A stretch of 64,000 bases of DNA from Alphaproteobacteria bacterium (GCA_030429625.1 JAUIFA010000003.1:278734-342733); one strand, 5' to 3'; positions 1-64,000 are shown, numbered from the stretch's first letter. The notes: a model not told the origin generated them from the sequence alone. Numbers and translations are program-made.

Positions 1-507
1 CTTGCTGTCAATAGATCCAGCATTGTTAAGTGCCTCATAGGCCATACCAGCGCTCATTGCCCCGTCACCAATAACAGCAATGACTTCATGCTCGGCATGG
101 TCTTTGTCACGCGCGACCGCCATACCTAATGCGGCGGAAATAGAAGTAGAGCTATGTCCGGCACCAAAAGGGTCATACTCACTTTCACTGCGCTTAGTAA
201 ACGGTGCCAACCCATCTTCCTGCCGGATGGTGCGTATTCCACCCCTTCTACCGGTAAGAATTTTATGCGGATAGGCTTGGTGTCCTACATCCCAGATAAT
301 TTTGTCATCTGGAGTATTAAACACATGATGTAGAGCCACGGTCAATTCCAGTACACCCAGACCAGCACCCAAATGACCACCAATGCCCGAAACAGCGGAA
401 ATCGTTTCTTCCCGCAATTCACTGGCAAGCTGCTTTAGCTCTTCAAGAGAGAAATTCTTTAAATCTGCTGGAATTTCTACTTTATCCAGCAAGGGTGTCT
501 GTGTCAT
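1..507 (-). CDS. dxs: 1-deoxy-D-xylulose-5-phosphate synthase, N-terminal 169 codons (gene runs off the left edge)
   Basis: Reverse-strand translation from the ATG at 505-507 reads [19 protein letters not shown]...[46 protein letters not shown]...[17 protein letters not shown]. This is the conserved DXS N-terminus with the thiamine-diphosphate GDG motif. The frame stays open to position 1. Confidence 0.85.
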
Positions 508-587
508 TTTTATATTTTTTATTGTGGTTTAATTATTGCTCCTATGGGGTTATAGTCGTAATGTGAATTTTTCTCAAGTATAAATGG

Positions 588-2246
588 ATGAATATGAAGC
601 AGATACAAATTGCCATTGCACAGCTAAATTACACGGCCGGCGACCTTTTGGGGAACAGAGATAAAATCATTGATGCCCATAAGCAAGCGGGAGAATTGGG
701 GGCAGATATTGTTCTGTTTTCAGAAATGTGTGTGACCGGATATCCAGCGGAAGACTTGGTGTTGTTAGATAGGTTTGTTAAAAAGTCTTATCAGATTGTA
801 CAGGAATTAGCAGAGATTACTAAGGGAGATGTGCCGGACATGCTTATCGGCTCTCTTCGTCCTTCCCAACATGGACAACGACCATATAATTCCGTGTTTT
901 TGCTTCAGGATGGGGAAATTGCCTATCATCAGGACAAATATGACCTTCCTAATTATGGTGTGTTTGATGAGAATAGGGTTTTTTCTGCTGGAGAATTACC
1001 ACAACCAATTGAATATAAACAGGTTAAATTCGGTATTATGATTTGCGAAGACATGTGGAACATGAAGGTGACTAAGCAGTTTAAAGGTGCGGACATTATC
1101 CTTTCTATCAATGGTTCTCCTTTTGAGGTTGGCAAGCACGAACAGCGTCTAAATCGGGCAGAAGCAAATATAAAAGCCCTGAATAAACCGCTTATTTATG
1201 TTAATCAGATCTGCGGGCAAGATGATTTGGTATTTGATGGAGACAGCTTTGTCATATCTGATAGTTATGAGCTAAAATACCGCCTTTCCCGTACGCAAGA
1301 ACAGGTTGTTTTAACATCTTGGGAAGATAATGGCTATGTGTGGCAATGTGACGAAGGTCTAAAATACGAATATAGCTCCGAAGAACAGATTATCTACCAA
1401 GCCATGATTTTAGGACTGCGTGATTATGTAAATAAGAATGGTTTTCCTGGTGTTATTATTGGCATGAGTGGAGGAATAGATTCGGCTCTTTCTGCTGCAG
1501 TCGCAGTGGATGCTTTGGGGGCTGAACGAGTACGGTTGGTGATGATGCCCTCGCAATATACTTCTGAAGAAAGCCTTAACGATGCTGAAGAATGTGCAAC
1601 AATGTTGGGCATAACATTGGAAACTTTGCCTATTGAAGAAATATTTGGCAGTTATCAATCTGTTTTAGCACAATCCTTTACTGGAAAAGAAGGGGACATT
1701 ACCGAAGAAAATTTACAATCACGTATTCGTGGAATGTTGCTGATGGCACTGTCCAATAAATTTGGACATATGGTGATGTCTACCGGCAACAAATCAGAAG
1801 TTTCTGTGGGTTATGCGACCTTGTATGGCGACATGTGCGGGGGATATAATGTATTAAAAGACGTTTATAAACAACAAGTTACTAATTTATGTAACTGGCG
1901 TAACCATTATCTTCCAGAAAATGGAGTAGGGCCTTCAGGTAAGGTAATCCCTGATAATATCATCACCAAACCGCCAACGGCTGAACTTCGTCATAACCAA
2001 AAAGATTCAGATTCTTTACCTGAATATGAAATATTAGACCCCATTTTAATTCGCCTGATTGAAGAAACCAAATCAGTAGAGGAAGTTATTGAGGAAGGGT
2101 ATGATTCAGTATTGGTAAGGCGAATTTCAGAATTACTGCACGCCGCTGAATATAAACGCAGACAATCTGCTCCTGGAGTAAAAATATCTAAAAAGCCATT
2201 TAGTCGTGATAGGCGTTATCCCATTACCAACAAATTTAGTGGTTAA
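588..2246 (+). CDS. nadE: Glutamine-dependent NAD+ synthetase
   Basis: 552 aa. N-terminal CN-hydrolase (glutaminase) domain (MICEDMW) and C-terminal NAD synthetase domain with the PP-loop SGGIDSA. Confidence 0.9.
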   Translation: MNMKQIQIAIAQLNYTAGDLLGNRDKIIDAHKQAGELGADIVLFSEMCVTGYPAEDLVLLDRFVKKSYQIVQELAEITKGDVPDMLIGSLRPSQHGQRPYNSVFLLQDGEIAYHQDKYDLPNYGVFDENRVFSAGELPQPIEYKQVKFGIMICEDMWNMKVTKQFKGADIILSINGSPFEVGKHEQRLNRAEANIKALNKPLIYVNQICGQDDLVFDGDSFVISDSYELKYRLSRTQEQVVLTSWEDNGYVWQCDEGLKYEYSSEEQIIYQAMILGLRDYVNKNGFPGVIIGMSGGIDSALSAAVAVDALGAERVRLVMMPSQYTSEESLNDAEECATMLGITLETLPIEEIFGSYQSVLAQSFTGKEGDITEENLQSRIRGMLLMALSNKFGHMVMSTGNKSEVSVGYATLYGDMCGGYNVLKDVYKQQVTNLCNWRNHYLPENGVGPSGKVIPDNIITKPPTAELRHNQKDSDSLPEYEILDPILIRLIEETKSVEEVIEEGYDSVLVRRISELLHAAEYKRRQSAPGVKISKKPFSRDRRYPITNKFSG

Positions 2247-2752
2247 TTGATTGTCCAGCCTCTGTAAGTCTCATCATGAGTTTTAAGATTAGGGTCATTC
2301 ACGTTTGAAATTGTAACAGCTTCTTCTTTGTCCATATGAATATCTTTGTCTGGAAACACCATAAAGACCCGCATACTGTACATGCTGTATCTTAGGTTGT
2401 CTAATGGAGAAAGTATAAGAAGTAATAATGAATGATCTGCAAGCATACGGGTTTTTGCTCTGTCTACATTCTTATGGTCGAGATATTCATCATCATCGTC
2501 AAAACCAGAAAGAAATATTTGTCTGTCTTTAGGGATATTATTGAATATCCCCATCACTTTTAAAGAGATTGTGCCGTCCGGATTTTTTGGAATACCTCTC
2601 AAAAAATCAACCAACATAGTAACTTCAAGTTCCATGTCTTCTGGGTTGCTTGCATCGTCAGGAATACTCTGATTGATAATATCAGAAACATTTTCTTCCA
2701 ACCATTTTAAGCTAGGTTTAATAATAGCACCTTCATAGAGTAAATTTGACAT
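2243..2752 (-). CDS. Hypothetical protein, paralog of the adjacent ORF
   Basis: 169 aa, no signal peptide or TM segment. It shares an N-terminal motif (G-x-[IV]-I-x-P-[ST]-x-x-W-L) and a C-terminal motif (NDPNLK...GW[TS]I) with ORF 2777..3190. Last gene of the minus-strand MFP-RND-pepF string. Confidence 0.7.
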   Translation of the reverse strand: MSNLLYEGAIIKPSLKWLEENVSDIINQSIPDDASNPEDMELEVTMLVDFLRGIPKNPDGTISLKVMGIFNNIPKDRQIFLSGFDDDDEYLDHKNVDRAKTRMLADHSLLLLILSPLDNLRYSMYSMRVFMVFPDKDIHMDKEEAVTISNVNDPNLKTHDETYRGWTIN

Positions 2753-2776
2753 AATTATCCTTCATGGGTCCATTGA

Positions 2777-3190
2777 CTAATCAATAGACCAGCCCTTATT
2801 TTGAGAACTTCTTGTTACCTTTAAATTTGGATCATTTATCGATGGAACAAAAGCATCTTTTTCACTTTTTTTAATTTTTTGTTCAGTATTTGTAACATAA
2901 ATTTCAAAAAGATAGCTCCGATATTGGTGATCATTGGCTACCATTTTAATTTGCCTATATTCAATATCAATTTCTCTATTATCATCAGTAACCTCGGTTT
3001 GCAAACCAGCCTTTTGGTTTGAACGTATTTCGAATTCTATGGCTGTCTTCCCATCAGACATACGAGCGAGCAATTCTTCTTTTAAATCTGTTTGATCTCC
3101 TTGTGTTAGATGAGTAATAGAAATAATAGAATTATTTAGCCATTCTACAGTTGGTTCAATGACATCGCCTCTTCTTAGTTCATGCTTCAT
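2777..3190 (-). CDS. Hypothetical protein, paralog of 2243..2752
   Basis: 137 aa. Same N- and C-terminal motifs as its neighbour. Its ATG lies 2 nt downstream of the pepF stop codon, which suggests translational coupling. Confidence 0.7.
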   Translation of the reverse strand: MKHELRRGDVIEPTVEWLNNSIISITHLTQGDQTDLKEELLARMSDGKTAIEFEIRSNQKAGLQTEVTDDNREIDIEYRQIKMVANDHQYRSYLFEIYVTNTEQKIKKSEKDAFVPSINDPNLKVTRSSQNKGWSID

Positions 3191-3192
3191 AT

Positions 3193-4956
3193 CTATTCCT
3201 CCAGCTCATCAATAAACCCAGCAATAACATCCAGTCCTTTTCGCCAAAATTCAGGGTCTGTTGCATCTAAGCCAAAAGGTTTTAAAAGCTCTTTATGATG
3301 AAGTGTGCCACCGGCTTCAAGCATTGCAAAATATTTTTCTTCAAATCCTTCTGTTCCTTCCATATAGCGTGCGTAGAGAGCATTGACCAAGCAATCCCCA
3401 AAGGCATAGGAATAAACATAAAACGGAGAATGAATAAAATGGGGAATATAGGCCCAATAATGATGATAATCCTCATCAAATTTAATAGCATCCCCTAAGC
3501 TATCTTTTTGCACCTGCATCCAGATATCATTGATGCGTTGCAGAGGAATCTCTCCATTTTTGCGCTCATCATGTACCATTCTCTCAAACTCACAAAATGC
3601 CACTTGCCGGATAACCGTGTTGAGCATGTCTTCAACTTTATTGGCAATGATGATTTTCCTTCGTTTAACATCTTTTTCCGAATCAAGAATCTTACGGAAG
3701 GTCAGTTGTTCCCCAAAAACTGAAGCCGTTTCGGCCAGCGTTAAAGGTGTATCACACATTAATGTACCTTGCTTTGCGGAAAGGAGTTGATGGCAACCAT
3801 GACCTAGTTCATGCGCCAGCGTCATCACATCACGGGTTTTGCCCTGATAATTCAACAGTAAATAAGGGTGGGCAGAAGGCACGGTAGGGTGAGCAAAGGC
3901 ACCGGAATCTTTCCCTTCACGTGGGCCAACATCAATCCAATTATGTTCAAAAAAGCGTTTGCCCAATTTGGCCAAGCGTGGTGAAAATTCTTCATAGGCA
4001 TTGATAACTAGATCCGTAGCCTCCAGCCATTCTATCTTTCTATCGTCTTCATCCGGCAGAGGAGCGTTTCTATCCCAATAATTAAGTGAGTCCTTACCCA
4101 TCCACTTAGCCTTAATTTTATAATAGCGGTGAGAAAGTTTTGGATAGCTGGCTTTAACGGCACTGATAAGCGCATCCACCACATCATCCTCAATAAAATT
4201 GCTTAAATTGCGTGAAGAAATAGGTCTCTCAAATTGCCGCCACTTATCTTCAATGGATTTATCTTTTGCCAGTACGTTAGTAATATAGGCAAAAATCCGA
4301 CTGTTTTTTTTGAGTACTTTCCCCAAAGATTTTGCTGCTTGCTTGCGTTCCTCCTCTTTGTGAGACGAAAGAAAATTTAAGATTTCAGTGCAGGTTAGCA
4401 TTTTATCGTCGAAAGGAAATCGTAGATCCGCCAGAGTTTCATCAAACAAACGTGTCCACGCATTACGACCGGAAATATCCTTTTCATGTAGGAGTTTTTC
4501 CAAATCATCGTCAAGCTGATGGGGCAAAAAAGTCCGAATATCCCGTAGCCAAGGAGAATAATGGTTCAACGCACGCGAGGTAAGTTTTTTCTCCGCCAAG
4601 GCAGCATCAGAAATACGGTTAAGTTCAAGGGTAAAAAACAGAATCTTTGTCGAAATATCATTGATCGTTTCAGAGATATTTTGGTAGAATCGAGAGTTTT
4701 CTTCGTTAGAAAGATCCTCAACGTATAAAAGATAGGCATAAGAGCCAAGCCTGCCAAGCAGCTCTTCAATATTTTCATAACGTTCTATCATTTTAGCCAG
4801 ATCATCACCAGAGAGATCAGCTACCTTTCCTTTCATATATTTTTCAAGATATTGGGCTGAACTACGTGCTGCATCAATATCCCGTTGGACTTCCGGCGCA
4901 TCGGTAGATTGGTATAAATCATGTAATTCCCAGCGGGGTAAAGTTTGCTGCGTCAT
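3193..4956 (-). CDS. pepF: Oligoendopeptidase F (M3B metallopeptidase)
   Basis: 587 aa with zinc motif HELGHG and the overall PepF length and layout. The start codon lies 1 nt after the RND stop. Confidence 0.85.
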   Translation of the reverse strand: MTQQTLPRWELHDLYQSTDAPEVQRDIDAARSSAQYLEKYMKGKVADLSGDDLAKMIERYENIEELLGRLGSYAYLLYVEDLSNEENSRFYQNISETINDISTKILFFTLELNRISDAALAEKKLTSRALNHYSPWLRDIRTFLPHQLDDDLEKLLHEKDISGRNAWTRLFDETLADLRFPFDDKMLTCTEILNFLSSHKEEERKQAAKSLGKVLKKNSRIFAYITNVLAKDKSIEDKWRQFERPISSRNLSNFIEDDVVDALISAVKASYPKLSHRYYKIKAKWMGKDSLNYWDRNAPLPDEDDRKIEWLEATDLVINAYEEFSPRLAKLGKRFFEHNWIDVGPREGKDSGAFAHPTVPSAHPYLLLNYQGKTRDVMTLAHELGHGCHQLLSAKQGTLMCDTPLTLAETASVFGEQLTFRKILDSEKDVKRRKIIIANKVEDMLNTVIRQVAFCEFERMVHDERKNGEIPLQRINDIWMQVQKDSLGDAIKFDEDYHHYWAYIPHFIHSPFYVYSYAFGDCLVNALYARYMEGTEGFEEKYFAMLEAGGTLHHKELLKPFGLDATDPEFWRKGLDVIAGFIDELEE

Positions 4957-4957
4957 A

Positions 4958-7900
4958 TTATATCTCGTGCTTTTTACGTTTAAATTTCGTTTTTACATGG
5001 TGGAAAAAACGTGTTTCTCCAATCATAAGCAAACAGGGGGTAATAAACAACGTTAACACGGTGGCAAATGTCAAGCCTCCGGCAATGGCAGTGGACAGTT
5101 GTTCCCACCATTGGGTGGAAGGTGCGCCAACACTAATTTCTCTGGAAATAAAGTTAATATTCACCGTAGTCACCATAGGCACCAGCCCAAGTACTGTTGT
5201 TCCTGCAGTCAGCAAAATAGGGCGTAACCGTTGGGCTCCAGTACGCAACAGAGCTTCCATCGTTTCCATCCCGCTTTTTTTAAGATAATTGAAAGTATCG
5301 ATAAAAATAATATTGTTGTTCACCACAATACCGGCAAGGGCAATGACACCTACCCCACACATCACAATGCCAAAAGGTTTATACGTCACCAACAGTCCAA
5401 GAAATACACCCCCTGTTGAAAGCACAATGGCACTTAGTATAATAAGTGTTTGATAAATACTGTTAAATTGTAGCAACAATACCAGCGCCATGGCACAAAT
5501 GGAAAGAAGAAAAGCCTTATTTAGAAATTGCTGAGTTTCTTTTTTATCTTCCTCATTTCCTTTAAAACTAATATTTACACGTGGGTCAATATCCGCAGTT
5601 TTTAACCACTGTTTTATTTCCTGAATTTTTCTATCCGCAATAACGCCTTCGGGAACATCTGCTTCAATCTTATATACCCTCACTGTATCAACTTTTGTGA
5701 CTTCACTGATTTTTGGTTTGGCTTTCCTTTTAACAAAGCTGCCTATGGGAATTGCACCCTCAGAAGTAACCACACGCAGATTATCTAGCTGTTCCACGCC
5801 ACGGTATTTTTCAGGAAAACGAATGGTAATATCCACCTCATCGTCATTATTATCAGGTCGATAGGTTGTGGCAATCAAGCCATTGGTTACGAGTTTAATA
5901 AAACTGCCAATAATGTTAATATCCACCCCAAATTTAGCGGCTTGGGCACGATCCACTTCCATTTCCCATTCAATTGCGGGAATGGGCAGACTGTCCCCCA
6001 CATCAACAAATTCTCCAATTTCTGTCATGGTCTGGCGCAATTGACGAATTACCGGAGGAATAAGATCCACATTGTAGGAAGAAACTTCAATCTGGACATC
6101 ACGTGCCTCACCAGGACCTCCATGTTGTTCACGTGTTTCAATAATCACACCTGCCATATCAGAAGTACGCTGCTTTATTTCTTCCAATATTTCTGCGGAT
6201 TTACGACGCTCATCCCAATCATGATATTCCAGTTGGATAATACCGATTGTGTCTGCAGGATACTGGTCTCCTTTACCTCCCTCCATTTTACCTGAACGTG
6301 CGTAAAATATTTTTATGTCGTCGGTCATGTCTAAAATGCGAGATTCAACTTGGCGTACGATTTTATCCTGCTCTAAGGTAGATAAATTTCCTCTAGCTCT
6401 AATGATAACGCTGGCATTTTGTGGCTCAATCTTAGGGAAAAACTCTACGCCAGGGCTTAGAATGCTGTAAGCAATAATAATAGCAAACATCCCTAAAATA
6501 ATAAGCATAATAGTTTTGCGTGGATGGGTAAGTGCGGTTTTTAATATTTTGACATATTTTCCAGTAAACCCCTTTAGATTCTCCAGATTACCATTTTCAG
6601 ATACATTGGTATTGTTTTGGGTCAAGGCATCATAAGGGTCTGGTTTGCCAACCCATTTGCCCAAAGACGGGATAAAAATCAGCGCCATCAATAATGAACC
6701 AAACAATGTAGCAATAAGCGTCATGGGTAAGAATTTCATAAATTGACCCATAATTCCCGGCCAAAAGAGAAGAGGGGCAAACACCAGTAAGGTGGTCACG
6801 GTGGAGGCAATAATTGGCCACGCCATACGTTTGGCGGCAATCCCGTAAGCCTGAGTATGTGATGTACCATCAATCATCTGTCGATTAGCATATTCAATAA
6901 CCACAATAGCATTATCTACCAACATGCCAATGGATAAAATTAAGGCGAAAAGCACAACGATGTTTAAGGTTACCCCAAAAAATGAAATCACCAAGATGCC
7001 AAATAAGAAAGCGCCAGGAATCGCCAGCGCAATAAACAAGGCTGAACGTAGCCCAATAAAATAAATGATAACAACGGTTACCAAGAATACTGCCAAAAAG
7101 ATGTTATTTTGTAGATCCGTGACCATGTCAATGATACTTGAAGATTTATCCTGAGCAAAAAGAACATTAATTCCTGCCGGCCATGTTTTTGAGACTTGTT
7201 CCACCACATATTTAACTTTTGCAACGGTATCAATGATGTTTTCTCCCGTACGCTTGCTGACTTCCAATACTAACACAGGTTTGTTGTTAACCCGTGCAAA
7301 GCCATCCGGATCTTTATAACTTGGGCGAATATCAGCAATATCCCCTAAAACTACCTTAGAATCCTCACTGACCTTAACAGGGAGGTTTACAAGGTCATCA
7401 AATTCTTCAATCAGCCCAGGCACTTTAACGTCATAACGCCCAGATTGTGCATCAAGTGCACCCGCAGCCACTAGCTTATTGTTATCATCAACAATGCGTA
7501 CAATGTTTGAGGTTAGCCCATAACTTTCTAAAATAATCGGATCTATGATAACATCGAGTGCCTCCTCACGATCCCCAACAATTTCCACGTCTAATACTTC
7601 AGATAATCCTTCAATTTCATCCCTTAAGCCTCTGGCAATATTAATGAAACTCCTTTCTGGAATATCCCCTGTTAAGATAATGCTAACCACAGGAAACAGA
7701 CTTAAATTAACCTCATTAATGATAGGTTCGTCTGTATCATTGGGTAATTCTGATTTTGCAATATCTACTTTTTCCCGCACATCCTGTAGCGCTTTATCAC
7801 CGTCAAATCCGGCAGTAAACTCTAACAACACCGAAGCAAAGCCCTGTAGCGCATTTGAACGCATTTCTTTTACACCCTCAATTGACCTAAGTTCTTTTTC

Positions 7901-8104
7901 CATCGGGCGGATCAGCAGTCTTTCTGCGTCTTGAGGAGAAATACCCTCATGTTTCATGGAAATATAAATAATAGGGATTTGTACATCCGGACTGTCTTCT
8001 CTAGGGATTGAGACATAGGTAAGAGAGCCAGAAATTAGGATAACAATTAAGATTAATATGGTGGCTCGGGATCTGTCTAATGCGGCATCAATAATATGAT
8101 TCAT
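4958..8104 (-). CDS. RND efflux transporter permease (AcrB/HAE1-like)
   Basis: 1048 aa. Multi-TM layout with two large periplasmic loops, typical of AcrB-family pumps. Directly downstream of an MFP gene. Confidence 0.9.
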   Translation of the reverse strand: MNHIIDAALDRSRATILILIVILISGSLTYVSIPREDSPDVQIPIIYISMKHEGISPQDAERLLIRPMEKELRSIEGVKEMRSNALQGFASVLLEFTAGFDGDKALQDVREKVDIAKSELPNDTDEPIINEVNLSLFPVVSIILTGDIPERSFINIARGLRDEIEGLSEVLDVEIVGDREEALDVIIDPIILESYGLTSNIVRIVDDNNKLVAAGALDAQSGRYDVKVPGLIEEFDDLVNLPVKVSEDSKVVLGDIADIRPSYKDPDGFARVNNKPVLVLEVSKRTGENIIDTVAKVKYVVEQVSKTWPAGINVLFAQDKSSSIIDMVTDLQNNIFLAVFLVTVVIIYFIGLRSALFIALAIPGAFLFGILVISFFGVTLNIVVLFALILSIGMLVDNAIVVIEYANRQMIDGTSHTQAYGIAAKRMAWPIIASTVTTLLVFAPLLFWPGIMGQFMKFLPMTLIATLFGSLLMALIFIPSLGKWVGKPDPYDALTQNNTNVSENGNLENLKGFTGKYVKILKTALTHPRKTIMLIILGMFAIIIAYSILSPGVEFFPKIEPQNASVIIRARGNLSTLEQDKIVRQVESRILDMTDDIKIFYARSGKMEGGKGDQYPADTIGIIQLEYHDWDERRKSAEILEEIKQRTSDMAGVIIETREQHGGPGEARDVQIEVSSYNVDLIPPVIRQLRQTMTEIGEFVDVGDSLPIPAIEWEMEVDRAQAAKFGVDINIIGSFIKLVTNGLIATTYRPDNNDDEVDITIRFPEKYRGVEQLDNLRVVTSEGAIPIGSFVKRKAKPKISEVTKVDTVRVYKIEADVPEGVIADRKIQEIKQWLKTADIDPRVNISFKGNEEDKKETQQFLNKAFLLSICAMALVLLLQFNSIYQTLIILSAIVLSTGGVFLGLLVTYKPFGIVMCGVGVIALAGIVVNNNIIFIDTFNYLKKSGMETMEALLRTGAQRLRPILLTAGTTVLGLVPMVTTVNINFISREISVGAPSTQWWEQLSTAIAGGLTFATVLTLFITPCLLMIGETRFFHHVKTKFKRKKHEI

Positions 8105-8119
8105 TTTCTATCTAACCCT

Positions 8120-9286
8120 TTATTTTTTAATGTTAGAGTTATTTTCTGATAGAATAGCAATGACTTTCTGTCCTTCTTTTACAAAAGCTTGCCCCAGAGT
8201 AATAATATCTGCTCTAGGAGGGAGCGAGGAGATCCATACCCCGCCTTTATTATAATCGTAAGCGGAAATAGCTACAAAACCAACAATTCCTGTTTGATTT
8301 TCTCCTTCATCCGATAAATCCTCTACTATTTTCACCCCAATTTTCCCTTCTTCATTAATTGAAAGATCAGAGGAAGAAACATAATGAGCTTGTTTGTTTT
8401 CTATGGGAATGGAAACAAATGTTGTTAGTCCTGATGCAATAGAATAATCTGGATTTTCAACTTCGATTTCAATCCTAAAAGTACGGGTTACCGGATTAGA
8501 AATTTTACTAATATAGCTAATTTTTCCTATAAACTTCTTGCCTGTTATCAATTCAATATCGCACAATGTATCAAGAGTAATCTTTTTTATGTTCTGTTCT
8601 GATATAAAGGCAGAAATTACAATGGGGTTGGTATCGATGATAACGGCGAGCGTACGATCGTCTTTGGCACGCGTAGTGTCAACCGATATAGTTGGCCCAA
8701 CAAGTGTACCCAGCTCAGCATTAATCAAATTAACAATTCCGTCAAACGGGGAGAGTATTTTTGTGTTATCCAAATTGATCTGCGCCTGTATCAACAATGC
8801 CTTGGCCATTTCGAGTTGGCTGGAAGCCTCTGCTAATTTTGTTTCAGCTTGAAACCCTTTAAGAGACAGCCTTTTTGCGGCAGTATAGTCTATCTCTCTC
8901 TTGTGAACACTGGCCTTAGCTTCTTCCAGTAAGGCTGCGCGTTCACGTTCTTCAATTTCCATGATAACATCGCCCTGTGCGACTTTTTGACCTTCAGCAA
9001 CAAGAATTTTAGTAATCTTTCCGCCGACTTCAGCCTTCAAATTAACCATACGCTTGGGTTCTGTGATTCCATTTACATAGATATTTTTCTTATGTTCCAC
9101 CGCATGACTTTTGATATATTGTACTTTTGGCAGAGCCTCCACGGCCATAGAGTTATGAATATTTTCTTTTATAGTAGGTTGAGTGTTTCTAAAAAAAACA
9201 CCAGAAAGAATCCATAAAACAATTAAGGCTGCCAGAACATAGGCAATAAGTTTAGACTTATTTGAACCCTTGATAGTATATTGCAT
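8120..9286 (-). CDS. RND efflux periplasmic adaptor (membrane fusion protein, HlyD/AcrA family)
   Basis: 388 aa. N-terminal TM anchor, a coiled-coil hairpin region (EEAKASVHKREIDYTAAKRL...QLEMAKALLIQAQINL) and a beta-barrel C-terminus. No outer-membrane factor gene lies in the operon. Confidence 0.85.
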   Translation of the reverse strand: MQYTIKGSNKSKLIAYVLAALIVLWILSGVFFRNTQPTIKENIHNSMAVEALPKVQYIKSHAVEHKKNIYVNGITEPKRMVNLKAEVGGKITKILVAEGQKVAQGDVIMEIEERERAALLEEAKASVHKREIDYTAAKRLSLKGFQAETKLAEASSQLEMAKALLIQAQINLDNTKILSPFDGIVNLINAELGTLVGPTISVDTTRAKDDRTLAVIIDTNPIVISAFISEQNIKKITLDTLCDIELITGKKFIGKISYISKISNPVTRTFRIEIEVENPDYSIASGLTTFVSIPIENKQAHYVSSSDLSINEEGKIGVKIVEDLSDEGENQTGIVGFVAISAYDYNKGGVWISSLPPRADIITLGQAFVKEGQKVIAILSENNSNIKK

Positions 9287-9375
9287 GTAAATATATTTCC
9301 TTAAAAACTCTTATATTGTGCCGCGTGTATATTAACGTTATATATGTTACTAGTAAAACAATTTAAGGCATAATA

Positions 9376-10053
9376 ATGAAATTATTTAGAAAGTTATTCA
9401 TAGTAATAATGTGTTGTGCAGTATCTTGGCCATACAGCGTCCTAGCCTATCAGGACAGCAGTGCAGTAAATATTGTGCTTTTTGGTGACAGCATGATTGC
9501 CGGAACAGGGTTGCCCATAAAAGCCCGTTTAGCGGCTTTACTTCAAGAAAATTATGAAAGGGAAGGAGTAAAGGTCAATGTCATTAACAGTGGTGTAGAC
9601 AACATGGACAGTGGAGAGGGGCTTAAAAGAGTGGATGAGCTTGTTCTGTCTCATAATCCAGATGTTGTACTGATGCAGTTAGGGCGTATTGACCTGTATA
9701 AGAAAGTAGATATTGAGAAAATCCGTTACAATTTAGAAAAAATAATTTGGAAAATTTTGAATAAAAACCGTTATACTAAAATCGTTCTCATTGGCCACAA
9801 ATCACGCGCAGGGGTTAAGGATAAAATCTATCCAGCTAGGTATAACAACCTATTTCCTGCAGTGGCAGGAAAATATAAAGTTTCTTTTTATGAAATGTAT
9901 ACGAAAGACATAGCTGGGCTTAATGGCTTTCTGCAACTTGATAGAATGCATCCAAATTATGCCGGCACAAAATTTATACTAAAGAGATTATTACCATATA
10001 TTAACAAGGATGTTAGAGATATTTACGCAGAAAAAGCCTCTATGTCTGAGTGA
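9376..10053 (+). CDS. Secreted SGNH/GDSL-family hydrolase (TesA-like esterase)
   Basis: 225 aa with a signal peptide. Block I FGDSM and block V D-R-M-H-P. Confidence 0.75.
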   Translation: MKLFRKLFIVIMCCAVSWPYSVLAYQDSSAVNIVLFGDSMIAGTGLPIKARLAALLQENYEREGVKVNVINSGVDNMDSGEGLKRVDELVLSHNPDVVLMQLGRIDLYKKVDIEKIRYNLEKIIWKILNKNRYTKIVLIGHKSRAGVKDKIYPARYNNLFPAVAGKYKVSFYEMYTKDIAGLNGFLQLDRMHPNYAGTKFILKRLLPYINKDVRDIYAEKASMSE

Positions 10054-10756
10054 GATAGATTATAAAATTGTTGAAAGTAACAAAATTAGGAATGTCCGTC
10101 TGAGTATTTCTTCTTCAGACGGTCTAATTATTACAGTTCCAAAGGGTTTTAGTCGTCGAAAGATTAATAATATTTTTAAAGAAAAAAGAAATTGGATAGA
10201 AAAATATTATCAAAGGGTTGATGAGAAAAAACAGCAATATCCCTCTTATTATGACAAAGGCCTACCTAGAAAAATTACACTCCCCGCAATAAACGAAGAA
10301 CATATTCTTCTCTATCGTCCAACAACGGCAAAGTCTGTTAAAGTAAAAGAGGAAAAAGGTAGTATAATTGTTTATGGTAATATCAAAGACACTGAAAAAA
10401 CCCTTCAGGCTTTACAAAAATGGTTTTATCTTAAAGCCAAAAAAGTTATTCCCCCATTGTTTAAAGAGTACAGCGATCAATATGACTTTAAATTTAAGAA
10501 TATTACTATACGTAACCAGAAATCCCGCTGGGGAAGTTGCTCTTCACAAAATAATATTTCACTAAACAGTAAGTTATTATTTATTCCCAAAGAATACATG
10601 GAATACATATTTTTACATGAACTTTGTCATACTATTTATCTTAACCATTCCCCAAAATTTTGGGCATTAGTAAAAAAAATTGATCCAGAATATGAGGGCA
10701 AGAATTCTTTAAGTAAAAGAGAGCTATGGTATAAATATGTTCCCGGATGGGTATAA
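10010..10756 (+). CDS. YgjP/DUF45-family (M48/SprT-like) zinc metallopeptidase
   Basis: 248 aa with a HELCH zinc motif near the C-terminus and a DUF45-like N-terminal region. The annotated start overlaps the previous gene by 44 nt, so the true start may be further downstream. Confidence 0.7.
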   Translation: MLEIFTQKKPLCLSEIDYKIVESNKIRNVRLSISSSDGLIITVPKGFSRRKINNIFKEKRNWIEKYYQRVDEKKQQYPSYYDKGLPRKITLPAINEEHILLYRPTTAKSVKVKEEKGSIIVYGNIKDTEKTLQALQKWFYLKAKKVIPPLFKEYSDQYDFKFKNITIRNQKSRWGSCSSQNNISLNSKLLFIPKEYMEYIFLHELCHTIYLNHSPKFWALVKKIDPEYEGKNSLSKRELWYKYVPGWV

Positions 10757-10759
10757 GAA

Positions 10760-13585
10760 TTACGCCCCCTCATGCGTGGCAGCAGGCTGTTCCAGAGGCA
10801 GAATAAATACAAATTTACTTCCTCCATCAGGATTATTTTCTGCATGAATTCTTCCACAATGATATTCTATAATCTCTTTACAGATTGCCAAGCCAAGACC
10901 CGTACCGCCCGCGCCAGTTTTTGTTTTACTGCTTTGAATAAATTTATTGAAAACAGCTTCAAGTTCACTATCCGGGATGCCGATGCCGTTATCAATAACT
11001 GAAATGGTTAAGGATGGTACAATTTTGCCATCAATTTTTATCTTTGAATCTTCAGCCTTAATAATAATTTTAGACTTTTCATGAGAAAATTTGATGGCAT
11101 TGGACAATAAATTCCATAATACTTGAGAAATCTTATTATTATCAATTTCTACCGTTTTTTCCTTACACTCTTTTATAAAATCAAGCGTTAATTTTTTATC
11201 GGTAAGAAGCGGTTGGATTTGAGTAGCCACGTCTTTGAATAAGCTTTCTATACCTACACTAATAAAATTCATTTCCATTCGCCCTGATTCCATCTTAGAC
11301 AGGTCAAGCAGGTCGTTTAAAAGTGTTAAAAGTCTCTTCCCACTATCATTTATGGATTTAAAGAAGCCCATAATCTTCTCTTTAGGAGCACTGTCAAATT
11401 TCTTAACTCCCAAATCAGAATAGCTTAGAATTGCGTGCATAGGGGTGCGTAATTCGTGTGATATGTTGGCCAGAAATTCACTCTTTGCAATATTTGCTTC
11501 CTGAGCTTGTCGGGTTGCCTCCTGTAATTCTGCAGTTCTTTCTTCTACTAAATCTTGCAGATTGTCCCGATGTTTTCTAATTTCTTCTTCAGCATATTTT
11601 CTTTCCACCACACGTCCAATCTGGGTGCCAATATTACTTAATAAAGAAAGTAACTCTTCATTACGATTTTGAATACGTAATGTAAAAAATTCTAATATTG
11701 CGCTGACCTCTTGCCCAGATATAATTGGGACAGCGACCGCAGTACTTATTCCTATTTCTTTTGCAGCGAGGACTCTTTCTTTATAAAGTTCATTGAGATC
11801 ATTGCTCCAAATAGGCTGTCCACTACTAAATGTCATTCCTACAATACCAACCCCTGCATTGACAGTAGTATTTTCTGATATACGTATAAAATCTTCTGCA
11901 TTGTTTTTTAGCGGGCCAAACCATATTTTTGTTGAGACTAATTTGTTTTTATCTTTATCATAAATATAGGCATGGCCTAATGTCCAATTGGTAAACTTAC
12001 AGATATGTTCCAAACAGATAGAGACGGCTTCCTCAATTGAATAGGCATTATTTGTCGATGAGGTTATGTTTTGAAGCAGCTGGATGGCCTTTGTTTCATG
12101 CTTTAATTTGATGTTTGTTTCTTTTAATTGTCTTTCCGATATCTTACGTTTGGTAATATCTTTAAAGGCAATGACCGCATGAGTGATGTTTCCATTCTCA
12201 GAAATTACCGGTGAGGAACTATATTCAACATAAATATTATGTCCGTCTTTATGTACAAAAAGTTCATTGTCAACCTTATAGGATTGCCCTTTTGTATATG
12301 TTTTATATATTGGGGAATTACTATCGTCGTATTTTATATTACTTGATTCTCGACTTAGTAAATATTTATAAATTTTTTCTCCTAGTAACTCATGCTCTTT
12401 ATAACCCAATATTTTTAGGGCGGCATAGTTTGCCATGGTTATTTCACCATTGGTGTTAATGCTAAATATACCATCCCCTATGGAATTAAGAATTAGTTCA
12501 GTTAGTTTCTTTTCTGAGTTCAGCTCCAGTGTTTTCTTGTTTACAAGATTTTCAACTCTTTTTCGTTGTTTAATTAAGATTAGTAGGTATAGCGTGAGAG
12601 TAAATACAATACTCAAGGACATTACCAATAACATTATATCATTAAGACTAATGCCTGTTTGATAATAGCCCTTCAAAGGGGAGGTGGTAATTCTCCATAA
12701 TTTGCCAGCAATTTCCATGGTTTCTGAAAGATTAAAATTATTGTCAAACGTAATAATTTTTTTCTCTGGTGAAGCGATGATATCCACATTTGGATTATAT
12801 TTATATACAGTTAGTGGATAATCTTCATCGGTGATATCAGATAATTCCACAACAACACCTTCAGCTTCAAGGTTTAACATCAGACTTTCAACAACATTTT
12901 TTACGGAAATGGTAACCGACGTTAGCCCCTCTAACTTGTCGTATTTAAAAATAGGGGTGTAGGAAACAATATAGTTTTTTTCATCTAGATCAAATTCATT
13001 ATAAACGGGTTTAGTTATTACTGTTATATTATTATTCCAAGCTTCCAATATAGTGGATAACTTATCCAAATCAGACGATTCATCATAGCCAAGAAACTGA
13101 TCCAAATATTCTTCAGGTGTCATATAAACAATTGGAAAATAATAGTCCTTGTTCATGGGATAATCATACGTATCAACAGAATGATTATCTGTGCTAGAGT
13201 ATTTTATTTCTGGAATTTCATTACTTTCTAAAAATTTTTCTAAGTTGGATTTTGGAACATAAGGCATCCATTTGAAGGAGCTAACCGCAGAATCTTGCTT
13301 TAAAATTTTTTTGGTAAAAATAGAAAACTCCATTTTATCCACAAAAGAGGAGGAATCATACAGTGCCGATATTTCACTTGACCTTGCTATAGAACGATTT
13401 ATTGCGTCTTCGATTAGCAAAATTCTATCAACAGAGTCCGCCTGAAATTTATCAATAATCTTTAAATTGGTTGAGTGGTATGAATTCCAAAAAATATATA
13501 TTGCAATGCTAATACCAACAAGAACTGTAACAATAACAGGAAAAACACTCCTAAAACCAGAAAATTTACTTTTGTTTTTTATCAA
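10760..13585 (-). CDS. Sensor histidine kinase (TM - CHASE-like periplasmic domain - TM - PAS - GAF - HisKA - HATPase)
   Basis: 941 aa with a TTG start, the first possible start after an in-frame stop. H-box SHELRTPM and ATPase boxes NAIKF, DNGIGI, GTGLGL. No receiver domain and no adjacent response regulator. Confidence 0.85.
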   Translation of the reverse strand: MIKNKSKFSGFRSVFPVIVTVLVGISIAIYIFWNSYHSTNLKIIDKFQADSVDRILLIEDAINRSIARSSEISALYDSSSFVDKMEFSIFTKKILKQDSAVSSFKWMPYVPKSNLEKFLESNEIPEIKYSSTDNHSVDTYDYPMNKDYYFPIVYMTPEEYLDQFLGYDESSDLDKLSTILEAWNNNITVITKPVYNEFDLDEKNYIVSYTPIFKYDKLEGLTSVTISVKNVVESLMLNLEAEGVVVELSDITDEDYPLTVYKYNPNVDIIASPEKKIITFDNNFNLSETMEIAGKLWRITTSPLKGYYQTGISLNDIMLLVMSLSIVFTLTLYLLILIKQRKRVENLVNKKTLELNSEKKLTELILNSIGDGIFSINTNGEITMANYAALKILGYKEHELLGEKIYKYLLSRESSNIKYDDSNSPIYKTYTKGQSYKVDNELFVHKDGHNIYVEYSSSPVISENGNITHAVIAFKDITKRKISERQLKETNIKLKHETKAIQLLQNITSSTNNAYSIEEAVSICLEHICKFTNWTLGHAYIYDKDKNKLVSTKIWFGPLKNNAEDFIRISENTTVNAGVGIVGMTFSSGQPIWSNDLNELYKERVLAAKEIGISTAVAVPIISGQEVSAILEFFTLRIQNRNEELLSLLSNIGTQIGRVVERKYAEEEIRKHRDNLQDLVEERTAELQEATRQAQEANIAKSEFLANISHELRTPMHAILSYSDLGVKKFDSAPKEKIMGFFKSINDSGKRLLTLLNDLLDLSKMESGRMEMNFISVGIESLFKDVATQIQPLLTDKKLTLDFIKECKEKTVEIDNNKISQVLWNLLSNAIKFSHEKSKIIIKAEDSKIKIDGKIVPSLTISVIDNGIGIPDSELEAVFNKFIQSSKTKTGAGGTGLGLAICKEIIEYHCGRIHAENNPDGGSKFVFILPLEQPAATHEGA

Positions 13586-13770
13586 TTAATTACTCTGTAT
13601 TTTACAGTAGTGAACAATGTATTTATACCAACTGATTTAACATATAGCCCTAAACATATCTACCATTAATTGTAATGATTAATGATGATAGGTAATAATT
13701 CATATTTTACTTGTGATAACTAAATTAATATTTCATCCTAATATTTTTACGATCACTGTCAGGAAATAGC

Positions 13771-14517
13771 ATGAGTTATTGTCTTACTATCATGGAAGAA
13801 AACGGTTCTATTTTTACTACATTGTTTCTGGTAGGATTTTTTGGAGGATTTACTCACTGTGTTGGCATGTGCGGCCCTTTTGTAATTAGTCAGGTAACCA
13901 CAAAATCTCAATTGATAAACAGTAGTAATATGTCGGAATTAAAGCGCCTTTCTTCCGGACTTCTTATTCCCTATCATTTAGGCAGAATGACCACATATAC
14001 ATTACTTGGATCATTAGGTTCTGCAATGGTTAGTGCGATTCATAACAGCCTATTGTTTCATTATCTATCCGCTATTCTACTAACAATTGCCGGTTTTATA
14101 TTTATTTTTTCATCTCTAAACTTACAATATACATCCAAACCAACTCTACTAAAAATTCTACCAGCCAATTGGAGTAAAAATTTGCGGGCTATTCTTAGTA
14201 AAATGCTAGGTTATTTCTCTGAAAAACCAAACAATCTAAAGGGGTATTTTTTAGGTTTTTTTCTTGGATTTCTACCCTGTGGTATGGTATATGGAGCATT
14301 GGCTGCTGCGATTTCAGCATCTATGGGGAATATACTAACAGGTGCATTTGCCATGATGTTTTTTGCAGCAGGCACCATTCCCGCACTGGTTGTAATGGGG
14401 GTGGGTAGCCATTTTTTCCTTAGAAAATGGCATAAACAGTTTGGCTATCTTGCGCGTATCGTGATGATGGTCAGTGGCATAACCTTGTTAGCTATGTCAT
14501 ATAGTTCAGTTTTTTAA
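13771..14517 (+). CDS. DsbD_2/COG2836-family polytopic membrane protein (often annotated TauE/SafE-like), associated with cbb3 clusters
   Basis: 248 aa with multiple TM segments and the motif FTHCVGMCGPF. Its stop codon abuts the ccoN ATG. Confidence 0.7.
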   Translation: MSYCLTIMEENGSIFTTLFLVGFFGGFTHCVGMCGPFVISQVTTKSQLINSSNMSELKRLSSGLLIPYHLGRMTTYTLLGSLGSAMVSAIHNSLLFHYLSAILLTIAGFIFIFSSLNLQYTSKPTLLKILPANWSKNLRAILSKMLGYFSEKPNNLKGYFLGFFLGFLPCGMVYGALAAAISASMGNILTGAFAMMFFAAGTIPALVVMGVGSHFFLRKWHKQFGYLARIVMMVSGITLLAMSYSSVF

Positions 14518-15978
14518 ATGGAGTGTACAATGAGTACAGAAATAACAGCAAATAAGGTAAATTACGCGGATAAGACAATCAAGCTTTTTGCGATAATTAC
14601 TGTTTTCTGGGCAGTAGTTGGTTTCCTTGTCGGTGATTTTATTGCCTGGCAAATGGCTTATCCTGTATTAAATTTTGATCTTGAATGGACATCGTTTGGT
14701 CGTTTGCGTCCTTTGCACACGTCGGCAGTGATTTTTGCCTTTGGTGGTAATGCGCTTTTGACAACGAGCCTATATATTGTTCAGCGCACCTGCCAGGCAC
14801 GACTTTTTGGTGGTGAAGCGGCAGCTAAGTTTCTTTTTTGGGGCTATCAGTTGGTAATTGTTCTGGCAGCTCTGGGATATGTTTTAGGTGTAACACAAGG
14901 CAAAGAATATGCAGAGCCAGAATGGTATGTTGATTTGTGGTTAACTGTTGTGTGGGTGGTCTATCTTATTGTCTATCTTGGCACTCTAATGCGTAGAAAA
15001 GAACCTCATATATATGTCGCCAATTGGTTTTTCCTTGCCTTTATTGTTACCGTTGCGGTGTTGCATATTGTAAATAATCTTGCTGTTCCTATCTCAGCGG
15101 GTTCTCCTTATAGTGTTCCACTATTTGGCGGAATGCAAAGCGCAATGATTCAGTGGTGGTATGGTCACAATGCGGTAGGCTTTTTCTTAACAGCAGGCTT
15201 CCTTGGCATCATGTATTATTTTGTACCTAAGCGCGCACAACGCCCTGTTTATTCTTACCGTCTGTCCATTTTACACTTCTGGTCATTGGTCTTTATTTAC
15301 ATCTGGGCTGGCCCTCACCATTTACATTATACTGCGTTGCCTGACTGGGCACAAACTCTTGGCATGACCCTGTCTGTGATGTTATGGATGCCCTCTTGGG
15401 GTGGGATGATTAATGGTATTATGACCCTTTCAGGTGCGTGGCATAAATTACGTGAAGATCCTGTGTTGCAGTTTATGATCGTTTCCCTTGCCTTTTATGG
15501 TATGAGCACGTTTGAAGGTCCTTTAATGTCGATTAAAGAAGTCAATGCCTTAAGCCACTATACAGACTGGACAATTGGTCATGTGCATTCCGGTGCACTA
15601 GGCTGGGTTGCTTTTGTAAGCTTTGGTGCGTTGTATACGTTGTTTCCAGCTCTATGGCATAAAAAGAATGTTTATTCTTATGCTCTAGTACGTTGGCATC
15701 TGTGGGTATCCACCATCGGGATTGTACTTTACATCAGCTCTATGTGGGTAGCCGGCATTATGCAAGGCCTTATGTGGAGAGCGTATGATGAGCTTGGCTT
15801 CCTTGAATATTCATTTGTTGAGGTGGTTGATAAAATGCATATTTATTATGTAATCCGTGCTGCGGGGGGGGCGTTATTCCTTATCTCTGCTTTAGTGATG
15901 GTTTATAATCTTTATAAAACCGTTAAATCTGAGAAATTCTCAAACGGTGAATCTAACCTTGTTAAACAAGCCGCATAA
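14518..15978 (+). CDS. ccoN: cbb3-type cytochrome c oxidase subunit I
   Basis: 486 aa polytopic heme-copper oxidase with [13 protein letters not shown] and the downstream His ligands. Followed by ccoO, ccoQ and ccoP. Confidence 0.95.
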
Positions 15979-15990
15979 GGAGGATTATTC

Positions 15991-16707
15991 ATGTTTAAAC
16001 ATTCTACATTAGAAAAAAACTCAATCTTCCTAACCATAGGAATCATAATTATGATTTCTGTGGGGGGGTTAGTTGAAATAATACCTTTGTTTGACAAAGA
16101 AACTACGATTGAAAAAGTAGAAGGAGTGCGACCACGGACTCCTCTAGAACAAATTGGGTTTAATATCTACATACGTGAAGGTTGCTATGGCTGCCACTCT
16201 CAACAAGTGCGTGTGCTGCGTGATGAGGTAGAGCGTTACGGTCATTATTCTCTGGCAGCAGAAAGTATGTACGATCATCCTTTCCAATGGGGATCTAAAC
16301 GTACGGGGCCTGATCTGGCACGTGTGGGCGGAAAATATTCTGACGAATGGCACCGCGCTCATATGATCAATCCTCGTGACTTAGTTCCTGAGTCTATTAT
16401 GCCGGGTTACCCTTTTATGGCGGATAGAGAAATCAAAGTCGCTGATATTGGTGATTACCTAAAAGCAAGTAACATGGTGGGTGTGCCTTATAGCGAAGCA
16501 CAAATCCAAAACGCTGCTGCTGACGCAAAAACACAAGCCATGCCAGACAGCAATGACGTAGAAGGATTTGAATCTCGTTATAAAAATATGATTGTGCGTG
16601 ATTTTGACGGCAATCCAGAAAAAGTAACTGAATTGGATGCCTTGATTGCCTATTTGCAAACATTGGGTACTATGGTTGATTTCAGCACCTACAAAGAGGT
16701 TGAATAA
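15991..16707 (+). CDS. ccoO: cbb3-type cytochrome c oxidase subunit II (monoheme)
   Basis: 238 aa with an N-terminal TM helix and a single CYGCH heme-binding site. Confidence 0.95.
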
Positions 16708-16709
16708 TC

Positions 16710-16865
16710 ATGATTGAATTTTTATCAAATCCAACAAATGCCGGAACGATTGGTTTATTATTTTTCTTTATAGTGTTTTGCTATATTGCATTTATGACTT
16801 TCCGTCCGTCAAAAAAACAAGAAATTAATGAACTTGGAAAAATTCCACTTAAGAACGATAATTAG
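16710..16865 (+). CDS. ccoQ: cbb3-type cytochrome c oxidase subunit CcoQ (small membrane subunit)
   Basis: 51-aa ORF, below the track cutoff: MIEFLSNPTNAGTIGLLFFFIVFCYIAFMTFRPSKKQEINELGKIPLKNDN. It has one TM helix and sits in the canonical slot between ccoO and ccoP. Confidence 0.75.
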   Translation: MIEFLSNPTNAGTIGLLFFFIVFCYIAFMTFRPSKKQEINELGKIPLKNDN

Positions 16866-16886
16866 TCGGGTGGAAGGAGAAATAAA

Positions 16887-17732
16887 ATGTCTGAAAAAGA
16901 AATAGATAAAGTTACAGGAACAGAGACAACCGGTCATGAGTGGGACGGTATTCGTGAATTGAATACCCCAACACCACGTTGGTGGTTACTAACATGGCTA
17001 GCAACCATTATATTTAGTGTGTGGTATTATGCTGCGTACCCTACCTTCCCAGGAATGGATGGGTATCTTGGCTGGACGTCCCACAAACAGTTAAAATCTG
17101 AACAGGCAGAAATCACTGCCCGTAAGGCAAAATATCTTAATAAATTTAAGAGTGCCAGTTTAGAAGAGATTAATTCTGACAGAGAGCTTTTACACTTTGC
17201 TAAGGCCGGTGGGGCTGCCTTCTTCAAAGACAACTGCGCTACGTGTCATGGTTCAGGCGGTGCGGGTAATGTAGGTTATCCAAATCTAAATGATGACGAT
17301 TGGCTGTGGGGCGGAACTTTAAACGATATTTATACTACGATTAAATACGGTATTCGTTCGGGTCACGACGAAGCGCGGGATTCTCAAATGCCGGCCTTTG
17401 GTAGAGACGAATTGCTTGAAAAACAAGAAATTACAGACGTGGTTCAACATGTTCTGTCTCTTTCTGGCAAAGCTAAAGCCAACACTTCTGGTGCAGTTAT
17501 TTTTGCTGAGAACTGTGCTGCTTGTCATGGCGAAGATGGAAAAGGCGGACAGGATTTTGGTGCACCAAATCTTGCTGATGAAATCTGGCTTTATGGAAGT
17601 GATGTTCAAGCTGTAACTAATAGCGTTACAAACGCACGCGCTGGCATGATGCCAACTTGGGAAGCGCGGTTAGATGATGACACCATCAAACAATTAACTG
17701 TGTATGTCCATAGCCTTGGTGGTGGTAAATAA
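16887..17732 (+). CDS. ccoP: cbb3-type cytochrome c oxidase subunit III (diheme)
   Basis: 281 aa with an N-terminal TM helix and two CxxCH sites (CATCH, CAACH). Confidence 0.95.
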   Translation: MSEKEIDKVTGTETTGHEWDGIRELNTPTPRWWLLTWLATIIFSVWYYAAYPTFPGMDGYLGWTSHKQLKSEQAEITARKAKYLNKFKSASLEEINSDRELLHFAKAGGAAFFKDNCATCHGSGGAGNVGYPNLNDDDWLWGGTLNDIYTTIKYGIRSGHDEARDSQMPAFGRDELLEKQEITDVVQHVLSLSGKAKANTSGAVIFAENCAACHGEDGKGGQDFGAPNLADEIWLYGSDVQAVTNSVTNARAGMMPTWEARLDDDTIKQLTVYVHSLGGGK

Positions 17733-17739
17733 TTATTGA

Positions 17740-17768
17740 GGGGGTAGCTTTGCTACCCCTTTTTATTT
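17740..17768 (+). terminator. Rho-independent terminator after ccoP
   Basis: The hairpin GGGGTAGC-tt-GCTACCCC is followed by TTTTTATTT. It separates ccoNOQP from ccoGHIS. Confidence 0.75.
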
Positions 17769-17792
17769 CTATTAGGTAATTTAAGGTTTACA

Positions 17793-19208
17793 ATGACTTC
17801 TCCCTTTGAACAAGAAAGTGATCATTTTTTTCAAAAACATGAGCGTATTTACCCGATGCGCGTATGGGGTAAATTCCGTATCCTAAAATGGGCTGCCATG
17901 ACCGGTCTTCTGGCAATTTATTACGTCACGCCTTGGATACGTTGGGATAGGGGAGAATATGCGCCGGATCAAGCCATTCTTATCTCCATCGCCCGTCAGC
18001 GTATGTATTTCTTTGATTTAGAAATCTGGCCTCAAGAAATTTATTTTGTCACCGGTATATTGGTATTATCGGCTCTTGGATTGTTTTATGTTACTTCACT
18101 TTTTGGTCGGGTGTGGTGTGGCTATGCCTGCCCACAAACCGTATGGACAGATCTCTTTGTCTGGGTAGAACGGATTGTTCAGGGGCGACGTAATGAACGT
18201 ATAAAGCTGGACAAAATGCCCCTGTGTTTTGAAAAAATATGGAAAAAAGGTCTAACGCATTTTATCTGGGTTTTAATAGGTATGGCAACAGGAGGGGCGT
18301 ACGTACTTTATTTTAACGATGCACCTACCGTAATACATCAGATCATACATTTTGAACTTCCCTTTGAAACCGGCGCGTGGATATTTGGCTTAACTGTTAG
18401 TACTTATGTACTGGCTGGACATGCACGGGATCAAGTCTGTTCTTTTATGTGTCCTTATGCGCGTTTCCAATCGGCAATGTTTGACAAAGACACGTTGATT
18501 ATCGGTTACGACGAAGAACGTGGAGAGCCCAGAGGCAAACATAAACAGGGCGAAAGCTGGGATGGGAGAGGCGACTGTATAGATTGTCATCGTTGTGTCC
18601 ATGTATGCCCACAGGGGATTGATATCCGCAACGGTCTGCAAATGCAGTGTATTGCCTGTGGGCTGTGCATTGATGCGTGCAATGAAATTATGGACAAAGT
18701 TGGACTCCCTCAAGGGCTTATTCGCTATGACAGTTACCACCATCTGCACAACAAGGAAGAAAAAGGCTTTCATCTTTTGCGCCCAAGAACAATTTACTAC
18801 ACCATCATTATGGCGGTAATATTTAGTGTATTTATCTACTTCTTACTGAATAAATCTCCGTTAGAAATGAATGTTATACGGGACAGAAACCCTATCTTTG
18901 TAAAACTTTCAGACGGCAGCATTCGCAACGCTTACACGATTAAAATTCTTAATAAAACCAGAGAAAAAAGAAATTATTCTCTTTCAATTATTGGTATTAA
19001 AGATGCAAAACTAAAATTGGAAGATGTTGATTTTGTTGACCTAAACAACATTAAAGTACAAAGTGATGGCGTGGCACAATATAGGTTGTATATCATTGCA
19101 CCGCCAACGTCCTTAAAAGGTAACCGAACAGACATTCGTTTGTCTCTGGTGGACAATGAAACACATTATCAAACCAACTATAAAGGGGTGTTTGTAAGTG
19201 GTAAATAG
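17793..19208 (+). CDS. ccoG: cbb3 oxidase accessory protein CcoG/FixG (polyferredoxin-like)
   Basis: 471 aa with TM segments. Cys motifs CGYACPQ, CIDCHRCVHVCP and CIACGLCIDAC. Confidence 0.9.
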   Translation: MTSPFEQESDHFFQKHERIYPMRVWGKFRILKWAAMTGLLAIYYVTPWIRWDRGEYAPDQAILISIARQRMYFFDLEIWPQEIYFVTGILVLSALGLFYVTSLFGRVWCGYACPQTVWTDLFVWVERIVQGRRNERIKLDKMPLCFEKIWKKGLTHFIWVLIGMATGGAYVLYFNDAPTVIHQIIHFELPFETGAWIFGLTVSTYVLAGHARDQVCSFMCPYARFQSAMFDKDTLIIGYDEERGEPRGKHKQGESWDGRGDCIDCHRCVHVCPQGIDIRNGLQMQCIACGLCIDACNEIMDKVGLPQGLIRYDSYHHLHNKEEKGFHLLRPRTIYYTIIMAVIFSVFIYFLLNKSPLEMNVIRDRNPIFVKLSDGSIRNAYTIKILNKTREKRNYSLSIIGIKDAKLKLEDVDFVDLNNIKVQSDGVAQYRLYIIAPPTSLKGNRTDIRLSLVDNETHYQTNYKGVFVSGK

Positions 19209-19701
19209 TGATGGAATTACTCTAGAAAAAGATAGCTTTAAGGATAAACTTATCCCTTGGTATTTCGTCTTATTCTTTTTGGTCGTGTTTATTGTGAATG
19301 GCTTCTTTGTCTATTTTGCCGTTTCCAGCTTTACCGGAGTCACCACCGAAGGTGCGTATACTAAAGGTGTTGCCTATAATGAAGTGGTGGCACAAAAGCG
19401 CAAGCAAGATGCCTTGGGATGGCAGGATAATTTTAGCCTAGAAAATGACGGTGATCATTATAAAATTTCTCTGTCTTTTAGTGATAAAAAAAGCGGAGAA
19501 CTTATCCCAATCGATAAGGTGACGGGTATTTTATTCCGTCCTTCAAACAGCGGGCATGATCTGAATCTTAATTTCACCAACAGTGAAGAGACGTATGTTG
19601 CCGAGTTTATTCCTCCACTAAAAGGCCAGTGGGAAGCACATATTGTTGCCTATAAGGGTGATAATCTGATAAAACATCGTTATGATGTGACCATTAAATA
19701 A
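19198..19701 (+). CDS. ccoH: cbb3 oxidase assembly protein CcoH/FixH
   Basis: 167 aa with a single N-terminal TM helix and a FixH-like periplasmic domain. GTG start overlapping the end of ccoG, in the canonical position. Confidence 0.8.
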   Translation: MVNSDGITLEKDSFKDKLIPWYFVLFFLVVFIVNGFFVYFAVSSFTGVTTEGAYTKGVAYNEVVAQKRKQDALGWQDNFSLENDGDHYKISLSFSDKKSGELIPIDKVTGILFRPSNSGHDLNLNFTNSEETYVAEFIPPLKGQWEAHIVAYKGDNLIKHRYDVTIK

Positions 19702-19723
19702 TTATTTATATATAAAGCTTCCT

Positions 19724-22042
19724 ATGTCAGATTTATGTCTACATTGTGGGCAGAAATGTCCTGATCATCAAGATTTTTGCTGTAACGGTTGCAGTGCTGC
19801 CTATGAGCTTATCAATACCGCCGGTCTTTCCTCTTATTACCAAAAACGTTTGGATGATATCAGCAACAATGTTTTAAAACCTGATGAAAATCCCAGAGAC
19901 ATTCATATTGGGGCGTTTGTTCAAACCGAAAATAACATCAATAGCCTGTATCTTATGGTCGAAGGAGTACATTGCGCGGCGTGTATTTGGCTGATAGAAA
20001 CCCTGCTTAACCGTCAGGAAGGGGTGATGAACGCGCGGGTGAATATGTCTACCAAACGGCTCACCTTGAAGTGGGAAGGGGACATAAAACGTGGCCAAGA
20101 ATTAGTTGCCATGATTGAGAGTATTGGTTACCGGCTTGTACCCTTTGATCCAAAAATTTTACGAAACGAGAATGAAGAATATCTCAAATTCCTTTTAGTC
20201 TGCTTAGGCATTGCCGGTTTTGCCGCCGGTAATATAATGCTTATCTCGATTTCTTTATGGTTTGACGGTTTTGGCATGGGCGAGGCTACCCGCAATATCT
20301 TACACTGGCTTTCTTCACTCATTGCCTTACCGGTGATTATATTCTCCGGAAGACCGTTTTTTTATTCGGCTTTTTCCGCTTTAAAAAACCGCCGTTCCAA
20401 TATGGATGTACCTATTTCACTGGCCATTATCTTAACGTCCATCATCAGCCTGATCCAGACAATGAATAAAGCCCATGATGTGTATTTTGATTCGGCTATT
20501 ATGCTGCTATTCTTTTTGCTCATCGGGCGTTATCTGGATACCAAAGCCCGCTATAAGGCAACCAACGCCTCACAGGATTTGCTATTACTCACTGCCGGTT
20601 CCGCCACCGTAATTAATGAGGATGGCAGCCAGAGTGTTATACCTAGCCAGAACATCACTCTCGGTATGAATTTGCTTGTCTGCGCGGGGGAAAAAATCCC
20701 TGCCGATGGGGTAATTCTAGAAGGCAATTCTGAAATTGATATGTCGCTGATCAATGGCGAAACCATTCCCCATATTGGTCAAAAAGGCAGTGATGTCTTC
20801 GCCGGAACGATTAATCTCAGCGCTCCCATAACCCTAAAAGTAACCAAAGTCGGGCAGGGGACTCTGCTCAACCAGATCGTCAGTATGATGGAAAACGCCG
20901 AAAAAGGGCAGGCCAAGTATGTGCGTATTGCCGACAGAATTGCCGGCTATTACACTCCCGTGGTGCATAGCCTTGCCGCGCTCACCTTTATCTACTGGCT
21001 TTTTGTTGGCGGGGAAGACTGGCAGCAATCCTTAATGACCGCGGTGACGGTTCTCATTATTACCTGCCCATGTGCCTTGGCCTTGGCCGTGCCGGTAGTG
21101 CAGGTTGTGGCTAGCCGCAGATTAATGCAGCAGGGTATCTTGTTAAAATCCGGCGAGGCTTTGGAAAAAATTCCCACCATCGATAGCATTATTTTTGATA
21201 AAACCGGAACACTGACTCTCGGTCATCCTGAACTCGTAAATAAGGCGGATATTTCGCTTGAAATCTTACAACTTGCCGCCTCCATCGCCAAAAAGAGCAA
21301 GCATCCGCTTTCGCGCGCTTTAGCAAAATCCTATCACGGGGAGCCGATAAAATTGGAAGTCACCGAAATTGCCGGTAAAGGCTTATTGGCCAAACATAAG
21401 GGCGAAGAAATACGGCTAGGAAACCGTGATTTTTGCAAGGTACAAGGTAAATCTCAGAGCTTGGAATTTTGGCTTAGTTATAAAAATCAGGACACTCATT
21501 TCATTTTTAAAGACCAGATTAGGCAAGACGCAAAGGAGATTATCTCAGATTTAAAGAGCAGGGCAATACACGTTATTCTGCTTTCGGGAGATGCAGAAGC
21601 ACCGGTAACTGAAGTCGCAGAATATCTGGATATAGACATCTTCGAACACAGCATGACGCCGGATAAGAAATACGCCTATATTGAAGCCATGCGCGATGTT
21701 GGTGGTAAAAAAATTATGATGGTGGGGGACGGGTTAAATGACGCTCCTTCGCTAGCACTGGCGGATGTATCGGTTTCTCCTTCTACTGCGATGGACATTA
21801 GCCAAAATGCCGCCGATATCATCTTCCAAGGAGAAAAACTCTACCCCATTAAAGAACTATTTAACCTGTCCACAAAAACTCAAAAATTAGTAAGACAAAA
21901 TTTTGCCATTGCCTTATGCTACAATCTATTAGCAATTCCTCTGGCGATGATGGGTTATGTGACGCCATTACTGGCCGCCCTTGCTATGAGCAGCAGCTCG
22001 ATTATCGTTATCACCAACGCATTGAGGTTAAGTAAAAAATGA
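19724..22042 (+). CDS. ccoI: Copper-translocating P1B-type ATPase CcoI/FixI
   Basis: 772 aa. N-terminal Cys-rich region, HMA-like VEGVHCAACIW, CPC transport motif, DKTGT phosphorylation site and the GDGLND hinge. Confidence 0.9.
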   Translation: MSDLCLHCGQKCPDHQDFCCNGCSAAYELINTAGLSSYYQKRLDDISNNVLKPDENPRDIHIGAFVQTENNINSLYLMVEGVHCAACIWLIETLLNRQEGVMNARVNMSTKRLTLKWEGDIKRGQELVAMIESIGYRLVPFDPKILRNENEEYLKFLLVCLGIAGFAAGNIMLISISLWFDGFGMGEATRNILHWLSSLIALPVIIFSGRPFFYSAFSALKNRRSNMDVPISLAIILTSIISLIQTMNKAHDVYFDSAIMLLFFLLIGRYLDTKARYKATNASQDLLLLTAGSATVINEDGSQSVIPSQNITLGMNLLVCAGEKIPADGVILEGNSEIDMSLINGETIPHIGQKGSDVFAGTINLSAPITLKVTKVGQGTLLNQIVSMMENAEKGQAKYVRIADRIAGYYTPVVHSLAALTFIYWLFVGGEDWQQSLMTAVTVLIITCPCALALAVPVVQVVASRRLMQQGILLKSGEALEKIPTIDSIIFDKTGTLTLGHPELVNKADISLEILQLAASIAKKSKHPLSRALAKSYHGEPIKLEVTEIAGKGLLAKHKGEEIRLGNRDFCKVQGKSQSLEFWLSYKNQDTHFIFKDQIRQDAKEIISDLKSRAIHVILLSGDAEAPVTEVAEYLDIDIFEHSMTPDKKYAYIEAMRDVGGKKIMMVGDGLNDAPSLALADVSVSPSTAMDISQNAADIIFQGEKLYPIKELFNLSTKTQKLVRQNFAIALCYNLLAIPLAMMGYVTPLLAALAMSSSSIIVITNALRLSKK

Positions 22043-22185
22043 ACGTATTATTATTTTTAGTGCCCATTGCTATCATCCTAGGCATCTTAGCCATTGCGGG
22101 TTTTCTTTGGGCGTTGCAAAACAATCAGTTTGACGACGCCGAAGGCTCTGCCAACCGTATTTTATTTGATGATGAAGACGAATAG
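22039..22185 (+). CDS. ccoS: cbb3 oxidase maturation protein CcoS/FixS
   Basis: 48-aa ORF, below the track cutoff: MNVLLFLVPIAIILGILAIAGFLWALQNNQFDDAEGSANRILFDDEDE. It overlaps the ccoI stop through an ATGA overlap. One TM helix plus the conserved QFDD-type tail. Confidence 0.8.
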   Translation: MNVLLFLVPIAIILGILAIAGFLWALQNNQFDDAEGSANRILFDDEDE

Positions 22186-22198
22186 CAGGTGAGTAACC

Positions 22199-22376
22199 AT
22201 CGTCATCCTGTGGAATTTCCTATAAATTAGCACAGGATCCATACATATGAGAAAGTGGATTCTGTGCTGTCGTTTTACTCCCCACAGAATGACGGGATGA
22301 GGTGTCATCTTCACACATAGTATGAAGATCCAGTAATTTCTGTTCTGGATTCCCAGCCTAACGACTGAGAATGACA
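22199..22376. repeat. Palindromic repeat cluster A (four GTCAT...GGATYC hairpin modules in alternating orientation)
   Basis: Modules at about 22201-22240, 22255-22295, 22302-22331 and 22345-22376. The first three match locus D (43934-44062) nearly base for base. The fourth is an inverted copy of 23448-23479 and 34281-34311. Confidence 0.85.
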
Positions 22377-22377
22377 A

Positions 22378-22409
22378 AAGAAAAACCCCCAGCGCCGAAG
22401 CGCTGAGGG
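22378..22409 (-). terminator. Rho-independent terminator of the 22425..23114 gene
   Basis: The minus strand reads CCCTCAGCGC-ttcg-GCGCTGGGGG followed by TTTTTCTTTT, starting 16 nt after the stop codon. Confidence 0.75.
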
Positions 22410-22424
22410 AATTGTTGTTGTGGA

Positions 22425-23114
22425 CTAGGGGTGACGATCTTCATTCAGCTTCTCCATTTCAAGAAGAAGGTTCATTCCTTCAAACCAGGCATTAAAGCCA
22501 AATTTTGCATCATCAAACCCTCGCCATTTGTCGTAGGGGTATCTTCCTCCACGATCGGGATTAGAATGCCCAATTTTGTGGTCATCATGCTGATGTCCAA
22601 TGGTAGAAAGCGCATAAATCTTACGAGCAAGTAAAAGGTCATCCCGCATTTCCTCATACCCAGCACGAACACTAAGAAGCTTGCCACCATATCGGCTGAA
22701 CTTTTTGTTCCAGCTATTAATCAAATCGTTAAATTTAACTAATTCACCAGGTACAGTCCAGCTATCATCAGGCCACCTACGTTTCTTGTTTAGAAGATCA
22801 ATTTCCAAAATGGCATTCATTGCCTTAATCCATTCCGAGTACTGGTTACTACGCTTATTAAGAAAAGCGCTAACCATTACATCACGAATCCTCGAGACTT
22901 CATCATCGATCTCCTGGTAACTTGCCAGGGTGTCATTGGCTTCAACAAGAAAAAGCCCACCCCACGCAGCTTTGCCATCATTATCGTTGTATTCACGGAT
23001 TTCATCGTTAATTTGATCAACGATGGAGCTCTGGGCGTAAGAAATTGACGTCAGCAACCCGAACAGAACCATGGCAAGCACAAGGCCTACCTTTTTCGCA
23101 TTGAGATACAACAT
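22425..23114 (-). CDS. Hypothetical secreted protein
   Basis: 229 aa with a signal peptide ending ...SISYAQS. No recognisable family. A His/Asp-rich segment (GHQHDDHKIGHSNPDRGG) is present. The gene has its own terminator and a long AT-rich upstream region. Confidence 0.7.
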   Translation of the reverse strand: MLYLNAKKVGLVLAMVLFGLLTSISYAQSSIVDQINDEIREYNDNDGKAAWGGLFLVEANDTLASYQEIDDEVSRIRDVMVSAFLNKRSNQYSEWIKAMNAILEIDLLNKKRRWPDDSWTVPGELVKFNDLINSWNKKFSRYGGKLLSVRAGYEEMRDDLLLARKIYALSTIGHQHDDHKIGHSNPDRGGRYPYDKWRGFDDAKFGFNAWFEGMNLLLEMEKLNEDRHP

Positions 23115-23447
23115 GGGTATCTCCTTTCAGATTTTGAATGTCCACAGTAGTACTCGTTCCATACACACCCTAGTGTACGGATCAAATACGCATTTGTTGA
23201 GTGGAAACCACTATAGACATTCGATGAAAATTCAATGAACATCAAGAAACTGTAAGTAGAATAACATCCTGACCTATAGTGGTCAATAAAAATAACCGTT
23301 TATTAGTATCTGTAAATTGTTAAATAGATCATAATTACCGTATATAATATTGTATATTATATTATTTTTACAATTTTTCTTGCATAAAATAAAATTATGG
23401 CTATTTTCTAGGTGCTTTGATATATTGATGTGCTTGTTATAACACGC

Positions 23448-23529
23448 TGTCATTCTCAGCCGATAGGCTGGGAATCCACTTTAATTAAGATGGATCCCCA
23501 TTTCGGCAATGGCCTCATGAGGATGACGC
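23448..23529. repeat. Palindromic repeat cluster B (two hairpin modules)
   Basis: TGTCATTCTCAGCCGATAGGCTGGGAATCCAC (23448-23479) plus an inverted GGATCC...ATGAC module (about 23492-23527). Same family as loci A, C and D. Confidence 0.8.
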
Positions 23530-23553
23530 ATATGGATTAAAAAGAGTAAGAAA

Positions 23554-25359
23554 ATGACCGAATCAGAAGTTAAACTCTGTGCTCAAGAACAGATGAAAAT
23601 CGACAGTAAGTATCTTAAAGGAGATATATTACAGGAGCTTAATGACGATAAGCCGGATATATCAGACTATTCCTATGAGTTGTTAAAGTTCCATGGTTCG
23701 TATTTTGCTTTTGATCGGGACAGCGCGACAGAGCGCAAAAAAGCGGGCTTGGAGAAGCGTTTTGAATTTATGATTCGTCTGCGTGTTCCTGCGGGATTGA
23801 TGACTGCCAAACAATATCTGGCGATGGACGATGTCTGTGAGAGATATTCTAACAAAACCCTGCGTATCACTACCCGTCAGGCGATTCAGTTTCATGTTAT
23901 TTTAAAAGAGAATTTTCAAGCCTGTATAGCGGATATCAATAAATCACTGCTCTCAACGCGTAGTGCCTGCGGTGATGTTACACGGAATATCACCACTAGC
24001 CCTGCGCCGTTTAAGAATGCTAAATTCACTAAATTACGGGAAGATGCTTTGGCCATCGCCGAATTTGTAAAACCCCATTCTTCAGCCTATGACGAGCTTT
24101 GGAACGGAAAAAAAGAATCTAATAGGGAAGGTGATAATGTTGAACCGCTTTATGGACAAACCTATCTCCCACGCAAATTTAAGATTGGTTTGGTTGTTCC
24201 GGAAGATAATAGCATTGATGTGTTTACTCACGATCTTGGTATTGTGCATCTTTATGACGGGGATGAGCTGATCGGCCACAATATCCTCGTTGGTGGGGGA
24301 ATGGGAATGAGCCATGAGGGTAAACTCAAATGGCATGAGAAAAAGACCTACCCACGTTTGGCAGATCCGTTGGCCTTTGTTGCACCCGATGACTTGATTA
24401 ATGCGGTGGAAGCAGTAATCAAATTACAGCGTGATTTTGGTGATCGTACCAATCGCAAACACGCGCGTCTGAAATATCTGGTCCAGGAAAAAGGATTGGA
24501 TTGGATTCGTAAAACCTTTGATGAGTATTTTGCCAAGACCAAGCCTTCTACCCCAGCGCAAGACCCACAGAAGATGGAAGAGTTTAAAATCCCATCCCAT
24601 ATGGGCTGGCATGAGCAGGGAGATGGCAAACTGTTCTTGGGTGTTCCTGTGCCTTCCGGACGAATTTGTGATTACGATGTGGAACACGAGGCCAAATACA
24701 ATACCGGCAAGAATAAACACCATGCCAATGCCCGCTATCGTACCGGTCTGCGGGAAGTGATTAAAGAATACGGCATGGATGTGGTATTAACACCAACGGA
24801 AGAAATCATCCTCTGTGATATTGATCCGGCAGACAAAGAAACCATTGCCAAAAAGCTGCAATCTTATGGTATTGTGTTGGCCGAAGACCACACACCTGCA
24901 CAACTGACCTTTATGGCTTGTGTGGCACTGCCCACTTGCGCAAAAGCGTTGGCGGAGAGCGAGCGGGTACAGTTTCATATTCTTGATGCTTTCCAAGCTG
25001 TGTTGGACAAATACGCAGTTGGCAGGGAAGAAATCTCCCTGCGCGTGACGGGTTGTCCGAACGGGTGTGCCCGCCCTTATGTAGGGGATATTGGTCTGGT
25101 TGGACGTATGCCTGGGCATTATACATTGTTTGTCGGTGGTGATTTTGCTGGAACGCGCCTTTCCACTCGCGTGTTTGATAAATTGCCACAGGATGATTTT
25201 TCCACCGCCATTGAACCGATGATCGCACGCTGGGCAAAAGAACGGCAGGACGGTGAAGGTTTTGGGGATTTTGCCCATCGAATTGGAGTAAAAAATTTAG
25301 CACAAACGGCGATAGATCAATTAAGTGAACAACATAAATGGGCGGAGTGGGCAGATTAA
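23554..25359 (+). CDS. cysI: Assimilatory sulfite reductase hemoprotein (siroheme/[4Fe-4S])
   Basis: 601 aa with nitrite/sulfite reductase repeats. Cluster and siroheme Cys motifs CVALPTC and TGCPNGCARP. Confidence 0.9.
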   Translation: MTESEVKLCAQEQMKIDSKYLKGDILQELNDDKPDISDYSYELLKFHGSYFAFDRDSATERKKAGLEKRFEFMIRLRVPAGLMTAKQYLAMDDVCERYSNKTLRITTRQAIQFHVILKENFQACIADINKSLLSTRSACGDVTRNITTSPAPFKNAKFTKLREDALAIAEFVKPHSSAYDELWNGKKESNREGDNVEPLYGQTYLPRKFKIGLVVPEDNSIDVFTHDLGIVHLYDGDELIGHNILVGGGMGMSHEGKLKWHEKKTYPRLADPLAFVAPDDLINAVEAVIKLQRDFGDRTNRKHARLKYLVQEKGLDWIRKTFDEYFAKTKPSTPAQDPQKMEEFKIPSHMGWHEQGDGKLFLGVPVPSGRICDYDVEHEAKYNTGKNKHHANARYRTGLREVIKEYGMDVVLTPTEEIILCDIDPADKETIAKKLQSYGIVLAEDHTPAQLTFMACVALPTCAKALAESERVQFHILDAFQAVLDKYAVGREEISLRVTGCPNGCARPYVGDIGLVGRMPGHYTLFVGGDFAGTRLSTRVFDKLPQDDFSTAIEPMIARWAKERQDGEGFGDFAHRIGVKNLAQTAIDQLSEQHKWAEWAD

Positions 25360-25360
25360 A

Positions 25361-25870
25361 ATGTTACCAATCACGTTAGACATTAAGGCATTAAAAGTTG
25401 TCGTTGTTGGTCAGGGAAGGGCCACAAGCAAACGTCTGGAAATGTTAAAAGAAGCCGGAGCAACGGACGTGACGCACTACACGACTCCACCCGTAGAGGA
25501 CGCGTATGACGGCGCACAGATTGTGTTTGTGGGGGATTTTGACGATCAGGAATCTGCTAAAATTGCTGAGACTGTAAGAAGTAAAAATATTCTTCTCAAT
25601 ATTGAAGACAAAAAGCCTTATTGTGACTTTCACATACCGGCCATGGTTAGAAGAGGGGATTTGCTCATTGCCGTGTCTACTTCAGGTGCAAGCCCGCGTT
25701 TGTCTGCAATTTTACGAGACTTCTTTGAAGAAGAATTTGGCCCCGAATGGGTCAATAACTTACAAGTCATCCGCATGGAGCGGGAAAAGTGGCTAAAAGA
25801 GGGGCTTAGTTACGACGAGCTGATTGCCCGCTCGGACGCGCTGTTTGAAGAATTAGGAATATTTGAATGA
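25361..25870 (+). CDS. Siroheme synthase N-terminal-domain protein (precorrin-2 dehydrogenase / sirohydrochlorin ferrochelatase, CysG-N/Met8-like)
   Basis: NAD-binding VVVVGQGRATSKRL and the ISTSGASPRLSA motif, both typical of the CysG N-domain. There is no methyltransferase domain. The ATG at 25361 lies 1 nt after the cysI stop. The track ORF begins at 25325, an alternative start. Confidence 0.8.
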   Translation: MLPITLDIKALKVVVVGQGRATSKRLEMLKEAGATDVTHYTTPPVEDAYDGAQIVFVGDFDDQESAKIAETVRSKNILLNIEDKKPYCDFHIPAMVRRGDLLIAVSTSGASPRLSAILRDFFEEEFGPEWVNNLQVIRMEREKWLKEGLSYDELIARSDALFEELGIFE

Positions 25871-26613
25871 ACTCTGAACGCTTAAATCGATTGCAGGCAT
25901 TTTACGGTGACTTTGGCGCCGAGACGTTACTGCGCGCCATGATTAAGGACGAGTTTCAGGGAAAAGTTGCGTTGGTTTCTTCTTTTGGTGCGGATTCTGC
26001 CTTGCTGATTAAGCTGGTGGCGGACGTAGATCCGAACACACCAATCCTGTTTCTGGATACGGGAAAACATTTTCAAGAAACATTAGATTATGTAGACCTG
26101 TTAGAAAAACAACTGAAACTAACCAATATTCGTCGTTTAAAACCACGAGAAGATTTGATCAACAACATCGACAAAGACGGTACGTTGTGGCAGCGCCAAG
26201 TCAATCGCTGCTGCTGGTTGCGCAAGGTAGAACCGCTGAACCGCGTCATTGAAAGCGGGGAGTTTGAAGCCCTGATTACTGGCCGAAAACGCTACCAAAC
26301 CTCTGATCGGCAAGATATCGACAATGTAGAGCTATTTGATGATGGATTATTTAGAATCAATCCTTTATGTATGTGGACCAAAAATGACATAAAGGAAAAA
26401 TTTAAAGAATTTAATTTGCCACAACACCCTCTGGTAGCAAAAGGTTACCCTTCTATTGGCTGTAAACCGTGCACCAATGAGGTCAAACCAGGGGAAGACG
26501 AACGCTCAGGAAGATGGGCACATACGTCCACCGAAGGCAAACAAAAAACTGAATGCGGGATCCACACCGGACTGGAAGAAAATGTTTCCGACTGGTTAGG
26601 CGGCGGACTCTAA
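25867..26613 (+). CDS. cysH: Adenylylsulfate (APS) reductase, thioredoxin-dependent, Fe-S type CysH
   Basis: 248 aa with the catalytic ECGIH motif. The Cys-Cys pair (NRCCWLRKVEPL) and CxxC (GCKPCT) are diagnostic of [4Fe-4S] APS reductases. ATGA overlap with the previous gene. Confidence 0.85.
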   Translation: MNSERLNRLQAFYGDFGAETLLRAMIKDEFQGKVALVSSFGADSALLIKLVADVDPNTPILFLDTGKHFQETLDYVDLLEKQLKLTNIRRLKPREDLINNIDKDGTLWQRQVNRCCWLRKVEPLNRVIESGEFEALITGRKRYQTSDRQDIDNVELFDDGLFRINPLCMWTKNDIKEKFKEFNLPQHPLVAKGYPSIGCKPCTNEVKPGEDERSGRWAHTSTEGKQKTECGIHTGLEENVSDWLGGGL

Positions 26614-26637
26614 TAGGAAGTAAGATAGGATAATAGA

Positions 26638-27486
26638 ATGACCAACGACAATATGAACCACTTAGACAAGCTTGAAGCCCAGTCAATTTATATCTTTCGT
26701 GAGATGTTTAACAAAATTGATAACGTGGCGATGTTGTGGAGCTTTGGTAAAGATTCCAACGTGATGATCCATCTAGCGCGCAAGGCATTTTTTGGCAATA
26801 TCCCATTCCCGCTGATTCATTGCGATACGGAGCTGGAATTCCCTGAAGTATACGCCTTCCGTGATCAATATGTTAAAGAGTGGGGAGTTGATTTTGTAGG
26901 CCCAGTCTGCCCTCCTATTGAAGAAACAGATCAATCACTCCCATGGGCAGCGCGCGTTGCCGCCCGTAAGACTCTTGGTCTAAAAGAAGTGCTAAACAAA
27001 CACAAATTTAACGGTATTGTCACCGGCATCCGCCGTGATGAAGAGGGTACACGTGCCAAAGAACGTTATTTTAGCCCCCGCAATTTAGAAGGCCAATGGG
27101 ACGTAAAAGATCAGCCGCCAGAATTTTGGGATCAGTTTATGACCGACTTCCCTCCGGGAACGCATGTGCGTATCCATCCTTTATTGCATTGGACAGAATT
27201 GGACGTTTGGCTCTACATCAAACGTGAGGGGATTCCGATTGTGCCACTGTATTTTGCTCAGCCATACGGTGAATTCCATGGTAAAAATTTTGGCGGGAAA
27301 ATGATGCGCTTCCGTTCTTTGGGAGAAATTGGCATCACCTGGCCACTAGAATCAGAAGCCGACGACATTGACAAAATCATTGCCGAGCTTCGGGTTACTA
27401 AAACATCCGAACGTTCTGGTCGGCCAATGGGCAAGGACGAGGACGAAGCCGCATTCGAAAAATTACGTCAAGAAGGGTATATGTAA
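26638..27486 (+). CDS. cysD: Sulfate adenylyltransferase subunit 2
   Basis: 282 aa PAPS-reductase-fold ATP sulfurylase small subunit (LWSFGKDS..., GIRRDEE, C-terminal EGYM). Confidence 0.9.
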   Translation: MTNDNMNHLDKLEAQSIYIFREMFNKIDNVAMLWSFGKDSNVMIHLARKAFFGNIPFPLIHCDTELEFPEVYAFRDQYVKEWGVDFVGPVCPPIEETDQSLPWAARVAARKTLGLKEVLNKHKFNGIVTGIRRDEEGTRAKERYFSPRNLEGQWDVKDQPPEFWDQFMTDFPPGTHVRIHPLLHWTELDVWLYIKREGIPIVPLYFAQPYGEFHGKNFGGKMMRFRSLGEIGITWPLESEADDIDKIIAELRVTKTSERSGRPMGKDEDEAAFEKLRQEGYM

Positions 27487-27530
27487 TTATACCTAAAAAT
27501 GAAGTTACTTATAAAATTAGGAGAAAAATT

Positions 27531-28040
27531 ATGATTAAAAATTTTATTATCACATTACTAATCACCCTCATTGCAGTGCCGTCTTATGCGGATGAAGCCT
27601 CTCATAGAGCTGTAGCAGAGGAGTTATTTAAACTTGCAAAGGCTGAAGAGGCAATGAAACCACTTGAAACTGCCAGCACATCCATGATGGAGCAAAGTTT
27701 ACGTCAGGCATCGACTTGTTTTACCGATGAAATCATCGCTGACATTGTAGGAGAAGTAAAAGAGATTCTTGATATGGAAGGATTAATTGCCCTAACAAAG
27801 AAAAAATCCATTGAACTATACATACAAAATTTCACAGAAGAAGAAATAACAGAGATTGTTGCTTTCTATAAAAGTGAGGTTGGTCAGAAAATGGTAGATT
27901 CAATGCCAAAAATAATGCAGCAAACTCTTCCTCTTGGACAAAAATATGCGGCAGAAAAAATGCCAAAGATTCAAGAATTTATGCAAGGGGTTATTCCTAA
28001 ATATATCAACAAAGACAAGAGCTGTAAAAAACCGGAATAA
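27531..28040 (+). CDS. Secreted DUF2059-like protein
   Basis: 169 aa with a signal peptide (…AVPSYADE). The segment IVAFYKSEVGQKMVDSMPKIMQQ resembles the DUF2059 signature. Two Cys residues. The gene is inserted between cysD and cysNC. Confidence 0.65.
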   Translation: MIKNFIITLLITLIAVPSYADEASHRAVAEELFKLAKAEEAMKPLETASTSMMEQSLRQASTCFTDEIIADIVGEVKEILDMEGLIALTKKKSIELYIQNFTEEEITEIVAFYKSEVGQKMVDSMPKIMQQTLPLGQKYAAEKMPKIQEFMQGVIPKYINKDKSCKKPE

Positions 28041-28043
28041 TCC

Positions 28044-28646
28044 ATGATATATTTTTTTCTTATCCTTATTGGCCTGCTTTCATCTTTTTCTGCTTCAGCT
28101 CAAGAGATAGAAACCAACAACAAAGAGCGTTATGCTTATCGTGTTGCTAACGAGATTGTTGGTTTGATCATTGAGCAAGAAGGGGTTGAAGATTATGTTG
28201 CCTATGAGATTGATAGAATAAAGAAGAATGTCATTGTGAAGCTACGTTGTTTGAATGAAAAAGACAGGGAATATATTTTTAGTAATATTGAGTTGGGACA
28301 TTTGATCCGTCTGATGAATAAAAATGGTTTTGTGCCCTATCTAATGAAAAAATTTACTGAGAGTGAGTTGCAAGTACTCTACCAGATGGCCGAAGAAGAC
28401 ATGTTTAGCTATCTGGCAGACAAAAGTAAGTCCACCGCAGATATGAGCAAGACACAACTAACTCTTATGTTTGAATTTGCCACCTCAAACATTGCGGTAA
28501 AAATGCAGCATAGTAAAAAAGAGTTGGAAAATTTAATCAATGAAAAAGCAGAAACGATTGTTTTTGATGTGATGAAAGACGCAAGGGACAAAGCAAAGGA
28601 AGTTTTAAAAGCAAAAAATATATCGCTGCGTAATTGCAGCACTTAA
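28044..28646 (+). CDS. Hypothetical secreted protein (possible distant paralog of 27531..28040)
   Basis: 200 aa with a signal peptide (…SFSASAQE). Helical, Lys/Glu-rich, two Cys residues. It starts 3 nt after the preceding stop. Confidence 0.6.
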   Translation: MIYFFLILIGLLSSFSASAQEIETNNKERYAYRVANEIVGLIIEQEGVEDYVAYEIDRIKKNVIVKLRCLNEKDREYIFSNIELGHLIRLMNKNGFVPYLMKKFTESELQVLYQMAEEDMFSYLADKSKSTADMSKTQLTLMFEFATSNIAVKMQHSKKELENLINEKAETIVFDVMKDARDKAKEVLKAKNISLRNCST

Positions 28647-28673
28647 TGTAACGGTAAATTAAAAGAGTAAAAT

Positions 28674-30611
28674 ATGAACAATACCGCATTAGCTATTAAT
28701 TCAGAAACCCAGCCTGAAAGGGAGCAGATGAAAATTGTCATCGTTGGTCATGTTGACCATGGTAAATCTACCTTAGTTGGCCGTTTATTCCATGATACGG
28801 ATAGTTTGCCTGACGGGAAATTGGAAGAAATCCAGAATCTGTGTAAAAAGCGCGGCATGCCCTTTGAATACAGCTTTTTGATGGACGCATTGCAGGCGGA
28901 AAGAGATCAGGGCATTACCATTGACACAACGCAAATCTGGTTTAAAACCGAGACACGGGACTATGTAATTATCGATGCCCCTGGCCATAAAGAATTCCTA
29001 AAGAACATGATTTCTGGTGCGGCCAATTCTGAAGCTGCCGTGCTGGTGATCGATGCCAATGAAGGGGTGCAGGAACAATCCAAGCGTCATGGATATTTAT
29101 TGCATTTACTCGGTGTTAGCCAAATCGCTGTGGCCGTAAATAAGATGGACATGGTTGGCTATTCGGAAGAAAAATTTAAACAGATCGAGAAAGAATACCG
29201 TCAATATCTTAATGACATTGGCGTAGAGCCAACCTACATTATCCCTATTTCCGCCCGTGAGGGGGATTGTATTGTTCATGGCAATAGCGATAATATGTCG
29301 TGGTATCAAGGTCCTTCTGTAATGGGTGCATTGGACGAATTTAAACTCAAGCCTAAAGATGCAGAGCTTCCTCTACGCTTTCCAGTTCAGGATGTCTACA
29401 AGTTTGATGAACGCCGTATTGTCGCTGGACGCATCGAAAGCGGCAGCCTGAAAGTAGGGGACGAGCTTATGTTCTCACCTATTAATAAAATTGTAAAAGT
29501 CAATTCCATCGAAAATTTTGCAGGGCCAGAACTCACTGAAGTATCTGCCGGCATGTCAGTAGGCATTACTCTTAGCGAACAGATTTTTGCTGAACGCGGC
29601 AATGTTATCAGTCATGTGACAAAAATGCCGATGTTAAGCAATGTATTTAGAGCAAAAATTTTCTGGTTGGGGGATCGTCCCATTGAAATTGGCAATCGCT
29701 ATACCATGAAAATAAATACTTCTGAATATCGAGTGGAAGTTAAGGAAATTGAAAGTGTTGTGGACACAGATGATCTTGCGATTGCGGACAAACATGAAAA
29801 GGTTGAAAAGAACGCCGTTGCCGAAATAATTCTACGCGTACGTGGTGTGGCGGTGTTGGATGAATTCCAGAATAATTCTATTACTGGTCGCTTTGTTCTG
29901 GTAGACAATTACCGCATTTGCGGTGGTGGTATCATTGACCTGAACGGGTTTGACGACCAACGACCATCCAGCAGTGTAAAATCGAGTAATATTACTGCTG
30001 TTGCTGCCAAAGTTAGCCCAGAAGCGCGGGCGTTGAATAATGGCCATATGGGAGGCGTATTGTGGTTCTCTGGCCTTTCTGGTTCAGGAAAATCTACTTT
30101 AGCGATGGAGCTAGAACGCCGTCTTTTTGCAAAAGGCTATCAGGTGTACGTGCTAGATGGGGACAATGTCAGAAGTGGACTGAATCGTGATCTTGGCTTT
30201 TCACCAGAAGATCGCTCTGAAAATATCCGTCGTATCGGTGAGGTGGCAGCATTGTTTGCCAGTTCAGGAACGATTGTCATTACTGCCTTTATCTCACCTT
30301 ATAAAAAGGACAGAGACACAGCACGCGTAGCTGCAGGGAATAAATACCACTCCATTTACATTAAGGCCGATGTCGAAACTTGTGAATCACGTGACCCTAA
30401 GGGGCTTTATCAAAAAGCCCGCAGCGGAGAAATTAAAGAATTTACAGGTATCTCTGCGCCTTTTGAAGAGCCGGATAATGCTGACTTAATCGTTGATACA
30501 AAGAATAAAAACATAGACGAGTCGGTGGAGAAGCTGATTGAATATGTTGAAAAATATTTTGTTCAACCGGTAAAAACAATTAAACATCATAATCTTGGCA
30601 GCGGGATATAA
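28674..30611 (+). CDS. cysN: Bifunctional sulfate adenylyltransferase subunit 1 / APS kinase (CysN-CysC fusion)
   Basis: 645 aa. N-terminal EF-Tu-like GTPase ([18 protein letters not shown]) and C-terminal APS kinase with P-loop GLSGSGKST. Confidence 0.9.
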
Positions 30612-30620
30612 GAGAAAATT

Positions 30621-33600
30621 ATGACAGAGTTACATCTTTCTTTTGGTTTAACATTTGCAGAGCTTTATTCTAGGTCAGGCTTAGAAAAGCTTGATACAGC
30701 TTTTATTAATCACTTAAAAGAGAGCAATGTCGATTTGCATAATCGCTTTTTAGAAATGCGTGCAAAGATTGTTTCAAAACAAGAGGTAGAAGGAAAAGAT
30801 GAATCCAATCTATTGATTGAACTTTCTCCCTATCTAGAAGATTTCCTTGCCCAACTCTTTAATATTCAGGACGAAGTAAGAGCGACTCAAAAACAGCATA
30901 ATGAGTTGGCAGATTTGTATCTGTGTAAGCGGATTTTTGTGCAGCGGCGTGCAGTAAAGATGGTCAAAGAGGCTGAGGCTGATAGTATAGATGGAGAGAA
31001 GCTAGCCAAACAGTTAGAAGAAATTTTCGGGGAACCTTTAACCGAGAAATCTTTTGCCAAGCATGTGGTACAGTGGATTGATGGCACAAAAGGCACAGAC
31101 ATTGAAGGCTGTGAAGAAAAAAATGCCCTTGCCGGACAATATGCCGGTTGGGCGTTGATGAGCCACGCAGGTCAAAAGAAACACAAATGTGGGGTTTTGT
31201 TCAAGCGTCCTAACAAGATAGATTTTGATAATCTTGTGCCGGTGGATACTGAAATTGTTGATGGCATCAATATTATGTCATTAGCTTCTTCTCATCATCT
31301 GCGTCAACGTGAAGGTTTTCATCTCACTGATGATGGCTTTACGTTAGAACAGGTCTTGGATAATGCCAATTATTGTATTTTCTGCCACAATCAGGGCAAA
31401 GATTCCTGCTCCAAAGGATTGCGTGAGAAACCAGACCCAGAAACCGGCAAAGCACCTTACAAAACCAGCCCAACACGGGTAAAACAAGCCGGTTGCCCGC
31501 TGGAAGAAAAAATTTCTGAAATGAACAGTGTTAAAGCGCAGGGCTTTACTGTTGGTGCATTGGCAATTATTGCCGTAGACAATCCGCTTTGTGCCGCTAC
31601 AGGACACCGTATTTGTAACGACTGCATGAAGGGGTGTATCTACCAAAAGCAAGATCCTGTTAACATTCCCGCGGTGGAAACCCGTGTGTTAACCGATACG
31701 TTGGCTCTGCCTTGGGGTTTTGAAATTTATAGCCTGCTGACCCGATGGAACCCTTTAAATCTACAGCGTCCTATTATGAAGACTGAAAGTGGTTATAAGG
31801 TTCTGGTTGTTGGTTTGGGGCCTGCGGGATATTCTCTGGCACATCATTTGATGAATGACGGACATACCGTAGTGGGCATTGACGGGCTAAAAATTGAACC
31901 ATTGCCGGCAGAAATTTCCGGCGTAAGCCCCACAGGAGAGAGAACAGAATTTCGCCCAATCAAGAACGTAGAACAAGAAATATATGAAGATTTAAACGAT
32001 AGGGTATTGGCAGGTTTTGGCGGTGTGGCAGAATATGGTATTACCGTACGCTGGAACAAAAACTTCCTCAAAATCATCCGTCTAATCTTAGAGCGAAGGG
32101 AACAATTTGCCATGCGTGGCGGAGTGCGCTTTGGTAGCACCTTGACCTACGATCAGACATTTGAGTTGGGTTTTGACCATGTGGCACTTTGTTTGGGCGC
32201 GGGGAAACCAACCATTGTTTCTATGCCCAATGCTGTGGCCAGAGGCGTACGTACCGCTTCGGACTTCCTCATGGGATTGCAGCTCAGCGGTGCGGCTAAG
32301 GAACATTCTATTGCCAACATGCAAGTTAGGTTGCCTGTCGTTGTCATCGGTGGCGGATTAACGGGTATTGATACCGCTACTGAAGCATTGGCTTATTATC
32401 CTGTGCAGGTGGAAAAATTTCTAAAGCGCTATAAAATTCTTATTGAAGAGCGTGGAGAAGAAAAAGTTCGTGCTGCCTGGAATGAGGAAGAAACCATCAT
32501 TGCTGATGAATTTATTGCTCATGCCATGGCTATTCGTGAGGAACGTAAAAAGGCCAAACAAGAGAACAGAGAAGCTGACATTATCTCTCTGCTGCAAAGT
32601 TGGGGTGGAGCAACGTTAGCATATCGCCGTACGATTCAAGAAGCTCCAAGCTATCGCCTAAACCATGAAGAGATAGAAAAAGCCATGGAAGAGGGCATTA
32701 CTTTTACCCAAAATGTGACTCCTGTTAGAGTCAGCGTTGATGAATATGGGCATGTTTCGGGTTTGCGTGTTAGCTATCCATTTGAAGAAGCCGATGGGCG
32801 TATTGATATTCGTGAAAAAACCTTACCGGCTAAATCAATTTATATGGCCGCAGGTACCAGTCCAAATACCGTGCTTCATCGTGAAGATAAAAAACATTTT
32901 GAGTTGGATCATGATGGGTGGTTCTTTAAAGCCATTGACGAGCAAGGAAATGTAGTCACACCAGAGAAAAATATTTCTAAACCTGATATGGTTCAGGTGT
33001 TGATGTCTAAGAATGAGCAGGGAAAATTTGTTAGCTTTTTTGGAGATCTGCACCCTACATTTGTTGGGAATGTTGTCAAAGCATTAGGCTCGACAAAACA
33101 GGGATATCCCATTGTTACTAATGCATTAAAACAGAAAAAACCCGCTAGTGACCTAGACTCTGTAAGCTTTATTAAGCAAATAAATAAGAAGCTTATTGCT
33201 ACGGTTTATAAAGTAGAGCGTTTGACACCTACGATTATTGAAGTTGTTGTACATGCACCTTTGGCCGCAGAAAACTTTAAACCCGGACAATTTTATCGTT
33301 TACAGAATTTTGAAAGTTTAGCTCCTAAAGCACCGGACGGCACAATCCTTTCCATGGAAGGTCTGGCCTTAACCGGTGCATGGCAAGACAAGGAAAAAGG
33401 GTTGATCTCTGTCATTATTCTTGAAATGGGCGGTTCTTCAGATCTGTGTGCTTATTTAAAAGAAGGCGAGCCAGTAGTGTTGATGGGCCCAACGGGTGAA
33501 CCTACCGAGATTACCAAGGGCGAAACCGTGATGCTTATTGGCGGAGGTTTGGGTAATGCGGTGCTGTTTTCTATCGGAAAGGCCTTTAAAGACGCGGGTA

Positions 33601-34181
33601 GCAAAGTGCTTTATTTTGCGGGGTATAAAGAGTTACAAGATCGTTATAAGGTGGAAGAAATTGAAAAAGCCTCTGATGTAATTGTTTGGTGCTGTGATAA
33701 TGGTGAGTTTCCTGTTGAGCGTCCACAAGATAAGAGTTTTAAAGGCAATATTGTACAAGCAATCAAAGCCTATGCTACGGGTGAATTGGGTGAAGTAGAG
33801 ATAGCAACCCAAGAATGTGACCGCATCGTTGTTATTGGATCAGACAGAATGATGGCCGCAGTTAAATCTTCTAGATTCAATGAATTAAAGAATTATCTTA
33901 AAGTAGAACATAAAGCTATTGGGTCGATCAACTCACCCATGCAATGCATGATGAAAGAGATATGCGCTCAATGCCTCCAACGTCATATTGATCCGGAAAC
34001 TGGCGAACGTTACTACGTTTACAGCTGCCATAACCAAGATCAAGAGCTTGATTATGTTGATTTTCAACATCTTAGTGAGCGCTTAAAACAGAATAATGTT
34101 CAGGAAAAACTGACCAAACAGTGGATCGACCGCTCACTCAAAGCCCTTGATCTGCGTGAAGACACAGATAAAGCCGCTTAA
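30621..34181 (+). CDS. Large multidomain Fe-S flavoprotein oxidoreductase: N-terminal extension + GltD/NfnB-like module + PyrK/NfnA-like module
   Basis: 1186 aa. Fer4_20-like Cys clusters (CIFCHNQGKDSC...CPLEEKI; NPLCAATGHRICNDCMKGC...PVNIPAVE). Two Rossmann motifs (VVGLGPAGY; VVIGGGLTGID). A C-terminal FNR-like barrel (GQFYRL), NAD motif LIGGGLGNA, and a terminal 2Fe-2S-type pattern CMMKEICAQC...SC. The gene starts 9 nt after cysNC. Confidence 0.75.
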   Translation: MTELHLSFGLTFAELYSRSGLEKLDTAFINHLKESNVDLHNRFLEMRAKIVSKQEVEGKDESNLLIELSPYLEDFLAQLFNIQDEVRATQKQHNELADLYLCKRIFVQRRAVKMVKEAEADSIDGEKLAKQLEEIFGEPLTEKSFAKHVVQWIDGTKGTDIEGCEEKNALAGQYAGWALMSHAGQKKHKCGVLFKRPNKIDFDNLVPVDTEIVDGINIMSLASSHHLRQREGFHLTDDGFTLEQVLDNANYCIFCHNQGKDSCSKGLREKPDPETGKAPYKTSPTRVKQAGCPLEEKISEMNSVKAQGFTVGALAIIAVDNPLCAATGHRICNDCMKGCIYQKQDPVNIPAVETRVLTDTLALPWGFEIYSLLTRWNPLNLQRPIMKTESGYKVLVVGLGPAGYSLAHHLMNDGHTVVGIDGLKIEPLPAEISGVSPTGERTEFRPIKNVEQEIYEDLNDRVLAGFGGVAEYGITVRWNKNFLKIIRLILERREQFAMRGGVRFGSTLTYDQTFELGFDHVALCLGAGKPTIVSMPNAVARGVRTASDFLMGLQLSGAAKEHSIANMQVRLPVVVIGGGLTGIDTATEALAYYPVQVEKFLKRYKILIEERGEEKVRAAWNEEETIIADEFIAHAMAIREERKKAKQENREADIISLLQSWGGATLAYRRTIQEAPSYRLNHEEIEKAMEEGITFTQNVTPVRVSVDEYGHVSGLRVSYPFEEADGRIDIREKTLPAKSIYMAAGTSPNTVLHREDKKHFELDHDGWFFKAIDEQGNVVTPEKNISKPDMVQVLMSKNEQGKFVSFFGDLHPTFVGNVVKALGSTKQGYPIVTNALKQKKPASDLDSVSFIKQINKKLIATVYKVERLTPTIIEVVVHAPLAAENFKPGQFYRLQNFESLAPKAPDGTILSMEGLALTGAWQDKEKGLISVIILEMGGSSDLCAYLKEGEPVVLMGPTGEPTEITKGETVMLIGGGLGNAVLFSIGKAFKDAGSKVLYFAGYKELQDRYKVEEIEKASDVIVWCCDNGEFPVERPQDKSFKGNIVQAIKAYATGELGEVEIATQECDRIVVIGSDRMMAAVKSSRFNELKNYLKVEHKAIGSINSPMQCMMKEICAQCLQRHIDPETGERYYVYSCHNQDQELDYVDFQHLSERLKQNNVQEKLTKQWIDRSLKALDLREDTDKAA

Positions 34182-34190
34182 ATCTTCTCC

Positions 34191-34458
34191 TGTCATTCTG
34201 CGGGGAGTGGAACGACATCATTGTTACGGATCACCCTATAATTTACAGGCGTAAATTCAGGTGATGACGGCAATTGCTGTTGTCATTCTCAGCCGAAGGC
34301 TGGAAATCCAGAGGGAATGTATTGGATCTCCACCTACGGTGAAGATGACACATAACCGCCCTACCGGCGAAAGCCGGTATCCAGTTATTATGACGCCATG
34401 GTCAAGCCACGGTATGACACCAGGCCTGTCATTCTACGAAACTCCACGATATGACGAC
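34191..34458. repeat. Palindromic repeat cluster C (at least six GTCAT/ATGAC-bounded hairpin modules)
   Basis: It contains TGTCATTCTCAGCCGAAGGCTGGAAATCCAG (34281-34311), an inverted copy of the ATCTTCAC/GTGAAGAT module (34324-34351), a nested hairpin at 34229-34270, and others. It fills the whole gap between convergent genes. Confidence 0.85.
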
Positions 34459-34460
34459 TA

Positions 34461-34946
34461 TTAATCCCGAAAATTGATGTATTGCAGAGGCAGATCAATA
34501 CTTAAACCCTTGACCATAGTGATCGCTTCTTGCAGATCGTCACGTTTTTTGCCGGTAATGCGTAATTCATTGCCTCGAATAGCGGCCTGCACCTTCATTT
34601 TTGATGCTTTAACCTCTTTGGTAATTTTCTTAGCAGTTTCCTGATCAATACCTTCTTTAATGGCAACAATCTGGCGTATCATGTTACCGGAAGCAGCCTC
34701 CGGTGTTTTAAAATCCAGTGCCTTTGCGTCAAGGTTACGACGAGTAACATAGGTTTTAAGCATATCAATCATCGCACGGTTTTTAGTGTCGTCATCGGCC
34801 ATAATAGTAATTTCATTATTACTTAGCTCTATACTGGATTTGCTGCCTTTAAAATCAAAACGTTGTTTGATCTCTCTGGCCACCCCGTCCACGGCATTGG
34901 TCATTTCCTGCATATCTACTTCAGACACAATATCAAAACTTGGCAT
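34461..34946 (-). CDS. yajQ: YajQ-family nucleotide-binding protein (UPF0234)
   Basis: 161 aa. It begins MPSFDIVSEVDMQE and ends LPLQYINFRD, and is collinear with E. coli YajQ throughout. Confidence 0.9.
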   Translation of the reverse strand: MPSFDIVSEVDMQEMTNAVDGVAREIKQRFDFKGSKSSIELSNNEITIMADDDTKNRAMIDMLKTYVTRRNLDAKALDFKTPEAASGNMIRQIVAIKEGIDQETAKKITKEVKASKMKVQAAIRGNELRITGKKRDDLQEAITMVKGLSIDLPLQYINFRD

Positions 34947-34969
34947 AATCTTACTCTCTTAGGTTGATG

Positions 34970-35638
34970 TTATTTTTCTTTTTTATCTTTACGCGGATCT
35001 TTTAATGAAAAAAGCTCCATATCCAGCGGCACATTAAATACTGGTGGTCCAAACTCCAAAGTAATAACCCGATTGTTGCTGTCCACCCGATGAATCCGCC
35101 GCAATTGCATAGGAAATGGGCTAAACACCATATGCAAAATATCAACATTGTCCTTATCTTTCACATTAGGGGTGAGTATAATATCAATAGAGTCTTTAGT
35201 TTCACTGACCCTCAGAACACGCATTTTATCACTGTAAAGGTCAATTTTCTGATCCAGCAACACACTAATAGCAGATTCTGGCACATCTGCATACGAAATC
35301 TGTTCTAATTCTTCGTCATAATAACTCATCCGACCATCTTGAATTACAAGCGTGGTTTTTATTGGCTCTATATATTCCCATCGAGCATTTCCCGGGCGAG
35401 AAATATAGAGTTTACCCGCACGCAATTGCGACCCAACAGAAACCAGCTGACGAAAATTTACCTCCATCGTGATAAAGCTGGAGAGATATTTTTCTATTTT
35501 ATACAATGTTGCTTCATGTTGGCTTAGATCAATGCTAGGATCATCCAAATAGTCAATATAACGCTTACCTGTGTAACCAACAGCATAGCTATTGCTCGCA
35601 ACACATAGTACTAACAACGACAAAATTATTCTAATCAC
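34970..35638 (-). CDS. lolA: Outer-membrane lipoprotein carrier protein LolA-like
   Basis: 222 aa with a signal peptide and a LolA-like beta-rich sequence. It overlaps the 3' end of ftsK by 8 nt, the conserved ftsK-lolA synteny. Confidence 0.7.
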   Translation of the reverse strand: MIRIILSLLVLCVASNSYAVGYTGKRYIDYLDDPSIDLSQHEATLYKIEKYLSSFITMEVNFRQLVSVGSQLRAGKLYISRPGNARWEYIEPIKTTLVIQDGRMSYYDEELEQISYADVPESAISVLLDQKIDLYSDKMRVLRVSETKDSIDIILTPNVKDKDNVDILHMVFSPFPMQLRRIHRVDSNNRVITLEFGPPVFNVPLDMELFSLKDPRKDKKEK

Positions 35639-37958
35639 CTATTAATATCTCCCTTTTGCCTACGTGATTGGCCGGACCAATAACACCTTGTTCTTCGAGT
35701 TGATCAATGATATTGGCTGCACGGTTATAACCAATACGCAACTGCCTTTGTATGTAGCTAGTAGAGGCTTTCCTGTCATTAACCACAATAGCATAGGCCT
35801 TATCGTACAATTCGTCCAGCCCATCGTTATCCCCACCACCGGCCATAGCCATTTCATCCGAATCCTCGTCTGTTGTTACTTCTTCAATGTAGGAAGGAGT
35901 TGCCTGTTTCTTAACAAATTCTACAACTCTTTGTACTTCATCATCTGCAACAAAAGGCCCATGCACACGGGTTAATTTATTTCCACTGCCCAGATAGAGC
36001 ATATCGCCCATGCCAAGAAGCTGCTCTGCGCCAGAGTCGCCAAGGATGGTACGGGAATCAATCTTAGAAGAAACCTGAAAAGAAAGTCGGGTAGGGAAGT
36101 TAGCTTTGATGATACCGGTAATCACATCTACCGAAGGACGTTGAGTAGCCAGAATCACATGAATCCCTGCCGCCCGCGCCATCTGTGCTAAACGCTGCAC
36201 AGAAAGTTCAATGTCTTTTCCTCCCACCAGCATCAAATCTGCCATTTCATCAACAATTACCACAATAAACGGTAACGGATCCATGTCCAACGGCACTTCT
36301 TCAATAATAGGTTTACCACTATCCGGATCAAAACCAGTTTGCACCGAACGGGTAAGTTCTTTACCGGCTGCCACAGCCTCTTTAATTTTTTCATTATAGC
36401 CAGCAATATTTCTTACCCCAAGTGTGGACATCAGACGATAGCGGTTTTCCATTTCACGCACCGTCCATTTCAACGCAACAATTGCCTTGGCAGGATCGGT
36501 CACCACCGGAGTTAATAAATGGGGAATATACTGATAGACCGAAAGTTCCAACATCTTAGGATCTACCATAATAAATTTACATTCGTTGGGTGAATATTTG
36601 TACAGTAGAGAAAGAATCATGGCGTTGATTCCTACCGATTTACCTGAACCAGTCGTCCCAGCAACCAACATGTGCGGTGTTTTTGCCAAATCAATAAAAT
36701 TTGCTTCGCCGCCAATGTCTTTACCTAAGGCTAACGGTAGGCTGAATTTTGATTTTCTGTAAGCATCGGTGGTCAACAACTCTCTCAAATACACGGTTTC
36801 TCGTTTGGAGTTAGGCAATTCAATACCAATGGCATTACGCCCAGGAATAACTGCAATACGTGCCGACTCCGCACTCATCGAACGGGCAATGTCGTCTGCC
36901 AATCCCACCACACGAGAAGATTTTGTTCCAGGAGCGGGCTCAAGCGCATATAAAGTCACCACCGGCCCAGGTAACACCTCAACAATTTTCCCATAAACAC
37001 CATATTCCTCAAGAACATTTTCTAATAATTCAGCATTTTGTGAAAGAGCACTGTCTGAAATTTTGACCGTATTCGCTTTTGGCTTTTGCAGAAGGTTGGT
37101 TGGAGGTATCTGATAGCTGTCATGCATTTGCAAATCAAAAGACTCCTGCTCCACCGCAGCCCCTTCATTTTTTTCTTTTCTTGAAATTCTCCTTGTTTTT
37201 TTCGGAGAAGGCGATTGGAATTCTTCAAGTTTCTTTTTAATAGGGTTGCTAATTTTTTTTCTTTTTTTGATTTTGCTGTTCTTAGATACATCAACATCCT
37301 CTTTATATTCAGTTCCTTCAATCAAAGCCTGAATCCGATTCTTAAGCGCCAATAATATTTGAATCATCCACAGAATAAAGGCTAAGAATCTTTCTATAAT
37401 AACCAAGGTGATTTCTGTTAATTTATGCCACTGATCACGCGTGAGACCGAGAGTAAAATAAAGACACAAAATGGTTAAAACAATCACCGAAGCAGCAAAG
37501 CCCCAAACAGTTATAAGAGGCTCAATATGATTGAGTACGGTTTGACCCACAAAACCACCATAACTTTTAAATTTCCAGCTTTCAGGACTATCAAAGCCAT
37601 AATCAAGCAAACGAAACATTGCCGCAGACAGAGGAATTAATACCAAGAACAAAGAGATTTTCAGCCATAAGCGGGATATTATTTGTTTACGTAATAATTT
37701 ATATCCCCATACTAAGGGTACAATAACCAGAACAAAACAACCTAACCCAATAAATTGTAATACCGGATCAGCTATATAAGCCCCAAATACCCCTGCCCAG
37801 TTTTTTACCATAGCATTTGATGCCATATTTGCTGAAGGATCTAAAGGATGATAGCTGATATAGGCAACAGCACTGACAAATCCAAAAGCAATTAACATCA
37901 GACCAATAATTTCAAGAAAACGCCTTGAGGTAAAATTTTTCAATAATTCTTTGTTCAT
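35631..37958 (-). CDS. ftsK: DNA translocase FtsK
   Basis: 775 aa. N-terminal TM domain, a Lys/Pro-rich linker, a motor domain with Walker A GTTGSGKS, and a C-terminal gamma (winged-helix) domain ...SYIQRQLRIGYNRAANIIDQLE. Confidence 0.95.
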   Translation of the reverse strand: MNKELLKNFTSRRFLEIIGLMLIAFGFVSAVAYISYHPLDPSANMASNAMVKNWAGVFGAYIADPVLQFIGLGCFVLVIVPLVWGYKLLRKQIISRLWLKISLFLVLIPLSAAMFRLLDYGFDSPESWKFKSYGGFVGQTVLNHIEPLITVWGFAASVIVLTILCLYFTLGLTRDQWHKLTEITLVIIERFLAFILWMIQILLALKNRIQALIEGTEYKEDVDVSKNSKIKKRKKISNPIKKKLEEFQSPSPKKTRRISRKEKNEGAAVEQESFDLQMHDSYQIPPTNLLQKPKANTVKISDSALSQNAELLENVLEEYGVYGKIVEVLPGPVVTLYALEPAPGTKSSRVVGLADDIARSMSAESARIAVIPGRNAIGIELPNSKRETVYLRELLTTDAYRKSKFSLPLALGKDIGGEANFIDLAKTPHMLVAGTTGSGKSVGINAMILSLLYKYSPNECKFIMVDPKMLELSVYQYIPHLLTPVVTDPAKAIVALKWTVREMENRYRLMSTLGVRNIAGYNEKIKEAVAAGKELTRSVQTGFDPDSGKPIIEEVPLDMDPLPFIVVIVDEMADLMLVGGKDIELSVQRLAQMARAAGIHVILATQRPSVDVITGIIKANFPTRLSFQVSSKIDSRTILGDSGAEQLLGMGDMLYLGSGNKLTRVHGPFVADDEVQRVVEFVKKQATPSYIEEVTTDEDSDEMAMAGGGDNDGLDELYDKAYAIVVNDRKASTSYIQRQLRIGYNRAANIIDQLEEQGVIGPANHVGKREILIGD

Positions 37959-38059
37959 TGTCCCTTAAATGATTTAGGTTTTATCGCGCGCAGAATAGAA
38001 CATTTTTTGTTTAAAATCACCAAATTTCTTGCCTTATTGCGTTTAGTATTTATTATCCA

Positions 38060-38158
38060 TCTCGGCTGGCAGCGGGTAGCTGCTCTGTGAACCTGGTCAG
38101 GACCGAGAGGTAGCAGCCATAGCAGATGTTTGCTAGGTCGTTGTCAGTCATCTTTTTT
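38060..38158 (+). ncRNA. ffs: Signal recognition particle RNA (4.5S, small bacterial type)
   Basis: The conserved domain IV core is present: CUGUGAACCUGGUCAGGACC-GAGA-GGUAGCAGCCAUAGCAGAUG with a GNRA tetraloop. The terminal helix pairs 38064-38074 with 38139-38149, with G-U pairs. A T-run follows at 38152-38158. Confidence 0.85.
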
Positions 38159-38283
38159 TCTATACTCTGCACCCTAATAGGTAAAATAAAAAACCCTACC
38201 ATAAAAATAGTATTCTTTGCCCTTAAAAAATGTTATGATGAATGCTGCTGAAAAGACTATAATATGAGGTTAGGGGAGTATTA

Positions 38284-39411
38284 TTGATGAGAAAAGCAGT
38301 CATCGTTGAGTATGTTCGTTCACCATTCACGCCCGCCAGAAGAGGGGCATTGGCCATGGTTCGGCCAGATGATCTGGCCGCTGAAGTCATCAAAGCACTG
38401 GTCACACGTTCAAACATTAATGTGGATGATATTGAGGACATTAAATTAGGCTGTGCTTTTCCTGAAGGCGAGCAGGGGCTTAATTTAGCAAGGCTAGTTT
38501 GTTTTATCGCAGGGCTACCTATTTCCGTTGCTGGAGTCACCATCAACCGTTTTTGTGGTTCTTCTATGCAGTCTATCCATGATGCGGCCGGCGCTATTGC
38601 TTGCGGCGCGGGAGAGGTGTTTATTTGTGCGGGAGTAGAATCTATGAGCCGCGTTCCTATGGCTGGTTTTAACCCATTACCCAATCCTGACTTGTATGAA
38701 TCCAAACCAGCAGCCTATGAGTCGATGGGCATTACGGCAGAAAATGTTGCGGAGCAATACAAACTATCCCGCAAAGAACAAGATGAGTTTGCTGTTCTCA
38801 GCCATCAAAAATCAACCAAGGCACAGTCTGAAGGTAAATTTAACGATGAAATCATTTCCATTGGTGAAGTCAATAAGGATGGATGTATTCGTCCCGAAAC
38901 CACCATGGAAAGCCTATCAGCGCTTGACCCTGCCTTTGATGTTAAAGGTTCTGTGACTGCGGGAACGTCTAGCCCGCTGACCGATGGCGCCTCTGCCGTT
39001 TTGGTGGTGAGTGAAGATTACGCCAATGCACATGGCTTAAAGAAAATTGCCTATATCAAAAGTTTTGCGGTGGATGGATGTAAACCTGAAACCATGGGGT
39101 TAGGGCCAATCGGCGCAACGAAAAAAGCACTCAAACGTGCCGGATTAGAGGTTTCCGACATTGATATTATTGAACTCAATGAGGCTTTTGCTTCTCAATC
39201 TATCGCCTGTATCAAAGATTTAGGATTAGACATCAACAAAATAAACCTGGACGGTGGCGCAATTTCGCTTGGTCACCCTCTTGGCGCTACGGGAGCAAGA
39301 ATCGTAGGAAAAGCTGCCAGCCTGTTACAGCGTGAGGGCAAAAAATATGCCCTTGCTACGCAATGTATCGGTGGTGGACAGGGGATTGCTACGATTCTTG
39401 AGGCTACATAA
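38284..39411 (+). CDS. fadA: 3-ketoacyl-CoA thiolase (acetyl-CoA C-acyltransferase)
   Basis: 375 aa thiolase with active-site Cys context INRFCGSSMQ and the C-terminal GGGQG motif. Confidence 0.9.
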   Translation: MMRKAVIVEYVRSPFTPARRGALAMVRPDDLAAEVIKALVTRSNINVDDIEDIKLGCAFPEGEQGLNLARLVCFIAGLPISVAGVTINRFCGSSMQSIHDAAGAIACGAGEVFICAGVESMSRVPMAGFNPLPNPDLYESKPAAYESMGITAENVAEQYKLSRKEQDEFAVLSHQKSTKAQSEGKFNDEIISIGEVNKDGCIRPETTMESLSALDPAFDVKGSVTAGTSSPLTDGASAVLVVSEDYANAHGLKKIAYIKSFAVDGCKPETMGLGPIGATKKALKRAGLEVSDIDIIELNEAFASQSIACIKDLGLDINKINLDGGAISLGHPLGATGARIVGKAASLLQREGKKYALATQCIGGGQGIATILEAT

Positions 39412-39431
39412 AAAATAAGGAGCTAAACATA

Positions 39432-39710
39432 ATGAAAAAATATATCATCATCCTAGCATTGATTTTTCCTATTTCTGTACAAGCAGCGTGGAATCCTAAA
39501 TGGATAGGATGCAATGAAAATTCAGAATGCAGAACCTATCGTGCCTCATGTGGTTGGGCTTCGGCCAATGCTAACTATCTGGACGCGGCACGAGAACATG
39601 AGAAAAAGGAATCTATGGCGCGGGATTGTATGGCAGGGCAACCTAATTTTGCCGGCAAACCTCCAAAATCTGAATGTATAAATCATAATTGTGTTATCAC
39701 AAACGACTAA
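39432..39710 (+). CDS. Small secreted Cys-rich hypothetical protein
   Basis: 92 aa with a signal peptide (…PISVQAAW) and six Cys residues in the mature ~70 aa. It sits between fadA and the fadB-like gene. Confidence 0.6.
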   Translation: MKKYIIILALIFPISVQAAWNPKWIGCNENSECRTYRASCGWASANANYLDAAREHEKKESMARDCMAGQPNFAGKPPKSECINHNCVITND

Positions 39711-39726
39711 TAACGGAAATAGATCT

Positions 39727-42105
39727 ATGACAGAGATTAATAAAGTAGCGGTAATTGGTTCGGGCGTAATGGGGGCGGCGATTGCTGCGCATATCGCCAA
39801 TAGCGGAACAGAGGTTCTGTTGTTTGATATCGTACCGGAAGGGGCAGCTGACCGTAGCCAAATGGCTAAGCAGGCGATTGAGAAATTGCTGAAAACCGAC
39901 CCTGCGCCGTTAACCCATAAAAGACGTACCAAACTTATTACCCCGTGTAATTTGGAAGACGATTTAAAAAAGCTTGGTGAAGTAGATTGGGTCATTGAGG
40001 TGATTATTGAGCGTTTGGATATTAAACAAAACCTATATAAAAAGCTTGATGAATACCGTAAACCAGGGTCTGTTGTGTCTTCTAACACGTCCACCTTACC
40101 GCTGCATAATTTAGTCGAGGGAATGGGAGAAGATTTCAAACGTAACTTTATGATTACCCATTTCTTTAACCCTCCGCGCTACATGCGACTTTTAGAGCTT
40201 GTTGCAGGAGATGCAGACAAGGCTCTGGTGGATAAAGTGCGTAAATTCTGCGACATAAATCTGGGCAAGGGCGTTGTTGAATGTAAAGATACTCCGGGGT
40301 TTATCGCCAATCGCATCGGGATTTACTGGATTGCTGCGGCCATAAAGCATGCTTTTGATATGGGTATCAAAATAGAGGAGGCGGATCTCGTTATGGGTCG
40401 CCCTGTGGGAATACCTAAAACGGGTGTTTTTGGTTTGATGGATCTCATAGGCATTGACCTTCTGCCACTAATTGCTAAATCATTTGCTGCGACATTGGAT
40501 AATGCAGACGCCTTCTTTAAGGTATATAAAGAGCATGATTTGATCAGCAAAATGATTGCCGATGGCTATACCGGACGTAAGGGTAAGGGCGGGTTTTATC
40601 GTTTAAATACCGAAAATGGCGGCAAGGTTAAAGAATCTATCGATTTAAAAACCGGTGACTATGCCCCCTCGCAAAAAGCCAAGTTGGAAAGTGCAACAAT
40701 CGGCGCAAAAGACCTACGCAAATTGGTAGAGCATGAGGATATTGGTGGGCGCTTTGCTTGGGCTACATTACGCGACACATTACACTATGCCGCCTCCTTG
40801 ATTCCTGAAATTGCTGACGACATCCGCTCTGTCGACGAAGCAATGAAAATGGGCTATAACTGGAAATTTGGCCCGTTTGAATTGATTGATAAGTTGGGTG
40901 TAAAATATTTTTCCGATAAGCTTACGCAAGAAGGGTTAGAAGTCCCGGCTATTCTCAAAGCTGCTGGGGATCAAACGCTTTATAAAGAAGAAGGCAATAA
41001 CATCCATTACATGACCCTTTCTGGTGACTATCAGAAGGTAGAATTTAATCCAGAAAGCTACATGCTGGCAGACATCAAACGCGGTAATACACCAATTACT
41101 AAAAACGGTTCGGCCAGCCTGTGGGATCTGGGGGACGGTATCGCCTGCTTAGAATTTACCAGTAAGATGAACGCGCTCGACCCAGACAGCATGCAGATGA
41201 TTGAACGTTCTGTTGAGATTGTCAAAGAAAAATACAAAGGTTTGGTTATTGCTAATGACGGCTCTAACTTCTGCGCGGGCGCAAATATTGGCCTAGCACT
41301 TTTTGCGGCTAATGTAGCGGCGTTTAAAATGCTCAAAGACTTCATCAAACAGGGGCAAGATGCTTACATGGCGTTGAAATACGCGCCGTTTCCGGTGGTT
41401 TCTGCACCCAGTGGTATGGCGCTGGGTGGCGGCTGTGAAATTTTACTTCATTCCGATGCCGTACAAGCCCATGTTGAAACCTATACCGGCTTGGTAGAGG
41501 TTGGGGTGGGACTCATCCCTGGTTGGGGCGGCTGTAAAGAACTGGTTTATCGTAACCTTGCCAAACGTGCAAAATCCGATAGTGCTGCTGCTAAAATGGG
41601 TAACTGGTTTAGCTTTTTGAGCCCAATACGCACATTAAACACAATGCCGGCACTGTCTGATGCCTTTACCAATATCAGCACGGCAAAAGTAGCAAAATCG
41701 GCAGAAGAAGCCAAAGACATGCTTATTCTGAACGACAAATCACGCATAACAATGAACCGTGAACGTTTATTGCCGGATGCAAAATCGTTATGTTTAGAAC
41801 TGGCACAAGACTATAAGCCGCCACACACACATACCATCCACCTACCGGGAAAAACCGCACGCATGGCCTTTGACATGGCTGTACAGGGTTTTGTAAAATC
41901 TGGTAAAGCCACAGAATATGACGTGGTAGTTTCCACTGCTGTTGGGTACGTGCTTAGCGGAGGAGAAACCGATATCACCAAAGAAATTCATGAGCAAGAT
42001 TTACTGGATTTAGAACGTGAACAGTTTGATAGTTTATTGCGTAACAAAGGCACTTTAGCCCGTATAGAACATATGTTAGAAACTGGTAAGCCACTGAGAA
42101 ATTAG
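39727..42105 (+). CDS. Bifunctional 3-hydroxyacyl-CoA dehydrogenase / enoyl-CoA hydratase, dehydrogenase-first domain order
   Basis: N-terminal Rossmann motif KVAVIGSGVMGAAIA (3HCDH) and a C-terminal crotonase fold (NFCAGANIGL...GGGCEILLHSD). The likely start MTEINK is at 39727. The track ORF begins at 39691. Confidence 0.9.
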   Translation: MTEINKVAVIGSGVMGAAIAAHIANSGTEVLLFDIVPEGAADRSQMAKQAIEKLLKTDPAPLTHKRRTKLITPCNLEDDLKKLGEVDWVIEVIIERLDIKQNLYKKLDEYRKPGSVVSSNTSTLPLHNLVEGMGEDFKRNFMITHFFNPPRYMRLLELVAGDADKALVDKVRKFCDINLGKGVVECKDTPGFIANRIGIYWIAAAIKHAFDMGIKIEEADLVMGRPVGIPKTGVFGLMDLIGIDLLPLIAKSFAATLDNADAFFKVYKEHDLISKMIADGYTGRKGKGGFYRLNTENGGKVKESIDLKTGDYAPSQKAKLESATIGAKDLRKLVEHEDIGGRFAWATLRDTLHYAASLIPEIADDIRSVDEAMKMGYNWKFGPFELIDKLGVKYFSDKLTQEGLEVPAILKAAGDQTLYKEEGNNIHYMTLSGDYQKVEFNPESYMLADIKRGNTPITKNGSASLWDLGDGIACLEFTSKMNALDPDSMQMIERSVEIVKEKYKGLVIANDGSNFCAGANIGLALFAANVAAFKMLKDFIKQGQDAYMALKYAPFPVVSAPSGMALGGGCEILLHSDAVQAHVETYTGLVEVGVGLIPGWGGCKELVYRNLAKRAKSDSAAAKMGNWFSFLSPIRTLNTMPALSDAFTNISTAKVAKSAEEAKDMLILNDKSRITMNRERLLPDAKSLCLELAQDYKPPHTHTIHLPGKTARMAFDMAVQGFVKSGKATEYDVVVSTAVGYVLSGGETDITKEIHEQDLLDLEREQFDSLLRNKGTLARIEHMLETGKPLRN

Positions 42106-42141
42106 AATAAGATTGTATGACAAAATATACGAGGGAATACT

Positions 42142-43926
42142 ATGCCAATATATGAAGCGCCGATAAGAGATTTTAAGTTTGCCTTAAATGAATTTTTAAA
42201 CATTGGGCAATATCAAGGAAAGCTTGCCGGTTATGAGGATTTAACGTTAGTAGACCCGATCTTGGACGAATCCGCACGCTTTTGTCAGGAAATATTATTC
42301 CCCATCAACCAGTCCGGTGACGAAGAGGGGCTGAAATACGATAATGGCAAGGTCATTCTGCCTAAGGGGTTTAAAGAAGCCTATCAGTCTTATTGTGAGA
42401 TGGGCTGGGGATCGCTAACCTTTAGCCAAGAATATGGTGGGCAAGGTCTTCCAAATGTTTTAAACATGCCGGTGACGGAGATGATCTGTTCCTCAAACCT
42501 TTCTTTCGGTCTACTTCCGGGGCTGACTCATGGTGCTATTTCTGCACTTAACGAATATGCTAGCGAAGAATTAAAACAAAAATTTATGCCGAAAATGGTT
42601 TCAGGGCAATGGTCTGGGGTCATGTGTTTGACCGAACCACAGGCCGGAACGGATTTGGGATTAATGACAACTAGAGCTGAACCGCAAGCCGACGGTAGTT
42701 ATCTGATTACCGGAAATAAGATATTTATTTCGTATGGCGAACATGATGCTTCAGAAAATATTATCCACCTTATATTAGCGCGCCTTCCAGATGCGCCCGA
42801 AGGTATTAAGGGCATTAGTCTGTTTGTGTTGCCGCGTAATAAAGTCAATGATGACGGCTCTGTGGGAGAGAATAACGGCGTTTCTTGTGGCTCAATTGAG
42901 CATAAAATGGGGATTCATGCCTCGCCAACCTGTGTGATGAATTATGACAAGGCTGAAGGCTGGTTGGTGGGTGAACCGCACAAGGGCATGCGCGCCATGT
43001 TTGTATTGATGAACGAGGCTCGTATTCTTGTTGGTTTACAAGGGCTTGGAATTGCCGAAGTGGCATACCAGAACGCACTGGCTTACGCCAAAGAACGGCC
43101 ACAGGGCAGGAGCCTAAGAGGGGCAAAATTTCCACAGAAAAAGGCCGATCCTATCACGGTGCATCCTGATGTAAGGCGGATGCTTTTAACCCAACGCTCC
43201 TTCACCGAAGGGGCACGGATTCTCTCCATCTGGGCGGCGTTGAACATGGACATACGCCATCACCATCCCGATAAAGAAGTTAAAGACAATGCCGATGACT
43301 GGATTCAGCTGATGACACCGATTATCAAAGCATACATGACCGATGGCGGATCAGAGGTCGCAAATTTGGGCATGCAAATTCACGGTGGTTATGGGTTTAT
43401 TAAAGAGTACGGCATGGAACAATATGTCCGTGACGTGCGTATTACACAGATTTATGAAGGCACAAACGGCATTCAAGCACTGGATTTGGTCGGCCGGAAA
43501 CTCAGCGCGCATATGGGGCGCTATCTGCGTGCCTTCACCCATCCGTGTAATGATTTTATTGAAGAAAACCGCGATAATGAAGCCATGGCTGACCTTACCA
43601 AACAACTCTATGCCGGTTTAAAATCTCTGCAACAGGCGAGTTTATGGATAGGGCAAAAAGGCATGTCAAATCCGGATGAAGCCGCCGGAGCATCGGTGGA
43701 TTATCTAAGATTATTCTCGATTGTGGTTATCGGTTATATCTGGGCACGCTCGGCAAAGATTGCTTTGGATGCACTGGCAGCCGGTAGCGATGAGAAGGTT
43801 TTTTATGAAACTAAAATTGCGACAGCAAAATTCTTCTTGAATAAAGTTCTGCCGGAACATTATAGCTTATTGGCCAAAATCACCGCCGGAGTCAAATATC
43901 TCGATATTCCGGATGTGGACGATTAA
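42142..43926 (+). CDS. Long-type acyl-CoA dehydrogenase (with C-terminal extension domain)
   Basis: 594 aa with ACAD N, middle and C domains (CLTEPQAGTDL; QIHGGYGFIKEYGMEQYVRDVRITQIYEGTNGIQ) plus an extra C-terminal helical domain. Confidence 0.9.
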   Translation: MPIYEAPIRDFKFALNEFLNIGQYQGKLAGYEDLTLVDPILDESARFCQEILFPINQSGDEEGLKYDNGKVILPKGFKEAYQSYCEMGWGSLTFSQEYGGQGLPNVLNMPVTEMICSSNLSFGLLPGLTHGAISALNEYASEELKQKFMPKMVSGQWSGVMCLTEPQAGTDLGLMTTRAEPQADGSYLITGNKIFISYGEHDASENIIHLILARLPDAPEGIKGISLFVLPRNKVNDDGSVGENNGVSCGSIEHKMGIHASPTCVMNYDKAEGWLVGEPHKGMRAMFVLMNEARILVGLQGLGIAEVAYQNALAYAKERPQGRSLRGAKFPQKKADPITVHPDVRRMLLTQRSFTEGARILSIWAALNMDIRHHHPDKEVKDNADDWIQLMTPIIKAYMTDGGSEVANLGMQIHGGYGFIKEYGMEQYVRDVRITQIYEGTNGIQALDLVGRKLSAHMGRYLRAFTHPCNDFIEENRDNEAMADLTKQLYAGLKSLQQASLWIGQKGMSNPDEAAGASVDYLRLFSIVVIGYIWARSAKIALDALAAGSDEKVFYETKIATAKFFLNKVLPEHYSLLAKITAGVKYLDIPDVDD

Positions 43927-43933
43927 CGCGCCT

Positions 43934-44062
43934 TTTGTCATCCTGTAGAATTTCGTAGAAATTAGCACAGGATCCCAGACTATAAATGGATTCTGTGCTG
44001 TCGCTACGCTCCCCACAGAATGACGGAATGTATGGCGTCATCTTCACTGTAGGATGAAGCTC
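43934..44062. repeat. Palindromic repeat cluster D (three hairpin modules, near-copy of 22199-22331)
   Basis: TTGTCATCCTGTAGAATTTCGTAGAAATTAGCACAGGATCC...TGGATTCTGTGCTGTCGCTACGCTCCCCACAGAATGACGG...GCGTCATCTTCACTGTAGGATGAAGCTC aligns module for module with locus A. Confidence 0.9.
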
Positions 44063-44122
44063 TAGTGTTTTTACTCTGGATGATTGCTTGTAGACAGCCC
44101 ATCACAACGACGATAAGCCATT

Positions 44123-44878
44123 TTAACGGGTAAAAATAATCTCGTTTTCGGTAGAAAGCTCCATATTAAACAGATAACCGTCCGCATCAAAGCTAACAAG
44201 GCCGCTGACATCATTGACCTTGTTTTTGACAATATGGCGTGCCATCATGCCGCGCGCGCGTTTGGCAAAGATACCAATAATTTTATATTTGCCGTCTTTC
44301 TTTTCTTTAAAGTTGACCGCTACCAACTTGCCATTAAGCTTTTTGGTGTTCACCGCTTTAAAATATTCGTTAGACGCAAGGTTAATAATTAAATCACTGC
44401 CTTTGCTGTTGTTCAGTTCATCGGTGATGATATCACCCCAGAACTCATAGAGGTTCTTGCCTCGGCTGTTTTTCATCCGACAGCCCATTTCCAAACGGTA
44501 AGGCTGGATAAAATCAAACGGACGGATAAGCCCGTACAACCCTGAAAGAATACGGATACGTTCCTGCGCAGAAGTAAAATCTTCTTTATTAAAACTCGCT
44601 GCGTCTAATCCATCATACACATCACCATTGAAGGCCAAAATTGCCTGCTTAGCATTTTCCTTAGTAAAGGGCACCGAAAAATTGGCAAAACGCTGATGGT
44701 TTAACTGTGCCAATTTATCGCTCAAACTCATAAGTTTTTTAAGTTCTTCCACGGAAAGTTCCCGCGCCTGATCGATAAGCTCTTGGCTTTGTTTCAAAAG
44801 AGTAGGGATGCTAGCCTTACCAATGCCCGGAACCGGATCAAAATTTAAGGCCTTAGAGGGTGATAATAAAACTAACAT
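44123..44878 (-). CDS. yaaA: Peroxide stress protein YaaA (DUF328/UPF0246)
   Basis: 251 aa. It begins MLVLLSPSKALNF and carries the family motifs (YDGL..., RILSGLYGLIRP). Confidence 0.85.
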   Translation of the reverse strand: MLVLLSPSKALNFDPVPGIGKASIPTLLKQSQELIDQARELSVEELKKLMSLSDKLAQLNHQRFANFSVPFTKENAKQAILAFNGDVYDGLDAASFNKEDFTSAQERIRILSGLYGLIRPFDFIQPYRLEMGCRMKNSRGKNLYEFWGDIITDELNNSKGSDLIINLASNEYFKAVNTKKLNGKLVAVNFKEKKDGKYKIIGIFAKRARGMMARHIVKNKVNDVSGLVSFDADGYLFNMELSTENEIIFTR

Positions 44879-44889
44879 AGAGGAAAGAC

Positions 44890-46278
44890 TTAAGTGTTTT
44901 TCTCTACAGATTCAAGCGCAAAGAGCAATTTTAAGACTTCTTTAGAGGCCTCTTCTACTTTTTCTATTTCTATCAAAGCTGCTTCTACTTGCCCATCATT
45001 ATAAAGCCGCACGGCCTGAATCCCATGCTCGTGCACTAATTTATGAGGATGTACCAAACGCTTAAAATTTGTATTTTCTTGGTACAAAGGATCTTCTATT
45101 AAATCATACCATTTTCCTAACCGACAAGAATGGTGATCGGCCAACTCATCTGGATTTAGGCCTTCACCTCCGGTTACCATATTAATTAACTTTTTCTTCC
45201 ATAGGATATGGTCATATTGTGCCAGTTTAATAATTTTACCTGGAAGGTTAAGGTCAGCAAATTTGCTAATTTCTGTAGCGATAATCTCAGACATTTGATT
45301 CATCGAACCGTCAACTTTCTCTACAGACTCCATATTACTTCTGCTGCTATTGGCAATATTTGTAATTCCCATGGCAACATCTTGTGAAGCTTGGCCTTGT
45401 TGTTCCAGATTATCGGTAATTTGGGCAGTGCTATCTGTCACCGAATTAATATTATTTTGAATATTAGTAATTTTCTTACCTAATTCTTCAATCGATGTTT
45501 CTCCTTCCGTAACCGCCTCAGAACTCCGATTCATTGCATCCACAATTTGTGTAATTTCTGACCTTAACTCTGAAAGAACACTGTCAATTTCTTCAGTGGC
45601 TTCAGACGTTTGCCCCGAAAGGCTCTTAACCTCAGCTGCGACCACAGCAAATCCCTTACCCGCATCTCCTGCACGTGCGGCCTCAATAGTGGCATTCAAA
45701 GCCAGCAAATTTGTTTGCCCAGCGATTTTTTTAATATTCTCCGCAATATGTGAGATTTTTTGTGAAAATTGTTCCAAGATTGTTACGCGCTGCGCTGTTT
45801 GTGACACTGCGTTGGAAATATCGTGCATTTTTTTTACCACATGGTTAGAAGCATCCGATCCTTCGTTGGTAGCATTTTGCGCCCCCACAGCTTGATCCGC
45901 AATATTCTGCCCATGATTTCCAATTTCTTTAATGGTTGCCACCATTTCCTCTGCTGCTGCGGCAATGGTTTGCGTATCCCCATTAACCTTACGCAACTCG
46001 TCCAATAGTTTGATAACAAACACAGAGGTTTCTGTTGATCTGACAGATAAGTCTACAATATTTGACAACCCATCACCAATACGAGCACGTAAATGTGCGA
46101 CTAATTCTAAAATTTTTTTAGAGATTGCATCATTAGAATTTGCTTGGATAACATAATTCCCAGCAATAATTTTATCGATTAAAGAAATAATTTCTGCTTC
46201 TTTTAAATTTTCACTCATACCCGCCCCAGATTGTAAATTTACTGCCATTATTTTAGTGTTTATGGAGTCCTCAGGCAA
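44890..46278 (-). CDS. Soluble methyl-accepting chemotaxis protein with C-terminal CZB (chemoreceptor zinc-binding) domain
   Basis: MCP signalling hairpin [31 protein letters not shown], no TM segment, and the C-terminal CZB pattern H...C-RLGKW...HPHKLVH. The track start is a TTG at 46278. In-frame ATGs at 46248 and 46218 are more plausible because the divergent neighbour leaves no promoter room. Confidence 0.85.
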
Positions 46279-46376
46279 GAGTTATGTCTTTTAAAATACA
46301 TAAAAATAAGCACACTGCCTTCCGGATTGAGTGTTTGGGTATAGTATTCATCTTAAAATATATTTTAGGAGGAAAT

Positions 46377-46727
46377 ATGACCGCAGGAAAACATGATTTT
46401 ATTATTGAAAAAGGGGCAAGCTTTCAAAGAGTCATAACGTGGAGTGATGATTTAGGCGATCCTATTAACTTAACAGGCTACAGCGCAAACATGCAGGTTC
46501 GCACTAGTGTGACAGCAGATGATATTGAAATTGAACTTACAGACCAGAACGGAAAAATTGTATTGGGAGGCACCCTAGGCACAATAACACTTTCTATTGC
46601 AGACGAAGATACAGCAACTCTTAATGCTGGTACATTCTTGTATGATTTAAATCTTATCTCATCAGGTGGACAAACAACCAGACTCATAGAAGGAAATATC
46701 CATATCCGTCATGGAGTGACAAAATGA
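46377..46727 (+). CDS. Phage-like Ig-fold structural protein (BppU N-terminal-like)
   Basis: 116 aa from the ATG at 46377, preceded by the AGGAGGA RBS. The track ORF starts at 46284. The sequence DFIIEKGASFQRVITWSD...NLTGYSANMQVR...GTFLYDLNL...LIEGNIHIRHGVT resembles phage baseplate/fibre Ig-like domains. Confidence 0.6.
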   Translation: MTAGKHDFIIEKGASFQRVITWSDDLGDPINLTGYSANMQVRTSVTADDIEIELTDQNGKIVLGGTLGTITLSIADEDTATLNAGTFLYDLNLISSGGQTTRLIEGNIHIRHGVTK

Positions 46728-47326
46728 CAAACATTACTATTACAGAGGAAAATAATAGCATAATAATAAACGAAGAGAGTGGATCTCTGCGTGTTGAAGA
46801 AGAGAATAACTACCATATTATTAAGGTGGGAACTCAAGGGCCACAGGGCGTTGCTGGAGAAGTTGGTAGCATTGATGTTGTTCAAATCACCAATCTAGGT
46901 ACAACAGTCAATAGCTCATCTGGCTGGAGCCGTTTTTCCTCCTGGAATACTACCCCACTAAGAAACAGCAACAGCACTATTTTTAGTGGATTTAACAGTC
47001 AAGGTGTTGTTGTCAGTCAGTCGGGTTATTATTTGGTTTCATTGACCTTGTATATGGACGAAAAGATCATCAAAACCAATTTAGGGGCTAAGTTTTGTGT
47101 AGGACCATTCTTTCAGTCTTATACTGAAAGCCTCTCTACGTCCTGTAGCACTTTTCTGGACGATGCCAACAGCAGCCAATCCTCCATTACCATGAGTGAA
47201 CTTATCTATGTTCCCACGAACGGATATACCATTAGTATCCTTACCAAAGCATTAGGCAGTACCGCCCCCATCGCCGTACCTTCGGCAAAAAGTCAATTAA
47301 CCGTTGTTTATTTAAAGGGTCTATAA
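46724..47326 (+). CDS. Phage tail-fibre-like protein with short collagen-like triplets and a C1q/TNF-like head
   Basis: 200 aa. G-X-Y run GTQGPQGVAGEVG. The C-terminal ~140 aa is a beta-rich domain (SGYYLVSLTLYMD...NGYTISILT...SQLTVVYLKG) reminiscent of a C1q-type jelly roll. ATGA overlap with the preceding gene. Confidence 0.6.
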   Translation: MTNITITEENNSIIINEESGSLRVEEENNYHIIKVGTQGPQGVAGEVGSIDVVQITNLGTTVNSSSGWSRFSSWNTTPLRNSNSTIFSGFNSQGVVVSQSGYYLVSLTLYMDEKIIKTNLGAKFCVGPFFQSYTESLSTSCSTFLDDANSSQSSITMSELIYVPTNGYTISILTKALGSTAPIAVPSAKSQLTVVYLKGL

Positions 47327-47328
47327 TT

Positions 47329-47769
47329 ATGTACGCATTTGTTATAAATAATCAAATTCAAGGGCTTGGAGATCCTTATCCACAGGAGATATTGCAATTG
47401 CCTTTGGCAGAACAAATTCAACAGGGATATTACCCCTTGATTGAAGAAGACATACCCAACTATAATGACTTAACTCATGAACTTGAAAGAGTGGAAATCA
47501 TCAATGCCGATAATGTTACTGTTGCCTATAATGTGGTGGAACTCTCTTCTCAACAGCAACAAGAACGACTAGACAATGCCATTGGGAATTTAGGTTTAAG
47601 AGTTAAAAATCTGCTTTTAGAAAGTGATTTCACCCAACTGTCGGATTCCCCTTACACACCAGAACAAAAGAATTTATGGGCAAGTTATCGCCAAACCTTA
47701 CGTGGGTTAACCACTATAGCTCTATCAACAGGAGAAATTCCCGAAATCCCTGAACCACCGCAAATTTAA
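47329..47769 (+). CDS. Phage tail(-fibre) assembly chaperone-like protein
   Basis: 146 aa. The C-terminal motif LLLESDFTQLSDSPYTPEQKNLWASYRQTLRGL...IPEIPEPP matches the Phage_tail_APC-type signature (SDWTQL...W..YRQ.LRD). It starts 2 nt after the fibre gene. Confidence 0.65.
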   Translation: MYAFVINNQIQGLGDPYPQEILQLPLAEQIQQGYYPLIEEDIPNYNDLTHELERVEIINADNVTVAYNVVELSSQQQQERLDNAIGNLGLRVKNLLLESDFTQLSDSPYTPEQKNLWASYRQTLRGLTTIALSTGEIPEIPEPPQI

Positions 47770-47777
47770 CTATTTTA

Positions 47778-47806
47778 TTGTAAAATAGTTAAATTTTGTT
47801 TATAAT
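47778..47806 (+). promoter_or_regulatory. Near-consensus sigma70-type promoter
   Basis: TTGTAA (47778-47783), a 17-nt spacer, then TATAAT (47801-47806). It lies about 120 nt upstream of the ATG at 47930. Confidence 0.55.
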
Positions 47807-47929
47807 GTGTGTGAAACTTCTAGCTTTTTAGGTATAGAGGACGGTTTTTTTCGCCCCTATATCTAACGCTAGTAGAGTGAATCAAAACAACGAATCACTA
47901 ATAAAAGAAAAAAGAGAAAGGAGCTTCCC

Positions 47930-48253
47930 ATGAAGAAGTTTCTGCTGATCGTCGCCCGAGGGTTTATGTGGATGTTACTTCGCATTCTCCTTCCCATGGC
48001 TGTTCTGGTGTTGTTGGTGAAATACGGAGACTGGATTCTCCTTTTTGTATTTCATGGTTTTCTGTTTGCCGCATTTGATGTGGTCAACCCCAATGGCGTT
48101 TTCTGGACAGGAACAACAATCCTCTATTTTTTGCTGGTAGTTGCAGCCATATATGGGATTGTGAGGGGTACGTATGTTCTTTATCGCAAACACCGAAAGA
48201 TAAGCGATAAAGCACTACAAGAAGCTCGAGAATCCTGGAGGAAAGATGGCTAA
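47930..48253 (+). CDS. Small three-TM membrane protein with a charged C-terminal tail (holin-like topology)
   Basis: 107 aa. Three hydrophobic segments followed by YRKHRKISDKALQEARESWRKDG. RBS AAAGGAG upstream. Confidence 0.65.
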   Translation: MKKFLLIVARGFMWMLLRILLPMAVLVLLVKYGDWILLFVFHGFLFAAFDVVNPNGVFWTGTTILYFLLVVAAIYGIVRGTYVLYRKHRKISDKALQEARESWRKDG

Positions 48254-48584
48254 AATCTTTCTGAAACCCAGAAGAGATTCTGGCGTTTCGACAGAGCGGT
48301 ATCGATCTATCCTTGTTGATGGTAGCCAAACAACCCCTGTGGAAGTTTGCTATGTTGACGAGGACGGAATTGAGTGCTCCTATATTCACCCGTGCGGCCT
48401 GTTTGACTTTGTCTTCCCAGACAAGAGAATTGAGGTTGTCAATGGGCTGAATGAGGTTCTTATTTCCCATCCGGAAGGAGAGGAGGTAAAGATACGCCTA
48501 AACACAGGCGAGGAGTACAAGCATCTGATTACCCTGGAAAAATTCACCATCAAGGTGAGTCAGGGATTTAGGTTACGGAGATGA
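48246..48584 (+). CDS. Hypothetical small protein
   Basis: 112 aa, soluble and beta-rich. It overlaps the previous ORF by 8 nt. No recognisable motif. Confidence 0.6.
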   Translation: MAKIFLKPRRDSGVSTERYRSILVDGSQTTPVEVCYVDEDGIECSYIHPCGLFDFVFPDKRIEVVNGLNEVLISHPEGEEVKIRLNTGEEYKHLITLEKFTIKVSQGFRLRR

Positions 48585-48622
48585 AAGGGCGAAGGAAGGT
48601 CAGTCCTGAGACTGAAGAAGTC

Positions 48623-48659
48623 AAAAAACGGGGGAGGCGCAAGCCCCTCCCGTTTTTTT
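48623..48659. terminator. Bidirectional rho-independent terminator
   Basis: AAAAAACG-GGGAGG-cgcaagcc-CCTCCC-GTTTTTTT lies between the convergent 48246..48584 gene (+) and ahcY (-). An A-run precedes the hairpin and a T-run follows it. Confidence 0.8.
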
Positions 48660-48670
48660 ATGTCCAAATT

Positions 48671-49987
48671 CTAATAACGGTAATGGTCTGGCTTATAAGG
48701 CCCATCCACATCCACCCCAATATAGTCCGCTTGGTCTTTTGTTAATGTGGTTAATTTTACTCCAAGTTTTTTAAGATGGAGACGGGCAACTTTCTCATCA
48801 AGCTTCTTGGGCAACATGTAGACTTTATTTTCATAGTCCCCTGAATTTTTCCACAGCTCAATCTGAGCCATCACTTGGTTAGTAAAGGAATTACTCATCA
48901 CAAAAGCAGGATGTCCCGTAGCACAACCGAGATTTACTAAGCGTCCTTCAGCCAGAAGGATAATACGGTTGCCACTTGGGAAGGTAATCTCATCCACTTG
49001 CGCTTTAATATTGTTCCACTGACAGTCTTTAACCGAAGCCACATCAATTTCCGTATCAAAATGCCCAATATTGCAGACAATCGCACGGTCTTTCATCACT
49101 TCCATATGTTTACGAGTGATGATGTCTTTATTGCCTGTAGTGGTAACGAAAATATCCCCTTGTGGTGCTGCGTCTTCCATCGTCACAACTTCATAGCCTT
49201 CCATAGAGGCTTGTAGGGCGTTGATTGGATCAATTTCTGTGACCAAAACCCGTGCGCCTTGCCCACGCAACGAAGCCGCACAACCTTTACCCACATCACC
49301 GTAACCCGCAACCACACCAACTTTACCGGCAATCATCACGTCCGTCGCCCGCTTGATACCGTCCAGAAAGCTTTCACGACAGCCATATAGATTATCAAAC
49401 TTAGATTTAGTCACTGAATCGTTCACATTAATCGCTGGAATTTTAAGCTTCCCAGATTTTTGCAAACGCACAAGTTCTTTTACACCGGTGGTGGTTTCTT
49501 CCGAAACACCTTTGATGTCATTAAGTAGTTGAGGGTATTTATTGTGGACCATGGCTGTCAAATCTCCACCATCGTCCAACAACATATTAGGTTTCCAGCC
49601 TTCGGCCGCGATGGTTTGTTCAATACACCACTCATATTCTTCTTCGCTTTCACCTTTCCAAGCAAACACCGGCACACCTGTTGCTGCAATGGCCGCAGCT
49701 GCTGCGTCATGGGTAGAGAAAATATTACAGGACGACCAACGCACATTTGCTCCTAAGCAAGTCAACGTTTCAATCAGCACTGCGGTTTCTACCGTCATGT
49801 GCAAACAGCCTATAATGTTTGCACCTCTTAGCGGTTTGCTTTGCCCATATTCTTCGCGTAATGCCATAAGACCTGGCATTTCGGTCTCTGCCAGAGAGAT
49901 CGCTTTACGCCCCGATTGAGCCAATGATATATCTGCTACTTTATAATCTTGTGAATTTCCTAAGTCTTTTGCTGTATTTATCGTCAT
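48671..49987 (-). CDS. ahcY: Adenosylhomocysteinase
   Basis: 438 aa with the NAD-binding motif [12 protein letters not shown] and conserved SAHH blocks ([17 protein letters not shown]). Confidence 0.95.
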
Positions 49988-50098
49988 TTTTATAGTATCC
50001 TCATTACGTTATGGAAGATATCCTCCTATCTCCATGTGACATATATAATGTACTATTTGGAGGTTGGTTGCAAATATAATTATAGGAACAACATCACA

Positions 50099-50542
50099 AT
50101 GCTTTCTCAAAGACGTTTAATAGATCGATTAGAATCTTATTGGGAAAAATTAAAAGGAGGAGACGAGTTACCTAAAATACAAAAAGTTACTGGCAATGCT
50201 TTGGACGACATTTGGCAAAGCTGCTTCATTTTAGAAATACATTCCTCAGGGAAGTCTGCTATGTATAAATTTGATTTCTTTGGGGCAGACATTACAAAAG
50301 CGTATGGCAAAGATATGTCAAAACAATATGTTTCCCCCAACATAATGTCACTTCCCGGTGCAAAAGTGCTTGAAAAGGTGAAAGAATCTATTAAAAACAA
50401 AATACCTTATAGTGAAGACGGTACGTTTGTAAATGTTGAAAATAAAACCGTAAAATTTCGTAGTTGTATTTTGCCTTTTTCTCGAAAAAATGATGGCAGA
50501 GTTTCGCATATTTTGGTTGGACTCTCATGGCGTAAATTTTAA
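50099..50542 (+). CDS. PAS_5-like (PF07310-type) small cytoplasmic protein
   Basis: The likely start MLSQRRLIDRLESYWEKLKGGDELPKIQ... is at 50099. The track ORF starts at a GTG at 50036. The N-terminal pattern is typical of alphaproteobacterial single-domain PAS_5 proteins. Confidence 0.6.
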   Translation: MLSQRRLIDRLESYWEKLKGGDELPKIQKVTGNALDDIWQSCFILEIHSSGKSAMYKFDFFGADITKAYGKDMSKQYVSPNIMSLPGAKVLEKVKESIKNKIPYSEDGTFVNVENKTVKFRSCILPFSRKNDGRVSHILVGLSWRKF

Positions 50543-50573
50543 AACACAGATATAACACAAGAGTATAAACATA

Positions 50574-51767
50574 ATGAAAAAAGAAACTTTATTAACTCAT
50601 TCAGGGCGTGATCCTTTTAATCATTCTGGTGCGGTGAATGTGCCTATCAGCCAAACATCTACCATACTATTTCCCTCAGCAGAGGAATATCATAATGCTG
50701 AAAAGGGCAAGAGTTGTTACCCAGCAGCCCAGAAATCTGGCGTTTCTGACCCTAGCTATGGGACATCTGGCACGCCCACAAATTTTGCCCTACAGGATGC
50801 TTTATGCGCATTGGAGCAGGGGGATTATTGTGCATTGACCTCCTCAGGGCTTTCCGCGATCACCCATGCCTTAAGTGCTTTTCTTAGTGCTGGTGACCAC
50901 CTGTTAATGGTGGATACGGCTTATGGTCCCACAAGACGTTTTTGTCATAATGATTTAAAAAAATATGGGGTGGAAATAACTTATTATGATCCCCACATCG
51001 GCAAAGACATTGCTTCCTTGATACAAAAAAATACCAAAGTCATCTTTATGGAAAGCCCGGGGTCACTAACTTTTGAAGTGCAAGATGTCCCCGCCATTGT
51101 TGCCGTGGCAAAAAAACATAACATTGTGACCATGATTGATAACAGTTGGGCTACGCCATTGTTCTTTCAACCGCTTTCACTTGGGGTAGATATTTCCATT
51201 CAGGCGGTTACCAAATATATCAATGGCCATTCGGATGTCTTGATGGGCGCTATCATCACCAAAGGCACGTCTGCAAGTAACATCATCGCCAAAGAGATTC
51301 GTTATCGTGGTGCCTGTAACAGTGCCTTTGACTGTTACCTAGCCTTACGTGGTTTGCGCTCTCTTGCGGCAAGAATGAACGCGCATCAGGCAAACACAAA
51401 AAAGGTAGTTGACTGGATAGAAAATATACCTCAGGTCAAAGAAATTATGTATCCCGCCCACAAAAAGTCACCGGATTATGCCTTGTGGAAAAAACAATTT
51501 ACCGGAGCAGCAAGTTTATTCAGTGTTGTTTTGGATAAAAAATATAGTCAAAAAACATTGTATAAATTTATGGATTCACTAAAGTTTTTTGGCATTGGTG
51601 CTTCGTGGGGTGGGTATGAAAGCTTGGTTTTAGATTTTGACCCCAAGCCTGTCCGCAGTGCAACACAATGGACAGAAGACAATAGTTGTGTACGTTTTTA
51701 TATTGGCTTGGAAAGCCCAGAAGACCTCATTATTGACCTAGAAAAAGCCTTTAAAGTACTGAAATAA
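50574..51767 (+). CDS. metC: Cystathionine beta-lyase (PLP-dependent Cys/Met metabolism family)
   Basis: 397 aa. N-terminus TLLTHSGRDP...GAVNVPISQTSTILF and PLP-lysine context TKYINGHSDV. Confidence 0.8.
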   Translation: MKKETLLTHSGRDPFNHSGAVNVPISQTSTILFPSAEEYHNAEKGKSCYPAAQKSGVSDPSYGTSGTPTNFALQDALCALEQGDYCALTSSGLSAITHALSAFLSAGDHLLMVDTAYGPTRRFCHNDLKKYGVEITYYDPHIGKDIASLIQKNTKVIFMESPGSLTFEVQDVPAIVAVAKKHNIVTMIDNSWATPLFFQPLSLGVDISIQAVTKYINGHSDVLMGAIITKGTSASNIIAKEIRYRGACNSAFDCYLALRGLRSLAARMNAHQANTKKVVDWIENIPQVKEIMYPAHKKSPDYALWKKQFTGAASLFSVVLDKKYSQKTLYKFMDSLKFFGIGASWGGYESLVLDFDPKPVRSATQWTEDNSCVRFYIGLESPEDLIIDLEKAFKVLK

Positions 51768-51800
51768 AAGAACCCCCTTACATGAAGAAGGGGGTTCTTA
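51768..51800. terminator. Strong hairpin between convergent metC and flgE (putative bidirectional terminator)
   Basis: AAGAACCCCCTT-acatgaag-AAGGGGGTTCTT, a 12-bp perfect stem. The flanking T/A tracts are weak. Confidence 0.6.
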
Positions 51801-51827
51801 GCTAACTAACTCTGAATAATATAAGTA

Positions 51828-53981
51828 TTAAATTCGGTTTAACTCATCCAACAGCTCATCTGCCGTAGTGATGATTTTTGTGTTGGCCTGGAATGCCCTC
51901 TGAGCAACAATAATTTTGGTTAGCTCATCGGCCAGCTCCACATTTGCCCCTTCAAGTGCCGAAGCTGAAATCACCCCCACACCAGAATCACCCGGTACGT
52001 TTAGTGAGAAGTCACCTGATTTATCACTTGCCGCATACACATTACCTGCTTTTGGTGTGAGTCCGTTCACATTGGGGAAAGAGGCCAAAGGAATTTTAAA
52101 CACATTACGAGATTGCCCGTTGGTAAAGTTTGCCACCACAAAACCTTCTTCTGTGATTTCAATTGAACTCAAAAGACCAGAGCCTGCACCATTTTGTTCA
52201 GCAAATTGTACTGTATATGGGCCATTAAATTGGCTTAAGCCATCGGTCAAACCAGTTGTGGCCGCATTTTCTTGCGAAGCAGGAGCACCCGCCGTACCCA
52301 AATCAAGGGTAATTTCTAGAGCTTCCGCACCGTTTGTCCACACAGGAGTAAAGCCGGTTGTCAGTGTATTACTTACACTGTTTAACGTACCGTCACCGTT
52401 AAACTGGATGGTTCCCACTGCAAGCTGGCCATCTACCAAACCTGACTGTTGTTCAATCTCCGTTTCATCTGCAACATATACTTCCACAAGCCACGTATTA
52501 TCCGCCGCTTTGGCAAAGCTGATCCGCAAATCATGCCCTGTTCCTTGTCCATCATATACCCGAATGTTACGACTGAATGACGGAGATATATTACCCGATG
52601 CCATATTGTCACCTGTGGCGCCGGTAGGATCATACGTAGGATCAAACGTAGTAGAGGATAGACCAAATTCTGCAATCATATCACCAGTGTTTCCTGCCGC
52701 ATCATCAAAAGTAATAGTGGTTAATGGATTGTTAACTGTAATAGTTAAATTTGAGTCACTCGCCGCACTACCAACAGAAGAGGAAAGTTCTAGGTTTGTT
52801 TGATTATCTACCAATGTCGCCAAACCACTCATGCTGTTAAACCGGTTAGTCGATACGGAAGCAACAGCATTAAAATCACTGTCCGTTGTACTAAAAGAAT
52901 CATTAGCAATCATGGTACCCGTCACGTCTGCAAAGGCAAGACTACCCCGCGCATCCGTAGCCGATACCATCAGCCTACCATCAACCACCGTAGCAGAAAG
53001 AGCCGCTGTGGCATCAATGGCTGCCGCCAATGAATTCAGACTGTTAAACGTACCAAGCTGGGCATTGGCACTGGCCGTATTAAAGGTAAACGTGTTGACC
53101 ACTGTACCCAAAGCCTCAGTTACGGAAGTAATCGTAAAGGCATCATCATCCGAAAGGCGAAGAGGGCTACCTGCTGTGGCTGTTGTGTTTTCACTGAACA
53201 CCCCCGCGGCGGTAGAAGAACCCATAATACTGTTGACCGTAATTTTATCCGAGCGTGCATAACCACCATAAACAAAACTATGTACCACACCAGTTCCCAA
53301 AGTTACTTCCAATGTTTCGTCTCTAACAAGATTAGCATTAGGGCCTAAAATATCGTCCGCGGCCGCATCGGAGTTAATAGACGTAGTAATGGGTTCTGCT
53401 GTATCACCTGCACCGGTTAAAATATCTTGTCCTGCATTAAGGTTCATTCCAAGTGCAATCGAGGAGGTTGCAAACGCCAGACCCGAAATATCACGGGTAT
53501 TCACCGTTTCTAAAGATTCCAATAGCTGGGAAGAGGTGGTGTTCGCATTGCCAATTTCACCTGGCAACCTTCCTTCATTGTCCAAAGGATAGCCACGCAG
53601 CGCAAAACCTGCCGAATTAACAAAATTACCCTTATCATCCTGACGGAATGAACCCGCACGTGTATAAAAAATTTCAGGACTTTCTGAATTAGGATCATCC
53701 GTAACCACGAAGAAACCCTGCCCAGAAATAGCAATATCCGTAGCAATACCTGTGGATTGGATAATACCCTGTTGATCCACCGCAATACGTGTGGAAGCTG
53801 TTGCACCAGACCCGATACCACCCGAGGCCAGATCACCGGTTACAAGAGAAGAAAATGTTGTGTTCCCCGCTTTAAAACCAATGGTGCTAATGTTAGCGAT
53901 GTTATCACCGAGTACGCCAAGTACGCTACCCTGTGAATTTAGACCGGACACGCCGGCAAATAATGAGCTTGTTAGTGACAT
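51828..53981 (-). CDS. flgE: Flagellar hook protein FlgE (long form)
   Basis: 717 aa. N-terminus MSLTSSLFAGVSGLNSQ...NIANISTIGFK and C-terminus VELADELTKIIVAQRAFQANTKIITTADELLDELNRI. A large Thr/Ser/Ala/Asn/Gly-rich central insert. Confidence 0.9.
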   Translation of the reverse strand: MSLTSSLFAGVSGLNSQGSVLGVLGDNIANISTIGFKAGNTTFSSLVTGDLASGGIGSGATASTRIAVDQQGIIQSTGIATDIAISGQGFFVVTDDPNSESPEIFYTRAGSFRQDDKGNFVNSAGFALRGYPLDNEGRLPGEIGNANTTSSQLLESLETVNTRDISGLAFATSSIALGMNLNAGQDILTGAGDTAEPITTSINSDAAADDILGPNANLVRDETLEVTLGTGVVHSFVYGGYARSDKITVNSIMGSSTAAGVFSENTTATAGSPLRLSDDDAFTITSVTEALGTVVNTFTFNTASANAQLGTFNSLNSLAAAIDATAALSATVVDGRLMVSATDARGSLAFADVTGTMIANDSFSTTDSDFNAVASVSTNRFNSMSGLATLVDNQTNLELSSSVGSAASDSNLTITVNNPLTTITFDDAAGNTGDMIAEFGLSSTTFDPTYDPTGATGDNMASGNISPSFSRNIRVYDGQGTGHDLRISFAKAADNTWLVEVYVADETEIEQQSGLVDGQLAVGTIQFNGDGTLNSVSNTLTTGFTPVWTNGAEALEITLDLGTAGAPASQENAATTGLTDGLSQFNGPYTVQFAEQNGAGSGLLSSIEITEEGFVVANFTNGQSRNVFKIPLASFPNVNGLTPKAGNVYAASDKSGDFSLNVPGDSGVGVISASALEGANVELADELTKIIVAQRAFQANTKIITTADELLDELNRI

Positions 53982-53990
53982 AATACCCTC

Positions 53991-54659
53991 CTATGCTTCT
54001 CCAATAAATGTAACATTTTCTAGTGGAATAAGACTTCCATTGACTTCCAAAACTGGATCTCCCTCTAGACTTATACCATCCACACGACCTTTAACGATCG
54101 TAGGAATTTGTTCTAAATTACCGCTCTGGTCACGAATGGCGACCCGAACAATATAGTAACCCGGATCAACATACTCTCCTTCGGAGTCTGTTCCATCCCA
54201 AGTAATGTTGTTATTTCCAGCATCGTTGATTCCTCCGCCACTGAAAACTAACTGTCCATCAAGATTGTAAATACTAACAATAGATTCACGTGCTGGTTCA
54301 TCAAGATAATAGCGGAAGGAAACATTGCCTGGGGATTCTTCTAAACGTACCGAATCGCCTTCCACTTCCACATATTTTCCACTGTAAGAAACCAGATTAG
54401 AATTACTGTTTTGCGTAAATAAATCTACAATGTTTTCAAGATTTTTGTTGGTCTGTACCGATTGTTCTACCGTACTAAATTGTGCAATTTGGGCGGTAAA
54501 GTCACTAGAATCTTGTGGTTCAAGTGGGTCTTGATTTTCTAACTGGGTTACAAAAATTGTTAGAAAATTCTCAAAATCCGCAGAAAATTTACTTAAAGCA
54601 TTGTCTGCCTTGCTAGAAGGCGAGGATAAATCCGTTCCTGTTGTTACTGCACTTACCAT
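53991..54659 (-). CDS. flgD: Flagellar hook assembly (capping) protein FlgD
   Basis: 222 aa with the FlgD signature FLTIFVTQLENQDPLEPQD and a C-terminal FlgD Ig-like domain. Confidence 0.9.
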   Translation of the reverse strand: MVSAVTTGTDLSSPSSKADNALSKFSADFENFLTIFVTQLENQDPLEPQDSSDFTAQIAQFSTVEQSVQTNKNLENIVDLFTQNSNSNLVSYSGKYVEVEGDSVRLEESPGNVSFRYYLDEPARESIVSIYNLDGQLVFSGGGINDAGNNNITWDGTDSEGEYVDPGYYIVRVAIRDQSGNLEQIPTIVKGRVDGISLEGDPVLEVNGSLIPLENVTFIGEA

Positions 54660-54683
54660 CTCATATACCTCTCTCTTTGTCTC

Positions 54684-56048
54684 CTAAGCTAAAATATTAA
54701 GTGCCTGATTGCTCTGATATGTCAGTTGCGCTCCGGCTACTTTTAATAAGTCTTCATCAATGCTCTCCCCATTGATTGAACTTATATTTTGATAGGCTTT
54801 GTTGCGTTCATGCGCAAATTGCTGTGCGCTCTGATCTTTTAAGCCAAATTCAAGGCTCCCCGCATCGGCTTGTAATCCAGCATTTTTAAGGGCTTGTTCC
54901 AACGCGCGTGAATCGCCTTTTAACATATCTAATGTTTCATTTTTATCTGCCAACACCATCACATGCGCTTTCCCATCAGCATTAACATCAATCTGAACAT
55001 GGACTTTACCTAAATGGGCAGGTTCAAGGTGGATTTCAATCTTATTGGCTCCGGTCTGAACTGTTTGCGCTATTTTAACGCTAATTTGCTCAGCAGGTGT
55101 TTGTAGCGAGGTGCTAGAAACACGAGGTAACACTTCACCACTCTTAATCTGATCCGAAATATTGTGAGTCATCTGCCCAACATGCAGATGATTCTGACTT
55201 TGATCACCGTTTAAATTATTAGCATTTATTTGACCAAAGAATTGCTTCATAGCCGCTTCACTATCAGTTGTGAAAAGTGATTGACCTAAGGAGGAAGAGC
55301 TAGCGGAACGGCTATGAATAGGGTTGACTTGTATGTTTTCTTTTACAAGTTTCATTTCGTCACTGGTTTTGCTGGCAATGGCAGCAAGCTGGTTATTTTT
55401 TGCCTTTTCAACCGGATCTTTAGGCGTTAATTGTGCCAATTGTGCGTCGGTTAAGCCGGAATTATTTTGTTGGTTATTTTGCAGATTATTGCTAGCAATT
55501 TTTGCCGCTTCCAGCGCAAGATTATTCTGCTGTGGAGCGTTGGCAATTCTTGCCACAATGTCCTGAATAGGCTGATTGCTAATGTCATCTCTGGTTTTAA
55601 TTGGCTGTGCCGTAAGATTTTTAACAATCTCACCATTCTTGACATTCTCTGTATTAAGGTTTGTCTGTCCCAGTACGGCATGATTAACTTTAGTATCTGC
55701 ATTAGGAATAAGAACTTTCGCTCCCACCAATGCGTCAAGTGAAATACCGTATTTTTCCAGAACATCTAAGGTAACTTCCTGTCCAGTTTCCAACCCATCA
55801 ACAAGAGCCGCAAGCTCTGGCGTCACCGTAACAATATTTTCAGACAGTAGCTGAGAGAAGCTTCTTTGTGAATTTCCATTCTCTACGGCTGGATTGGTTC
55901 CAACATTACCATTCTTTTGTATATTATTACCAACATTGGAGGGGTTATTGCTTTTGGAAGCCCCCCCTATAGTCGCATTGTTAGCCGGTGCCGTGCTATT
56001 GCTAGCAGGAGCACTCGGCTGAATCAATGTGGTTGGTATAAATGCCAT
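54684..56048 (-). CDS. fliK: Flagellar hook-length control protein FliK
   Basis: 454 aa. A low-complexity Asn/Gln/Ala-rich N-terminal region and a C-terminal Flg_hook domain (IEIHLEPAHLGKVHVQIDVN...). Positioned upstream of flgD-flgE. Confidence 0.8.
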   Translation of the reverse strand: MAFIPTTLIQPSAPASNSTAPANNATIGGASKSNNPSNVGNNIQKNGNVGTNPAVENGNSQRSFSQLLSENIVTVTPELAALVDGLETGQEVTLDVLEKYGISLDALVGAKVLIPNADTKVNHAVLGQTNLNTENVKNGEIVKNLTAQPIKTRDDISNQPIQDIVARIANAPQQNNLALEAAKIASNNLQNNQQNNSGLTDAQLAQLTPKDPVEKAKNNQLAAIASKTSDEMKLVKENIQVNPIHSRSASSSSLGQSLFTTDSEAAMKQFFGQINANNLNGDQSQNHLHVGQMTHNISDQIKSGEVLPRVSSTSLQTPAEQISVKIAQTVQTGANKIEIHLEPAHLGKVHVQIDVNADGKAHVMVLADKNETLDMLKGDSRALEQALKNAGLQADAGSLEFGLKDQSAQQFAHERNKAYQNISSINGESIDEDLLKVAGAQLTYQSNQALNILA

Positions 56049-56137
56049 ATCTAAAATTCTCTATTTAAACATCATAAAAATTTATTCTAATAAAACTGCT
56101 ATTCATAAAAATAACACTTTTATCCCACCAACAACTA

Positions 56138-56153
56138 TGCACAGTTCGTGCCA
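56138..56153 (-). promoter_or_regulatory. Sigma54 (-24/-12) promoter candidate for fliK-flgD-flgE
   Basis: The minus strand reads TGGCACG-AACT-GTGCA, against the consensus TGGCACG-N4-TTGCW. It lies about 90 nt upstream of the fliK ATG. Confidence 0.6.
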
Positions 56154-56286
56154 AAACTCTTTTATACTGATGTAATTATTATCTGAAGGGGATTACAGGA
56201 GTCATTAAAAATAAAATTATTGCCATTCACCGATCGCCAATAGGGTAATTTATGCCCAAATAACTAGGCAAATACTGCTATAAGTA

Positions 56287-56314
56287 GAAAAAGCAGACCC
56301 GGTTAGGGGCCTGC
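56287..56314 (-). terminator. Rho-independent terminator of the three-small-gene operon
   Basis: The minus strand reads GCAGGCCCC-taac-CGGGTCTGC followed by TTTTTC. It begins 26 nt after the stop at 56340. Confidence 0.7.
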
Positions 56315-56339
56315 TTTTCCAGTTGCGCTTTCTTCAAGC

Positions 56340-56642
56340 TTAATGAACAGAGACCTCAAGACCTTCTCCCATGATGACGATTCTCTTTGCGTTGTTTTGA
56401 CCCTGCAAAGAATAGTCAACATTGTGGAACGAGACTCCTCCGTTTTTCCGCCGGCCTTTCTGACGCACAGAAAGAACCAACTTTCTGTCATCACAGGAAA
56501 TGACTCGGCACTTCCCATTGATAACAAAGAGTCGTTCACGCGCAGAATTTCTGGCATTACAACTTTCTCCTGTTTGGGGATCAAGCCGCATTGTCAGGTA
56601 AAACCCATATATGCCAGAGCGTACAACAATGGTATTTTTCAT
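56340..56642 (-). CDS. Hypothetical small protein (third gene of orphan operon)
   Basis: 100 aa, beta-rich and basic (RQKGRRKNGG). This frame is preferred over the overlapping 56303..56584 and the antisense 56343..56690 because it leaves the terminator intact and has an AAAGGA RBS. Confidence 0.6.
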   Translation of the reverse strand: MKNTIVVRSGIYGFYLTMRLDPQTGESCNARNSARERLFVINGKCRVISCDDRKLVLSVRQKGRRKNGGVSFHNVDYSLQGQNNAKRIVIMGEGLEVSVH

Positions 56643-56676
56643 ACTATGCTGTCCTTTCTCTTAGCTAGACATCTGC

Positions 56677-57063
56677 CTAGGATTTTTTAGCCGTTTCTGA
56701 GAGTTTTTTAGCCATTTCTGGCTGCCCATCAATGATAATAGATGGACCGGAAAGGGTAATGATCCCTTCCTCAATTTCATCAACGACCACTCCTCCACCT
56801 TCGCTAAGGACTCGAAGCTCTTCACCGTGCTTACAGCTCACCTTAATAGTGATAGAGCCATTCTTCTCACGATAAATTCGCATTCCCTCTACATTGGTAA
56901 CAGAGAAGATGCGACTTAAGGCAGTGACCTCAGGATCACTCTCAGGCCGAAACCGAAAATCCAAGGACAACTTCCTTCCTTCCTGAGCAGAAGAAAAGAT
57001 GATTGTGGACTTCATCAGATTTGCATCTGAAAGCTTGATAAGCTTACTACCCGTAGTAGCCAT
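56677..57063 (-). CDS. Hypothetical small protein (second gene of orphan operon)
   Basis: 128 aa. Perfect RBS TAAGGAGG, 5 nt before the ATG. No signal peptide or TM segment and no recognisable motif. Confidence 0.7.
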   Translation of the reverse strand: MATTGSKLIKLSDANLMKSTIIFSSAQEGRKLSLDFRFRPESDPEVTALSRIFSVTNVEGMRIYREKNGSITIKVSCKHGEELRVLSEGGGVVVDEIEEGIITLSGPSIIIDGQPEMAKKLSETAKKS

Positions 57064-57073
57064 GATGTCCTCC

Positions 57074-57406
57074 TTAGATGATTCTGACTTTGAAAAAACC
57101 CGCCGTCGTCACTTCAGTACCAGACTCATCCTTGCAGGTGATACTGACTCCGGAATGTGACTTGACCATGTAAGACCCTTCTTCCATTCCCGAAAGAAAG
57201 AAATTGTGTCCGTCAGGTTTCACATCCAAATCAGAAGTTTCAAAACGGATGTTCTGCAAAGGTGTTCTCCTGAGAAAAACTTGCCCCTCAGAATTACTTA
57301 CCTCAACAAAACATTCATCCTCATACTCCCCTTTGACTGCAAGTCGAATAGCAGCAATACCACTATCACCAGCCATCAAAGGTTTCTTTAACAAGGAAAT
57401 AGCCAT
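57074..57406 (-). CDS. Hypothetical small protein (first gene of orphan operon)
   Basis: 110 aa with RBS GGAGG. It shares an identical 16-nt initiation region (GGAGGACATCATGGCT) with the next gene. Confidence 0.7.
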   Translation of the reverse strand: MAISLLKKPLMAGDSGIAAIRLAVKGEYEDECFVEVSNSEGQVFLRRTPLQNIRFETSDLDVKPDGHNFFLSGMEEGSYMVKSHSGVSITCKDESGTEVTTAGFFKVRII

Positions 57407-57535
57407 GATGTCCTCCAGATTTTTCTACCGAAGTAGGGTCTCTATCTGTCGTTTCTTTCATGTCCTTTCTTCAAGGCTTAGCAGAAGAGATTTCCTCTGC
57501 GAAGATTTTTATTTAAAAATCAATTTTCATCTTCC

Positions 57536-57564
57536 TCTATATACTGAGCTTCAAATAAAGTCAA
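57536..57564 (-). promoter_or_regulatory. Sigma70-type promoter candidate for the three-small-gene operon
   Basis: The minus strand reads TTGACT (57564-57559), a 17-nt spacer, then TATAGA (57541-57536). This implies a leader of about 130 nt. Confidence 0.4.
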
Positions 57565-57761
57565 TTTTACTATATATTAACTTTGTTTACTCTCTTATTA
57601 AAACTAGGAAACAATTATCGGATATCTTAATATAAACTGTTGAGTTTTCCTTATATATCGTTACAATAGTGGCAACTTTATCTAAGATATTTAGTGTATT
57701 GCATTAATTATACTGGATAATGCATTGTAAAATAATATTTATAAAAGGGTTGATACTAACA

Positions 57762-59171
57762 ATGGCTAAGGTCGAAGAGTTTCTTAAATTTGTAGAAGAA
57801 CATGAAATTGAATTTGTGGATTTCCGTTTTACTGATCCTAAAGGCAAGTGGCAGCACACAACAATGGTAACCGATCAAGTAGATGAATCTATTCTTACTG
57901 ACGGTCTTATGTTTGATGGCTCCTCTATATCTGGCTGGAAAGCAATCAATGAATCAGACATGATATTGCAACCAGATTTAGATTCATATGTGATTGACCC
58001 ATTCTCTTCTTATCCAACCGTTATTGTAACATGCGACATTGTTGAGCCTTCAACCGGAATTGGTTATGAGCGTGATCCACGCTCTACCGCAAAACGTGCG
58101 GAAGCCTATTTGAAATATAGCGGAATAGGGGACACGGCATTCTTTGGTCCAGAGCTGGAATTCTTCTTGTTTGACGATGTCCGTTTTGAGGCAGGGATGA
58201 ACGGATGTTTTGCTGAAGTGGATTCAAAAGAATCTCCGATAAACAGCGGATCAGATTACGAAGAAGGCAATATGGGACACCGCCCTAAGGTAAAAGGTGG
58301 TTATTTTCCGGTACAACCTGTGGATTCAATGAACGATATTCGTTCTGAAATGTTACTAACCTTAAAGGAAATTGGCGTGGTTCCTATTCTTCATCACCAT
58401 GAAGTTGCGCCCGCACAAAACGAACTTGGCTTTAAGTTTGGCACATTGATTGAAACAGCAGACAATACTCAGAAATATAAATATGTGGTGCATAATGTGG
58501 CCGCAGAATTCGGTAAAACGGCAACCTTTATGCCCAAACCTATCGCTGGTGACAATGGTAACGGCATGCACGTTCACCAATCTATCTGGAAGGATGGAGA
58601 GCCACTTTTCGCAGGCAATGGTTATGCTGATCTTTCAGAAACAGCCCTCTATTACATTGGTGGCGTTATCAAACATGCCAAGGCAATTAATGCCTTTACC
58701 AACGCTTCCACCAACAGTTATAAACGTTTAATTCCGGGCTTTGAAGCGCCTGTATTACTTGCTTATTCTGCACGCAACCGCTCTGCTTCAATCCGTATTC
58801 CATATACAGCAAGCTCTAAGGGTAAACGTATTGAATGTCGTTTTCCTGATTCAACCGCCAATCCATATTTTGCCTTTACCGCAATGTTGATGGCCGGCCT
58901 TGACGGGATTGAAAACAAAATTCACCCAGGTGATGCTATGGATAAAAATCTGTACGATCTTCCTGCGGAAGAACTAAGCGGCATACCCACAGTATCACGT
59001 TCTTTCCGTCAGGCATTGGACTCTCTTTCTGAAGACCGCGAATTCTTGAAGAAAGGTGATGTATTCTCTGACGATCAGATTGATGCGTATATTGAGTTAA
59101 AAATGCAAGAAATTGAAGAATTGGAATCAACACCTCATCCAATTGAGTTTGTAAATTACTATTCTGTCTAA
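57762..59171 (+). CDS. glnA: Glutamine synthetase type I (adenylylatable GSI-beta)
   Basis: 469 aa from [10 protein letters not shown] at 57762. The track ORF starts at 57720. Conserved GS blocks are present, as is the adenylylation-site context DKNLYDLP. Confidence 0.95.
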
Positions 59172-59189
59172 CATATTATTCGCAAAATT

Positions 59190-59219
59190 AAAGGCGGTCT
59201 AAAATGACCGCCTTTTTTG
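59190..59219 (+). terminator. Rho-independent terminator after glnA
   Basis: AAAGGCGGTC-taaaat-GACCGCCTTT followed by TTTT. Confidence 0.8.
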
Positions 59220-59237
59220 CCTAAAGGGGAGGCAATT

Positions 59238-59969
59238 ATGCACGATAACAGAAGATTCAAACCTATTAATCCTATTTTTTGTGCGCTTGACACAAATGAT
59301 ATTGAAAAAGCTAAACATCTGGGGAAAATGCTTTCTGGCCATGTGGGGGGAGTTAAGATCGGCTTGGAGTTTTTTACCCGTTTCGGATTTAATGGCGTTA
59401 GTGCTGTCGTCGGCGCAGAAAAACGGATACCTTTATTTTTAGATTTAAAGTTTTATGATATTCCCAACACTGTTGCCGGTGCGGTGCGTAGTGCCATTGA
59501 CTTAGGCGCGTATATGATAACTGTGCATGCTTCAGGTGGCTACGATATGATTAAAGCAGCAGTGGAGGCTGCCGAAGATCAAGCTGAAAGATTTAAAATT
59601 ACAAAGCCAAAGATCATTGCTGTGACTGTTTTAACCAGCATGGACGAACATGATTTACAAAAATTAGGCATTACTGATGACGTTCAGTCCCATGTACTTA
59701 GGCTTGGGGAAATAGCACAAAAAGCCGGAGCAAACGGACTGGTATGTTCTGCCTCAGAGCTTGGTGCCATACGTTCTCATTTAGGAAATGATTTAACCTT
59801 AGTAACACCAGGGATTAGAAGCATTACGGATCCTCTTAACGATCAGAAACGGGTGGTCACACCAAAACAAGCCATAGACGATGGTGCAAATTATCTGGTT
59901 ATTGGGAGGCCTATTACAAGTGCCAAAAACCCTTTAAAAGCCGTTCGGGAAATATTAGAAACCATATAA
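59238..59969 (+). CDS. pyrF: Orotidine 5'-phosphate decarboxylase
   Basis: 243 aa from the ATG at 59238, with RBS AGGGGAGG. Motifs FLDLKFYDIPNTV and LVIGRPIT. The track ORF starts at 59217. Confidence 0.9.
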   Translation: MHDNRRFKPINPIFCALDTNDIEKAKHLGKMLSGHVGGVKIGLEFFTRFGFNGVSAVVGAEKRIPLFLDLKFYDIPNTVAGAVRSAIDLGAYMITVHASGGYDMIKAAVEAAEDQAERFKITKPKIIAVTVLTSMDEHDLQKLGITDDVQSHVLRLGEIAQKAGANGLVCSASELGAIRSHLGNDLTLVTPGIRSITDPLNDQKRVVTPKQAIDDGANYLVIGRPITSAKNPLKAVREILETI

Positions 59970-59978
59970 TAGTTGGTA

Positions 59979-60620
59979 CTATGCACCATATTTTTGTCGG
60001 TATTTCTGCATTTGCTCCAAAGCCTGCATGTTACCTTTTTCTTCAAGATAGTGCATCAAATCCGTCATATTAACAATTGACGTTACCCTGATATCTAACT
60101 CTTCTTCTATTTCCATTAGAGTAGATTTTTCTCCTGAACCTCTTTCCTGCCTGTCTAACGCAATAAGCACACCCACAGCCTTTCCTCCATTCTGCGCAAT
60201 AATATCAACCGATTCACGCACAGAGATACCAGCAGAAATCACATCATCAACAATAAGCACATTCTTACCTTCAATGGAAGCACCAACAATATGACCACCT
60301 TCACCATGATCTTTGGCCTCTTTTCGATTAAACGCATAAGGAAGGTCGCACTCATGATCTTCTGCCAGCGCCACGGCAGTAATTGCCGCTAAGGGAATAC
60401 CTTTATATGCAGGGCCAAAAACAAGATCAAAGTTAATGTCTGATTTAATCGCCGCCTTAGCATAATATTTTCCAAGCTGTGAAAGTGAACCGCCTGTGTT
60501 AAACAAGCCTGAATTAAAGAAATAAGGACTAACACGCCCAGACTTTAAGGTGAACTCACCAAATCGTAAAACTTTCTGTTTTAACGCAAAATCCAGAAAT
60601 TCTTTTTTATATTTTTCCAT
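59979..60620 (-). CDS. pyrE: Orotate phosphoribosyltransferase
   Basis: 213 aa from MEKYKKEFLDFALKQKVLRFGEFTLKSGR at 60620. PRPP-binding motif VLIVDDVISAG. The track ORF extends to 60668. Confidence 0.9.
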   Translation of the reverse strand: MEKYKKEFLDFALKQKVLRFGEFTLKSGRVSPYFFNSGLFNTGGSLSQLGKYYAKAAIKSDINFDLVFGPAYKGIPLAAITAVALAEDHECDLPYAFNRKEAKDHGEGGHIVGASIEGKNVLIVDDVISAGISVRESVDIIAQNGGKAVGVLIALDRQERGSGEKSTLMEIEEELDIRVTSIVNMTDLMHYLEEKGNMQALEQMQKYRQKYGA

Positions 60621-60666
60621 GAAACTTGATATATAACTTTTAAAAAAATAAGGCAAGTTTTGTAGC

Positions 60667-60693
60667 AATAAAAAGGGCGACCTAGGCCGCCCT
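60667..60693 (-). terminator. Rho-independent terminator after carD
   Basis: The minus strand reads GGGCGGCC-tagg-TCGCCC followed by TTTTTATT. Confidence 0.7.
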
Positions 60694-60720
60694 AAAAATA
60701 GAAAGATTTCTGCTTACTAA

Positions 60721-61326
60721 CTACGCAGCGATGAAATCATGCTCTTCTTCATCGATATTAAGATCATCATCACCATCCAAATCCGGAGCAGGGGCGATAG
60801 TACTAATTTCCTCAACCTCAATCTTTGGTGTATTTTCTTTTATCACCTTTACCAAAGATTCCTGCGCCTCATCAATCTCAATTTGTTGTACCGCTGAAAT
60901 TTCACCTGCCAGACGAATCAATGCGTTCTCATAAATAATCCGCTCAGAATAGGAGCGATCCGGATCGTCTACGTTTTTATGCAAATCACGTACTACTTCA
61001 GCCAAAGAAACAATATTTCCTGAATTAATTTTTGATTCATATTCTTTGGCACGACGACTCCACATCCCACGGCTTGTACGAGGACGTCCTTTTAGTGTTT
61101 TGTTAACTTTAGTAAGTTCTTTTTCTGTACATAAAGGACGTAAACCAGAATCCAAAGCTCTGTCCACAGGGATACGAAGAGTCATTTTTTCTCTTTCGAA
61201 GAAGACCACAAAGGTTGTGAGATCCATTCCAGCAATCGCCTGAGTTTCCTTACCCACAATCTGTCCTACGCCGTGCGCCGGATATACCACCATTGTACCC
61301 TGATTAAACATCTCTGAATTTATCAT
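60721..61326 (-). CDS. carD: CarD/CdnL-family RNA-polymerase-binding transcription factor
   Basis: 201 aa from MINSEMFNQGTMVVYPAHGVGQIV at 61326. CarD_CdnL_TRCF N-domain and an unusually acidic C-terminal tail (DLDGDDDLNIDEEEHD). The track ORF extends to 61398. Confidence 0.85.
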   Translation of the reverse strand: MINSEMFNQGTMVVYPAHGVGQIVGKETQAIAGMDLTTFVVFFEREKMTLRIPVDRALDSGLRPLCTEKELTKVNKTLKGRPRTSRGMWSRRAKEYESKINSGNIVSLAEVVRDLHKNVDDPDRSYSERIIYENALIRLAGEISAVQQIEIDEAQESLVKVIKENTPKIEVEEISTIAPAPDLDGDDDLNIDEEEHDFIAA

Positions 61327-61579
61327 ATATTTCTCTCCTTTAAATATAAAATATTCGTATAACAATATATAAAGCAGAGCCTTTGACGTAAATCCCAAAT
61401 ACGCCTAAACAATGCTATATCACTCTCTCTTCCGTAATTTATGGTGAGTACTATACCACAAAATTGGCAACAAAAAAAGGGTAAATATCAACTTTTAAGG
61501 ATATTTACATACAATTTTAGAAAAAAACCATATATTTTCAAGAGACTAGGGCAGATAAATATTTTTATATTTATAAAAG

Positions 61580-61915
61580 CTAGCAGCCGTTTCCTGGCTC
61601 TTCACTGAAATAATCTTCGCGTTTGTTACTCACTCCCTTAAACTTCTCAGCTTCAGGGTCTTCACCAATATTGACCGTCAAATTAGGCCAAAGCGCGGCA
61701 TATTTACGGTTTAACTCTATCCATTCTTCGGTGGTTTCGTCCTCAGGAACAATAGCTTCCGCAGGGCACTCAGGCTCACACACACCACAATCTATGCACT
61801 CATCTGGGTTAATAACCAACATGTTTTTACCTTCATAAAAACAATCAACAGGGCAAACCTCAACACAATCTGTGTATTTACATTTTATGCATTGTTCCGT
61901 AACAATATAAGCCAT
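61580..61915 (-). CDS. fdxA: 7Fe ferredoxin ([3Fe-4S][4Fe-4S], FdxA type)
   Basis: 111 aa from [29 protein letters not shown]...[12 protein letters not shown] at 61915. The track ORF extends to 61975. Confidence 0.9.
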
Positions 61916-62203
61916 GAGCCAATCTCCATAGTTTCTATGTGAAGCCTGTATAATAGCGAGAATTCTGCTTGTCAAAGAAAAATTATCCCTAGGAAATTAT
62001 TATCCATTTATTACCTTTCTAATCTATTGCAAATATGTCCTAACTTTATGGGTAAATGTAGGAAAAAAATGCCTAATTCCATTCTCCATCTGAACAATAG
62101 CTTACAATAATTTTTCTATCTCGCTGAAAAATAAGGAAGTTGAATATTGGTATACAAATTGCTTAGAATAACTCTAAAATTAATATGTGTTTTTAGAAAC
62201 TGT

Positions 62204-62953
62204 ATGCTGCACCAAACAATAAATAAAAAATTATTTAACAGACTTAGTGATTCAAATATTGAAATCACCAATCAAATTCTTTTTCTTGAAAATGAAATTG
62301 GTTCTTTGATGGGCGAGTTGAGAATCTTATCTGAAGAATTAAAGGTAATAGAGAGTGATCTTGAAGAATTTAGCACTGAATATAATAAAGAAATTGCGCC
62401 CATTTGCGAGGAATTGCTTATTATTAATTCCATTATTAAGCATACCGATTCTAATCCTAATGAGAGCCAAACCTTTGAAACCAACGATGATGACATGAAT
62501 TTTTACTATGTGTCGGATTGCGAAGAGAAAGTACTAAAAAATGAATTGAAACATATATATCGCCGTTTGGCCAAAAAATTGCACCCAGACATGCAAAAAG
62601 GAATGGAGCATATTTCTGATCGCCTCTTTAAAGAACTGACCCATTCCTATATGAACAACGACATTGCAGGCCTGATGCGTATTGAAGAAGAATTCTTTGA
62701 ATCTAAAAAATACAGCGGAGAGAGTCAGATTCAAAAGCTCGAAAGGCTTGAAAAACGCCATGATAAGCTTAAAAATGACATTGATAAATTAAAAATAAAG
62801 CACAATACCATACGTAATTCTCAAACCTACAAACTGCAGCAAAGGGTAAAATGGCATAAAATGTGTGGCCAAAACCTTATTCAGACTATAAAGGAGAGGG
62901 TCAAAAAAGATTTAGACACAAAAAAAGCTGTACTTGAACTATCAAACCTATAG
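62204..62953 (+). CDS. Coiled-coil protein with an internal J-domain (HPD motif)
   Basis: Coiled-coil regions flank LKHIYRRLAKKLHPDMQKG...LFKELTHSY, which matches J-domain helices II and III with HPD. ATG at 62204. The track ORF starts at a TTG at 62147. Confidence 0.65.
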   Translation: MLHQTINKKLFNRLSDSNIEITNQILFLENEIGSLMGELRILSEELKVIESDLEEFSTEYNKEIAPICEELLIINSIIKHTDSNPNESQTFETNDDDMNFYYVSDCEEKVLKNELKHIYRRLAKKLHPDMQKGMEHISDRLFKELTHSYMNNDIAGLMRIEEEFFESKKYSGESQIQKLERLEKRHDKLKNDIDKLKIKHNTIRNSQTYKLQQRVKWHKMCGQNLIQTIKERVKKDLDTKKAVLELSNL

Positions 62954-62989
62954 TATCACATTGATAGAAAATAATATTTGTGAGTTTGT

Positions 62990-64000
62990 ATGCTAAAATT
63001 TCCGATTCTTTTTATATTTTTATCTATTCTCTCTACAATATTTCCAACTACTAACGATGCCTATGCCGCAGAAAATATAGGGAGTTCAATTCTCATTGAA
63101 AATGCAGAAAAACTAATAAATTTCTTAGTTGATAAAATGGCATTTATCCTTTTTTATCCCATATTTGATGTGCCTCTTCTTGTATTTTGGCTCATTACGG
63201 GGGGGATATTTTTTACCCTTAGGCTAGGATTTGTAAACATTCGACTATTTGCCCACGCTATTCGTGTTGTTGCAGGCAAGTATTCTAAGGACAGTGATCC
63301 GGGTGAAGTATCCCATTTTCAAGCCCTTGCTGCTGCGGTTTCCGCTACAGTTGGGCTGGGAAATATTGCCGGAGTAGCCGTGGCAGTGGCCGCAGGTGGC
63401 CCTGGGGCGGTCATTTGGATGGTCTTGGGCGGCTTTTTTGGCATGTCGACAAAATTTGCCGAAGTGACTATGGGTCAAAAATATAGGGTTATTGATAAGA
63501 ATGGTCGAGTTTCTGGCGGGGCGTTTCATTATTTAAAAAACGGTCTTGCTGAAAAAAATATGCCTAGGTTTGGTAAGTTTCTAGCTGCTGTTTTTGCTGT
63601 ATTATGTATTGGTGGGTCTCTTGGGGGCGGCAATATGTTTCAAGCCAATCAATCGGTTTCTATTCTAACAAACACTTTTGATTCATTGGGAGAAATTGAT
63701 CTTTTGATCGCTTTGGCCCTCTCTGTGAGTGTAGGAATTGTGTTAATTGGCGGCATCAGAAGAATTGCTAAGGTTGCCGAAGCCATTGTGCCACTGATGG
63801 CATTTATCTATTTAAGCGCAGCGATTGTTGTTTTGATCGTCAATGCAGAAAATCTACTTCCCGCTATACAAATCATGTTTACAGAAGCCTTTAATTTTTC
63901 TGCTCTTGGCGGAGGAATTCTTGGTGTCATTATTGCCGGCGTAAAGCGGTCTACGTTTTCTAACGAAGCAGGGCTTGGTTCTGCACCGATTGCCCATGCT
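62990..64000 (+). CDS. Alanine/glycine:cation (Na+) symporter, AGCS family, N-terminal 337 codons (runs off the right edge)
   Basis: Not in the ORF track because it has no stop in the window. Translation from the ATG at 62990 gives ...FQALAAAVSATVGLGNIAGVAVAVAAGGPGAVIWM...GGNMFQANQ...RSTFSNEAGLGSAPIAHA, the AGCS signature. The frame stays open to position 64000. Confidence 0.85.
   Translation, partial: MLKFPILFIFLSILSTIFPTTNDAYAAENIGSSILIENAEKLINFLVDKMAFILFYPIFDVPLLVFWLITGGIFFTLRLGFVNIRLFAHAIRVVAGKYSKDSDPGEVSHFQALAAAVSATVGLGNIAGVAVAVAAGGPGAVIWMVLGGFFGMSTKFAEVTMGQKYRVIDKNGRVSGGAFHYLKNGLAEKNMPRFGKFLAAVFAVLCIGGSLGGGNMFQANQSVSILTNTFDSLGEIDLLIALALSVSVGIVLIGGIRRIAKVAEAIVPLMAFIYLSAAIVVLIVNAENLLPAIQIMFTEAFNFSALGGGILGVIIAGVKRSTFSNEAGLGSAPIAHA

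Follow-up and report, generated by a model that had tools for sequence, protein, structure and literature searches.

A single-chain NfnB/NfnA-like flavoprotein at the end of an alphaproteobacterial cys operon may supply electrons to a Sir-like sulfite reductase

NfnAB (NfnI, equivalent to SudAB; structures 4ylf from T. maritima and 5jca from P. furiosus), an NADH-dependent reduced-ferredoxin:NADP+ oxidoreductase, is a heterodimer of two subunits. In the stretch of alphaproteobacterial DNA analysed here (the window; 64,000 nucleotides), a single gene encodes both modules, with the same folds as in NfnAB and Xfn (5vj7). This gene (30621-34181, plus strand) is a single open reading frame with an ATG start, as seen in the ORF list and the translation; its 1186-residue product (P0001; hereafter the fusion protein) consists of an RP005_N domain followed by NfnB-like and NfnA-like modules. 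The sequence-only reading had described four parts in one chain, an N-terminal extension, a double [4Fe-4S] domain, a two-Rossmann module and an FNR barrel with a 2Fe-2S-type Cys pattern, and had placed the NfnAB-like portions in B-A order; all four are present, and the order is borne out by the ORF and by the PDB and Foldseek matches given below. The predicted cofactor sites of NfnAB are kept, two Rossmann domains and a double [4Fe-4S] domain in one module, the FNR barrel and a [2Fe-2S] site in the other. Unlike NfnAB, the fusion protein carries RP005_N as an extra domain of ~235 residues, its NADPH domain is interrupted by a helical insertion (residues ~579-660 of the NfnB-like module, from the secondary structure of the AlphaFold2 model), and identity between the two is only ~20%. 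Its hosts also differ, being mostly aerobic proteobacteria and acidobacteria rather than anaerobes.

The N-terminal domain (residues 1 to ~235; 30621-31325, plus strand) belongs to RP005_N (PF27156), a name taken from the Atlas and presumably derived from a Rickettsia prowazekii locus tag. The Pfam assignment is precomputed, for P0001 and for 119 of the 119 homologues listed; the nearest Atlas clusters carry the same domain (score 0.92), and these residues have no match in the local Pfam and NCBIfam domain models, in a Pfam copy that lacks PF27156. The domain is modeled as all-helical with one β hairpin (pLDDT 89), and the best structural match in a fold search (Z 5.1) is within noise. The GltD/NfnB-type Fe-S domain (residues ~245-375; 31353-31745, plus strand) matches Fer4_20 at residues 289-356 just below the cut-off (25.6 vs. 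25.8 bits) and aligns with GltD and NfnB at their GCP and RVC..C..C motifs. Seven Cys residues (C252, C255, C263, C292, C332, C335, and C339) are invariant in a close alignment, and the same columns stay invariant in a distant one, down to 29-42% identity; the domain is predicted to have room for two [4Fe-4S] clusters. The NfnB/GltD-like FAD and NAD(P)H two-Rossmann module (residues ~385-845; 31773-33155, plus strand) matches Pyr_redox_2 at residues 392-622, carries the invariant motifs GxGPAG (398-403) and GGGLT (577-581), and hits NfnB, Xfn, and GltD chains in a phmmer search of the PDB (5jca_L, 1.3e-13; 5vj7_A, 4.4e-14; also 4ylf_B and 7mfm_I). The C-terminal third, an NfnA/PyrK-like FNR module (residues ~858-1140; 33192-34040, plus strand), matches NfnA and PyrK chains (4ylf_A, 8.7e-14; 5jca_S, 1.5e-12; also 1ep3_B), contains an invariant GGGLG (974-978), and ends in an invariant Cys4 motif, C1109-x5-C1115-x2-C1118-x17-C1136. 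The [2Fe-2S] cluster is held by four Cys in PyrK but by an Asp and three Cys in NfnA; the four invariant Cys, in a stretch over which alignment to NfnA gave no residue-level match, suggest ligation of the PyrK type. Nfn enzymes typically also use a Glu as ligand of their proximal [4Fe-4S] cluster. The AlphaFold2 model of the whole chain has a pLDDT of 83 and a pTM of 0.86, with Foldseek TM-scores (by target) of 0.72-0.75 for the NfnB-like part (0.72 with 5jca_L, the large NfnI subunit; 0.75 with T. maritima NfnB, 4ylf_B) and 0.76-0.82 for the NfnA-like part (0.82 with 5jca_S, the small NfnI subunit).

Is such a protein new? The family is large, widespread, and close to PRK06567 (NCBIfam NF005128), and it includes Ehrlichia chaffeensis ECH_0778; thus, neither the fusion nor its family is novel. 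The fusion protein scores 850.8 bits with NF005128 (profile positions 2-932 of 1031), and a genome search with this profile gives 782.9 plus 61.2 bits, the C-terminal end included; as the curated cut-off is 1072, the fusion protein is a relative, not an equivalog, of the Rickettsiales PRK06567 set, with which it shares the full-length architecture. The PRK06567 family takes its name from COG-style domain labels, not from function, and our literature search found no experimental work on the fusion family. A family member is carried by Ehrlichia (PMC4251998), and the fusion arrangement is kept among homologues down to 35% identity. Fused GltD-PyrK proteins (NF009414/PRK12778 in A-B order, NF009415/PRK12779 in B-A order) also unite both modules in one chain, but the matches are weak (146 bits vs. 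a cut-off of 1103 and 96 vs. 1519, respectively), place the PyrK-like part at positions 5-197 of PRK12778 and 652-938 of PRK12779, and stop short of the RP005_N region. The new part is functional evidence: cys neighbors, an Fpr in the same operon slot, mutual exclusivity with another electron-transfer pair, and carriers that lack sulfite reductase.

The fusion gene is the final gene of a sulfate-assimilation (cys) operon, transcribed throughout from the plus strand. The operon opens with cysI (23554-25359; NF010029, 644.6 bits), which encodes a siroheme sulfite reductase of the Sir-like clade, the proposed client, and continues with a sirC-like gene for a precorrin-2 dehydrogenase/ferrochelatase equivalent to the CysG N-terminal domain (25325-25870; NAD_binding_7 and Sirohm_synth_M; TIGR01470, 59.3 bits), cysH for APS/PAPS reductase (25867-26613; NF002537, 248 bits), and cysD (26638-27486; NF003587, 345 bits). 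Two small inserted genes follow, one for a DUF2059 protein (27531-28040; 65.6 bits) and orf200 (28044-28646; no family match), both absent from relatives' operons in a tblastn search of 80 related loci; next comes a cysNC fusion encoding the large subunit of sulfate adenylyltransferase and APS kinase (28674-30611; NF004035, 616 bits; APS_kinase, 217 bits). The claim that the fusion gene begins 9 nt past cysNC holds at the junction: the cysNC stop codon TAA (30609-30611) is followed by gagaaaatt and then by the ATG, and a purine-rich AAGAG upstream of the fusion gene overlaps the stop. The fusion gene would be co-transcribed with cysI-cysG'-cysH-cysD-cysNC, and its translational coupling to cysNC is probable.

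The role proposed for the fusion protein, provision of NAD(P)H electrons to CysI, is that of CysJ, and both are encoded in cys operons. Unlike CysJ, the fusion protein has neither a flavodoxin/FMN domain nor a CysJ-type FNR domain (no match to Flavodoxin_1, FAD_binding_1, or NAD_binding_1). The accompanying CysI also differs from those of CysJ systems: it scores higher with the profile of ferredoxin-dependent Sir (TIGR02042, 524.8 bits) than with that of CysI (TIGR02041, 480.7 bits), an order that is reversed in relatives G016 and G020, whose CysI is CysJ-coupled. The absence of a CysJ-type flavoprotein, first noted in the window, extends to the entire genome (1.84 Mb, 99.73% complete), which lacks cysJ, Fpr, and flavodoxin: CysJ (TIGR01931), plant-type FNR (PF00175), flavodoxin (PF00258), and DUF934 profiles find nothing. 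The genome does encode a TrxR-type FNR (best PDB match 5ygq, 3.7e-103), which has an orthologue in 41 of 41 relatives, and two ferredoxins. One is FdxA (61580-61915, minus strand; found by a CxxCxxCxxxCP scan; NF045490 FdxA_Protbact, 155 bits vs. a cut-off of 135), a 7Fe-type ferredoxin that is a candidate to carry electrons from the fusion protein to CysI; the other is the 2Fe-2S Fdx of the isc operon. The TrxR-type FNR and these ferredoxins could serve CysI without the fusion protein.

Is the association with cys genes conserved? At 80 loci that encode close homologues, no neighbor clusters recur other than cysI, cysH/D, and cysN(C), which lie upstream and on the same strand. In a wider set of 129 unique full-length loci, cys genes lie within 10 kb of the fusion gene in 23, which in the protein tree belong to about five separate clades: that of the window (10/10), Nitrosomonadaceae (8/8), L002/L003/L036, L113, and L068. 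The remaining 106 lack this linkage, and in G011, which shares its family with the window's genome, the fusion gene lies ~450 kb from the cys genes. The partner reductases at cys-linked loci are always Sir-like or of the NirA family; in the loci sampled, the fusion gene is never found beside a CysJ-coupled CysI. At L002 and L003, a NirA-type reductase directly precedes the fusion gene and no other cys gene is present; the lack of a nearby cysH makes APS reductase, offered by the sequence-only reading as a possible client, less likely. In relative G023, an Fpr-type ferredoxin-NADP reductase directly follows cysNC, occupying the slot of the fusion gene. Other neighbors were seen in fewer loci: CtaA/COX15 is a divergent neighbor in five alphaproteobacterial loci, pntA, which encodes the alpha subunit of transhydrogenase, closely follows the fusion gene in five loci (Nitrosomonas-type and Burkholderiales), and PyrD lies upstream of the fusion gene in four betaproteobacterial loci.

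In the window's order, 20 of 41 genomes encode the fusion protein, and nine of these 20 have no sulfite reductase. A second clade of TrxR-type FNRs (FNR2), set apart with 100% support, occurs in the same 17 genomes as an adrenodoxin-type ferredoxin (Fdx2), with the genes for FNR2 and Fdx2 side by side in at least five. The FNR2-Fdx2 pair is found in none of the 20 genomes with the fusion protein but in 17 of the 21 without it, and two more of these 21 have Fpr-type FNRs; given the kinship of the genomes, which are not independent, this mutual exclusivity may reflect only some four to six evolutionary events. Of the genomes with a Sir-like sulfite reductase but no CysJ, all encode the fusion protein, FNR2-Fdx2, or Fpr, except one (a 91%-complete assembly in 290 contigs). 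What the fusion protein complements across this order is the FNR2-ferredoxin pair, not CysJ alone. Where sulfite reductase is missing, RP005_N and the architecture as a whole are just as well conserved. The family also occurs in Ehrlichia, which is not known to assimilate sulfate, and in Wolbachia and Rickettsia symbionts; together with the carriers devoid of sulfite reductase, this distribution argues that its core role is something else.

These patterns suggest that sulfite reductase, usually served by CysJ or a ferredoxin reductase, here draws electrons from NAD(P)H by way of the fusion protein. As first put forward, the idea of a CysJ replacement is favored by cys linkage in about five clades, by two types of partner reductase, and by Fpr in the operon slot, but proves too narrow in the face of sulfite reductase-free carriers and an FNR2-ferredoxin complement. 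We infer a broader role, which we regard as evenly balanced between right and wrong: a general NAD(P)H-driven enzyme that delivers low-potential electrons, feeds CysI most likely via ferredoxin, and does not serve sulfite reduction alone. The fusion protein would be a self-contained NAD(P)H oxidizer of the NfnAB/SudAB type with two flavin/nicotinamide sites, putatively FAD/NADPH in the NfnB-like module and FAD/NAD(H) in the NfnA-like module, wired through three clusters, one [2Fe-2S] and two [4Fe-4S], to an electron exit close to the N-terminal Fe-S domain. From there, low-potential electrons would pass to the Sir-like CysI, the likeliest path being a soluble ferredoxin (FdxA or the isc-operon Fdx), as in an FNR-ferredoxin couple; elsewhere this task would fall to CysJ, Fpr, or the FNR2-Fdx2 pair, and the family would serve further ferredoxin-dependent clients. 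By comparative evidence, Fpr, TrxR-type FNR (5ygq), and adrenodoxin reductase/adrenodoxin couples are functionally interchangeable with the fusion protein, but they belong to another fold family: the fusion protein has two predicted nicotinamide sites, Fe-S clusters of its own, and four to five cofactors, vs. one flavin in an FNR. A bolder version, which we consider doubtful, would make it an electron-bifurcating enzyme of aerobic bacteria, flavin-based, tolerant of oxygen, and built as a single chain, in which one electron from NADPH runs downhill to NAD+ and the other uphill through the [4Fe-4S] pair. If so, bacteria including Rickettsia, Ehrlichia, and Wolbachia, with neither flavodoxin nor Fpr, would gain a source of electrons at very low potential, for sulfite reductase as for other enzymes that depend on ferredoxin, and could dispense with a separate FNR-ferredoxin pair.

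Could the fusion protein instead be a direct analogue of CysJ, docking on CysI, perhaps through RP005_N and the Fe-S domains, and passing electrons from its distal [4Fe-4S] cluster to the siroheme-[4Fe-4S] center with no soluble ferredoxin? The operon position with its tight cysNC spacing, the lack of cysJ in the genome, and the immediate adjacency to sulfite reductase at L002 and L003 would fit, as would the replacement of both FNR2 and Fdx2 in relatives, which points to an Fe-S carrier function of its own. However, an architecture, N-terminal domain included, that is equally conserved where sulfite reductase is absent argues against any part specific for docking to this enzyme; the G023 slot is filled by an ordinary Fpr, an enzyme devoid of Fe-S clusters that acts through ferredoxin; and the partner reductases come from two different families. 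We consider direct docking unlikely. The replaced FNR2-Fdx2 unit includes a ferredoxin and is compatible with direct donation and the ferredoxin route alike.

At the other extreme, the cys linkage would be incidental: a housekeeping reductase, reducing ferredoxin or acting directly, would serve other clients such as Fe-S assembly, radical-SAM enzymes, IspG/IspH, haem A synthase, or quinone hydroxylases, leaving CysI to the TrxR-type FNR and FdxA. Its presence in nine relatives that lack sulfite reductase and in obligate intracellular Rickettsiales (PMC4251998), the resident TrxR-type FNR and two ferredoxins, the 106 unlinked loci, and the CtaA/COX15 neighbors are in line with this. Against it, cys genes are the only neighbor class that recurs across clades, upstream and on the same strand, and linkage is complete in two clades; by a rough estimate, a ~6-kb operon would lie within 10 kb by chance in ~1% of cases in genomes of 2-4 Mb, vs. 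18% seen; and Fpr sits in the same slot in G023. Incidental linkage is quite improbable.

Two further readings are less likely still. A pure NADH/NADPH transhydrogenase or NAD(P)H balancer, which would pass electrons to no Fe-S acceptor outside the chain, could adjoin cys genes because sulfate reduction consumes NADPH, and the two predicted nicotinamide sites, as in NfnAB, and the downstream pntA would agree; yet a transhydrogenase has no need of the outward-facing double [4Fe-4S] domain, whose seven Cys are invariant, and the complement in relatives is an FNR-ferredoxin pair, not Pnt, which makes this very unlikely. A GltD- or PyrK-type role with GltB or PyrD as partner is hardly credible: the middle part is homologous to GltD and the C-terminal part to PyrK, and PyrD is a neighbor in the betaproteobacterial loci noted above, but both equivalog cut-offs are far off (TIGR01317, 56 vs. 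448 bits; NF000799, 45.8 vs. 314 bits), a domain search of the chain found none of the catalytic domains of GltB, DPD, or PyrD, the operon has no pyrD, and gltB, elsewhere in the genome, has its own adjoining GltD-like gene.

The fusion gene P0001, a single ORF of 1186 codons (window 30621-34181, + strand), closes a cys operon whose other members lie upstream on the same strand and are joined by short or overlapping junctions: cysI (start 23554), a sirC-like gene for the cysG N-domain (25325), cysH (25867), cysD (26638) and cysNC (28674), all on the + strand. The cysNC ORF ends at 30611, nine bases before the fusion gene, and a purine-rich AAGAG upstream of the latter overlaps the cysNC stop; a simple scan of the + strand, whose counts did not exceed those of shuffled controls, found no terminator-like site in this gap. 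Among the sequencing runs listed as containing the segment 28674-34181, none is of RNA; the four DNA metagenomes come from two studies, and two of them may be the source. A DUF2059 gene and an unassignable ORF of 200 codons (27531-28646, + strand) are inserted between cysD and cysNC, and neither was found by tblastn in 80 related loci.

An earlier, sequence-only reading of this DNA divided the fusion protein into four parts (an N-terminal extension, a double [4Fe-4S] domain, a two-Rossmann flavin module and a PyrK/NfnA-like barrel with a 2Fe-2S-type Cys pattern), and every element is borne out by Pfam, PDB sequence matches, structure prediction and conserved Cys residues. Local Pfam searches place Fer4_20 at residues 289-356 (25.6 bits, cut-off 25.8) and Pyr_redox_2 at residues 392-622 (50 bits), with no match in residues 1-260. 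The nearest NCBIfam model, NF005128 (PRK06567), covers nearly the full length at 850.8 bits, short of its curated cut-off of 1072; the GltD, PyrK and NfnA-like equivalogs all score far under theirs. The middle part resembles NfnB, Xfn and GltD chains in the PDB (5vj7_A, 4.4e-14; 5jca_L, 1.3e-13), and the last third resembles NfnA and PyrK chains (4ylf_A, 8.7e-14; 5jca_S, 1.5e-12). An alignment of 30 homologues gave an AlphaFold2 model of good confidence (pLDDT 83, pTM 0.86); its top Foldseek matches are Xfn, T. maritima NfnB and the large subunit of NfnI (TM by target 0.72-0.75), followed by the NfnI small subunit (TM by target 0.82). Invariant Cys residues mark the Fe-S domain (C252, C255, C263, C292, C332, C335 and C339) and the C-terminal 2Fe-2S site (C1109, C1115, C1118 and C1136); all eleven columns are also invariant in a second alignment, whose members share 29-42% identity with the sequence that heads it, and the dinucleotide motifs GxGPAG (398-403), GGGLT (577-581) and GGGLG (974-978) are kept among close homologues. 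This conservation fits a complete Nfn-like cofactor chain. The fusion protein is a variant of the Nfn/Sud kind, set apart by its single-chain fusion, extra N-domain and occurrence in aerobes; with four Cys, its 2Fe-2S site appears closer to that of PyrK than to that of NfnA. Residues 1 to ~235 are modelled as helices and a single hairpin (pLDDT 89). Among 48,161 chains this N-domain has no convincing structural relative: the best match, TRPM2 (84 aligned residues, rmsd 8.3), reaches Z 5.1, in the noise range for helical models. Precomputed Pfam assigns the N-domain to PF27156, 'RP005_N', a name that we infer derives from a Rickettsia prowazekii locus tag.

Neither the fusion nor its family is new: the protein belongs to a known but uncharacterised family. 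A word-indexed search gives at least 8000 close homologues, the best 120 of which are 60-71% identical to the fusion protein and equal in length; an exhaustive search of 50%-identity representatives returns 1085 proteins at E<=1e-30, and most of the best 150 of these have about 1000-1250 aa and match over nearly the full length, down to 35% identity. By record title, members occur in Alpha-, Beta- and Gammaproteobacteria, Acidobacteriota, Myxococcota and Binatia, and also in Wolbachia, a Rickettsia endosymbiont, Pelagibacter and Legionellales; Ehrlichia chaffeensis ECH_0778 bears the same database name (PMC4251998). We found no functional study of the family in the literature, where mentions are confined to genome tables, probably because it is missing from the model organisms checked: a control search of 14 model genomes gave no member scoring over the cut-off. 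The family is large, highly conserved and present in Rickettsiales pathogens and symbionts, yet it is named after domain labels.

What would such a protein do at the end of a cys operon? Of the ways in which assimilatory sulfite reductases receive their six electrons, only the CysJ-type and the plant/cyanobacterial ferredoxin-type systems are well established, and cysI occurs in many proteobacteria that lack an evident donor. The sequence-only reading noted that the window has no CysJ-type flavoprotein and proposed the fusion protein as a candidate replacement; the absence of cysJ holds genome-wide: searches of the assembly (1.84 Mb, 12 contigs, 99.73% complete) for cysJ (TIGR01931), NAD_binding_1 (PF00175), flavodoxin (PF00258) and DUF934 found none. 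The genome does encode FdxA, a 7Fe ferredoxin (window 61580-61915, - strand), and an adrenodoxin-type Fdx, whose gene closes an operon taken to be isc from its ORF sizes alone, which agree with those of iscS-iscU-iscA-hscB-hscA. It also has a genuine TrxR-type ferredoxin-NADP reductase (FNR; best PDB match 5ygq, 3.7e-103; no CxxC motif).

Where else does the family keep company with cys genes? When all flanking ORFs of 80 genome loci of close homologues were clustered, clusters found in more than 10 loci were limited to sulfite reductase (15), cysH/cysD (13) and cysN(C) (12), nearly all upstream of the fusion gene and on its strand; all other clusters are lineage-specific. Sampling again from distant members brought in few further loci with cys linkage. 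Cys genes lie within 10 kb of the fusion gene in 23 of 129 unique full-length loci, and on the protein tree of these loci the linkage label changes five times, vs 21 with shuffled labels. Linkage is complete in the window's clade of small-genome alphaproteobacterial MAGs (10/10) and in Nitrosomonadaceae (8/8); the remaining cys-linked places on the tree are the loci L002, L003 and L036, a Caulobacteraceae MAG and a Bryobacteraceae MAG. By our rough estimate, chance alone would bring a 6-kb operon to within 10 kb of any one gene in about 1% of genomes of 2-4 Mb. In L002 and L003 the fusion gene directly follows the reductase gene and there is no cysH nearby, which points to sulfite reductase as the client rather than APS reductase; of the two acceptors named in the sequence-only reading, the first is retained and the second loses ground.

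The partner reductases are of two kinds. The Sir-like CysI of the window's clade fits the 'sir' model of ferredoxin-dependent enzymes as well as or better than it fits the CysI model (525 vs 481 bits in the window), and the other cys-linked clades have NirA-family enzymes beside the fusion gene; the CysJ-adjacent CysI of two relatives (G016 and G020) scores 700-790 bits on the CysI model vs 455-510 on sir. The adjoining NirA-family reductases have 700-754 aa (L002:7712-9880, L036:4186-6450, L044:4303-6414), and their C-terminal ~180-215 aa match nothing in Pfam.

In 41 genomes of the window's order the fusion was profiled against CysJ and DUF934, as had been suggested: 20 carry the fusion protein, 29 a sulfite reductase and 10 a CysJ or CysJ-like gene adjoining cysI, and DUF934 is absent from all 41. 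Fusion protein and sulfite reductase occur together in 11 genomes; the window-like operon layout recurs in four on long enough contigs (G026, G030, G031, G034), and in G011 the fusion gene and the cys locus are about 450 kb apart. Nine genomes have the fusion protein and no sulfite reductase, so it is not dedicated to sulfite reduction. A TrxR-type FNR orthologue is present in 41/41 and a second copy (48-52% identity) in 17; the seven second copies sampled form a separate clade, FNR2 (100% support), with its own C-terminal motif (RFQYTTS). At least five genomes encode, next after FNR2, a [2Fe-2S] ferredoxin of adrenodoxin type with 107 aa, Fdx2, the two making a two-gene module (L173:4003-5370, L175:3964-5329 and L176:4021-5396, in relatives G001, G025 and G029), and Fdx2 (>=54% identity) occurs in exactly the same 17 genomes as FNR2. 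Neither FNR2 nor Fdx2 is found in any of the 20 fusion protein carriers; the 21 genomes lacking the fusion protein comprise 17 with FNR2 and Fdx2, two with an Fpr-type ferredoxin-NADP reductase (G003, G023) and two with none of these (G019 and G033, the latter a 290-contig assembly). The 41 genomes are related and the independent events behind this exclusivity are few: FNR2-Fdx2 occurs in 4 of 24 family codes, one of which (f1) has both states, in different genera. In G023, an otherwise identical cys operon ends, directly after cysNC, with a 273-aa Fpr-type reductase (L083:13105-13926), which occupies the slot of the fusion gene. Five relatives with neither fusion protein nor CysJ (G001, G006, G009, G010, G012) have no donor gene beside cysI, whose neighbours there are unrelated (e.g., nadE, gltX, an EAL protein, a Na/H exchanger, uvrD, virB, mfd). 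The perfect exclusivity and the Fpr slot swap look like non-orthologous displacement, in which the fusion protein appears to do a ferredoxin reductase's job and possibly stands in for a reductase plus its ferredoxin.

How would the electrons flow? By analogy to the solved NfnAB structures, the NfnB-like flavin would be paired with NADPH and its NfnA-like counterpart with NAD(H), a [2Fe-2S] cluster would sit between the two flavins, and two [4Fe-4S] clusters would lead outward to an acceptor chain ending, in the host organism, at the Sir-like CysI. The favoured route to CysI would pass through FdxA or the isc Fdx, because Fpr, which needs a ferredoxin, can fill the same operon slot and because genomes without sulfite reductase keep the same architecture, including the N-domain. 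Direct docking on CysI is a less likely route, which would also fit the fact that the module replaced, FNR2-Fdx2, itself includes a ferredoxin; a complex prediction for CysI and fusion protein residues 1-385 (0.00 vs a mark of 0.32) carries no weight either way. On paper, electrons could also reach CysI from the TrxR-type FNR through FdxA, both encoded in the genome, bypassing the fusion protein. DUF934 as an alternative donor is rejected: in Nitrosomonas-type clusters its gene sits beside the NirA-type reductase together with the fusion gene, and the 41 genomes lack it. We consider it probable that the fusion protein feeds sulfite reductase by some route, and put the chances that it does so via ferredoxin at about even. 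The functional reading proposed from the sequence is partly supported: cys linkage and the Fpr slot swap favour its link to sulfite reductase, and a CysJ replacement is too narrow a role, given the nine carriers without that enzyme. What is new is comparative evidence for what would be an electron-supply module put into sulfate-assimilation operons by several lineages: operon linkage, the slot swap and strict FNR-ferredoxin complementarity give the fusion family a concrete, testable role in electron supply. If the protein also bifurcates, Nfn-type chemistry would extend from anaerobes to aerobes.

A role as a GOGAT subunit is rejected, since the genome's real glutamate synthase gene, gltB, has its own adjacent GltD-like gene and the fusion protein scores far under the GltD equivalog cut-off. 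The large subunit has 1666 aa (L171:1314-8276; contig C5:355813-362775 of the window's genome); the adjoining GltD-like gene encodes an unusually long small subunit of 650 aa (GltD score 108 bits vs cut-off 448).

Several neighbours deserve mention. In five alphaproteobacterial loci (L003:6403-7482, L036:2979-4034, L049, L061, L062), COX15/CtaA (haem A synthase) lies divergently upstream, adjoining the fusion gene or the pair of sulfite reductase and fusion genes; eukaryotic Cox15 depends on ferredoxin, which makes CtaA a candidate second client. The transhydrogenase alpha subunit gene pntA closely follows the fusion gene in L019 (11203-12369) and four other Nitrosomonas-type/Burkholderiales loci, and pyrD, accompanied by aat and ate, precedes it in L018 (8785-9858) and three other betaproteobacterial loci; both arrangements are probably lineage-specific synteny. 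Within the window, a 471-aa protein with a CxxCxxCxxxCP motif is followed by a copper-type P1B ATPase (17793-22042, + strand), and by motif and gene order the two look like a ccoG/fixG-fixI pair; the only Rfam match at the gathering threshold is a bacterial small SRP RNA (38061-38155, + strand, 58 bits).

Finally, a 31-nt element, TGTCATTCTCAGCCGAnAGGCTGGnAATCCA, with a CAGCC/GGCTG hairpin, occurs at 22346-22376 (- strand), beyond the divergent orf229, and at 23448-23478 (+ strand), 76 nt upstream of the cysI start; a degenerate copy, one base shorter, follows the fusion gene at about 34282-34311 (+ strand), so that the copies bracket the cys operon. A further copy lies near 170650 on contig C6 of the same genome. 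The element has 3 to 4 copies genome-wide and 0 in 100 shuffles of the window; it may be a site for a regulator, or else a short repeat of the REP-like sort.
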